Assembly: GCA_030167865.1 (NCBI GenBank)
Contig: JALAGF010005804.1
Location: forward strand, 1 to 52,135
DNA: 52,135 bases
Reading direction: 5' to 3'
Origin: Craspedostauros australis
Taxonomy: Eukaryota
Shown: positions 1 through 52,135 of the stretch, piece by piece
How the letters are laid out: every line of letters begins with the position of its first letter
Numbering within the stretch: the first letter of the stretch is position 1
Translations under genes and position numbers: made by a program
Notes under the pieces: model-generated
What the model saw: the letters and a program-made list of their open reading frames with translations, nothing else
Databases searched by the model: none
What the model was told of the DNA's origin: nothing

Positions 1-324
1 TCGCGCCAAAACGCACTCAACCAAGACCTTCCATCAGCAACCTGTGCGCTGAGAAGGTGCCTTGCACATCCAACGCATGGTCCGCTCGTGGGACCATGCC
101 CTAAGTGCTAAGCTTCGTACGGATGGCAACGCAACAAAGAAGTCGTTCGTCTATCTAAGTTCGTTCATGGAGCGTTATCCTGTCAAGGTCATCTTGCTGA
201 GCTCAACAAACTTCGGCCAGCGAAATTTTCCCAATCTCGCTCCATCTCGATCAACAGCTTCCTCTCTCTCTGTTTGCCCGCAATCACTCGCACAGCACCG
301 CGATACACCGCACTGAACCTCGCC

Positions 325-1266
325 ATGCATCCTGCACCTCAAGCAACTAATCATAAATCACTCGTTATCAGTTTACAAGAAATCCATCACCACAATACTT
401 ACGTGAATCCGCAACAACCAATACAACCAAGAACTGGAGTCGTTGGCTCTGAGGCGGCCGTGGATGGCACGGTTCCAACACAGTTCCCCACGAGGATCGT
501 TCCAACGAAGCACTCGAAGGCTTCGAAACGAGCCAAAGTACTTGTCGGTATTGCCGTGTTCGCCGCGATCGCCGCGAAGGTGACATCGGCGTACAACCCA
601 CAGTCACCATCGCAATCTGCGTTCGATGCACCTGCGAGGCCATTGCAGAACCAGGAGCCCGTCGCGTCAGTCGTGTTGCTACGCGTGGCCCTCAACGTTG
701 CGAACCGAAAATCCAAACGCTCCATCCTGTCCGTGCTGGATCAACTGGTCGATGCCGCCGACGTCGACAGCACCATGGGATTGCAGCAGCTCACTGCCGA
801 CATTGCGCTGGCAATCTCACGCAACAAATCGTCTATCGCCTCGGCCTACGCACAGACGGACGAATATGTCGACATGGAGGATGCCTACCGATCGTACGAC
901 AAGCTCTCCGTGGTGGAACGCAGCAAGTTCGATTCCGAATCACGCACCAAGTACACCAGCGAAGGTTACGCGCTCGATGCCGACACCAGATCCAAGTCGG
1001 AACCTGATCCGAATGCACCCAACGCAACCATGGCGGTGGTCACATTGATTCTTACCATCACGGGAGATCATTCCATCAAGGTCCCCAAAGACGAGATGCT
1101 CTCCACCGCGGACCTCGACAACCTCCTGGCCAAGATAGCATCAGAAGTGCGAGCTCCTGGTTGTTTGGAGGATGTGGAGATTCTTTGGACTCCAACAGAA
1201 CCTGACGAAACAATCACGAAGGATGAGGTGACAGCTGATTATCCCGACCTGAACATGTTGCTGTAG
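325..1266 (+). CDS. DUF1517 (FLAP1-like) domain protein
   Basis: The ORF from the first ATG at 325 contains a hydrophobic segment (VLVGIAVFAAIAAKV). It then has DUF1517-type motifs: VVLLRVALNV, GLQQLTADIALAISR, YDKLSVVERSKFDSES, MAVVTLIL, and the C-terminal VEILWTPTEPDETITKDEVTADYPDL. The start codon is uncertain. Confidence 0.8.
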   Translation: MHPAPQATNHKSLVISLQEIHHHNTYVNPQQPIQPRTGVVGSEAAVDGTVPTQFPTRIVPTKHSKASKRAKVLVGIAVFAAIAAKVTSAYNPQSPSQSAFDAPARPLQNQEPVASVVLLRVALNVANRKSKRSILSVLDQLVDAADVDSTMGLQQLTADIALAISRNKSSIASAYAQTDEYVDMEDAYRSYDKLSVVERSKFDSESRTKYTSEGYALDADTRSKSEPDPNAPNATMAVVTLILTITGDHSIKVPKDEMLSTADLDNLLAKIASEVRAPGCLEDVEILWTPTEPDETITKDEVTADYPDLNMLL

Positions 1267-2144
1267 AGTAGAGGATTCCAAGCTTTCCCTGACCGTCGAG
1301 GTGGACTACCATACATACCACTCGTAGTATACGTATGGTACATGAGCAGAACTCAAACTCTGTGTTGGTGGGGCATCGATCACGTGCGTATACACGGACA
1401 TACGCACTTTGGGAGAGAATACCGCCAGTTGCCTTCATTCCAGAGGCCGTGTGCACTACCTCTGTCTTTGCCACTACGATCAGAAAACATCGGGACGAAG
1501 CCGAGAAGAGACCGTCTCTCCTCTCGCCGCAGCACAAGGTCTCGCGTCGTACCTGGGCACGATGCTTTGGGATGGTTGCGGCAGGATGCGAGCACACAGA
1601 CGCACACCTTTAGCCGACGTTCGGCAGAAGCAATTGACTTGTAAAAGGACAAGACCAACCACATCGTGCTCTTCCACAGTCTTGGTTCCACCGAGCGTGC
1701 GAAGAATCTCATTGCTGAATCATGGGATGTGATCCCAGTGACAACACTCTTCATCGTCACCCGAAGCAGTTTCAACAGAGCGGAACGACAGATCAGTAGA
1801 TCCAGAAGGATAAGTCTCACAAGTAGACAACGCAAACACCTTGACTCAAGAGTTTGATTTGTGGCGTGTGCTCGTATAATGTGAATACAAGTGTTACAAT
1901 TTATTATATATTGCTGGTAAAATACATTACACAAGTATTTAGTATACATATTTACATATCACACTATTAATATATGGCGTTGCTTTATAAATCATGAATG
2001 CGGTCGTTCGCTGGGGTGCGCTCAAGTCGGCTGCTGCGCTGCGCTGCACTGTAACTGTTGCTTGCGCATTTGGTTGCCGACGAGCTGGATGTGGATTGCA
2101 TGTGGCGCGGCAATGGCGCCATCAACCTTCTCCGCAGGACAGGT

Positions 2145-5100
2145 TTAGATGCCTTGCTCGAGATCGATATCCTGCAACTCCAAGAAAGCTCCGTCCTTCG
2201 GAGATTCAAGGTCTTCCTCCTCCTCCGCTGTCAGGACGGCAGCAGGTGGGCTGGAGAAAGGACCGATGTTTTCGTACGTTGTGACATTCGGACTCCTTGG
2301 TCTCGCGATGTACACGGCGCCTTGCTTTGCTGCAGGCGGTTTCATTTCGGTCTCATCTGCTTCTCCGCCTGCCCCCGCCACGATGCCGCCTCTCTTCTGC
2401 TTCATGCGAGCCGGTGGGAATTCGAAAATGCTGGTGAGGCTGGTGTCTTCTTCAGACGATTTGTCGCCTTCGAAGGATCCCAGCAAGGACGCGGTGATGG
2501 CAGCGTCATGCTTTGGCTCCACCATGAAGAATCCATTCTGTTTCGTCAGGTGCTGCAGTAGCGATCCGACGGATGCTGTGAGGCTCCCGTCTGTCGACTT
2601 CGGTGAACCCAGACCATACTCGATGCTGTCGTAGTTGGATTCCTTGCTCTGCGTCGGATAGATGTTGAGCTGTTCGATTCTGGGCGACACAGTCGGTGTG
2701 ATTACCTCATCGAATGGGAACATCTTCTCCGAGGTGTCGAGTGGTGACACGACCTCGAAACCCTTGGACGTTCTGCGGCTCCTTGATTCTTTCGATCCAT
2801 CCGAAAGCAGGTTGGCAGGGAGGTAGACCTCGTCGGAATCCATCGTCGATGACCCCTCCACCTTCAGCAGCATAGTGTCGATGTCAGACAAGGGTTGTTC
2901 TTGTTGTTGTTGTTCTTGTTCTTGTTGTTGCTGCTGCTGTTCTTGTTGGTTTGGCGGGAGGGGAAGTGGAACCGGGAGTGGAAGTGGTGGCGACGGCGGC
3001 AGTGACAATGATGGTGGCTGCTCGATGTCAGGGCTGGGAAGTGCTGCTTCCACAGTGGTTCGCGGATCTCTCGTGGTGCTGGCATTGTTTGGTGTACTAG
3101 TGCCACCAAAGTCGAGTTGACTCATGGAGTCCTCGCTTGGCGTTCGCGTCTCCACGAAGATGTGAGGCTGTTCGATGTCTGCGTTGTAAGACGGGTTCGA
3201 CAATGAGCTTGGTGTCAACATGGGCATCATTTGTGTCGTTGAGAAGCCACCTGGTCCATGCATGGGGCTCGGAATCGGGCTGACTGGGCGGTTTGCTGGA
3301 TTCCGGAAAACAGTGATCAGGTTGAATGCTCGATCCGCTATGGATGACATCGTGGAGTCGTCGTTCGCTGGGCTGCTTGGCAGGGTGCCGAGCTGGCTTG
3401 TGGGAGTTGCGGCGCGTGGGGTGTGCAGATCGACGGTCGAGACGGAGTCTTCACTGCTGCTGACCGAGTATGGCTGCATCGTGAGCATCGGTGGCAATGC
3501 GCCAGCATCGATGAATCCGGAGAATTTCGTGAAGTGCGTGTCTTCGCTGCTGGCTTCTGAGATGGTGGAAAGCGCAGGTGCCGTGAAGAAGCCGTGGACT
3601 CTGGTCTCGCGGCACTGCGGACAGTTCGTCGAGAGGTATCGTGCTCCTTCACGCGTGAAATGGTAGTTGCCGTCGTGGTAGCTGTTCGGTGGATCGCCGG
3701 TGCCAACGGCGTAGACGAGACTGGTGTCCACAAAGTCAAACACTGACGGTTCTTGGTATGCCTCATTGTGCCTCTTGATGAGGAACAGGCCGATGCCTGT
3801 CAAGAAGGCGATTGGGAGGAAGCTGATCACGAAGATCAAACCGCCGCTGAAGCGGTTCTTGTCGCCCGTCCCACGTCGGTTGGATGAGTCGGGGTCATCC
3901 TGTTGGATGGAAGTATTTCAGTATTTCAGGTGAGCACAAGTGGTTGCGGTGGTGGTGGCGTTGGCGGCAGAAATAGAGCCGAAGAGGAGCACAAAAGAAA
4001 AAAACAATATTGTGGCGCGTGTGAGATGAGATGCACTGGGTGTTCATGGTGGTAGAAGGCAGCGCATCGAGGTGGCAGGCAAATCGATTCGTGGGCACTT
4101 ACACCATTTCTGTTGACGTTGTCGGGATCAATTCCTCCTCTTGTTGTGTTTCCGATTTCGGTGGGTTGGGAAGAGACCGTTGGGGTTGCTGTGGGTGCTT
4201 GCGTGTCATCCGCAGTCATTGTGGGAGACATGGTTGCACTTGTCGGAGCGGATGTTGATGGGGAACTGGCGGGAGATGCCGATGATGTTGGTCCAACAAC
4301 AGAAACAGACGGTGTCGATGTTGGTGGTGCTGTTGGCGACTCCGCGGGGCTCCCAGTGAAATCCGTGGGGTTGTTTGGTGCATTAACTGTCGTTGGTGCG
4401 CTTGTTGGTGCACTCGTTGGTGTCTGATTTCCGGATCCATTTCCTCCCGTTGTTGATGGCGATGCTGTTGGAGACGATGTTGTTGCGGGTGATGGTTGGT
4501 TTGGTTCATCCATTGCGGTTGGATTTTGGGTTGGAATGGCATCGTTCGGCATCTCCGAGCTGGTTGGAGAAGCCGTTGGCTGGTTTCCTGCAGACGACGA
4601 TGTTGGTTCTGAAGTTGCATCAGGAGATGCCGTGCCCACAGGAGTGGACGGAACCTCTGTTGGTGTGCCGGTGATGGTAACGGTGGTCATAGTTGGTGGC
4701 ATTGTTTGAGTTGGCACGCTAGTCGTGTCTGTTGCCATGGTGGGCGATTGGGGCACGGGTGTTGAAGTTGGCGGATTGGTGTCACCCAGCTGTGTTGGAA
4801 TAGGTGTGATCACAGATTGAGGTTCACCCGACGTCGTCGGCTCATTTTGAGATGGTGATGGAGCGACTCCATCAGTTGGCGCCGAGGTTCCAGATGGTGT
4901 ATTTGGGTTACCGTGTGCTGGAGGCGTCTGCAGAGCCGTCGGGGAAAGAGTTGGCGACACGGGGGCATCGCCAACTTGATCAGATGAGGATGGAGCAGGA
5001 GTGATTGATGTCGCTGTCGGTGCTGTTGTCGATACATTCGTATATCCAACGATCGTTGGTTCGCTTGTTGCTGGGGTACCTGGTTGATTTGTCTCCGTTG

Positions 5101-8100
5101 GCGTTGTTGGCACTGCAGGAGCTGGCGACAAGGTTGGAATAGCAGTTGGCGCGAATTGATCGGGTTGATCCGTCTGTGCCGAAACAACCGGGCTTGGTGA
5201 CAAAGTCGCAGAATCGGGCGACGGCGCATTTGGAGAACCGTCGGTTGTTGGTTGGTTGGTTCCTGTGCTCGCCCCCGCCGTTGGCGTTGGTTCCATGGTC
5301 GGGATGTTGGTTAGCGACGATGGTTGATCAGGAGTTGTTCCTGTTGTTTCGCTTGGCGATGGTGTCGGTGATTGCGCGATGTCACCTTCACTGGTCGGGA
5401 GGCCTGTGATAGTTGGTTCACCTGTTCCAGATGCTGATGATGGAGCCTTTGTTGGAGCACTTGTTGTCACCGTTAGTTCAGTTGGTTCAGTCTCTTCGCT
5501 TGGCGATGACGTTGGCGACTGCGCGATGTCACCTTCGCTGGTTGGAAGACCTGTGATAGTTGGCTCACCTGTTCCAGATGCTGATGATGGAGCCTTTGTT
5601 GGAGCACTTGTTGTCACCGTTAGTTCAGTTGGTTCAGTCTCTTCGCTTGGCGATGACGTCGGCGACTGCGCGATGTCACCTTCACTGGTTGGAAGACCTG
5701 TGATAGTTGGCTCGTCTGTTCCTGATGCTGATGATGGAGCCTTTGTTGGTGCACTTGTTGACACGGTGGGTTCAGTCGCTTCGCTTAGCGATGATGTCGG
5801 TGATTGCGTNNNNNNNNNNNNNNNNNNNNNNNNNNNNNNNNNNNNNNNNNNNNNNNNNNNNNNNNNNNNNNNNNNNNNNNNNNNNNNNNNNNNNNNNNNN
5901 NNNNNNNNNNNNNNNNNNNNNNNNNNNNNNNNNNNNNNNNNNNNNNNNNNNNNCCTTCACTGGTTGGAAGACCTGTGATAGTTGGCTCGTCTGTTCCTGA
6001 TGCTGATGATGGAGCCTTCGTTGGTGCATTGGTTGTCACGGTTGGTCCAGTCGCTTCGCTTGGTGATGATGTCGGCGATTGCGCGATGTCACCTTCGCTG
6101 GTCGGGAGGCCTGTGATAGTTGGCTCGTCTGTTCCTGATGCTGATGATGGAGCCTTCGTTGGTGCATTGGTTGTCGCAGTTGGTTCAGTGGGTTCAGTTG
6201 GCGATGGCGTCGGCGACTGCGCGATGTCACCTTCACTGGTTGGAAGACCTGTGATAGTTGGCTCGTCTGTTCCTGATGCTGATGATGGAGCCTTCGTTGG
6301 TGCATTGGTTGTCGCAGTTGGTTCAGTAGGCCCAGTTGTTTCGGTTGGCAATGACGTCGGCGATTGTGCGATATCACCTTCGCTGGTTGGAAGAGCTGTG
6401 ACAGTTGGTTCACCTGTTCCAGATGCTGATGATGGTGCCTTCGTTGGAGCACGCGTTGTCACAGTTGGTTCAGTTGGTTCAGTTGTTTCGGTTGGTGATG
6501 GCGTCGGCGATTGTGCGATGTCACCTTCGCTGGTCGGGAGGCCTGTGGTAGTTGGTTTGTCTGTTCCAGATGCTGATGATGGAGCCTTTGTTGGTGCATT
6601 GGTTGTCACGGTTGGTCCAGTCGCTTCGCTTGGTGATGACGTCGGCGACTGCGCGATGTCACCTTCGCTGGTCGGGAGGCCTGTGGTAGTTGGTTCACCT
6701 GTTCCAGATGCTGATGATGGAGCCTTTGTTGGTGCATTGGTTGTCAGGGTTGGTTCAGTGGGTTCAGTTGGCGATGGCGTCGGCGACTGCGCGATGTCAC
6801 CTTTACTGGTTGGAAGACCTGTGACAGTTGGTTCGTCTGTTCCAGATGCTGATGATGGAGCCTTTGTTGGTGCACTTGTTGTCACAGTTGGTTCAGCGGG
6901 TTCAGTTGGTGCCGCTGTGACGGTTGGTGCGGCTGTGCCGGTTGGTGAAGTTGGAGCCACAGGAGCCAAGGTTGGCATATTTGGCTGATTGGAGGTAGTT
7001 GGAGCTGCATTGTTCGGAGACGACGTGGGTGCGTTCGGTGCGACACTGAATCCAGCTGGCTGGGTAGTCGCGGTTGGTTGTTCGGTTCCAGCCTCCGACT
7101 CTGCCGTTGGAACATCAGTCGTTGCTGGAGATCCTGCTGGCGATTCTGCTGGAGATCCTGTTGATGAGTTTGGCTTCGTTGGAGCAGCTGGCTCCGCAGG
7201 AGACCCAGTGACGGTGGGCTCAGCCGTGACAGAGTCATCAGTTGGTTGGCTGATTGCTGTTGGTTCGCCTGTTCCTCCACCAATCCCAGTTTTAGGCCCT
7301 GCGTCCACGGATGGTGTTGGCGCGGTTGTGGATGTGGGGGCATCTACTGGCGCAGCAGGTTGGTCTGACGTCGTAGGCGCTGCTTTGGATGGAGCGGATG
7401 TTGGTGAAGTCCCCGTCGCATCATCACTTGTCGTTGGCTGACTGGTTCCAGCAGCCGGACCAGCTGTTGTTGTCACTGCTGTGGGCGATGCAGTCGTAGT
7501 AGGCGTTGCCGTAGGTGCGTCTTGATCATCAGTCAATTCAACTGGCTGAGAGGACGGTGTGGGGACACCTGTGTGTCCATCTGCCATGGTTGGCCGTCCT
7601 GTCGCTGTTGGTTCGCTTGTCCCCGCTGTCACGGTTGGTTCCGTGATCGTAGTTGGCGCTGTTGTTCCTGCATCCCCTCCTGTCATTCGAATAGTTGGGC
7701 TTTGTGTGCTTGCAACTGGTGGAATGGGCTGGGCTGAGCTCGTTGGGGCTGGGAGGGCTGCCGATGGCGACGGCGCTTCTGTGGATCCGTCCACGACTGT
7801 TGGCTGACCAGTTTCCACCGATGCATTTGTTCCTGACGTTGGCTGTTCTGTCTCGCTCCCAGTTCCAGACCCTGTCGCTGGACTCACACTCGGGGTTGCT
7901 TGCTGCGCTGGAGAAGGGGACGCCGTCACGGGCTGAACAGAAATGGTGGGGGCAGCAGTCGGGGATGGCCCTCCGGCCGTCGGGTTGTCACCATTCGTGG
8001 GATCACTTGGCGCAGATGGTGATGCAACTGCAGAAGTTGGTTGGCTGGTGTCGTCACTTTCAGCTGTTGGTTCAGTCGCCGTTGCTGGGGCAGCTGTTCC

Positions 8101-11100
8101 CGCTGGTTGGCCAGTTACAGGTCCCGCGGTAGACGGCGTGGCTGGAGCAGCAGCTGGTTGGCCGGTGGCATCATCTGTCGGTTGAGGTGCCGCGGTCGAT
8201 GGCGTACCTGGAGCAGACACTGGTTGGCCCGATGCGCTCGGCTCGGAGACGAAATCTGTTGGCGTTGGTGCGTTGGTTCCGCCTGTCGATGGGACGGTTG
8301 GCTGAGAAGGCAGGGTTGGAACAGCGGGGTTTGGCGACATAGTAGCTGAAGTTGGTGTAGAAACGGGCGCGTCGGCAACAGGAGGTATTTCTCTGTCAGT
8401 ACCTGTTGCAGTCGGCGAAGGCGATGGTGTCAACGTTGGTGCAAATGGTGCGGATGGCGCAGCTGGTGTGCTGGGGCTGGCTGGGGCGTTTGTGGCCTCT
8501 CCAGTTGTGGGCGCACCCTGCTGTACTGGCTGCAGCGTGGTTGGCGTTGTTGCCGCTGGAGATCGTGTCATCGTTGGTTCAGTTGTGAATGCGTTTCCTG
8601 TTGCTGATGTCGGCGCCGTTGTTGTCGTCGGCGATCCTGTTCCATTCTGTGGAGTTGGCAGCTGCGCTGATGGCTCAGCGACTGGGCTGTCCACTGTGGC
8701 TGGTTGCACGCTTGCGGCAGATGGATTGCTGGTGGAATCAATTCCTGTGGGTTCGCTTGTGATTTCGATAGCCGACGGGGAAGCCACAACGGTTGGTTGC
8801 AACGTCTCGCCTTGTGCCGCTGGCGATGGTGTCGCTGTGGGCGGAGGCGTTGTCCCATCGGCCGTTGGCTCACTGGTCGTGGCCGTTGGTGGCAACGGGG
8901 ATGCCGTAGTTGGCAACGAGGCTGCTGGCTGTGGTGAAGTAGTCAAGGCTGGCATCGTGGTTGGACTGGCTGGGTTTTGGTCGTCGCCGACGTTCGTTGG
9001 TGTAGATGTGGCTCCTGGTGTATTCGCGGAAGGTGCATCTGGCTGCGCGTCCGGCCTTCCTGTTGGCTGGATCGTCGTGGTTGCAGTTGGGCTTCCTGGT
9101 GACACGGGAGATGGTGACACGGTGGAAATGGACGCTGGTGATGGAGCGGCAGTACTTCCGACAGCAGTTACTGGTGCATTCGTTGCGTCAACAGAAGTTG
9201 GGGCCGATGTCGACGCCGTCTGCGAAGGCGTCGTTGGTACATCTGGAGATTGCCCTGTTGGAGTTGGCGCAAGGCTTGGTCCGTCGATTCCATCGGCTGT
9301 TGGTGCGATGATATCCACTGGTGAAGGCAACATGGTTGGGGCATCCAGTGGGACATCAGATGGAAGCCCGCCCTCACCCGTTGGCCCATTGCGCGTTGGC
9401 GACGCTGTTGTTGTTGCAGCCACCATGGTTGGCGCCGAAGTCGATCCTGCTGATGGGGTCGCAGCGCTGGGAGTACCAGCATCAGGAGTATTTGCTGGTT
9501 GTGCCGTCGATGTTGGCTGCTCCGTCCCCGAATTTCCTGTTGGAGTTCCTGGTTGGAAGGTTGGGGCGTTGCCACCGACAGGAGCTGCTGGAGTCGCTGT
9601 TGGGGCCGATGGCGACTGTGGGTCTTGCGCGGCTGGCGAAGTCGAAGGGCTGTCAGCGTTTGGTGCCGTTGTCGGAGATGGTCGTGTTGTTGTACTCGGT
9701 GTGGCTGGCGCTGACGTTGCCGCGGGCTGTTGTGAGATCGTTGGCCATGCAGTGTTTGACGGAGATAGGTCATTTGCTGTCGATGGTTGTTCAGTTGGCT
9801 CAACTGGTACCGCAGGGTTGCCAGCATCCGATGTTGGGGCTGGAGTCGTTGTTGATGGCGCTGCCTGTATGATCGGTTGAGATGAGATCGTCGGTGCAGA
9901 CGTTGGCGTTGGAAGGCCTCCATCTTGCGAAACTGTCGGTGCGTCCGTGAAATCGATTGTTGGAGATGCCGGTTGGTTCGTTTCAATTGCACCAGCGGGG
10001 GATGTTGTCGCAGAAACAGGCTGCGCTGTTGCTGTTGGCGAGGCAGGCGAGAGAGATGTTGTCCCTTCCGCCGTGGGGGTTGGCGCGGCTGTCGTTTGTG
10101 GGATTCCGTCTCCGACTGGCCGCATTGTTGCCACAGGCGTGCCGGGGGTTGCGGACGGAGATGCAGCCACGGGCTGAGGGGAAGAGGTCACTGTTGTCAT
10201 GGATGGCGAATCTGTCGCGGTGTCCGTCGCTGGAGCATCCGAAGGTGTTGGAAACTCAGTTTCTTCGTCATTACCTGGATCAGATGGAGCCTTGATTGAT
10301 GTCGGTTCTTCCGTCGCGCTCGACACAGTGGGTTCAGCCACCGACGCTGGTTGAGGTGAGATTGTGGCAGAGGTTGGTGAAGGTGTTGGTTCAATTTCTC
10401 CGCTTGGCGCATCCAGGTTGGTCGATGGAGCAGCTGTGACAGATGGCCCCAAAGCAGGTTGCGCCGTTGGTGTTGTTGCATCAGGGCTGTCTGTGGACGC
10501 TGGGGCCGTTGTTGCGGTTGGTTCCGAGGTCTGATCAGATGCTGGTTGGGTTGCGGGGCTCGCCGACGCGGTGGGTTCAGTCAACCCGCTTGGTGTTGCT
10601 GTCATGGTTGGTACCTCATTTGGTGGCTGCGAGTCACCGGTTGTTTCACTGGGGCTGCTGGTGGTAACTGGCGCGTTTCCTTCATCTGCGGATGTTGGCG
10701 GCTCTGTTCGAGTTGAATCCACGGGATCGAGACTCATCGTGGGTTGTGCGTACGTAGTGGGAGACGTGGTTGTGGTGATCGTGGGTGCGTCTGGACTTGC
10801 CGCAGGTGATGCTGACGATGCGACAGGCTGGGATGTCACGGATGGTGACGCATTTGGCTGGTCGGTTGGTGTGGAATCGTTCGATGGCTGTGGTGCGCGC
10901 GTTTCCGTTGGCGAGTATGTGCCGGTTGGACTGACTGATGGTTCTGCTGTGTTGGTTGCACCGGAACTCGTGGGACTCTCTTGTTCTCCGCCCAAACCAT
11001 CTGTCGGTGTCGGAGCAGTGGTTGACGTGGGAGGGATAGGACTTTGCGACGATGGAGAGGCAACCGGCTGAGATGTCTCCGATGGTGATGGTGTGTTGTT

Positions 11101-13237
11101 TTCTTGTCCGGCTGGCTGCGCAGAACCAGCAGGCATGGACATCGTTGGTGTCGTGGTCGTGGTCGAAGGCGATTCTGGCGTTTGAATGGTCGATGGTGCA
11201 TCTGTGGCAGTAGCAGATGGGGCTTGCGGCGCAGCTGCTGGTTGGCCTGATGCTGTTGGTGCGACGGGGCTTGGCGACGCGGTTAGAGCTGGAGACGACA
11301 CCGGACCGGCCGAAGCTGGCGCAGTTGTCGTCCCAATGGGTAGGGGTGATGAAGTCGGTGCAGTTGGTGTGGCTGGCGCATTCGGCGTCGCAACATTCGG
11401 TGAGGCCGTTGGTCCCATTCCCATGTTCAAATCTGTTGGTTCACCTGTGGCTGCGGGCTCGCCGCTGCCCGTTCCTGATGGAGTGTCCGGATCCGATGCG
11501 ACAGGTGTTGGCGATGGTGTTGGTGTTGGTGTTGGTGTTGGTGTTGGTGTTGGTGTTGGTGTTGGTGTTGGCGTGGTTGTGGGCGGTGCTGTTGCTTCTG
11601 CTGCAGGTGACGCATCCGATGCTGTTGTTGGCATGGCTGTAGTGTCGGTACTTGTCCCGACAGCAGTGTTTGCGTTCGTTGCCATTTCCGTGGGTTGGTC
11701 GGTTGCATCATTTGTGGTTGTGGATGGTGCCGATGCTTCGTCTGTCGGTTGCGCTGTGCTCGTGGGCGTGGGCGTGGACGTTGGTGCATCCAAGTTGGGT
11801 GATTGTGCAGGCGAGTCAGTTGGAGACGATTGTGTCGGCGTTCCGGCGTCAGCAGCTGATGGTTGCCAAGTTGAAGAATCGTCCGGATTAGTGGATGGCG
11901 CAGCGGTGATGATCGTTGGCGCCGACGTCGGAATTTCATGTCTGCCTCCAATCGTCGGCTCATCGTCATTTGCATTGCTCGGAGCGTCGGTATCCATCGT
12001 TGGCATGCTCGTCGTCGTTTGTTGCTGCCATCCTACACGGAAGCTGTCGATATCTGCAGTCATCCATCTCACGTTACTGATTGTTGGGAATGCGCTGCCA
12101 TTCAGCAATTCTCCGCTGTCCATGACATCCTCGATCGATTGAACGAGCGTGTCATGCAGGCTGCTGATGTTGCTCGCATCATCTGTCGCTGCGAATATCG
12201 TCATCTGTCCAAAGAAAACGGCGCATTCCGCGCTGGAATGGTCATAGTTGCATGTCACTGTGAAGTGGATCATGTCGAAATGGTGCGGTTTGGAATCAAT
12301 GGCGGATGCACCATCGGTATGGGAGGTGTCAGATCATCGTTCATTGTGTTGCAAAGCAGGCATGTTCAATCCGAATTCGATTCTCAGATGCTTGGGATTG
12401 CACAGCTGTGCACATCAATGGACATCATCGTGTGTGCGTTTGCGCGCTATCAAGCGTGCTTTGTACTTACAATCGGATGCCGTATACGGTCCGGAGTTGA
12501 TGGTTTCCACGTTGAGACGTCTGGCTTCGCCTTGCAGCACTCGTCGTCGTTCCGTCCAGAGATCTGCTCAAAAAATGGAAGAAGTGGCCGTGTGTATGGT
12601 TGGAGGTCGTTGCGAGGAGGTGAGAGAATGAGAAGCGTGCATTGTGTGAGTCCGAGGGTTCGTACAGTTTCATTTTCACAGCAGGAACCTTGCTGGTTTC
12701 ACGCGCCGGCGGTGAGATGTGGAAGTGCGAGTTGATCGTACCTGTTTCGTGATGCCTCAGTCTCCTTCTCGAGGTGTTGCCGTTGCTGTCGTCGCACAGT
12801 TGCAATGTTCCTTGGACGATCTCAAACAGCGTATCTCCCAATGCCTGCAGTTCCGATGGCTGCACTGGCTGCGAAGATTCGACGGCGAAATAGTATTCGA
12901 CGAGTGCGATTTGCACGGATGATTGACAGTTGGTAGTGTCGAAGCCTTGAACGCTGCAATTGTTGGTGTCGGTGATGCCGTTGTTTTCGTCTTCAGACGA
13001 AGTCGATGGCTCGCCAACCCAAAATTCATCGAATGGCATGTGCTTGTTTGTCAGCACCAGCTGTCTGTTGATGCTGTGAAGTGCGGATTTTCTTTCATCG
13101 GTATTACCGCTCGAGCTGCCGCTGTCATTCCTAATGCGGATCGATTGCTGCTGTTCTTGAACTGGGTGGGCAGAGCTGATGACCAGACTCGACGATGCAC
13201 CCACGACGAGAAGGTGGAGTGCGAGTGATAGCCTCAT
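2145..13237 (-). CDS. Giant type I membrane mucin-like (Pro/Thr/Ser-rich) protein, 4 exons, about 3,500 aa
   Basis: Predicted exons are 13237-12742, 12563-12471, 12257-4103 (spanning the N gap at 5810-5953) and 3899-2145. Donors are GTACGA, GTAAGT and GTAAGT, each paired with a CAG acceptor; phases 1, 1 and 0 join the separate ORFs in frame. It has a signal peptide (MRLSLALHLLVVGASSSLVISSA), a Cys-containing head domain, more than 2,500 aa of PTS stalk, one TM helix (LIFVISFLPIAFLTGIGLFLI followed by KRH) and a tail of about 540 aa. Confidence 0.8.
5355..6890 (-). repeat. Coding VNTR of 138-147 nt units (46-49 aa), at least 10 copies
   Basis: The unit TTNAPTKAPSSASGTDEPTITGLPTSEGDIAQSPTPSPTEPTEPT occurs 7 times on one side of the N gap and 3 times on the other. 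Copies are near-identical at DNA level. Confidence 0.95.
11515..11571 (-). repeat. (GGTGTT)n hexamer encoding a (Thr-Pro)n tract
   Basis: About 9 perfect hexamer copies inside the mucin exon. Confidence 0.9.
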
Positions 13238-15548
13238 GATGTGACGGGAGACCAGTGTGTATGTAACTTTGTGTCGGTGCGTCCGGATGTTGCCGATGTT
13301 ATGTCCAGTCGGTACCTGTCGCAGTGAAGCGTAGAAGTAGACGACTTGAATGAGGAGACCGAGAACAATGGAGATGATCGGTAGAGTATGGCTGTCTGTG
13401 TTCTGTTCTGCTTTTGCTTTCCTTTGCTTTGCACCGCTCCCAAGCTGACCTGTCGAATGAGTATTGTATGTGTCCGTTGTTTGGTTGGATGGTTTGTTGA
13501 TTGATTGATTGGTGGAATGACTGCTTCAGTTTTGGCAACTCGGGCACGCGACACCTGCTGGGAGGAGGAGAAAGCGGACCGAATGGAGACGGCTGGTTGG
13601 AGTCGGCTGGAGCACCAACGAAATTGATACCACCATCACGTTTGTCATCATCCGCACACTCGTAGACTTGGCTGTGATACCGCACCGTGTGAGGATGATG
13701 ATGGGCGGAAGTGGCCGTAACGGTGGTTGTTGTTGGTTGATGTCGTTTGCACATCAACTCTCCTTTGGACGATTTGACCGCTTCAAACGCGAAAGGGAAA
13801 CAACGTTTTTGAGGATGATAGGTTTCTCGGCAGGCGCGCTGATTGATGTTACTTGTTTTGTGAGCATGCCGGTAATGTACATATGCAGAGCTGAGTACAA
13901 TTTGATGTTTCAAATCTAGTCCAACTAGTCATTGCACAGTAAAATCGCGTTTCCATCAACGCTAACCGTTACCACCAACAACAGTCAAAATTGCGTGTCG
14001 TGATTGCGCGAAATGTTCGCCTTCCGCCTCCTTTGACTTTGTGGACTGGTGGCTTCGATGTAGATTGGTGTGACATGGATGGAACGAATGGACGGTACTG
14101 CAGGAAAGCATAGAGTAGAGCAGAGTGCACGATGAATGAATTAATCGATGCAATGTAATGCAGGTGGTCATTTCGATGTTATAGAGCAGTGGATGATTCT
14201 ATTATGAATGTCGATGCGCTGCTGAATTCAAACAACCGCACGTGCATGTCTTGCGGAGACTGCAAGAAGGATGACAACTTGAGGAGCTGTATGCATGACG
14301 GCGACTCGTGTATTGGGACATGCATGCATGTTAAGATCCCTCTATTCCAGGCAAGTGAACACCTTTTAAACTTTTTGTTTCATCTCTTTCGATCTGAAGT
14401 GCGTGCTTTGATGCGTTCTATCACAGGTACTCCATGATTGTACATCATCTAGCTTCAATGACGCAATCTACAAGTTTCATTCCCAAGAAATATCTCGCGC
14501 CAAATTTAAACCACCAAAATCGTCCGCTGTGGCCAACATTGAATCTGTTGAAAGGTGATGCGACGATGATGACCACTTTGCTGTGATGGCCAATGTTTGT
14601 TCCAACAAGATCGGAAACCCTTCTCGTTCTGCGAGCGGCTCTAGGTACTTTGATTGATTGGTCTGTGGGTGGTGGTTTGATCCTTCTTTCTTTCTTTTCG
14701 TCTGCGGTGGCACGATGACATGGGGTTTGTGCAATCCCAGATGCTTCATGCGAAGGATGCGCGAAACAAGCAATGCACTAATACACCAATGCTGTCACAG
14801 CGTTGGCATGCATGTCCATAACTAGATCCATACCCATACCCATTCTTGTGCCCAGATGGTGCTCGCACTCTCACTCACCAAACTTTAACTCCCATTTTTC
14901 TTGGTGCGTTCTGCTCAGCTCAGTTTCTTGGTGTGGCTTGGGTCAACGTTCAAATCGGTGAAACTTGCGTGTGACCTTCCCGAAGCGGGCAGGCTCGACA
15001 GATTTTTGGGTTTGCCGAGTTTAACGGTTACTTTTAGTCCACAGAACACGAATGGGCCGATGCACCAATCATAATTGGTGGATGTGTCACAGCCGTTACG
15101 TCAAATCGTGCGACGAGTAAATTTTCCGCCAGGAAACGTGAGTAGTGGAGGGAAAACACGAATGTTTCGGCATTGGCCGCGTAGCGTGGCGTGGAGGGAA
15201 ACCATGGGGTGCAAGCAAGCAAGAATCAAAGATGTCCTGGCGCAGAACGAGGTGATCGCGACCAGGATGGAGCAAGACGAGTGTTGGTATCGTGGAGAGT
15301 ACCAATCCGACAGCAAGACATTCTGTTGCTGGACACGCCAGCAGCCTCCCTCCATCTCTGCATCCGTCCTTCCCCCTTCATCAATGGTCATAATCAGCAA
15401 CCGCACCAACAGCCAAGCAACTCGCACTTGACCACTTGCACCCACTCCAGCAACACTGTTCATACATAGCACATACATACACGTGCATAACTCATACATA
15501 ACCCACACAGCACAGCACAATAGCACAATAGCAAGAACAATAGAAACC

Positions 15549-17234
15549 ATGCTTCGCAACAGAGGATCGACGGCAGGCCTGCCAACAAGCAGCGCAACTG
15601 GACTGAACTACGGAGGCGGCGACATGTACGCCGGTCACAGCAACGTCCCGCACGCCCATGGTGGATACCAGCAATCGTACGGCGGCTACAGCAACGGCGG
15701 CGGCGGCAATACCGGAGGCAGCTACGGCTACGCCGCCGGTGGGATGGCCGCAGCAGCCAGCGCCATGCACATGAGCAGCGACAGCTCCAAGGCCAGAAGA
15801 CGGTCCTCCACGGGCAGCGTCACGAGCCTCGGATCCGGCGCCTCGGGATCCATGGTGGGCATGGCCATGGCCGTCGTGGGACTCTTCTTCTTCGTCACGA
15901 CGCTGTACTACAGATCCGTCTCCAACGGCATCCTGTCCGGCCTCGACGTCAAGTCCAAGGCCGCCGCCATGGACCTCATCCACAGCCTCAAGCGCGACGT
16001 CGACAAGTACCGCACGCAGTCCAAGGAGCAGAAGCGCGTGGCGCATGATCGCTACTCGGCGCAGATCACCAACCTGCAGGAGGAGAAGAAGCGTCTGCAG
16101 CGCGAGCGCGATGAATTCGAAAGGGCGCATGCCAACGGCGGCGGCGACCGCTCCGATCTCGAGAAGGAGATCCACCGATTGCAGGGACGCGAGGACGCCT
16201 TCATGTCCCAGGCCAACGCCCTCAAGAATTCGATCCGAAAGGAGTCCGAGCGCAAGATTTTGGAGCGGTATGTTCTCAATTGTCATCTGATTCTCTTGCT
16301 TTTCTTGGTTGCCTTGGGTTTCTTGCTTGTCTTGCCTGTCTTGCCATGATCCATCGCGGTAGCGGATTGGAGAAGTTCTTGGCCCTTCTCAACTGTTCCA
16401 CGGCTTTGCGCAAGTACTCACGACTGATCATGCGATCGCCTCTCACCTGTGCTATGTATCCACCGCGCCACATCACTCGTCTCTGCTCCACAATCGCCCT
16501 GCACCATCCCAACGCCGCTTTACAGATTCGGAGATGGCCCGCACAAGGTCGAGATGATCTTCGTCATGCCGGAGGATGAAACGGAGACCAGGCACAGACT
16601 CATTGTCGAGACGGCGCCATACAAGCTCGTTCCACACGCCGTCCACCTCTTCCTGGAGCAGGTCGCGCACGGACTCTGGGATCACACCTACATCTACCTC
16701 AACGGACCACACATCTTGCAGATCGGACCCCAGAACATGGATGTCTACCACTACGAGCCAAGCGAAAACGACGACGGACGCGGACCGCAGCTGCACAAGT
16801 TCGAGGAGATGGGCCTCAAGCACCTCGCCTTCCCAGACTACCACCCAGACTTCCCACACCAGCCATGGACCCTGGGCTTCAGCGGCAGACCAGGAGGTCC
16901 GGACATCTACATCAACAAGCTCGACAACAGCGTCGACCACGGTCCAGGCGGCCAGTACCAGCACGTCCTGCACGAGGAGGGAGACTCCTGTTTCGGAAAG
17001 ATCGTCGAGGGACACGAGCACATCGCTCAGGCCTTCCAGGGATCAACCTACGGCGACGGATCCGAATGGCACTACTTCTTCACCTCGCCCATCGAGATCG
17101 TCCAGGCGCGTGTCCTCAACTCCATCCAACCAATCCCAGAGAGCATGTTGACGGACCAGCAACCCAGCCACCATGCCCACAACGGCGACATCAAGCCGCA
17201 GATGCCAAAGACCGAGCACATGGCCACGCCTTAG
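15549..17234 (+). CDS. Membrane-anchored coiled-coil plus cyclophilin-like domain protein, 2 exons
   Basis: Exons 15549-16267 and 16526-17234 are joined by a GTATGT...TACAG phase 2 intron, giving ILER/FGDGPHKVE. The protein has a Gly/Tyr-rich N-terminus, a TM segment (MAMAVVGLFFFVTTLYY) and a coiled coil. It then has the algal cyclophilin-like motifs PHAVHLFLEQV, FPHQPWTLGFSGRPGGPDIYIN and DSCFGKIVEG. Strong GC3 bias. Confidence 0.8.
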
Positions 17235-18863
17235 ACGCACATGCAAACATATACGCAGACATATACTATGCACACACATACTATGCACATCGCCGCGCGG
17301 ATGCGCACGCAAGCGCAACCGCAGATGAAGATGTGACAAGACAAGGCTCTATACCATTGAGACGGGACACAGCACAGGAGTATTACACGTATTATTCGAT
17401 GGAAATTAGAACTCATACTATTCAACACTCCTCCGTGCCCTTGCATACTTGGCGCCCTCCAATTTGCCACGTCTCCGTTCGATCAACAGATCGAGATCAC
17501 TCTTGTCATTGTTCTGGCCATTCTTCTAGATCATGTTGTATGCTTATTCCCCGTTGATGCAATCGTCGAAGTTTCCGTCGGGATCGGCAAGCCAACGCCA
17601 AAGGGCATCCTCCATTCCGTAGGCATTGATCGCGACGTCTGCGCTACCATATGTCTCACAGTGTCACATGAGGCCCGCTTGTCCTCCTCGGCATGTTCCA
17701 TAATCACCTTTCCTGCCTCGATCGTCGAATTCCAGAGTGCGCCCGTGAACTTCCTTTCCCTCCAACTCGAGCAGATTCTTGATCTCGTCATTGTTCTTGT
17801 CGGTGTTATAGAACGTGCCACCTTTGAAGACGCTCCTGTACTCGTTGACATCCGTTGACATCGCCGCCACCAGTGGGGCGACCGATGTTTGCTTACCTGG
17901 CGCCGCCAACTTTCATGCCGTTGTCGTCACCGAAGTCCTCATTCAGACCAGAACTAGAGACCTCCGTGATAGCTGTCGTCGATGGTAGAGGCTGGTGCCA
18001 TGATGTGTTGGCGTTTGCGTTGTCTCCGGCACGAGCGGTGACGGCCATGCTGGCAAAGAAGACGAAGCTGGCACGAACGGCATCGAAGAGATGAATTCCA
18101 AGGCGGAGGACGGTGACGACCATGGACGCGGTACGTTGAATACCATCACGAGGCTTGCCGTATTGCTCGTACTAATAGACATCATCATCGTTTCCCTCGT
18201 TGACGCGCCCAGGAGAAGAGCGCAGCGCAGTGCATGACGATGGTGATGCTTGGTTGCTTGATTGGTGAGAAGAAGTTGGTGCTCTGCCAACATGATGAGC
18301 ATGCAGCAATCAGCCCCAAGCCATTCGACCTGTTGCGCTCATGGCGTGGGTGGCCACGAACAACGACAAGTACTGGTGCTGCAAGGTGGAAACAGAGTCA
18401 ACTTCCTCCAATCGATGATCCTTGGGCTTACTTCGGTAGACATTCCGTGTGGGTTGCTGGCGTGTTTGTGTGAGTATTGGTGTCGTGAACATGTGTTTGT
18501 ACCGTGCAAGTACTCGCATGGCAGATGTGTGTTGGTTGCGTTCCTTCAGTTGTTGTTGTTGGTGTGGAGAAATGTGAAGAGTATGGGAAAATATCGGATC
18601 ACGAAATTCACTTCAAATGATGAGACAATCCACGATTTGGCAAGATGCTTGCCTCCGATTTGTTCCGATGTGTGCAAAGATCTCGTGACATCACAGAAAC
18701 AAGTGCCAACGCAGAGATTGCAGCCAAGACCGCAACGCGTGCCACTGTTTGGATCCATCGGAAGGCCAACACCCATCCATCCATCCTTTCACCACACAAG
18801 GCAGTGGCAATACCAATAACGGCACCACCACCACCACCATCAACAACAACGATTCCCAGCAAC

Positions 18864-19520
18864 ATGACAAACAACACCACCACCAACAACGCCAGCAAAA
18901 TCGCCTTGCTGTGCCTGCTGATGATGTCGGCGGCAAGGGGCTTGTCATTGAACGGTGGAACGAACCAAAGAACACGAAATGTCGCTGTGGCCAATGAAGG
19001 CAGCAGCATTTCACGACGAGATGTCATGTTCGGCGTGGCATCAGCGCTCGTGATGTTGCCCATCGCCGCCACTGCCGACGAAGGAACTGCTACCGCGTGC
19101 AACAGCAACAAGCAGTGCAATCTCTCGAACGAGGAACTCGCCGCCGCAATCACCAAGGATGTTGTGGAGAACCAGTTCCTGGTGCGCGCGGACATCACCA
19201 GATCGCTGTACGACGAATCCGCAACCTTCACGGATGAGATCGACACCTACAAAATGGATCAATGGATCAAAGGCACGAAGAAGCTCTTCGTGGCCAACAA
19301 CTCGGATGTGCGGCTCGTGGCGGACAGCGTCAAGGCCGATGCCACGAAGGTGGAATTCCGGTTCGATGAGGACCTGCAGTTCAACATCCCGTTCCGACCC
19401 ACGGTGTACCTGAGCGGAAGAGTGGAGCTCAAGCGGGATCCGTCGACCGGTCTCATTACGTCATACCAAGAATTTTGGGACCAGAGCGTCACGAAGGTGT
19501 TGAAGACAGCCAAGTTCTGA
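18864..19520 (+). CDS. Probable plastid-targeted DUF2358/NTF2(SnoaL)-like protein
   Basis: Signal peptide (KIALLCLLMMSAARG-LSL), a transit-like region and SRRDVMF followed by a hydrophobic stretch. The domain motifs are SLYDESATFTDEIDTY, FNIPFRPTVYLSG and GLITSYQEFWD. Confidence 0.7.
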   Translation: MTNNTTTNNASKIALLCLLMMSAARGLSLNGGTNQRTRNVAVANEGSSISRRDVMFGVASALVMLPIAATADEGTATACNSNKQCNLSNEELAAAITKDVVENQFLVRADITRSLYDESATFTDEIDTYKMDQWIKGTKKLFVANNSDVRLVADSVKADATKVEFRFDEDLQFNIPFRPTVYLSGRVELKRDPSTGLITSYQEFWDQSVTKVLKTAKF

Positions 19521-20335
19521 GTGGCGTGACCAGCACATCCGCATGCATGCCATACGTATGTGCGCCTCCTCTTTCTCATCTTTGGGCGGCGTGCGGCTCC
19601 AAGTGCAGGTGAGAAGTACGAACGTATGCGTGAAGGTCTGCAACGTTGCACACCGAATGGACGGACGGAGTGAGCAGGAGTGTCAAAGCAAAGCAAGAGC
19701 TGTCCCGTCGCGTCATACGGCGCAGAGGCCAAACGCGAAGGCGACGGCGATGTCTCACCCTCTGGAATTGTCGTCGGAATCGCACTCCGGCCAAAGCCGA
19801 ATACCCTCTGTCAGGGAAGAGGTGGTAGAGGTTCGCTGCAGCTTGTAACACAACAGAACTATTCAACTCAACCCAAGTCAATACAAAGTCGGTGCGATGC
19901 AAACCGAATACGCCTTTCTAGTCTTATCGCCATTTACTTGTGTTGGCACGAGCTGATATTCTGTTGCACAATTGTGGAGCCGTCTGGCGGCGCTCTGGCA
20001 GACCAGAACTTCTAGAGTTGTCGAGGCGCGTAACGGCTCCATGCGAAGAGGCAGCAAGTCGTCGCATGCAGAATGCATTGATAAAACTCTCTTCAATAGT
20101 GCAACTGAAAGCGATACTCCTGACGTGAACAACCGCACTCGCATGCACCGTATACGGGGCAGAAGACGATGTCGAAAATCGCGCGGGACTTCACGAACGA
20201 ATGCGAAAGTTGTTCGGGCATGCACTAGTACGAATACGAGTACGTGTATGATTGTGGTATGTTGCAAAATTGTGCTGAGGTGAATTGGTAGAATAGAGTG
20301 CACTGAGCGAAAGATATTTTTGTGCTGCTCGATGC

Positions 20336-21376
20336 TCAAGCCGCGTCTTCAACGATCTCAACCCCAACACCAATTTTGTGGAAATGCTGTTTGAGTGACA
20401 TGAGGGAAGCGTCGTCGTCGTCGTCGTTGCTGCTGCTGTTCGTGATGCTGGTTTCGGTGCTTTGGATGCTGAGTCTCGAGAAGGCGCGGGCGGCCTCGTC
20501 CGCTGCTCGGATCGTATCGTTTGTCGTAAGTGCTGATGTCGAAGAGCGCGTTGTGTGCGAGAGCGAGAATGTCGGCGTCTGTGGTAGCGGCGATGATGCT
20601 GTGGATAGAAGGCTGAGACGACTGGCTGTCGCATAGTTGGAATCCATATCGAGGGGATGATCGATCGAGATCAAGCTGCTACTGCTGCTGCGGCTGCCTT
20701 GCGTGCTGTGCAAGCTCGATCTTCGTGCTTCATTGCGATTTCTCCATCGTCTGATCTCCATCTGAAGGCAGTGATTCGACGTCAGATGAGACACGCGCAA
20801 TGGCCGGCCAGTGACGGGACATTCCTCCTTGTTCATGTCCAACCATTCCATGATGGCCCTTCGTTCGAAGTTGACGCCCGCCCGTGTTGTGACGGGATCT
20901 CTCATCACTTCCTTTGTCAATGGGCACATGTACTCCTGCGGACAGCCAAGGTTGAGCAGGGTCATGTTGTGGCCGTCTGTCATGGCGGTGCTGCAGGATC
21001 CTGATCGTGTTGAGGAACACGACGCAACCCTCTCCATCTTGCGGCAGAAGTTGATCATGGCGACGACCTGATACTCCTTGTACCACGGCTGCTTCCTCCT
21101 CCATGACTTGATGGCCCGGTGCAGCTCGTAGTCTGGCTTGAGGCAGGACGCATCGAGCAAGGTCTTCGTTACAGGACACCACACGCTGCCGCTCTTGATC
21201 CATTCCAGAACGGCAGCCTCCTCGAAGTGCACGCCCTCATTGGAGACGACGGGTGTCTTCATCAGCTTCTTGCTGATGGGGCACACGAACTTTCTCGGCA
21301 CCTTCATGCGGAGCTTTTTGGTAGGGCTGGGCATCTTCGGGATGATTTCCAGCGGGTGCTCACATTGTGGAACCAT
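20336..21376 (-). CDS. Tandem double U-box protein (putative E3 ubiquitin ligase)
   Basis: Two U-box motifs: VPRKFVCPISKKLMKTPV...FEEAAVLEWI...CPVTK...LKPDYELHRAIKSW and CPQEYMCPLTKEVMRDPV...FERRAIMEWL...CPVTG...NHCLQMEIRRW. A Ser-rich tail follows. The start is the first plausible ATG. Confidence 0.85.
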   Translation of the reverse strand: MVPQCEHPLEIIPKMPSPTKKLRMKVPRKFVCPISKKLMKTPVVSNEGVHFEEAAVLEWIKSGSVWCPVTKTLLDASCLKPDYELHRAIKSWRRKQPWYKEYQVVAMINFCRKMERVASCSSTRSGSCSTAMTDGHNMTLLNLGCPQEYMCPLTKEVMRDPVTTRAGVNFERRAIMEWLDMNKEECPVTGRPLRVSHLTSNHCLQMEIRRWRNRNEARRSSLHSTQGSRSSSSSLISIDHPLDMDSNYATASRLSLLSTASSPLPQTPTFSLSHTTRSSTSALTTNDTIRAADEAARAFSRLSIQSTETSITNSSSNDDDDDASLMSLKQHFHKIGVGVEIVEDAA

Positions 21377-23873
21377 CGGTCTGATTTGGTTGAGTGAACA
21401 ACGCTGTTGCGTACTGGTGAGTGTTTGTGAGTGTTTGCACGAGTGGAGGAGGTGGTTTGGTCGAAGTGATGACACTGCTACTGCTACTGCTGCCGCTGCT
21501 GCTGCTGGCGTTGTGGCGTGATCAACTCCGTTGGTTGTATGATAGAATGCGACAGAATGCTCACGTGAGAGTGAGTCGCAGTCCACTGCTCGAAGCGAAT
21601 GGGAGATACGGGGAGAGTACTGTGTGGAGAAGAGCAGAGGAGAGACTCTTCGTGTTGTGAGTGGCAGTGTTGTCTTGCGCTGTACTCGAATTCGTGCTTG
21701 TGCTCGCACTTGTGCTCGTAATTGTTACTGGAATTGTGTGGATGATAGTTGCTGTTGCTGTTGTTGCTGTCTTTGCGGTTTGTGACCTGCGGGAGATACT
21801 GTCACGGTTCGACGAGAACGAACAAAGAAACCGAGGGAGAGTCGCGGACGGCAACAAACACGGAGGTTTGTGCGTGATTTGTATGGTGAGTGATACCGAG
21901 AGGTCGGCATGATCGCGCGATAGTCATGGAACCGTGGCTTCGTGTTCCTATCCTGCAATTGAGAGCGCAAGGTGGTCACGTCTGTGTCGGGTGCCCCACG
22001 TTGAGTGCATGTTGAGCACACGCAGATCGTTTGTACCAACATCTGCCATCACGGCACGAGTCTTGGAGGCGGAGACGTGACCTGGACATAACAAACCCTT
22101 CCGGTGAACTGTTAAATGTCCGGAATTGTGCTGTCGCATTGGCATGTTCTCCATAATTGACAAAGCCAAAGAACAGCCTCGTTGACAACCAATCCTCACG
22201 TGACCACGAGTTGGCTCCGCCATTCTCACTTTTTTGCCCTCTTCGGTTGTGCCCAAGCACAACGATTTCCACAATAAAACGGCGGGGCAGGCTCATTCTG
22301 ACGTTGTATTTCGTTCTTTGCGAGATGGTTGGCATTGCGAGACCACACCTCAAAGTCGCAAGTGCAGGGTGAGATGTCGTTATCTGTCGAGCACCAGAGA
22401 ACATAATGCTGTATCTGATGGCCGTTGCATGTGGACTCCAGTTTCATCGTATGTCTGCCACATCACGACTTTAGCTCCCGCGTCAACATTCTTTGAGAGA
22501 ACCGAAGATGGCAAACAATGACCTCTTTGGCTTGATTGACCTCAACTGAGTTCGGTTTGGATTGTCGGGGCGTTTGCAATGTTGGCAGACGAGCGCCTCA
22601 CAAATAAGCCAAGCAAATGGATCTCTCAAAGGAGCATACATGCGGGCACAATGAAGAGTGCCCTAACTCGCACTCTACAATGCAGTATGCAGAGAAGCAG
22701 CTGAGTCTATGTTCATCTCTCATCGTCGCACGGGTACGCGTTATCCGAACCAGAGCATAAAAATCCTCACACCAATTCCACTCTGGAATCAACGGTTTCT
22801 CGCTGCGCAGGGCCTTCAACGTCTTTTGTTTCGTTTCGTTTCGTCTTCAAGTATTGCCGTTCGCAAATGCCCGTGCTTGACACCACGTACAATACCGTGC
22901 ATGCGGCATTTCCATATGTATGGCAGTGGTGGCGCTTCAGAGAACGGAATGGTCAACGAAAGTGAGAGAGCGCACAGGTACGATCTGGAGCGGTGCCAGA
23001 TATAATACTATTCGTAACGATCAAAGATTGGCACCAACGCAAACTCTTTTCGTCAGTGCGATGGAGAGAATCATCGATCTCTTCCCTTCACAGCTTTCTG
23101 TGGTCAGCGAGACACGCACTTGGTTTCCCTTGCGACTGCCATGCTTGTTTCCAGTACTCCACCCGCTGCTCTCACTCATTCGTCCTGTCCGCCCGCCTCT
23201 GATGCGGAGGTGCTGCATGATTGTATTTGTACGCTGTCGATGCCGCGCACAATCGTAGCTGCGTGCAAGACGAGGGCCCAACAACAAACGATGGCCGCAT
23301 GCTTTCGCGCGTTGCACCACACACGTGATGGCCTGCCTCGCGCCACCTTGTTCACGGACCAATTTGCACGCAGCGGGAGACGAACGCCGAGAGAACAATC
23401 GCAGAGCTTTGCAAGCGTAGACACGCCAACGCCAAACTATCGCCTGTGGCATGAACGGTTCGCTGCTCCAAACCTGCGTTTGCTTCCGGTAGAAGAGCGA
23501 TCCCCGCCAAGTAAGGAAACCGGAGGGCAATCGGCTGTTTCATCAGCAGCCACGCGGGTTATGACTCGGCGTTTGTGTCCTTGTGACTGTTTGTTTCTCT
23601 GCCGTTCGTGACTGTCTGTTTGATGTTTGCGGAATTAATAGAAATGAAACTGACAAAACAATCGACCTCCACGATTCCACAACAGCAACAATATAGTACG
23701 ACTACTACGATTCCGTCTATTCAGATGAATCGATCAACTTGAGCCTAACAAAGCTCGGATGCGAAGCGAACCCAAAATGGCGTCTATGACAGTACCGTGC
23801 CACACAAGACACACATGTAGACTTTTCCAACATCATAGTTGTACTTCAAAACTTAGTTCATTATTCTACCCAC

Positions 23874-25448
23874 TCACTTCACCCACAGCTTGCGCCTGGT
23901 GAGCTTGCGACGACGTCGCGGATGCGACAGAAGGGAGGATGTGGGGGTTGGACGACGCCTCTTCTTGGTTGGTTCGTAGAGGGTCTTGCTCGGAGACGGC
24001 TGCGCGTCATCGTCATCGTCGCTGACCTCCTTGGCGAGGTGTGAGAACGGGCTGACGATGCGGCTGTTCGTTGCGCATGGCGATGATAGTGCCACGATGT
24101 TCTTGGCTGGACTGAGGCAAGGTTCCGGCTTGTTTGCGGCCTTCGCGATGATAGCGTCACCGAGTGCCAGCCGCCGTGCGAAGCAGACGCCCGCGTGGCT
24201 CGATTCCCTGGACGCCTCCGCAATCTGCCCTTCGCATTGATCCTGAGACGATCGTGCGTCATCTTGGGCCTTGAGAACATGCTCCGTGTGGAGCCTTCGG
24301 ATTTGGCCGATGCCAACGCAGAAGAACGGTTCGATGCCGCGCGCAAGGCCCTTCAGGACCAGCGGTTTGGACATGATGGCGTTGGCTCGAGGCTTGGTCT
24401 CGCGACACAGATCGATCTCATCTTCGAGCGTCTTGCGGGTTCTGCGCCGCGTTGTGTGGATGGCTTCGATGGCGGGGTCTTTGGGAGCCGCGGTTGGCGA
24501 TGGTGGCTTGTAGGTGGCCGCGATCGCGCGTTGACGGCGAAGAATCTTTGCGCGTTCCTGCCTTGTCCACCAGATCTGCGTTTTGAGCTCCGCGATGTCT
24601 TCCTTGGACAGGGAGGAGGAGAAGGACCGTGTGGGGTAGATCTTGGATGGGTCTGCGAACAACGATGTAGGCGTTTGGTGTTGTTGTTGTTGCGAGGAGG
24701 AGGAGGAGAAGCGGACCCGGCGCGATGGTGCCGCAGCGTCCATGGACTGCTCGCTGTTGGTGTCGAAGACGATGGTTGGGCACTGTGCGTGAAGGGCAGT
24801 CTGTCCCAATGCCTCCGTCTCGTCAAACACGGTGTCGTCGTCGCTGTCGTCGCCATCAGTTGATGGGACAGTAACAGCAGTCGGTGGAGCGCTGCGCGCA
24901 GAGAAGTGCTTGGCGAGAATGGGACTGCTGATGGTTGCGTCATCCTCGTTGTCGGATAAAGTGGCTTCGCTGTCATAGCCCTGATCAGCGTTGGCGTTTG
25001 CGTTGATGGCATTTGTACTCGTGCGTGGATCGTGCGATTCCGATGTTCGCTCAGCGAAGGTGGACGTGGAAGCAACATCACCTGAGTCGTTGTTGTCTCC
25101 CGCTTGGTGTGGGTGTTGCTCTTGCACGAACAACTTGGGCTGTTTGCGGCACAGTCGCACAGAAGCGAAGGAGTAGGACGCAGCGTATCTCACCCTTCTG
25201 GCTTTGGTCTCTATCGCCGACGGTGGTGGTGATGGCGATACTTTGGATCGAGATGATCTCGGCAGAGAGCGACGGCGACCAGGACTGCTGCCGTTGCCAC
25301 AAGCAGTTCGCTTGATGCAGCATCGTTTGCTCTGCGGCGATGACATGTTGAAGAGGATTGGCGAGCCACGTTCAGTGACTGTTGCAGGACTGCGAACTGG
25401 TGTGTTTGTGGCACTGCGGCTGTCTGACATGGAATGATCGCGGTTCAT
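23874..25448 (-). CDS. Diatom-type hypothetical protein (VRF...WWT..E...RGIE...VL.AQ family)
   Basis: Long ORF with a disordered Ser-rich N-terminus. It then shows the motif series RRVRFS, IWWTRQE, ARGIE, VLKAQ and FARRLALGDA, typical of an expanded diatom family of unknown function. The C-terminus is basic and NLS-like (KKRRRP, RRRRK). Confidence 0.7.
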   Translation of the reverse strand: MNRDHSMSDSRSATNTPVRSPATVTERGSPILFNMSSPQSKRCCIKRTACGNGSSPGRRRSLPRSSRSKVSPSPPPSAIETKARRVRYAASYSFASVRLCRKQPKLFVQEQHPHQAGDNNDSGDVASTSTFAERTSESHDPRTSTNAINANANADQGYDSEATLSDNEDDATISSPILAKHFSARSAPPTAVTVPSTDGDDSDDDTVFDETEALGQTALHAQCPTIVFDTNSEQSMDAAAPSRRVRFSSSSSQQQQHQTPTSLFADPSKIYPTRSFSSSLSKEDIAELKTQIWWTRQERAKILRRQRAIAATYKPPSPTAAPKDPAIEAIHTTRRRTRKTLEDEIDLCRETKPRANAIMSKPLVLKGLARGIEPFFCVGIGQIRRLHTEHVLKAQDDARSSQDQCEGQIAEASRESSHAGVCFARRLALGDAIIAKAANKPEPCLSPAKNIVALSSPCATNSRIVSPFSHLAKEVSDDDDDAQPSPSKTLYEPTKKRRRPTPTSSLLSHPRRRRKLTRRKLWVK

Positions 25449-28296
25449 TGTGGCTGCTCTGCTCTGCTCAATGATGCTCAATGCTCTGCTTGGCTTCCTA
25501 TTTACCTTCTTCTGATGTGCGTTGCCGTGGTTTGCTCTTCCCACGCTGGGATGGTTCAAATCGATTGGATTGGATCGGGTCGAGTGATGGAGAGTTGTCT
25601 GTGGTCTGCAGACGGACTCAGTTCCTTTCTACCGCACTACACTAATGCGTACCACGCTGAATGCGATGGAGTACTCTACTCTACTCTAATGTATGCGATG
25701 CGATCACGATGATCGTTCGTTGCAATGGAGGCAGTCTGGGAGGCACGCAACACAGAACTTCTTCGGCTGAACAGGTTCCTTTGCGAAGCAAATGTTGTTG
25801 TCGTTGCTGTTGGTGTAGGCGTTGCAGTGCAGCGTACGAGTATCGGTGTGTGCTGTTGAGTGTGTGTGTGTGATGGCTGACGAATGTATGGTTAGCTGCT
25901 AAGTTGGATGTAGCTGAGGATGTGGATGTGAATGTAAGTGAGGTTGTGGTGTTGTTGCCGTCGTGAGCGGTGATTCATGTTTGGTTGTTTTGTGCATGTG
26001 CAAGTGTGTGTACATGTGTGTGTGTGCTGTGTGCGTTGTGGAGTGACCTTGTGCTGTTGTGTTTGCACTACCTTGTCTGCTTGATCGCTTGTTTGGTTGT
26101 TTGTTTGCTCGTGCCGGACCGACTCCTTCGCAAGTGACCGCGCTGCGTTGTGCAGTTTGGTGGAGTCGGTTGGTTGGTTGGTTGCTGCATGGGATTACAT
26201 GGTGTTTGTCTGTGTGTGTTTTTGGTTGGCGTGGTCGGTTGATCAATCGCAGGGATAAGACAGTTGACGTGCTTGTCGAGTTGTTTGGTCAGTTGGCCCG
26301 ACCAGGTTTGGTCTCGTTTCGTTTTGTTTCGTTGCGCTGCGTCGTCGCCGTTCGCTGCTTTGCTTTGGTTGGTTGGTTCTTTGCTTCTGCCTTCCCCTTC
26401 CCTCCTTCTCGTCGTGGCGCATCCCTCCCGTTCTCAGCCAGTGTGTGCCCTTTTGCGTGTGTGCGTTGTCTTCGCTCGCTCTTCTGTCCCAAAAGGCACA
26501 AAAGACACGGCAGTTACGTTACGAGTAGTTTTGCGTCGTGCCACGCGGACACGGCGCGCGAGTGCTGAGTGTTTGTGTGTGGATGTACACCGTCATGCAG
26601 AAAGGCGATAGCATTGCTTTTTGCGCCATTCCTGTTTTTGGTTGCATGTCACCATCGCCACCGCCATTACTCGTGACAACACGCGCATCCAATTCATTGG
26701 TTTTGGCTTCGACGCTCGACACAACACGCACAAATGAAGGAGGGCGGAGAGAAACTGAGAGAGACCATCTCCGCTTTCTCTCTCTCTCTGTGTCTGTTCC
26801 GGTGTCTTGGCGTGAACGCAAGGGTCGTCCGCACACTGTATCCCTAGCAGAGTCATGAACATCGTATCTATATGATATTTGCGGCAATATTTCTATTGGA
26901 TCACAATTTTGATTGAAACACATTCAATAATGTGAGTCCAGACACAATAATATACATAATTTAACATTACCGTTATGTTCAATAGACAAGTCAAGACCCT
27001 TTTACTCGCCACGACACGCTAGGAATAAGTAGAAATTCCCCTTCTTGCCACATCACATCGCTGATTCCGGTGCCCAGCAAACCGTCGAAAACGACCATGG
27101 GGCTGATGATGCGCGGACAATGCTGCAGCAGATGGCGCAACGTTGTGTCAACGCACGCAACGACAAAATTATCGTTCACACGAGCGGAAGCGAAGCGTCT
27201 CTGGACCACACACAAGGCGTCCGTTTGGGCGCTCTTGCTTCGGAATTTTGTGCGGCGTCAACAACGTGACGAATCCTTGCGGGGGAGAGAGGAATTGGAT
27301 TTGCTTCTTGTCCACAGATCGTAAAATACTTCTCCACACACTCCACTACTCTGCGTCAACAACACAAAGCGCAAGAGGAATCAACTCACCAGCACACACA
27401 CACTACGCAACGTGCCGTAACACGACGTGATGGAAGTCATGGGATTGCGTTGCCAAGGAACACTCGCACAGCCAAGAACACCCGCACCACGACTTCCATC
27501 ACATGGGTTTCACAAACCCAACGAAGGGAAGAGAAGGCGCACGAACCGTCATCGATGCAAAACTGAACCCTCGCAAACACACAAAGGGAGCCTTCTGATC
27601 GTGTCTCCGGCCATCCAATCAGCATCGACGATGACCTCCGCCAAAAACGACGCGCGTCCTTTGACATCTTCACGAATACTTGCGCCCGCAGACCTGATTC
27701 GAAGTCTTTTCGGCATCCTTCTTCTCTCTTCATCTTCGTTTGATGTCAGTGCGCGAATCTACTTGAGCTCCTTTGCTTCATTCAGTTTCGTGCTTGTGCA
27801 AGAACCGACATGATGCCTGCAGCAACCATGCGAAGATCGCACTAGACGAGTGCACGGTTGCAATCCAACGTTTGATTGAGGAGGATTACCTGCACCGCGC
27901 TGCTTGGTATTGTCCATGTTCATGTTGTTTGGATACATGATGAGGATTTATAACTTCCATAGTCTATGAGAACCGCTTCCGACTCGACCGAGATACAAGT
28001 CATCTCTCTTGACACGATGAACAAGGCTACGTGCGATTCGCCTGTCATGGTATCTTCATCAACTTTCGTGATCTGTCTCTTGGACTGGAGCAACACATGC
28101 TTCCTCCGTGCTCATGCTATTATAAAAATGCGAGATGGTACAAATACGCTGATCCGCCATAATACTGTACGCTGGCAAGTGATGTAGAAAGCGGAGGAGA
28201 GCAGATTGAACTTGACTCCAGTGGGCATGATCGTGCACGGAATCTCTATCACTCTGCCATACAAGTTACTGTATTGCATTATTCCATACTTGTACT

Positions 28297-29124
28297 CTAA
28301 TCATCCTCATCCAGCTCGTTGAGGGCAAGAGTCGATGATGTGTCCGGTGACATGCCATCGAACAGGCCCGGTGGGATTCCGCTGGCTCCAGCATCACCTG
28401 CGCCTCCCATCATGGACTGCATGAGGTCGTTCGAATCCATGTTCTCGTACATCTTGGCGGCGGCCTGCATGGCCTCCCTCCACGCCACTGGATCATTCAG
28501 CAATTCCTCCATGCCAGGCATGCTCCCCATCATGGACTTCAGCATGGGATTGCTCAGGATCATCTGACGCGATTGCTCCAGCCGTTCCGGATCGTTCATC
28601 ATCTCCTGGAACATGGGCGATTTCATGAGGGTGGACATTTGTTCCATGGATTCGGAGAGACCGGCACCGCCAGCACCACCGCCCATCTGCTCGACCATCT
28701 CATCCAGCTTGCTCGTGTCGATGCCCGATTCGGCCAGCTTCTCCTTCATCTGGTCCATCAACGCATCCGTTCCCGAAGCTGGTGCCGCAGCCGCGGTTGT
28801 GCTCTTGGATTTGGACTTGCCGCTCGATTTCTTTTTGCTGCTGGGCACCAAATTGAGCTGATCGCCATCCTGCACACCGACGTCGCTGAGGACATCCGAC
28901 TTGGACAGGCTCTTGCCGCTGAACAGCACGCGGCCCTGCTGCTTGGGGTCGACGCCACTGACATCGGAGAGGCGTTCCTGCAGCTCCTGCACGGTGGCGA
29001 CGCCGTCGGGGATTTCGTACTTCTTGCCGCGCAAGGTCACGGAGAGGTTGGTGATGGGCGACGCCGCCAACGCAACGAACGTGGCGAAGCCGGACAGGAT
29101 GGTGCAAGCGAATGCGGTCTTCAT
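28297..29124 (-). CDS. Ubiquilin/Dsk2-like protein (UBL + STI1) with N-terminal signal peptide
   Basis: Signal peptide MKTAFACTILSGFATFVALA. UBL domain: TVQELQERLSDVSGVDPKQQGRVLFSGKSL...LSDVGVQDGDQLNLV. Met-rich STI1 motifs: MKSPMFQEMMNDPE, NPMLKSMM and LLNDPVAWRE. No C-terminal UBA. Confidence 0.85.
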   Translation of the reverse strand: MKTAFACTILSGFATFVALAASPITNLSVTLRGKKYEIPDGVATVQELQERLSDVSGVDPKQQGRVLFSGKSLSKSDVLSDVGVQDGDQLNLVPSSKKKSSGKSKSKSTTAAAAPASGTDALMDQMKEKLAESGIDTSKLDEMVEQMGGGAGGAGLSESMEQMSTLMKSPMFQEMMNDPERLEQSRQMILSNPMLKSMMGSMPGMEELLNDPVAWREAMQAAAKMYENMDSNDLMQSMMGGAGDAGASGIPPGLFDGMSPDTSSTLALNELDEDD

Positions 29125-30127
29125 GGTGTGCTGCGTGTGCTGTGTGTATAGTGGGCTGTGTGTATGGTACTGTTGTGCTACTTGTCCAAAGGATGGATCA
29201 GTCGATGGTTTGTGTGTTGGTGCGATTGCGTTCGGTGTCAGCAGTGGTGGGTGGGATACTCTGGTTGCAGTTCTCGATTGTGTGTGTGTTTGAGACCATC
29301 CCAGTTTCACCCAGCGTGACACCGCGTAGCCCTGTTGATGGATTCACATGACGCGTGGAACTGGAGATCAACTGACGACAGCCAGAAATTGCATTGATGG
29401 GAAGATACCGTGACCAAAACAACAACGACAACAATGCTCCACAATCAAGTCATGGATCAATAGGCAGCTTGAGGAGGAGGATAGTTCGGACGGGAGGCCA
29501 CAATCACTCGTCTACTCCACAACAAATGAGCGATCTGTAGGTATTGCTCCTGCGAAAACAACATGGCTATATGATATTGGCAGCGTCGGATCGATGGCGT
29601 GTTTCTCGGTAGAATAGCTTAGCCTTTATTTTACGATACATTGTTGTGGAGTGGGTGCGTGAATCGTATTATCATACTGCACTCGCAGTTGCTGCAATAC
29701 AAGTACTCATGCGCAAGTGGTTGGTTGCTGTGCAGATCATTCTCAAATGCTCGAGAAGGATGTCGAAGTGCTCTCTTCCACTCGCATGCTGATAGGAAAG
29801 AGATTCGCAGCTCCGGACATGGTTGTACGGAGAGCTTCACTTGTCCTGTGTGGCACGTTCGGATGAATCTCGACCAATGGCGTATCATCGTCGTCGTCGT
29901 CGTCGTGGGCATGCAGAGCAGAAAAAAAGTGGACGCCGTCTACGCCACTGCTTGCGCTTGATCTGTGTTCGCCCTTGCTTCCTCCATTCCTCGCCTCTTC
30001 CTCATAGCAAGTAGGAGCAACACATTGACGCGAAGACGGCGATTGCGCATCGGAGCCATTCACAGAAGCACACCACCGCACAGCACCGCACAACCTTCCA
30101 AAGTCGCACACCACATGGAAACAACCT

Positions 30128-30841
30128 TTACATGTATCCCTGGTATCCGAACAAGTTGTCGTAAATGCCGCGTCCGTTCACCTGTTCCTGCGCCATCATG
30201 CCGAAGAACGCAATCATGGCAAGCCGTCCATGAGACAGCTCCTTGGACTGCATCGTCTTCCATTCGTATGCATCCCTTGGTTTCAAGCCCAACGGGTCGA
30301 AACCGAGATCACCGGGCGCGAACGACGCACGCAACAATCCCGGCCGATCGATGGGAACATTGCCGGGCTCCACGAAAGCGATCTGCGCACGGATCAGCTC
30401 GGCGTTGGCAATCACGAACAGCAATCCCAGCCAGAAAGGGACCGGCACCTGCTCGGGATGCGTGATGGCGGGACCGGAGACACCGAACAGGACGGATCGC
30501 GGTGTCGCCACCGCCTCACCCGCCAGCACACCCACGACGGCCAGCATGGCCACGCGGCCGTGCGTGATCTCAGCCTCGCGGTATCGTTTCAAGGTGTCGG
30601 CATCGGCCTGTCGTGAGAATCCGAGCGGATCGAAGAAACCCAGCGGCGCAATTGCTCCCGGCAAGCCTCTGGCATCATCGAACGCCGATGCTCGCAGCCG
30701 ACATTCTGACGTCGACGATGGGGCAGATCCGTGCGGTGCGACGAAGGCTGAGGCGGAACCGGTGGTGGCGGCGGCGGCTGTCAACGTTGCGAGAGACACG
30801 GCAGCGAGCAAGGCCACGGAAGAAGCGATGGCGGTCTTCAT
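30128..30841 (-). CDS. LHCX: Divergent LHCX/LI818-type light-harvesting protein
   Basis: ASAFVAP cleavage motif, then GFFDPLG, LKRYREAEITHGRVAMLA, SGPAITH, PGDLGFDPLGLKP and KELSHGRLAM. Confidence 0.9.
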   Translation of the reverse strand: MKTAIASSVALLAAVSLATLTAAAATTGSASAFVAPHGSAPSSTSECRLRASAFDDARGLPGAIAPLGFFDPLGFSRQADADTLKRYREAEITHGRVAMLAVVGVLAGEAVATPRSVLFGVSGPAITHPEQVPVPFWLGLLFVIANAELIRAQIAFVEPGNVPIDRPGLLRASFAPGDLGFDPLGLKPRDAYEWKTMQSKELSHGRLAMIAFFGMMAQEQVNGRGIYDNLFGYQGYM

Positions 30842-31019
30842 TGTCACGCTGGCACAGTTTCTATTGCTGATGCTGTGGATGGTGATGTCCCTGGTGTCCG
30901 TGCAGGTGGCGTTGTTGGCAGCGTCTGCGTTTCTGATGGAATACGTCGAGAAGTCTCAAGAGTGGTGGCGGGTTCGCGGGTGAGACGACTGATCGGCGGT
31001 CGTGTCGGAGCAGGATGAT

Positions 31020-31740
31020 TGACGTTTCTGTTGGGCTGTCCAAGTAAGATCCGTGTTGTTGTTGTGGAGCTGCGTGTTTCGTCTGGGCAGTGCTGTTCGT
31101 CCCACCTGTGTGGTTGCTGTTGCTGACGACTCTGTCGCGTGTTGAACGTTGGCGTTCTTGATGTCATCCAGCAAACCGCTGTGACGTTTGTGTTGATGGG
31201 TCGGCTTGATCGTTCGCCTTGACGTCATCCGAAACGTCTTCGTCGCGGACATCGTTTGTTCGTTGGTCGGACCCACAGACAAGGGGCGACATTCAGTCCA
31301 GATGGTTCGGAGTATTTATTGTCCGTCTTTGTGCCTGTGTTGTTTCGGGGAAACGTTTGTCGTGTTGGTGTGGAGTGCTGTTCGATTGCATGACGTCATG
31401 TTGATGGCTGTGTTGTTCGTTGTCAGTATTTCCCACCTGTTTGTGGATCTCTGTTGTCGCGACAATACGAACCACCACAACTCAATTGCTGTGCGAGGGA
31501 CTAATAAGTCCGAATAGTGCACTACTGAGCTGTACCGACCAATCACAAACCAGAAGAGAGGAGACGTCAACCCGAACTTCTCCAATCAAACTCCGCACAT
31601 TGCCAATGACACACGTCATCGTCCCATCCACCCAATTCCTCTGCTGACTCCATCGCACACATCACCTCACTTTCCCATGTCAGAAGATTCCAAACGAATG
31701 TGGAATCGAAATGAACGCGAAACAGAAACGTTTCACGTGA
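31020..31740. promoter_or_regulatory. Divergent LHCX promoter rich in TGACGT/CRE elements, with a G-box and CCAAT boxes
   Basis: TGACGT occurs on either strand at 31020, 31182, 31220, 31391, 31564 and 31613; the sites at 31220 and 31391 are full TGACGTCA palindromes. CACGTG is at 31734, and there are three CCAAT motifs in about 31539-31607. Confidence 0.6.
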
Positions 31741-31959
31741 TGGCTCACGACCATTCGATGTCTCCATCTCTGATGTGTGGTGTTGTTGACGGTGTGAACA
31801 TGTACCAACTCTGTGCAACCTCACCGCATCAAACAGGAAACACACGACAGCACCACACGCCAAACCAAACATCCACCTCTCACCTCCATCCTCTCATAAA
31901 ATCAACAACTTGACCAACACTCGATCAATCCAACCCACAACCCACACCCAACAACAACC

Positions 31960-32770
31960 ATGAAGTTCACTGCCACCCTCATCGCTGCCCTCGCCGGTTC
32001 CGCCGCCGCCTTCGCTCCAATCCAGCAGTCCACCTCCGGATCTGCCCTCAAGGCCACCGCCGAGCTCCCAGGCGCCATCGCCCCAGTCGGATTCTTTGAT
32101 CCACTCGGATTCGCCGAGAAGGCCGATGCCAACACCCTCAAGCGTTACCGCGAGGCCGAGCTCACCCACGGACGCGTCTCCATGCTCGCCGTCCTCGGAT
32201 TCCTCGTCGGAGAGAAGGTCGAGGGATCTTCCTTCCTCTTCGATTCCCAGATCAGTGGACCAGGCATCACCCACCTCTCCCAGGTGCCAGCCATCTTCTG
32301 GGTCCTCCTCACTGTCGGAATCGGCGCCGCCGAGACCCGCCGTGCCGAGATGGGCTTCGTTGAGCCACAGGCCGTCCNNNNNNNNNNNNNNNNNNNNNNN
32401 NNNNNNNNNNNNNNNNNNNNNNNNNNNCCAGATCAGTGGACCAGGCATCACCCACCTCTCCCAGGTCCCAGCCCTCTTCTGGGTCCTCCTCACTGTCGGA
32501 ATCGGCGCCGCTGAGACCCGCCGTGCCGAGATGGGCTTCGTTGAGCCACAGGCCGTCCCAGTCGACCAGGCTGGACTCATGCGTGAGAACTACACTCCAG
32601 GTGACATCGGTTTCGATCCACTTGGCCTCAAGCCAGAGGACCCAGAGGAGCTTGCCATCATGCAGACCAAGGAGCTCCAGAACGGACGTCTTGCCATGCT
32701 CGCCGCTGCCGGTTTCATCGCCCAGGAGCTTGTTGACGGAAAGGGAATCATTGAGCACTTCACCGCCTAA
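31960..32770 (+). CDS. LHCX: LHCX1-like protein, copy A (interrupted by an assembly gap with duplicated overlap)
   Basis: AAAFAP targeting motif, then YREAELTHGRVSMLA, EGSSFLFD, PGDIGFDPLGLKP and KELQNGRLAMLA. Bases 32247-32377 recur at 32428-32558 around a 50-N gap. Confidence 0.9.
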
Positions 32771-34384
32771 ATGGTTTGATCGTGCTCTGCTCTGGAGTAT
32801 TCCACGGCATTCCCTCTACCACCAAGTCGAGCCAAGCGGATTATGCATCGCTGCTTAATCATGAAGCAGTGATATTGATCCGATGAGAGATGCTTGCATT
32901 CCAATACAACCGCACCACACCAATACAGAGACTAAATTTAACCTTTTTCTTTTTCAATCAATCAAACAACTATCACAAGTGTCCGATACTGATACGACCA
33001 AATTCTCTTCTCTGCCTTCGGTACGCTGCAACACCTAGCAATCTCTATGGCACGTGTATCGACATGTCGCAATACATGAACCGACGCATGCTGAACTCTC
33101 ACAGAACTGACGCACACCGTAGCATCGTGCGGACCAACGATGTTATCTCGCGGCTCTACTGCGATTCGTCAAAACAGAGCACATGGCGCATGGACGGAGC
33201 AAGGCTATCTCATTCATGGATCTTGACCACTCCCCAACTTCTCCCTTTGTTGAAGAACAGAGTTGCACACTTTCAATCCAAATCAAACCGTCCATCTTGC
33301 GATTCGACTTGTGTCGCATGTCTGCATTGAATGTCGGCATAGCTTCGTTCGCGAGTTGTGTTGGAGTGCCCTGCCACACCATCGAATCGAGTACTTTCCT
33401 GAAAGGTTGACGGAATGCAAGTCGATGGATGCAGCAAGGCAGCACAATCGAAGGAAAATAAATTGATTGGCATCGGAATGATTTGGCAAGCAGACATCAT
33501 CTCAAAACGCCGTGTGTCTCCCGACGATGTTTTCCACGAGTGCAATCTCGAGCTGTCTGTGCAATTGAAGTCGGTAGCCTTGCTGGCATTAGAGCGGAGC
33601 CGAAAGTTGAGCAACTTCCTCGCCCGTCGATAGTTGGGGCCAACTATTGTGGAATAAGTTGCCATGCCAAGATCATGATATTCACGATGGATAGCAACAA
33701 AGAAATCGCTGTGTGGGTTCAGTCTACGCACACGATGACGACGTCAACATGGCAGTTATCGACAACGCAAAAGACGCTTTGAGGGTGCCGACCTCGCCAA
33801 CTCTTCATCACAGAACAACTACTATACCCCACTATGCATCGATCGTCTAGTCCGTGGTCTCATGCCATTCCTCTACTCGTACGTGTTGCTGCCATCGTCG
33901 CCCAACGAGGATTAATGCGGCGAAACCATTTTTTCGTCGATTGGATTTCGTGTGGATTGTCGTCTCTGCTTCAGACATCTGTTGTGGTCGCCTCGCGCTC
34001 AATGCGACAGAAGCCACATCGAACAACTTGGAAAGACCTCTTCGTGTGTCGAATGCCTCCAACGGTTGCGTTCGTAAACCAATTACTGTTCGTGGTTGGG
34101 GGAAACTTTGGATCCGACTTCGAGTCACACAAATTTGTTGCTGGTCACCACCAACAGGAACGCATGATACAAGGGTTCCGCCGTGTGCTGATGAGTGATC
34201 CTCGAGGGTGCCAACCATTGCATGTCGTCCAGTATCACACTCATCTGTGTCGGACAGTGTGAATGTTGCTGAGGCAGATCCAACAACAACAAAGATCACA
34301 AATGATCGCTTTCACCAAAAGGCGTCACAAGGGTCACAATTCCGAGAAACCGAAAAGACGAAGCAACTCACAATCATGCCAACC

Positions 34385-34902
34385 ATGAAGAAGGAACTCC
34401 TCGCCCTGGTCATCGGTCAGAGCCTCGTGGCCAACGGCGTCGATTCGATGAGTGATACGAACGGCGCTGTTCCAAGCATCGACAGCCGCGAGGAGAGGCG
34501 CATGGCGCGCAAACAGAGGATTGCCAACGCAAAAGCTGGGCTCCGAGACGGGCTGGTTGCATTCCCTTCCACCAGGTCCTTGGAAAAGACTGATGGTGCC
34601 ATGGCTATGCCGCGTGCACCCGCAACGTCGACAAGATCGAAGAGGATTCGTGCTTTGGAAGATTTGTGTGCGATCGCAACAAGGCGAAGATCGAGAAGAA
34701 GTCTTGTATCGGCGATGGCGCGTGCGAGAGATCCACCGGCGTCATCGGTAAGAAGGCCTGCATTGGAGAAGGGGCTTGCGTCTTCAACATGGCCCCGATT
34801 GGCGACGAAGCCTGCATCGGTGTCAGAGCATGCTTTGCTAACAACGTCACCGTGGCAGATGGGGAATGCATCGGCGATCGTGTCTGCGCTGTGCAAATCT
34901 AG
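34385..34902 (+). pseudogene. Secreted Cys-rich 18-aa repeat protein with a one-base frameshift near 34596
   Basis: A signal-like start (MKKELLALVIGQSLVANG) and a pro-region ending RSLEKTDG lie in one frame. Six CxGxxxC 18-aa repeats begin immediately afterwards in another frame and end at TAG 34902. Confidence 0.6.
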
Positions 34903-36316
34903 AGTCGACGTGCTGCTACGGCTATTCATATCAGTATGTTTATGAATACATGAATGCATGGCGAGTGAGCAAGTACAATAGATTTGAAGGTAAGCACTCA
35001 CCATGTTAGTTCTGGCAACATGCGAGACAGAAAAATATCTCGTTGCATGGTTGTTCAGCACATCCTCTGCTTGTTGGATCACTCTGTGCCGTATGGAATG
35101 GTTCGGAGTAGAGGGTCATTCGTACTGTCGACGTCTACAACTTTGAGCTCAGACGTACCACAGAGCGCAACTCCCTCTCCAGAGTGTCGAATAGATTCGA
35201 ATGGTGGGATAAGTAAGAAACATTGTCGCCGTCATCTCCGTGTCTGCGAAGATTCAATCCATTCCGCAATTCATCCTTTCGGATGGAGATCATTCCTCAA
35301 GACTCATCTTCATCTCTGGATTGATCAAATCAGTTCGGTTGCCAACTCATCCATCGATGCACCTGATAGAAAAGTTGCGTCATGGTTGTGCAGGTGTACT
35401 CGTCCTCAGCTCGTGTGTCTTGGGATGGTGCGCTGCGGACAGCAAGCCCTCTTGTTCATCCTGGCCACTTCATACTTTCTCGAAAGGAATCCACGATTTC
35501 GCATCTGCATCATGGCAGATTGTGAGGAAACGTCTTCTCTGATTGTGTCCACCCTGATGTGGTCATGTCTTCGTTGGTCTCATTGTTGACGCGTTACGCT
35601 GCGTTGTGTTGCATTGCCCTGCCAAGTCAAGCGTTGAGAGAAACAACGTTGGTGGCTTCTTGTGTGTGTGTGTGTGTTGGTTTGATGTGTTGGTGGATTC
35701 GGTGGTTGCGTGTTGGCTGACGTCACGTTGATGGGTGTGTTTTCTGTTGTCAGTATTTCCCACCTGTTTGTGGATCTCTGTTGTTGCGAACATGAATGAG
35801 CGCGGCGAACCCTGTGTTGTTCCTGTCCATAAATCTGATAAGTGCACTTCTGAGCTGTACCGACCAATCACAAACCAGAAGAGAGGAAACGTCGACGCAA
35901 ACTTCTCCAATCAAACTCCGCACATCACCAATGACCCACGTCATCGTCCCATCCACCCAATTCCTCTGCTGACTCCATCACACACATCACCTCACTTTCC
36001 CATGTCAGAAGATTCCAAACGAAACGAATGGAGACGATTGCGAAACGGAAATGGTCCACGTGATGATTCGCAGTCATTCGATCTCTCCATCTCTGATGTG
36101 TGGTGTTGTTGTGCGTTGATGCGTGTTGTTGATGGTGTGAACATGTACCAACTCTGTGCAACCTCACCACATCAAACAGGAAACACACGACAACACCACA
36201 CGCCAAACCAAACATCCACCTCTCACCTCCATCCTCTCATAAAATCAACAACTTGACCAACACTCGATCAATCCAACCCACAACCCACAAACCACAAACC
36301 ACACCCAACAACAACC

Positions 36317-36946
36317 ATGAAGTTCACCGCCACCCTCATCGCTGCCCTCGCCGGTTCCGCCGCCGCCTTCGCTCCAATCCAGCAGTCCACCTCCGGATCT
36401 GCCCTCAAGGCCACCGCAGAGCTCCCAGGCGCCATCGCCCCAGTTGGATTCTTCGATCCACTTGGATTCGCTGAGAAGGCCGATGCCAACACCCTCAAGC
36501 GTTACCGCGAGGCCGAGCTCACCCATGGACGCGTCTCCATGCTCGCCGTCCTCGGATTCCTCGTCGGAGAGAAGGTTGAGGGATCTTCCTTCCTCTTCGA
36601 TTCCCAGATCAGTGGACCAGGCATCACCCACCTCTCCCAGGTNCCAGCCCTCTTCTGGGTCCTCCTCACTGTNGGAATCGGCGCNGCCGAGACCCGCCGT
36701 GCCGAGATGGGCTTCGTTGAGCCACAGGCCGTCCCAGTCGACCAGGCTGGACTCATGCGTGAGAACTACACCCCAGGTGACATCGGTTTCGATCCACTTG
36801 GCCTCAAGCCAGAGGACCCAGAGGAGCTTGCCATCATGCAGACCAAGGAGCTCCAGAATGGACGTCTTGCTATGCTCGCCGCCGCCGGTTTCATCGCCCA
36901 GGAGCTTGTCGATGGAAAGGGAATCATTGAGCACTTCACTGCTTAA
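36317..36946 (+). CDS. LHCX: LHCX1-like protein, copy B (209 aa, intronless)
   Basis: Complete ORF that is essentially identical in protein to copy A and has all LHCX motifs. Confidence 0.95.
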   Translation: MKFTATLIAALAGSAAAFAPIQQSTSGSALKATAELPGAIAPVGFFDPLGFAEKADANTLKRYREAELTHGRVSMLAVLGFLVGEKVEGSSFLFDSQISGPGITHLSQXPALFWVLLTXGIGXAETRRAEMGFVEPQAVPVDQAGLMRENYTPGDIGFDPLGLKPEDPEELAIMQTKELQNGRLAMLAAAGFIAQELVDGKGIIEHFTA

Positions 36947-38565
36947 ATGGTTTGATCGTACTCTGCTCTGGAGTATTCCACGACATTCCCTTTACCACCA
37001 AGCCAAGCGGATTATGCATCGCTGCTTAATCATGAAGCAGTGATATTGATCCGATGAGAGATGCTTGCATTCCAATACACCCGCAACCACCAATACAGAG
37101 ACTAAATTTAACCTTTTTCTTTTTCAAACACAACACACTCATGCAGCCCTATTTCGTTCACCGACAGTCTCTCTCTCTCTCTGGAGATTGACGAGCACTC
37201 GCAATAGCTGCTGCCACTCTGGTCCATCATCTGTTGGCACACCCGTAGTCCTTGCATGCGACTGCTTACATTCGTGCCCCCAGTGACATAACGCAGATGT
37301 GAGTACCAAGGAACTTACACGCCAAAACAGACAAAGATCTGGTTGTCCAGAGGAAGACGAGGACACACTATCGGTAGATGAAGAAGCAAATAGAAACAGC
37401 GGCAATTGTTCTATTTATTGTATAACTTTCCACCCGTCAATGTATTGAGATATCTCTGATATGGTATTCTTCTAGATACCAATACTCGTGGTCGCGGTTC
37501 GTCCAGATGTCACGAACGCAAGCTAGATGCTTCTGCACAGGATTTCCCAGCGAGCCTATGAGGTGTGGTACGGGCGACCTGCATTCATGATACAGTAGAG
37601 CAGAGCGCTCTACTGCAGAGTATAGTACTCTATTCCAGAGTCGATGGCTACTCCTCCACTCCACTGTTCGCACTTCCGAAGCTCCCAGAGGCATGGGAGC
37701 GTGTTGGATCGTGAAGGAGCACGCGTACAAAGAGTCCACATCACGAAAGTGCGGATGTCTGGGGTGTGTGTGGGCAGCAAGGAGATGGTACAAAACCACA
37801 TGTGTGAACTGTTGACTCGTGGCAGCATCACAAAGTCCCCATCCTCCGCGCACAGGGACGGAGGATTCAGATTCAAGCAGAGTGGTGTTCCGAGGCCACG
37901 AACAATGTACCGAGCGGACTCTACTATACTCCATGCACGGGCTAGAGTTGGCGACATCTCGCGCTGAACCATCGTGTTGGCCACCCGAGTGCCATGTGAT
38001 ACTGCAACGTGCCTCCTTGAATGAATCTCCATGTTGCGGGAGCGGTGGCGTTTAGGCTGCGTCGCGACAGTTGTCCAATCATGTGAGGCAACATGCTCTG
38101 CTCGAACTCTACACGCACCGACATGCGATCGTACCAACACCATTTGGATGCGCAAAGGAATGCAGATGTCACAGGAACGACAAATCGTGGGTATCTTAGC
38201 GACGGACGGACAGACAGACGAGTGTGTGGGCAGGAGCATGGCCGAAATCGCGGTGATGGACCAAAGAAACAACAAGCCGATGAACAACAGGCGCCGGTTG
38301 TTGTCCACATTCCCATCCGCCTCTGGTCCAGAACTGTTTCTTCGTCACGTCTCACCACAACAACCGAACGTAACAGAGCACTCTGCGCTCCACAAAAGAG
38401 CAGCGTTGAATGAAGTTGAGGAAGCAAAAGTTGGTATTGCGCTGCCCGCAAGGAGCATGCTCGTACCCCATGATCATTCGAGAAGCAATCACAAAGGGGA
38501 ATGCCATATACTAGCACACGATACCATGCCACACAACACCCTTCCCAACACAACTCATCAACAAC

Positions 38566-41007
38566 ATGGGAGAGGAAGGATCCAACCACAGCTCCCGCGG
38601 CACCGAAGCGGCTGCCACTTGCAGGCCCATGTCATGGGCGTGGACCGTGGCTATTGCCACCCTGCTGCTGATCAGCAGTGCCGTGAACGCTGCTAAAAGC
38701 ACCAAGCGACACCAGAGGCCCCTGCACATCCAACGGGCTGCATTGGCAAGACAAGTGGATGTCGAATCAGGCCCGCAGGCGTTGCTCAATGGAGCAGGTA
38801 TTACGTCCACAAGGCGCTTGGATGCCCATCAATACTCGATGGATGATCTGGAGGTACCTGTTCCAATCAACTCCGACCGCGTGATCGTCCATTGTGTCTA
38901 CGGCGAGGAGGAGGAATGCTTGGAGCAACTGAAGGAGTTCGTTCAACAAGAACAAGAAGGCGACTCGATTGAGATCCTCCACGAATTGCTCGGCACCAGC
39001 TTCGTGGCTGTCAAGATTCCGATCGCCAAACAGGAAAGATTGAAGCAGCTCCCGGCCGTGTTCGATATTGAGGAGGATGTTCCGCGCATTCTCGTCCCGA
39101 CTGTGGAGACTGACGACATTCCCGTCGAAGCCGCGAGCGATCAATCGGCATTCTTCCAGATTATCCCATACGGCATTGATATGGTGCGGGCGCGTGAGGT
39201 TTGGTCCAAATACCAAACGAAGGGAGCCGGAGTGAGGGTCTGTGTCATCGACAGCGGGTTGGTGCCCCATCAAGACATCAACGCCGCCAATGTGCTTGGT
39301 GGAATCGACTTCACCGACGAGGACGACTTCGTAAGTCACGCTATCGTTGCTTCCTTGCCTTTACTTCGTGCTGCCTTGCTTTTTCAGTGTTTCCCTTTGC
39401 CTTCGCCTTTTGCCTTCGCTTTGGCCATCGATTCGGAGGACGGACATGTTGATCTGGAAGGATCTACTATGCTATGCTCTACTATTCTATGCTATACTCC
39501 ATCGAAATTTGTGAGCATCAGTCCCAGCCGCAACATCAACCGCAAGCCACGCTAACATCCGTGCCCGCCTCATTCTTGCTCTGCGCCGTGTGATTGCCTA
39601 GCGAAACCACCATCGCAGACGTCCGATGGTAGTGGACATGGGACACACGTCACGGGAACTATCGCAGCAGCAGACAACAACATCAACGTGGTCGGTGTCG
39701 CCCCGGATGTCACCTTGATCATTCTGCGCAGTCTTGATGATCAAGGGAGAGGCTTTGCAACCGACACCATGGATGCTGTCCTGGCTTGCGCAAGTAACGG
39801 TGGCGAAGTCATCAATCTTAGCTTGGGCGGAAACGTATCGACGGTTGCAGAAGCCGAGACGTACCAGCAAGTCACCAGTGACGGCATTGTCGTGGTTGCC
39901 GCTGCCGGGAATTCGGGGCTGATTGAGTTTCTCTACCCTGCCTCCTACCCATCCGTCATCAGCGTCGCAAACGTGGACTCCTTCGGGAACATTGCATCCT
40001 CGTCAACAAGAAACATCAGGATGGATGTATCAGCCCCTGGCGAATACGTGATAAGTCTCAGCACCAGCGGGTACTCCACCGCGATAGGGTCAGGAACTTC
40101 AATGGCAGCACCGCATGTTAGCGGTCTCGCCGCGCTGTTGAAGAGCATTGACCCTAGCGCCACCCCCTTTGACATCCGCAGAGCTCTCTCGTTGACGGCA
40201 GTCGACAGGTTCGTCGAGGGTCTGGACGGCGTGTACGGATACGGCATTGTGGACGGCGTGCAGGCTGCTGACTTCTTGACCGGCACGTACAATCAGAACG
40301 GCAACTGCGCGCCCGACGAGCAGCTCATCACCGTGCGACTCACAACGGATGACTACCCGCTGGAGACCAGCTGGGAGGTTTGGCAAGACGATGTGGCCTT
40401 GCTGCGTTACATGGGTTTCGACCCCAATTCCGAAGTGACGATCAATGAGTGCATTCCGACAACCGGTTGCCTCGTGTTCATCCTTCGGGATACTTACGGC
40501 GACGGGATCTGCTGTGAAGATGGTGCCAGCAGCGTGGAGGTGGAGCTGGATGGACAGCTGCTGTTCGTCGACAACTTCGAAGACGGTGAATTCACAGGCA
40601 CTCTCTTCGGTTCAGGCTGCCCCAAAACCAACCCACCAATACCGCAACCAACACCGCGGCCAGCGCCACGGCCAACATCAAGACCAACATCAAGGCCAAC
40701 CTTGAATCCAACCAGCGCACCTACAGCATCTCCCATGGCACCCCCAACCTTGAATCCTACCAGTACACCCACGGCATCTCCCATGGCACCCCCAACCTTG
40801 AATCCCTCGGCGAGCCCAACTCTGTCACCAGTGAGCAGTCTCACCTCGAGCCCAACGGCAGACGAGAACTCTAGGCTGACATCCCCGCCAATGACCGCCC
40901 CAACCGCACCCTCGGGATCAACAGCAGCGACACGCAGCAAGCTGACAGAAAACAAGCCATTGCTACTTTTGTCCAGTGCAATTTTCATATTCTATGTCTA
41001 TTGGTGA
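38566..41007 (+). CDS. Subtilisin-like serine protease (S8), copy 1, 2 exons, probably GPI-anchored
   Basis: Exons 38566-39330 and 39619-41007 are joined by a GTAAGT...GCAG phase 0 intron. It has a signal peptide, a prodomain and the triad motifs VCVIDSG, GHGTHV and GTSMAAPHV, plus the oxyanion motif AAAGN. After these come a TTDDYPLETSW...GDGICC domain, a PT linker and a hydrophobic C-terminus. The ATG at 38629 is an alternative start. Confidence 0.9.
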
Positions 41008-43462
41008 GTCCATGGTTACAAAGAACAAATGTGAAATGTACCACCTATGACGCCGCTGCATCCACAGACAAGACCCGTTTTTCCCTCACCAACCTTGCCG
41101 GCGAGAGCAATTGGCATCAAGTCGAAACAACACCAAATCGTTTCTACCGCCAGGCCTCCATCCTCAAGGCAGAGGAGTGCTACACGTTCGTCGCTCAAGA
41201 CGATGATGGGGATGGGACCGAGTTCCTCCAGGCGCTACATGACAGTAAGATCATCATCGACATCGAGTACGGTAACTTCGGCAGCATCATCCAGCGCAAG
41301 TAACCAAGTGCACATCCGTGGATGCACATCAGTGGATGACTTACTGATAGCTTGTGTAATATAATAAAATATATAATAATAGTTTGCAACATGTTTGTTG
41401 CTTGTTCGACCAGGTGGTGTTCTTTGCTCTCCACATGCACACAAATGAATGTGGATTGTGGCTCATCCTTTCATCGCGCTGGTACGCTCAGAATTGCAAA
41501 TGTGTGGATCAATGACAGAAGTATGTATATATGCTCTCGAGGTGGTACGATGACATGCATCGAACTTCAGCCTACTCTGTCGATTGTGTGGCTGCGTCAT
41601 CTCCTGTATGTAGGTACTCTCCAATTCTACTCTGCTATGCATGTTATTGTACATGCACAGTGGACAACTCTTGTAATCTGATAACGAGTGATTTATGATT
41701 AATTGCTTGAGGTGCGGGATGTACAGTCGATTTCAGTGCAGTGTATCACGGTATTGCGCGAGTGATTGCGAGTGACGAGGAGGGAGACGATGTCGAGACA
41801 CAACGGATGCGTTGGGCGAGGATCGAATTGCGTCGGATGTTGTAACGTCTCGTGATCGAATTAGTTGGAGAGCCGACGTCTTTGTTCGAGCGTTGTCGAC
41901 TCTGACCATTGACACATAGAGCATGGTCCCACAAAGGACCATGTGTTGGATTTACAAAGTACCTTCTTGGTGCACAGGTTGCTGATGGAAGGTCTTGGTT
42001 GGGTTCATTTTGGCGCGAACTGGCCGATTGTTGTTTTGTGTTTGCTCAACTGACGTTCGGGTTCGAGTCCGGCGACTTCAGTCACGGTTGTGTCCGCTCA
42101 CAACATGGATCGATGATTGTCACAAAACCGATTCCGACAACAACCAGCCACATCATCATGTCTTCCCAGGTTGATCGGTTCATGTGCAGACGTATCCCAT
42201 GAATTGGTATCCTTGAATCCGGCATCAGCACCAGACATCACAACATCATGCAATATCTGACGAGAACAAGGCCAGGAGGCACACAGGTGGACGGAGGCAT
42301 TCGTGACCATCCAATCCGCCCATTCCATCGAAGATTGTTGGGATGGGAGAGAGAGAGAGAGAGCTCCTGTGATGGGAAGATGACAGGCTCTTGTATCAGA
42401 GTACACACTGGTTTGACTATGTCACCCACGATGACCGTAGCAGCTAGTCGGAGTTGGTGGCGAGGGTTGGCACAGAGCACATGCATACGATATACCAATG
42501 GCGACCATACACACTGCACGATACAGCATCGTGAGTACAAAGTGCGAGGAAGAGTCACGCACCTGCAAGTTCATTCGGCAATAGACGAAGCCGCAAAGGC
42601 ACAAAGAGTGAAGAGTTGAGATTTCGTGCTCTCTCGTAGTCCGCAAGATCGCGAGAGGATGGAGACAACGCTTGCGTGCGAAAGATTCACATGGTGGACG
42701 TGCAGGTGTGTGGAGTGCGTCTCCAGCAAGGAGACATGATCGCATCGAGACCGGAACTGGTGTTTGGTGAGAACGTCACGGAACCTGTGCAGGGGTGCGA
42801 CCTTGCGAGAGTGTCAGGGCGAGGACAGAAACTGACAGGAACGAGGCAATACCCCAGAGTTGAATCTGATTCTGGGCACTTCAACGAAGATCTATGTCAT
42901 CGATGTGGTGTCGCATGAGGCATGCATAGTTCGCATATTTTGTGGAAAGAGTGCGATCATGGTATCGATGCGCAAGATTTGGCAGAAACCGTGTCACATG
43001 GACAGCTTCCCCAAACTCCAAGGCGACCGCCTCTCACCATTCTGGCCAGAACCATCCATAATCGCACTCAGACTTGTCATGAATGATGCAGACGTCGCAG
43101 CTCCACCGGAGGTGTCGTGGTGATCTCGTGCCAACTGCCGCAGTGCTGACGGCAGCGAGAGAGATTCTTTGCATCAACCAATGTACTATACGCACGTACA
43201 TTCTTGGGAGTCCGTGGTCACTCTTACTCTGCCTACCAAACATGCCTGGCAATCTTTCGGTGCAAGCACGAGGTAGCCCCATTCATCGAACCGGGCAGGG
43301 AGTGAGAGCATTGTGTTCATCCTCTCCGGGAACCGTGCAGAAGAGGTACTTTGCCCAAAATCGTGACTGTGAACCTCATAAACCAGATTCATCGACAGGT
43401 GAGAAGCAAGCGGAACAGAAGGAACAAGAAGAAGGATCGCGAGGTGCCGTGTGCCCATTGCA

Positions 43463-43488
43463 GCTGTTGTTGTTGTTGTTGCTGCTGC

Positions 43489-43520
<32 letters not shown>

Positions 43521-43532
43521 CTGTTGATGTTG
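43463..43532. repeat. Compound (CTG/TTG)n trinucleotide microsatellite
   Basis: More than 20 consecutive YTG triplets upstream of subtilisin copy 2. Confidence 0.9.
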
Positions 43533-43806
43533 TTCACATGGCTAAACACTATCCGTTGTTTGGTTCTGATTTACCATCAACCCAGAACCGTTCATCTTTC
43601 CATTTCCTCACGATACCACAACGGAACAGAGCAGAGCAAAGTTGGGGACTCGATTACACTGAGGAACCGGCCGGGCAAGTACTCATGCGGCCACACACAA
43701 CAAGGAATATCAGCCCCCGCAGACGCTAAGAACTGTACCCTCCCATCATTGAAGAGTAACAGCGCTGCAGCAAACATCACCTCTCATCGACTCAGCGCCC
43801 ACTAAC

Positions 43807-46112
43807 ATGCAAGAAGGATCCAACAACAGCGGCCCCCGCGGCACCGAAGCGACTGCCGTTGGTGCTACCGCTCGGAAGCCCATGCGATGGCCGTGGACCG
43901 TGGCCATTGCCACCCTGCTGCTGCTCAGCAGCGGCGTTGCGCACGCTGATCAAAGCACCAAGCGACAGCAGAAGCCCCTGCACATCCAGCGGGCCGCCTT
44001 GGCAAGGCAAATGGAAGCTGGGCCAGGTCCACAGGCGTTGCTCAATGAAGCAGGTACTGCGTCCACGCTGTCCTACAGCAGCTACCATTCCTCCGCGGAG
44101 GAGCTGGAGGGACCTGTTCCAATCAACTCCGACCGCGTGATCGTCCATTGTGTCTACGGCGAGGAGGAGGAATGCTTGGAGCAACTGAAGGAGTTCGTCC
44201 ATGAAGAGGACGACGACTCGATTGAGATCGTCCACGAATTGCTCGGCACCAGCTTCGTGGCTGTCAAGATTCCAATCTCCAAACAAGAGAGCTTGAAGCA
44301 GCTCCCGGCTGTGTTCGATATTGAGGAGGACTTTCCCCGCGCCCTCATGAAGGATGTGGTACATGATGATGTTCCTGTCGAAGCCGAGAGCGATCAATCT
44401 GCATTCTTCCAGACTGTCCCATACGGCATCGATATGGTGCGGGCACGTGAGGTTTGGTCCAGGTATCGAACGAAGGGAGCTGGAGTGACAGTCTGCGTCG
44501 TCGACAGCGGGTTGGCGTTCCATCAAGACATCAACGCCGACAATGTGATTGGTGGGATAGACTTCACCGACGAGAACAATTTCGTAAGTCACACTGCCAT
44601 TGCTTATCATAGTTTTGCAATCTGTGTTGCCTTCGCTTTGGCCATCGATTCGAAGGACAGCAATGTTGATATGGAAGCATCAACTATACGATTTCTCCGT
44701 ACGAGATTGTGAGCATCAGTTGCAGTCGCAATATCAAACGCAAGCCTCACTCACATTCCCACTTCATGCTTTTCCATCTGGTGATTGTGGCACCGCGTAA
44801 TCAATCATCTGCTTGTGCATGTAAATACCTATCGAAATTATCATCGTAGATGTCCGATGGTAGTGGACACGGGACGCACGTCACTGGGATTATTGCAGCA
44901 GCAGACAACGGCATCGGTGTGGTCGGTGTGGCCCCGGATGTCACCTTACTTATCGTGCGCATGTTCGACGATTTCGCATCTGGCTTGTTATCGGATGCTC
45001 TTCGGTCCACTGTGCTCTGCGCAGAAAATAATGCAGATGTCATCAATCTTAGCTTGGGCGGAGACGAATCATCCGTTGCAGAAGCCGAGGTATACCGGCA
45101 AATCTCGGCTGCAGGCTCCGTCGTGGTCGCCGCTGCCGGGAATTCGGGGAAGGTCGAGTTTCTCTACCCTGCCTCCTACCCATCCATCATCAGCGTCGCA
45201 AGCGTGGGCGCCTCGGGATATGTTGCATCAACATCAACAGGCAACGACATGGTGGATGTGTCAGCCCCCGGTGAATTTATTACGAGTCTGAGTAATGACG
45301 GGTATTTCACCACGGTAAAGTCGGGAACTTCAATGGCGGCACCGCATGTCAGCGGCGTTGTTGCGCTGTTGAAGAGCATCGACCCCAGCGCCACCCCCTT
45401 TGATATCCGCAGAGCTCTCTCGTTGACGGCAGTCGACAGGAACCTCAAGGGCTACGACACTGCCCACGGATACGGCATCGTGGATGCCAAGGAAGCTGCT
45501 GACTTCTTGACCGGCACGTACAATCAGAACGGCAACTGCGCGCCCGACGAGCAGCTCATCACCGTGCGACTCACAACGGATAGCTACCCGCTGGAGACCA
45601 GCTGGGAGATTTGGCAAGACGGTGTGGCCTTGCTGCGCTACATGAACTTCGGTCCGAACTCCGAATCGACGTTCAATGAGTGTATCCCGACCACCGGGTG
45701 TTTTACGTTCCAAATTTGGGACACTGCAGGCGACGGGATCTGCTGTGAAGATGGTGCCGGCGGAGTGGAGATAGACCTCGATGGAGAGCTGTTAGCCTCC
45801 GGCGATTTCGAAGACGGTGAAATCGCAGGCGTTTCTTTCGGTCCAGGCTGCCCCCAAACCAACCCACCAAGACCGCAACCAACATCGCGGCCAGCACCAC
45901 AGCCAACACTCACGGCACTCCCAACTGTGGACCTTCCCGCAAACCCCACCTCAAGCATCACGACAGACAAGGACTCTGGGCTGACATCCCCGCCAATGGC
46001 CGCCCCAACCGCACCCTCGGGATCAACAGCAGCGACACGCAGCAAGCTGACAGAAAACAAGCCATTGCTACTTTTGTCCAGTGCAATTTTCATATTCTAT
46101 GTCTATTGGTGA
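43807..46112 (+). CDS. Subtilisin-like serine protease (S8), copy 2, 2 exons, probably GPI-anchored
   Basis: Exons 43807-44583 and 44850-46112 are joined by a GTAAGT...GTAG phase 0 intron at the same position as in copy 1. Motifs VCVVDSG, GHGTHV and GTSMAAPHV are intact, and the C-terminal tail is identical to copy 1. Confidence 0.9.
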
Positions 46113-46867
46113 GTCCACGGTCACAAAGAACAAATGTGAAATGTACCACCTATGACGCCGCTGCATCCACAGACAAGACCCTTTTCTCCCTCACCAACCT
46201 TGCCGGCGAGAGCATTTGGCACCAAGTTGAAACAACCCCAAACCGTTTCTACCGCCAGGCCTCCATCCTCGAGGTAGAGGATTGCTACACTTTCATCGCT
46301 CAAGACGATGGTGGGGATGGGACCGAGTTCCTCCAGGTGCTGCACGATGGTAAGATCATCATCGACATTGAGTATGGCAACTTCGGCAGCATCATCCAGC
46401 GCAAGTTCGGATCGTTGTGCAAGTAACCAAGTGCACATCCGTGGATGCACATCAGTGGATGATTTCATGATAGTTTGTGTAATGTATAATATTATAATGA
46501 TTTGCAACATGTTTGTTGCTTGTTCGACCAGGTGGTGTTCTTTGCTCTCCACATGCGGACTATGGCTCATCCTTTCACAGCGCTGGTACACTCGGAATTG
46601 CGAATGCGTGGATCAAAGACAGAAGTATGTATGTATGCTCTCGAGGCGGTACGATGGCATCCATCGACCTTCAGCCTACTCTGTTTGATTGCGCGGTTTC
46701 ATCATCGCCCGCGTGCAATCTACAACACTGCTGCACTTCAGCATACCCTTCCACTCCAAACAAGACTGTGAAAGCGAGGGCAGATGAATTGGTTGATTGA
46801 ATCAATCATTACTTGCTGGCTAGCTCTCCTACGTCACACCATGCCGCAACGAACCTCGCCCAACGCT

Positions 46868-47557
46868 CTACTCCGTTCGGATCTTTGCCATCATGGACGC
46901 AATCGACGAAAAGCCGATACCTTCCTGATACGTTCGGTTGCGCTTGGTGTTGTTGCCCGATGCTGCGAATGTGACGGAGTCGGCCGACACGGATTCTACC
47001 GACGGCGCTGACAGCTCGGTGATATCCTCCGCCGATGCGACGCCGTCACCGAGAATCTCCAAAGCCGTGGCCAGCGGGACGTTACGGTAGCACAAGGCAA
47101 AGGCGGCCAGGATCTCGCATTGGATCGGGCCCATGGAGGAATCGATCAGGTTCTTGGAGTCGTTGTCCTCCATGGCATCCTTGACGGCGGCCAGCTCCTT
47201 CCAAAAGTCGGCAAAGTTGCACGCCGTCAGGAGCTGGTGGCATTTGGTGATGTTGGAGCACGGCGACGTCTTGCGCACGGCGTCCGGGATGAGGTAGAGG
47301 AAGGACATGAAGTCGGTCGATGGGAATTGCAGCATGGCGAGCAGCATGACCTTGCTGATGACGCCGCCGTTGTTGACCCCGGTTCCTGTGGTCTTGTACT
47401 GCTTCAGCAGCATGCGGTTGGCACGCGAGAAGTAGGGCTGCTGTCCCGTCACCTCCGCGTTGACGTAGGCCTCCAGAGCGGCCACGTTCGACGATGAGTA
47501 CGGCGACCGGTTCATCATGGTCTCCACCGCTTCCTTCGTTGGTGCATCGGGCGCCAT
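46868..47557 (-). CDS. EIF3K: Eukaryotic translation initiation factor 3 subunit K
   Basis: 229 aa. Motifs PYSSSNVAALEAYV, Y...ANRMLLKQY, KVMLLAMLQFPSTDF, LLTACNFADFW and the C-terminal E.I.FSSIASMM match the eIF3k PCI pattern. Confidence 0.85.
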   Translation of the reverse strand: MAPDAPTKEAVETMMNRSPYSSSNVAALEAYVNAEVTGQQPYFSRANRMLLKQYKTTGTGVNNGGVISKVMLLAMLQFPSTDFMSFLYLIPDAVRKTSPCSNITKCHQLLTACNFADFWKELAAVKDAMEDNDSKNLIDSSMGPIQCEILAAFALCYRNVPLATALEILGDGVASAEDITELSAPSVESVSADSVTFAASGNNTKRNRTYQEGIGFSSIASMMAKIRTE

Positions 47558-48110
47558 CTTTGCTGTCTTCTTTCTTTCTGTCGGTATGTGTTCTTTCAGT
47601 GCGGGATGCGGTCACGCGGATGCTGCTGACTGCGGGTAGGTGTATGTATGTACAGTCGTGAGCGTGGAGTGGAGTGCGGATGGATTGTGGTGGCTGATTG
47701 CGGCAATCGAGCGGCAAGCGACAACCGCTGTTTCATCATGGTCGATCCGTTTCTTGTGGACCTTTGGTGTTTGCTCGTCTGGCCATCGATCGTCTCTCCA
47801 CTATTTGACCAATTCGACTGTTTCGAACAGATCGCCTGTTTTGGCGAACTCGAAAGATACGGAAAGATCACGGCGACGAAAACATGTCGTTGTTGAAGAT
47901 CGAGCACACATGAGGCGAAAGGGTTCTGACGGACCTTCTCTCTGCGTGTCGCAAACATCCACCAAAGTCGAACGACACCCCGTCCACAAAGCAAGAACAA
48001 GAGCAACAGTAGTGCGCCAATAGCGACGAGCACATACATCATCTGCTGCCATTCCCTTCCGAAGAATTCTATAATATCAGATACTCCTCGCAATCGGCAT
48101 CTATCCAACC

Positions 48111-48892
48111 ATGGCGCCGCATCGCTTCTCGCTGACCATGCTGCTGACGATGACAGCGCTGGCCTCCGTCGCAACCGACGCGTACCAAGCATCATCGCGA
48201 AGACGCGTGCTGCGATCTCTGGTTGCTGCTCCGGCATTGACAGTTGGTGCGAATGCGGCGCACGCCAGCAAGATCTGCGCCTTTGGACAGGGCGAAGCCT
48301 GCGACGAGCTGTCGGAAGGCAACGCGTACATTCAAGAATTGCAACGACGCAGTTCGGAAAAGCGAGCAGCTATTGAGCAGGTGCGTGTTGGGTGGGTGGG
48401 TTGTTCTTGCTTGGGAGATGGTGTAGAGTTGTGTGCAATTGTGCTACAATGGTGGAGATGGCATGGGTATTGCATGAGGCACTAAATGGAATGAATCAAC
48501 GCATGAATGAGGCTCACCCCCTTTCATCTGCTCTCTCTTTCTCTTTCTTTCTTGGGCGAGAATGGCACCAATCAACCGAACTGCCGCGCTGCACTCTGGT
48601 CGCTGCTCCATGCTACCCTTCTGCTTCACTCTGTCCTTCACATACTCTCTATACCATACACACATGCGCGCAGGAAAACCGCAATGCGTACTACATGAAG
48701 AACTACCCTGACTTCTTCGCGACCGTGGGAAAGACGATGGTGAAGAGACCGGATGGATCATTTGAGCTTGTTTCGGATGAGGAGCTGGTGGAATTGAAGA
48801 AGGCCAACAAGGTGGGCGTGGAGTACGCGACCGCCATGGGAGGCCGAGTCAGGGATGTCACGCAGAAGCCGTTCCTCGTGTTCAAAGAATAA
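48111..48892 (+). CDS. Small hypothetical protein, probably plastid/thylakoid-targeted, 2 exons
   Basis: Exons 48111-48380 and 48674-48892 are joined by a GTGCGT...GCAG phase 0 intron. A signal peptide ends at TDA-YQ, followed by SRRRVL, a hydrophobic stretch and AHA. The mature part has a Cys pair (CAFGQGEAC) and YYMKNYPDFF. Confidence 0.7.
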
Positions 48893-50896
48893 GCAGAGTG
48901 TTTGCGGATGCTCTGATGGCATAGCTACGGGGCAAACTACTCGTATCTGTCTGGAATCTATGCTCTTGCCTACATACAACACCAATGGTCAACACCAATG
49001 ATCACTTCAGAATAAGAGCCGGATCAGTGAGTCGACCAACACTTTGAAATAGACCTCCAGAAATTTTCTCTCCTACATACTAACCAAGCACATATTCGTA
49101 ATCCCTTAGGTCTAATACAAATAATTAACCGTTACATTTTTGAGTTAGATCCTATTTTAAGTTTTACGGACCGATGGATATGCGCAATTTTCGATCTCTC
49201 TCGGGTTTCAGCCTGTCGCCTACGACTACATCGATCCAATTTAACCCTTTGCTGTTCTTCGTTTCAGCGACGTTGTTCCCATTTTGAATTGTTTAGTCTN
49301 NNNNNNNNNNNNNNNNNNNNNNNNNNNNNNNNNNNNNNNNNNNNNNNNNCGATCAGACCATCCAACAGTCCCTCCACGATAGCACTAGTTGTATAGTTTT
49401 GGGGGAAGCGGTGAGTCTGCGTTTACATTCATTCTACCCTCCGTTTGCTTAATCCGTCATCTACGTCACGACGATGGATACTGCGTCATGAGCCACCAAT
49501 CATAGCACGATGTGAAGCAGCATCAGCGACGTTTCGTCGTGACGGAATGGTCGAGTTGCATTGGTACTCCGGAAGTGTTTTGTGTCATGCTTCTTTCGTG
49601 CATTTGGTTAGGTGTTTGCAATTACCTCGGCCCCCAGCAAGTACGACTGGACGAGGGCGGCAAACCCCAAAAAACAACAACATGACAATGGCGGAACACC
49701 AAAAAACGCCACAATGGCCGTCCAACGGCAATCACTACGCCGCACCAACCAGTGGTCCAATGACAAATCCAAGCACATCGCCGTCACCGCGATGCAGCCG
49801 TTGGTGAGTGGACGAGAGGGGGTCGCGAGAGCGCTTGATTTGGGGCCGTCGCAGGCCCCAGATCAAACGTCACAATTTCGCACCAGATTGCCTCGTTGCA
49901 TATGGCCGGTGTACTCCATCCACAACCCACCCCAACGCCAATGGATGGGCAAGATGGCTCCAGGAGGCCAAGACCAAGATTCCCACGAAGTTTCAGGCTC
50001 GGGGAGGACCGGGAAGGCCTCCGCGCGGAGGAAAAAGTGGAGGGCAAGAGTTTTCGCGGTGTGTCGTGGGGCTTCCATCATGTGGCTTTGGCTGTGAAGG
50101 GCACCATCGCCAACTCACACAATCACCAAGCCACCCATACAAGATGCGTGCGGCATCGCCCGGAGATCCACCTCGCAAAGTGTCCGTCGCGGAGACGGTC
50201 TACAAGAGGCGGCACCCCACCATATCCGTTGAATGGTCGTTGGTGGTGGGTGCCCCAAAAATTCAATGGCATCACCAAATGGAGGTGTATCTTTGGGAGC
50301 ACACATGCCCATCCCATTCTGGATGCATCAGCGTGTCGCCAGGGAGTATGAGAATGCACGAGGACCACGTGGAGGGGCTGCAAGGATTGGATGAATGAGG
50401 CATGTATCCGTATCCGCACCACATCCAGATTGCGAATGGTTTTTTGACAACGCTCTTTTTCACTGCAGGGACACTTTGGGCCATGTCATGTGGGTATCTG
50501 TGGCCCATCTTCACGGAGTGGATAGATGGGGGAATACCAATCCATTGTGGTGCGCAGGTTATCAAAATACCAGGATGATGATGATGATCATGGGTGCTGA
50601 TTGGAGGGCAACATGGCTTGGTCGAGAATTTTGTGAATCCACCACACAACTGTGTGGTGGACCAACATGACACTAAAAAAATTTCTATGTCAATTTAACT
50701 TCGATATTCTGTATAAACACTCGTCAGGTGTATGAATGTACTGTTTAGATTTAATTGCAAACGATTTGTTGTTGAGAAATAGCATGATAAGCCGATATTT
50801 GGATGTGTTTTTGGATGGGCTCTAGACTCGTTTTAGTAGCCTTTCCAGGCACCCACAAAACTCCACAACTAGTGTTATCGCGGTGATGCACACCCA

Positions 50897-52135
50897 TCAC
50901 AAAATTTCCGTCTCATCACCCAACACAGCCTCACTTTCTGTGTTCACCTTCATTGTGTGAGCATCACACCACCTCTGATTCTCCAATTCCTCTTCCTCTC
51001 TCCGCAACTCTTCTTCTCTTCGTTCCTCCTCTGTTGCAGCTGGTGCATTGGAGGTTGCCACAATTACAGATGCTGTTCCTGTGCTTGTTGGGTTGGTGTT
51101 GGTGTTGGTTTCCGCCTTGAGAGCGGCCTGCTTCTTGTCCTTGCGTTGTTTGGCGTTGTACGCTGCAAACAACGACGCTTTGACGCGCATGGGATTTGCG
51201 TGCAGTTGTACGTACCAGTCCGTTTTGGTTTTTTCGTCATTCATCAGTTTCTCGTGTGCTTCGTGTTCGGACGGTCTGTTCTTCGGGTCCTTCGCGGACG
51301 CTGCGCAGATGTCCTTCAATTTGTCCGCGATGTAGTCTGGTAGTTTGGCGTTGGTCCGTGTTGTTTTGCTCGCCCAGCCTGGCACTGCGAGTGGTGGGTG
51401 TTCGGTTTCCGCGGTCTGGTCTTGTAGTGCTNNNNNNNNNNNNNNNNNNNNNNNNNNNNNNNNNNNNNNNNNNNNNNNNNNGCGTTGCTTGGCACTGTAC
51501 GCTGCAAACAGCGATGCTTTGACGCGCATGGGATTTGCATGCAGTTGTACGTACCAGTCAGTTTTTGTTTTTTCGTCGCTCATCAATTGCTCGTGTGCTT
51601 CGTGTTCGGATGGTCTGTTTTTCGGATCCTTCGCGGACGCTGCGCAGATGTCCTTCAATTTGTCCGCGATGTAGTCTGGTAGTTTGGCGTTGGTCCGTGT
51701 TGTTTTGCTCGCCCAGCCTGGCACTGCGAGTGGTGGGTGTTCGGTTTCCGCGGTCTGGTCTTGTAGTGCTGTGGTGTGATCGGATGGTAGATGTTGTTGT
51801 CCGTCTTGGAGGGCTTTGCCGATCGTGAACGCCTTGCTCTCTGTTGCTGTACGCCCNANTTTNCGNGTCTTGTCCGTCTTCCTGAATGATTCGGACGTAA
51901 TTGCCGGCTTGACGGACGTGAATGTTTTGTCCGCGATGACACCCAACTCGTTGATGATCCACCCTTCCCATTCAGCGCTCTTCACCACGACGTCTTCCGT
52001 GATTCCAGATGCAGCCACCAACTGCGCCTGGTCATCATCGTACTTCACCTCGTGAGTCATACGTACCTGTTGTCCAGATGCGCGGAATCGTCTTTTTGGT
52101 GCGCCAGGCAACGTGGTGATGTTGCCTGCCAGGAG
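50897..52135 (-). CDS. 3' end of a long ORF entering from the window edge, possibly transposon-derived
   Basis: The frame is open for about 400 codons, including an artefactual or allelic duplication across a gap. The motif GWAS...LPDYIADKLKDI...A.E.LM...VKASLF loosely recalls C-terminal helical domains of DNA-transposon-derived proteins. An acidic tail follows. Confidence 0.45.
   Translation of the reverse strand, partial: LLAGNITTLPGAPKRRFRASGQQVRMTHEVKYDDDQAQLVAASGITEDVVVKSAEWEGWIINELGVIADKTFTSVKPAITSESFRKTDKXXKXGRTATESKAFTIGKALQDGQQHLPSDHTTALQDQTAETEHPPLAVPGWASKTTRTNAKLPDYIADKLKDICAASAKDPKNRPSEHEAHEQLMSDEKTKTDWYVQLHANPMRVKASLFAAYSAKQRXXXXXXXXXXXXXXXXXALQDQTAETEHPPLAVPGWASKTTRTNAKLPDYIADKLKDICAASAKDPKNRPSEHEAHEKLMNDEKTKTDWYVQLHANPMRVKASLFAAYNAKQRKDKKQAALKAETNTNTNPTSTGTASVIVATSNAPAATEEERREEELRREEEELENQRWCDAHTMKVNTESEAVLGDETEIL

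Follow-up and report, generated by a model that had tools for sequence, protein, structure and literature searches.

The window, i.e. the whole 52,135-nucleotide stretch of Craspedostauros australis DNA that was analysed, carries minus-strand ORFs at 12467-13237, 5785-12273, 3926-5764 and 2145-3839, which an earlier note had joined by three introns into one gene for a giant mucin. The features of this locus, in window coordinates, are:

12742..13237, minus strand: exon 1 (496 nt), with ATG 13237, signal-peptide-like N-terminus, linker and first half of the head
13169..13237, minus strand: signal-peptide-like N-terminus, aa 1-23 (hydrophobic aa 2-23)
12022..12967, minus strand: head domain, aa ~91-275, interrupted by introns 1 and 2 (phmmer, MAFFT, AlphaFold2 model of family member P0008)
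12564..12741, minus strand: intron 1, 178 nt, GTACGA..CAG, canonical GT..AG
12471..12563, minus strand: exon 2 (93 nt, 31 aa), with basic loop, ARRLNV and the strand opening the second half of the head
12258..12470, minus strand: intron 2, 213 nt, GTAAGT..CAG, canonical
4103..12257, minus strand: exon 3 (8,155 positions including 144 N), second half of the head (to ~12022), then PTS stalk
5348..6909, minus strand: tandem array, unit length 138/147 bp (46/49 aa, APTKAPSSASGT...); the gap interrupts the ten visible copies
5810..5953, no strand: assembly gap, 144 N inside the tandem array
3900..4102, minus strand: intron 3, 203 nt, GTAAGT..CAG, phase 0, canonical
2145..3899, minus strand: exon 4 (584 aa plus stop), with juxtamembrane segment, TM helix and cytosolic tail
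3777..3845, minus strand: predicted TM helix, GGLIFVISFLPIAFLTGIGLFLI, then KRH (hydropathy, family alignment)
3603..3707, minus strand: cytosolic motif 1, VGTGDPPNSYHDGNYHFTREGARYLSTNCPQCRET, with family-invariant D, H, G, H, S, C and C
2148..3602, minus strand: distal tail, ~485 aa, low-complexity, S/P/T/E-rich

Taking the gene model and the family membership described below together, we conclude with high confidence that 2145-13237 on the minus strand is one four-exon gene coding for a type I membrane-tethered mucin. ATG 13237 is the earliest in-frame ATG downstream of the preceding stop. The positions, GT..AG boundaries and phases of the three proposed introns all held, with exon phases compatible across all of them; however, the remaining ORF break, between ORF 5785-12273 and ORF 3926-5764, is not an intron but the 144-N run within the 138/147-bp array. 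Since the length of intron 1 is 59x3+1 nt, its splicing alters the frame; the post-splicing frame of exon 2 was confirmed by homology in the family alignment, in which a conserved Cys lies three residues past the intron 2 junction, and family proteins align unbroken across both 5' junctions (MAFFT alignment). We infer the splicing, the expression and the closed gap, the gene being known here from genome sequence alone.

When read across the Ns as assembled, the frame shifts and then runs into 23 stops. When the gap flanks are aligned to neighbouring complete units, the missing sequence comes to 7 nt and a whole number of units (138 or 147 nt each); this takes up the 2 nt left over before the gap and places both flanks in one frame. 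The protein is therefore at least about 3,450 residues long. The earlier figure of about 3,500 aa is, owing to the N gap, a lower-bound estimate and not a read length. Between 5954 and 12257 there are 2,100/2,101 stop-free codons, while the stop-free run in 200 mononucleotide shuffles had a mean of 199 and a maximum of 388; the open frame is far beyond chance. The 46/49-residue tandem array, in which the stalk ends, is young.

Composition and hydropathy agree with the order of parts given in the earlier note, i.e. signal peptide, head, PTS stalk, one TM helix and a tail of ~540 aa; the signal peptide, TM helix and topology are predicted from hydropathy and family comparison. After an S/N/E-rich, unconserved linker in exon 1 comes the head, a family-conserved alpha/beta domain of ~200 residues with conserved Cys that ends at about aa 275-295. 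In the AlphaFold2 model of P0008 the two halves of the head have pLDDT values mostly of 80-95 (69 in one 10-residue block), and the loop between them (residues 133-168, pLDDT < 50) contains a conserved basic site. This site, A-RRL-N/S-V/I, lies in exon 2 and reads ARRLNV at aa 179 of the window protein; of the 31 family members that start with M and are at least 390 aa long, 19 have an A-RRL-S[IV]-type site. The stalk occupies 2,619 positions including 48 X (~11961 to 4103), consists mainly of T (21.5%), P (18.9%), S (14.0%) and A (13.3%), is acidic (222 D/E vs 30 K/R) and contains no Cys anywhere along its length. Its composition and tandem array mark it as mucin in character.

A single 19-residue hydropathy peak of 2.45 was found at aa ~2933-2957, equivalent to the helix at residues 299-323 of the P0008 model, and the tail behind it is 541 aa long. 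An AlphaFold2 model of motif 1, made from the window residues, has a core pLDDT of 86-92 and folds as a beta-hairpin plus helix (strands 31-33 and 36-38, helix 51-59); motif 1 in the P0008 model has pLDDT 82-92, taken by 10-residue block. The four invariant H/H/C/C residues, together with the hairpin-plus-helix model, suggest that motif 1 is probably a small zinc-binding knuckle. Foldseek returned no matches at E <= 1e-3 for either the P0008 model or the motif 1 model (best E for the latter 1.5). In P0047 motif 1 occurs without a preceding hydrophobic segment, which fits a self-standing cytosolic module. The distal tail runs from a conserved GFFTAPALSTISE right behind motif 1 through NPSY, a PPSPPLPLPVPLPLPP run and a Q/E run to an acidic C-terminus. 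Past motif 1 the model has pLDDT values of 50-55, and beyond GFFTAPALSTISE the family alignment shows no conservation; this disordered tail of ~430 residues is an addition in the window protein.

Sequence comparison identifies the window protein as an oversized member of an undescribed diatom protein family, defined by the head, the TM helix and the first ~100 tail residues. Run against 1.84 billion representatives with the 584-aa product of exon 4 as query, phmmer found 78 matches at E <= 1e-3 (34 at E <= 1e-10), all to tail residues ~8-130 except P0074 (267-375), and a profile search gave 50 further or overlapping matches with E from 1e-30 to 3e-82. Members consist of a signal peptide, an alpha/beta head of ~200 residues that contains Cys, a spacer of variable length, one TM helix and, ~22 residues inside the membrane, the ~35-residue motif 1 (GTGDPPxSFHxGxYHYTxxGxRYLSTNCxxCxET). 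Its D, H, G, H, S, C and C are invariant in 68 aligned members and are among the 14 invariant columns of 85 rows that include the window's own motif. No Pfam family was shared in 84 members, nothing reached Pfam's cut-off in the window's four pieces, and the best E in a PDB profile search was 0.2. Searching the 78 exon-4 matches with the window head picked out 10 at a full-sequence E of 1e-4 or less (best P0027, query 110-274, 9.7e-14; P0008, query 106-263, 1.3e-9); exon 1 alone matched none of 559 candidates among longer proteins. Proteins found through the tail thus share the window's head, i.e. head and TM/tail form one family architecture, and the claim that separate ORFs make up one gene is borne out by the same architecture in the spliced product, its ends joined by an open frame.

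Conservation within the family falls on the head and the cytosolic H/H/C/C motif, not on the stalk. The spacer has a median of 39 residues in 74 other members (range 17-441), which puts their heads at the membrane, as against at least 2,673 residues here. The longest other member among the 78 phmmer matches is 849 aa and none comes near the window protein in size, so no orthologue shows the giant form to be conserved. A second motif (motif 2, DVHxCxSATCxxC) is present in 80 of the 96 rows having motif 1 and at least 70 residues upstream of it; the window protein is one of the 16 rows without it, and by this comparison motif 2 has been lost. In a quick tree the window protein clusters with P0001, P0002, P0005 and P0007 (SH-aLRT 91, not starred); P0001, P0002 and P0005 also lack motif 2, and in P0001 and P0005 both the acidic spacer and the tail are long. 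Organism names are attached to only four of the 50 profile matches, all raphid Bacillariaceae (Nitzschia, Cylindrotheca and a Bacillariaceae MAG), and P0079 is a family member in Nitzschia inconspicua.

Among known proteins, MUC1, MUC4, MUC16, Msb2 and Hkr1 are single-pass, with a very long O-glycosylated PTS domain containing tandem repeats and a cytosolic tail, and the window protein shares this layout, with O-glycosylation predicted. In typical short family members the folded domain adjoins the membrane, the position that the SEA domain takes in MUC1; no SEA domain was found by sequence (Pfam) or by fold search (Foldseek, P0008 model). In contrast to tethered mucins, the window protein has its folded head at the far end of the stalk. 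ESM Atlas similarity to MUC1 clusters was 0.77-0.84, under the tool's threshold for more than a lead. The resemblance to animal and yeast mucins is one of convergent architecture, not homology.

The best overall explanation, to which we give a probability of roughly 0.55, is a membrane-tethered mucin whose conserved cytosolic module would dock a partner. The spacer has grown from a family-like length into a Cys-free, acidic, Thr/Pro/Ser/Ala-rich stalk, and the signal peptide would place head and stalk outside. The stalk, predicted to be dense with O-glycans, would be stiffened and would hold the head ~0.65-0.9 micrometre off the membrane (2.5-3.5 Angstrom for each of 2,619 residues), a reach that would take it through or past the silica wall. 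The result would be a coat or tether, anchored in the membrane, hydrated and negatively charged, that governs cell-surface contacts. Docking of a conserved cytosolic partner by the invariant His/His/Cys/Cys module would allow the outside tether to be read or held from inside. That its place is the plasma membrane, as surface coat or tether rather than in one of the rival uses below, we put forward tentatively, at somewhat less than even odds. The protein is a testable, though unproven, candidate link between the surface of the cell and its interior.

The alternatives to one functional gene, namely separate genes for a secreted mucin and for a TM protein, a pseudogene, or misassembly at the gap, are very improbable. 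The frame is indeed broken at 5810-5953 as assembled, and with intron 3 unspliced it stays open for 59 more codons and the mucin ends at 3926 (stop at 3926-3928); however, the gap flanks are in register, the ~3,450 codons outside the gap contain no stops, and head and TM/motif lie on the same strand with open frame between them. Exon 4 lacks an upstream ATG and a signal peptide, and the first Met it encodes comes well after the TM helix; in full-length members (e.g. P0008, P0013, P0069) TM and motif follow a signal peptide and head. A protein of the cell wall or silica deposition vesicle is unlikely, though less so. Such a type I protein would span the silicalemma, its head and stalk joining the wall or organic casing after the anchor was cut, and the cytosolic motif might set position against the cytoskeleton during wall formation, by analogy with proposals for SAPs and Silicanin-1. 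The window family does resemble the SAPs as described, i.e. type I with signal peptide, RXL sites, low-complexity lumenal part, one TM helix and, just behind it, a short, conserved stretch of cytosolic sequence for which cytosolic or cytoskeletal partners have been proposed (PMC5647440, PMC10503012). The window head has RXL sites at aa 58, 158, 173 and 180, one of them at a family-conserved position, and type I vesicle-membrane proteins are described as losing the anchor while the rest stays in silica (10.1101/2021.09.18.460806). However, SAPs are given as 213-310 aa, with an SG-rich, unfolded N-terminal part and a C-terminal, cytosolic region of 58-68 aa (PMC10503012), whereas the family here has a folded head; motif 1 is likened to their cytosolic stretch by layout. 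Furthermore, SAP is reported absent from Nitzschia inconspicua by BLASTp (PMC10503012), where P0079 is present, and the stalk is Thr/Pro-rich, acidic and Lys-poor, in contrast to the Ser/Gly-rich lumenal regions described for SAPs (PMC5647440, PMC10503012). None of the 50 profile matches bears a Thalassiosira or Cyclotella name. Silica-forming proteins are generally Ser/Lys-rich, and the window stalk differs from this too.

A role as signalling mucin or wall-stress sensor, likened to the yeast single-pass mucin sensors Msb2/Hkr1 and Wsc1/Mid2, is an analogy throughout and distinctly unlikely: the stalk would be a rigid probe through the wall, with strain, or shedding at the RRL site, reported via the H/H/C/C motif. 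The single pass, the long Ser/Thr/Pro rod, the sizeable cytosolic tail, the basic site in the low-confidence loop of the head and a cytosolic module conserved across a multi-paralogue family of variable ectodomain reach would all suit it; but the head is at the rod's far end, away from the membrane, and Pfam gave no signalling domain of any kind, kinase and G-protein included (window pieces, 84 members). The earlier note had proposed a candidate adhesion or gliding linker or a surface sensor. As a gliding linker the protein would be the transmembrane part of the raphid adhesion-motility complex, with the stalk through the raphe being or holding an adhesive strand and the tail coupled to raphe actomyosin. 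The outside strand, single TM helix and long cytosolic tail suit this model, in which the transmembrane complex is still drawn as hypothetical in 2024-2026 papers (PMC11420354, PMC13056149); the organism-named members are all raphid, and retention of intron 3 would yield an anchor-less, releasable form. The Craspedostauros trail components CaTrailin4 and Ca5609 are likewise giant, extracellular, Pro/Thr/Ser-dominated and partly repetitive, with PTS regions expected to be O-glycosylated and extended, but are described without a membrane anchor and with CAA domains or Cys-containing repeat domains between the PTS regions (10.1101/2023.03.06.531300). Compared by descriptions only, the window protein differs from them in its TM helix, 541-aa tail, Cys-free stalk and lack of Pfam domains.

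We nevertheless regard the gliding-linker role as improbable, and the analysis lent it no support: neither adhesive domains (CAA, vWA, GDPH, TSR) nor a cytoskeleton-binding domain was found (Pfam; window pieces, 84 members), and conservation lies in head and motif, not in the stalk or the distal tail. The conserved parts are common to members whose head is 17-60 residues off the membrane, which puts the raphe slit out of reach, and the four organism names limit any inference of raphid restriction. The tails of raphid-specific myosins, as described, consist of coiled coil and no additional domain (PMC11420354), so an obvious docking logic is absent. The giant mucin-like FMG1B/FMG1A of the Chlamydomonas ciliary coat, also a surface protein of a gliding alga, is likened by architecture, and differs in being N-glycosylated with folded structural repeats (PMC12021028). 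For a long time FMG1B was regarded as the transducer of gliding force, but it proved dispensable for gliding and anti-adhesive, the FMG1 double mutant still gliding and adhering more (PMC12021028). The case cautions that proteins of this kind may act by regulating adhesion instead of by transmitting force. The apicomplexan gliding adhesins TRAP and MIC2 are type I proteins with an acidic C-terminal tail linked to the actomyosin motor. The window protein has neither vWA nor TSR domains (Pfam, four pieces) nor a Trp near the C-terminus of its tail, and its stalk is a mucin, whereas theirs is an array of folded domains; what it shares with them is the type I topology and the acidic C-terminal tail.

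The minus strand between 13237 and 2145 holds four long ORFs (12467-13237, 5785-12273, 3926-5764 and 2145-3839), which the earlier note had fused into a single gene by means of three introns. Inspection of the sequence bore out the positions of these introns, each of which is canonical:

12741..12564, minus strand: intron 1, 178 nt, GT..AG
12470..12258, minus strand: intron 2, 213 nt, GTAAGT..CAG
4102..3900, minus strand: intron 3, 203 nt, GTAAGT..CAG

After exons 1 and 2 (496 and 93 nt) one base is left over, which the first two bases of exon 3 complete to a codon, and the junction between exons 3 and 4 lies on a codon boundary on both sides. The first in-frame ATG downstream of the upstream stop is ATG 13237. 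Between 5954 and 12257, 2,100/2,101 codons are stop-free, compared with a mean longest run of 199 and a maximum of 388 in 200 shuffles; composition does not account for the open frame.

While the three introns of this fusion stand, a further break had been overlooked: the 2,162-codon ORF is separated from the next not by an intron but by a run of 144 Ns (5810-5953), which sits within a tandem array of 138/147-bp units spanning 5348-6909. Literal translation through the Ns gives a frame shift and then 23 stops. When the gap flanks (60 nt on each side) were aligned to complete neighbouring units, they fell 7 nt apart within the unit, against the upstream and downstream references alike. Given a unit length of 138 or 147 nt, the gap lacks 7 nt plus whole units, and this closes the two-base overhang before it, so that, on the phase of the repeat, both sides are one reading frame. 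The length of the mucin is thus a lower bound, i.e. 2,297 + 1,153 coded residues (3,498 positions if 48 X are counted). The window comes from a scaffolded draft, and therefore repeat-rich genes such as this one are likely to be collapsed. Other gaps lie at 32378-32427, 49300-49349 and 51432-51481, with single Ns near 36643-36685 and 51857-51866.

Hydropathy and composition agree with the order of parts originally proposed, i.e. signal peptide, head, stalk, TM helix and tail:

aa 1-23: hydrophobic, signal-peptide-like N-terminus (MRLSLALHLLVVGASSSLVISSA), by hydropathy alone
to about aa 90: unconserved linker
aa ~91-275: head, five Cys
aa 296-2914: stalk, 2,619 positions, T 21.5, P 18.9, S 14.0 and A 13.3 %
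aa ~2933-2955: predicted TM helix, the sole other hydrophobic segment of the protein, with KRH directly after it
541 residues: tail, cytosolic by predicted topology

Proline, threonine and serine make up 54 % of the 2,619 stalk positions, which include no Cys, 222 D/E as against 30 K/R, and 14 aromatic residues. Ten copies of a 46/49-residue unit are visible in the last quarter of the stalk. At its start, a hexanucleotide repeat (11504-11571, minus strand, 11.3 copies) encodes a (PT)n run. The distal tail (2148-3602, minus strand) has an acidic C-terminus and also contains NPSY, a Q/E run (QQEQQQQQQEQEQQQQEQ, which corresponds to a 3-nt repeat at 2894-2948) and a PPSLSLPPSPPLPLPVPLPLPP run; none of these short motifs is conserved in relatives.

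We used the 584-residue product of exon 4 as a phmmer query against 1.84 billion representatives, and obtained 78 proteins at E <= 1e-3 (34 at E <= 1e-10), the longest of 849 aa. In 77 of them the match covered query residues ~8-130, which take in the juxtamembrane segment, the TM helix and the ~90 cytosolic residues that follow it; the exception, P0074, matched 267-375. Full-length examples (P0008, 463 aa; P0013, 508 aa; P0069, 836 aa) have the order signal peptide, N-terminal domain, short spacer, TM helix, motif 1 (GTGDPPxSFHxGxYHYTxxGxRYLSTNCxxCxET) and motif 2 (DVHxCxSATCxxC). The residues D, H, G, H, S, C and C are invariant in a 68-row alignment, and again in an 85-row alignment headed by the window's residues. 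The window protein fits this family at both ends: motif 1 lies within ~25 residues after its TM helix and keeps all seven invariant residues, and the protein begins with a signal peptide (by hydropathy only) and a two-half alpha/beta head with conserved Cys, which aligns with 14 members. With a profile as query, 50 proteins were retrieved (E 1e-30 to 3e-82), and four of these have an organism name: two are from Cylindrotheca closterium, one is from Nitzschia inconspicua and one from a Bacillariaceae MAG.

The family is absent from Pfam, the PDB and the literature searched, in which the motif string 'GTGDPP' gave an unrelated match only. Pfam found no family in common among 84 members, and on the four pieces of the mucin gene gave sub-threshold matches only (Trypsin, 15.8 bits with a cut-off of 20.6; TFIIA, 12.4 with a cut-off of 36.2); the best E in a PDB profile search was 0.2. 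In the ESM Atlas the best scores, 0.85 and 0.87, were under the 0.9 line, leaving one Bacillariophyta cluster and some MUC1-like rows as leads only. Motif 1 and motif 2 were sought in every frame of the window, and neither has a second copy there. Two relatives carry motif 1 in other settings: P0047 (803 aa) has it without any preceding hydrophobic segment and is read as a soluble form, which fits a self-standing cytosolic module, and P0004 (246 aa) has it twice in tandem.

The same family bears on the gene model. With the spliced head as query, 10 of the 78 tail-derived proteins matched at a full-sequence E <= 1e-4, and the head alignments of three members (P0027, query range 110-274; P0008, 106-263; P0013, 111-244) crossed the exon 1/2 and 2/3 junctions (residues 165/166 and 196/197) without a break. 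The exon-2 peptide …RRRVLQGEARRLNVETINSGPYTASD stands opposite the family's …RRLSLEEARRLSIVSFSxSPxD when the sequences are aligned together, and a conserved Cys follows three residues past junction 2. At the level of predicted protein, these alignments confirm the gene model. Exon 1 alone matched 0/559 candidates at E <= 1e-3 among the 290-2,000-aa proteins searched. Neither a start codon of its own nor a signal peptide was found in exon 4, where the first Met lies far beyond the TM helix, and the full-length members inspected all have the same TM helix and motif behind a signal peptide and head. It is therefore very unlikely, judging from these predicted products, that head/stalk and TM/tail are two genes.

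If intron 3 (3900-4102, minus strand) were retained, the frame would continue for 59 more codons to a stop at 3926-3928 and would yield a secreted, anchor-less form of the mucin. A single splicing decision could thus toggle between a tethered and a released protein. Exon 2 (12471-12563, minus strand) encodes a conserved basic site, A-RRL-S/N-[IV], between the halves of the head (ARRLNV at aa 179 in the window protein), which is found in 19 of the 31 family members of at least 390 aa. The site is similar to those of the RXL type at which diatom wall proteins are processed, and by analogy could split the head in two.

AlphaFold2 was run on P0008 (84-row alignment) and on the window residues after the TM helix (85 rows). 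The P0008 head was modeled as two beta-alpha units; apart from a single 10-residue block at 69, pLDDT is mostly 80-95 across residues ~50-130 and ~170-260, and a loop of low confidence, 133-168, holds the conserved basic RRL site. The TM helix was placed at residues 299-323, and motif 1 was confident, its 10-residue blocks having pLDDT values of 82-92. In the model of the window's own motif, pLDDT was 86-92 in the core and 50-55 elsewhere. Residues 31-33 and 36-38 of this core form strands, residues 51-59 a helix; both His fall within the hairpin, the CxxC at the start of the helix. The invariance of this H/H/C/C set, together with its class of geometry, suggests that the modeled motif may bind zinc. 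Foldseek against the PDB gave 0 matches at E <= 1e-3 for each model; ferredoxin-like, Notch LNR-HD and zinc-ribbon-like rows were too weak to use.

What sets the window protein apart is the distance from head to membrane. In the window protein this spacer measures 2,673 residues, whereas its median length is 39 (range 17-441) among the 74 other members in which the end of the head, the TM helix and motif 1 could all be recognised. The tail is also long, with 488 residues past motif 1 versus about 80-160 in the other rows listed; longer tails occur in P0047 (362), P0001 (354), P0005 (257) and P0002 (199). Beyond residue ~130 the tail has no conservation against all fetched proteins, except in the 146-aa fragment P0074. 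Motif 2 is present in 80/96 rows and absent from the window's tail; since it is also missing from the nearest relatives (P0001, P0002 and P0005), its loss is a subfamily trait and no bar to membership. In a quick tree the window protein groups with these three and P0007 (SH-aLRT 91, branch not starred), and P0001 and P0005 have long acidic spacers as well as long tails. These comparisons show a single-pass family member in which the ectodomain spacer has become a mucin-type stalk.

Tethered mucins, an architecture class rather than a homology family, likewise have a long PTS domain with tandem repeats, and for the stalk of the window protein we infer O-glycosylation. Pfam found no SEA domain of the MUC1 or MUC16 type next to the membrane, either in the window pieces or in 84 family members, nor was there a SEA structure among the Foldseek matches listed for the P0008 model, where Notch2 LNR-HD stood at rank 20 with a non-significant probability of 0.07. 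The tethered mucins of animals and yeast are convergent analogues. Gliding adhesins of the apicomplexan TRAP/MIC2 type have vWA/TSR ectodomains and an acidic tail with a Trp near the C-terminus; in the window protein Pfam found no vWA/TSR, and the acidic C-terminus has no Trp.

Closer to hand, the Craspedostauros trail giants CaTrailin4 and Ca5609 have the same PTS character, and are set apart from the window protein by their description: they are said to have CAA or Cys-repeat domains and no membrane anchor (10.1101/2023.03.06.531300), while the window protein has no CAA domain (PF20597) by Pfam, no Cys in its stalk, and a TM helix. The silicalemma-associated proteins (SAPs) resemble it in broad layout, with a signal peptide, an RXL site, a low-complexity lumenal part, a TM helix and a conserved cytosolic stub. 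They are of 213-310 aa with a 58-68-aa cytosolic part, whereas the window protein is of about 3,500 aa with a 541-aa tail. Their lumenal region is Ser- or SG-rich, with no folded head described (PMC10503012); that of the window protein is Thr/Pro-rich (S 14 %) and includes a folded head. BLASTp gave no SAP in Nitzschia inconspicua (PMC10503012), the source of family member P0079, which speaks indirectly against a match to the conserved 23-28-residue cytosolic segment of SAPs (PMC5647440). The closest functional precedent is Chlamydomonas FMG1B, which is also a caution: long deemed the force transducer of gliding, it is dispensable for gliding and its loss raises adhesion (PMC12021028).

The stalk is predicted to be O-glycosylated and extended. 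With 2.5 Å per residue as the lower extension figure, its 2,619 residues at 2.5-3.5 Å each would reach about 0.65-0.9 µm; 3.5 Å is the figure applied to CaTrailin4 (10.1101/2023.03.06.531300). The head would thereby be carried through or past the wall on an acidic, hydrated and membrane-fixed tether or coat. Because selection has kept the cytosolic module constant across paralogues of very different reach, we read it as the putative docking point of a common cytosolic partner. A role as surface coat or tether is our leading reading, with a probability of about 0.4. A role in the wall or the deposition vesicle, for which the SAPs would be the model, is unlikely, and we think it still less probable that the protein is a sensor.

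The earlier note had proposed the gene as a candidate gliding linker of raphid diatoms, a role that we consider as improbable as the sensor. We found nothing that ties the gene to the raphe: Pfam detected no adhesive or cytoskeletal domain in the gene pieces or in 84 members, the distal tail is unconserved, and the conserved parts are common to short paralogues that would be unable to reach the raphe. For the raphid-specific myosins, coiled coil is the only feature described in the tail (PMC11420354). All four organism names are of raphid Bacillariaceae, which is suggestive, although four of 50 are too few. The boldest version, a long shot, would make the protein the missing transmembrane element of the raphid adhesion-motility complex: a membrane-anchored PTS strand would run through the raphe; the zinc-knuckle-like motif would be a handle pulled, directly or via an adaptor, by raphe-associated actomyosin; cleavage at the RRL site or retention of intron 3 would free strand material into the trail; and in the short-spacer paralogues the handle would be seen in its ancestral, membrane-proximal form. 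In papers of 2024 and 2026 the transmembrane part of that complex is still hypothetical (PMC11420354, PMC13056149), and a candidate therefore has value.

The PTS giants known from diatom trails are secreted and anchor-less, and the type I proteins of the deposition vesicle that have a conserved stub are small; the mucin gene unites both, in that a stalk predicted to be long enough to cross the wall is fixed in the membrane and backed by a conserved module on the cytosolic side. The gene is a concrete candidate that can be tagged or deleted, with a defined 35-residue handle, and makes the question of the gliding machinery testable. Even if its product turns out to belong to the coat or the wall, this would be the first membrane-anchored diatom mucin known to us, none having been found in the literature searched, as judged by titles and the starts of abstracts, and also a clean case of spacer expansion inside a receptor-like family.

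The neighbours are ordinary eukaryotic genes without a functional link to the mucin gene:

112-1266, plus strand: DUF1517 protein, convergent with the mucin gene
20336-21724, minus strand: U-box protein
28297-29343, minus strand: ubiquilin-like protein
30128-30955, minus strand: chlorophyll-binding LHC/FCP-type protein
46868-47611, minus strand: CSN8/PSMD8-type protein

PTS-rich 100-aa windows occur elsewhere on the plus strand, at 15826, 16576-16801, 32027 and 40576-40651; those at 15826 and 16576-16801 were rejected as a second mucin gene, being off-frame readings of G+C-rich DNA. An ORF that runs off the end of the window (50897-52135, minus strand) contains a ~95-residue segment twice, flanking the 50-N run at 51432-51481; the repeat is either a true duplication or a product of faulty assembly. 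A tandem pair of subtilase (Peptidase_S8) genes occupies 38515-41007 and 43753-46112 (plus strand); upstream of each is an unassigned ORF of ~320-346 aa that is probably the N-terminal part of the same gene.
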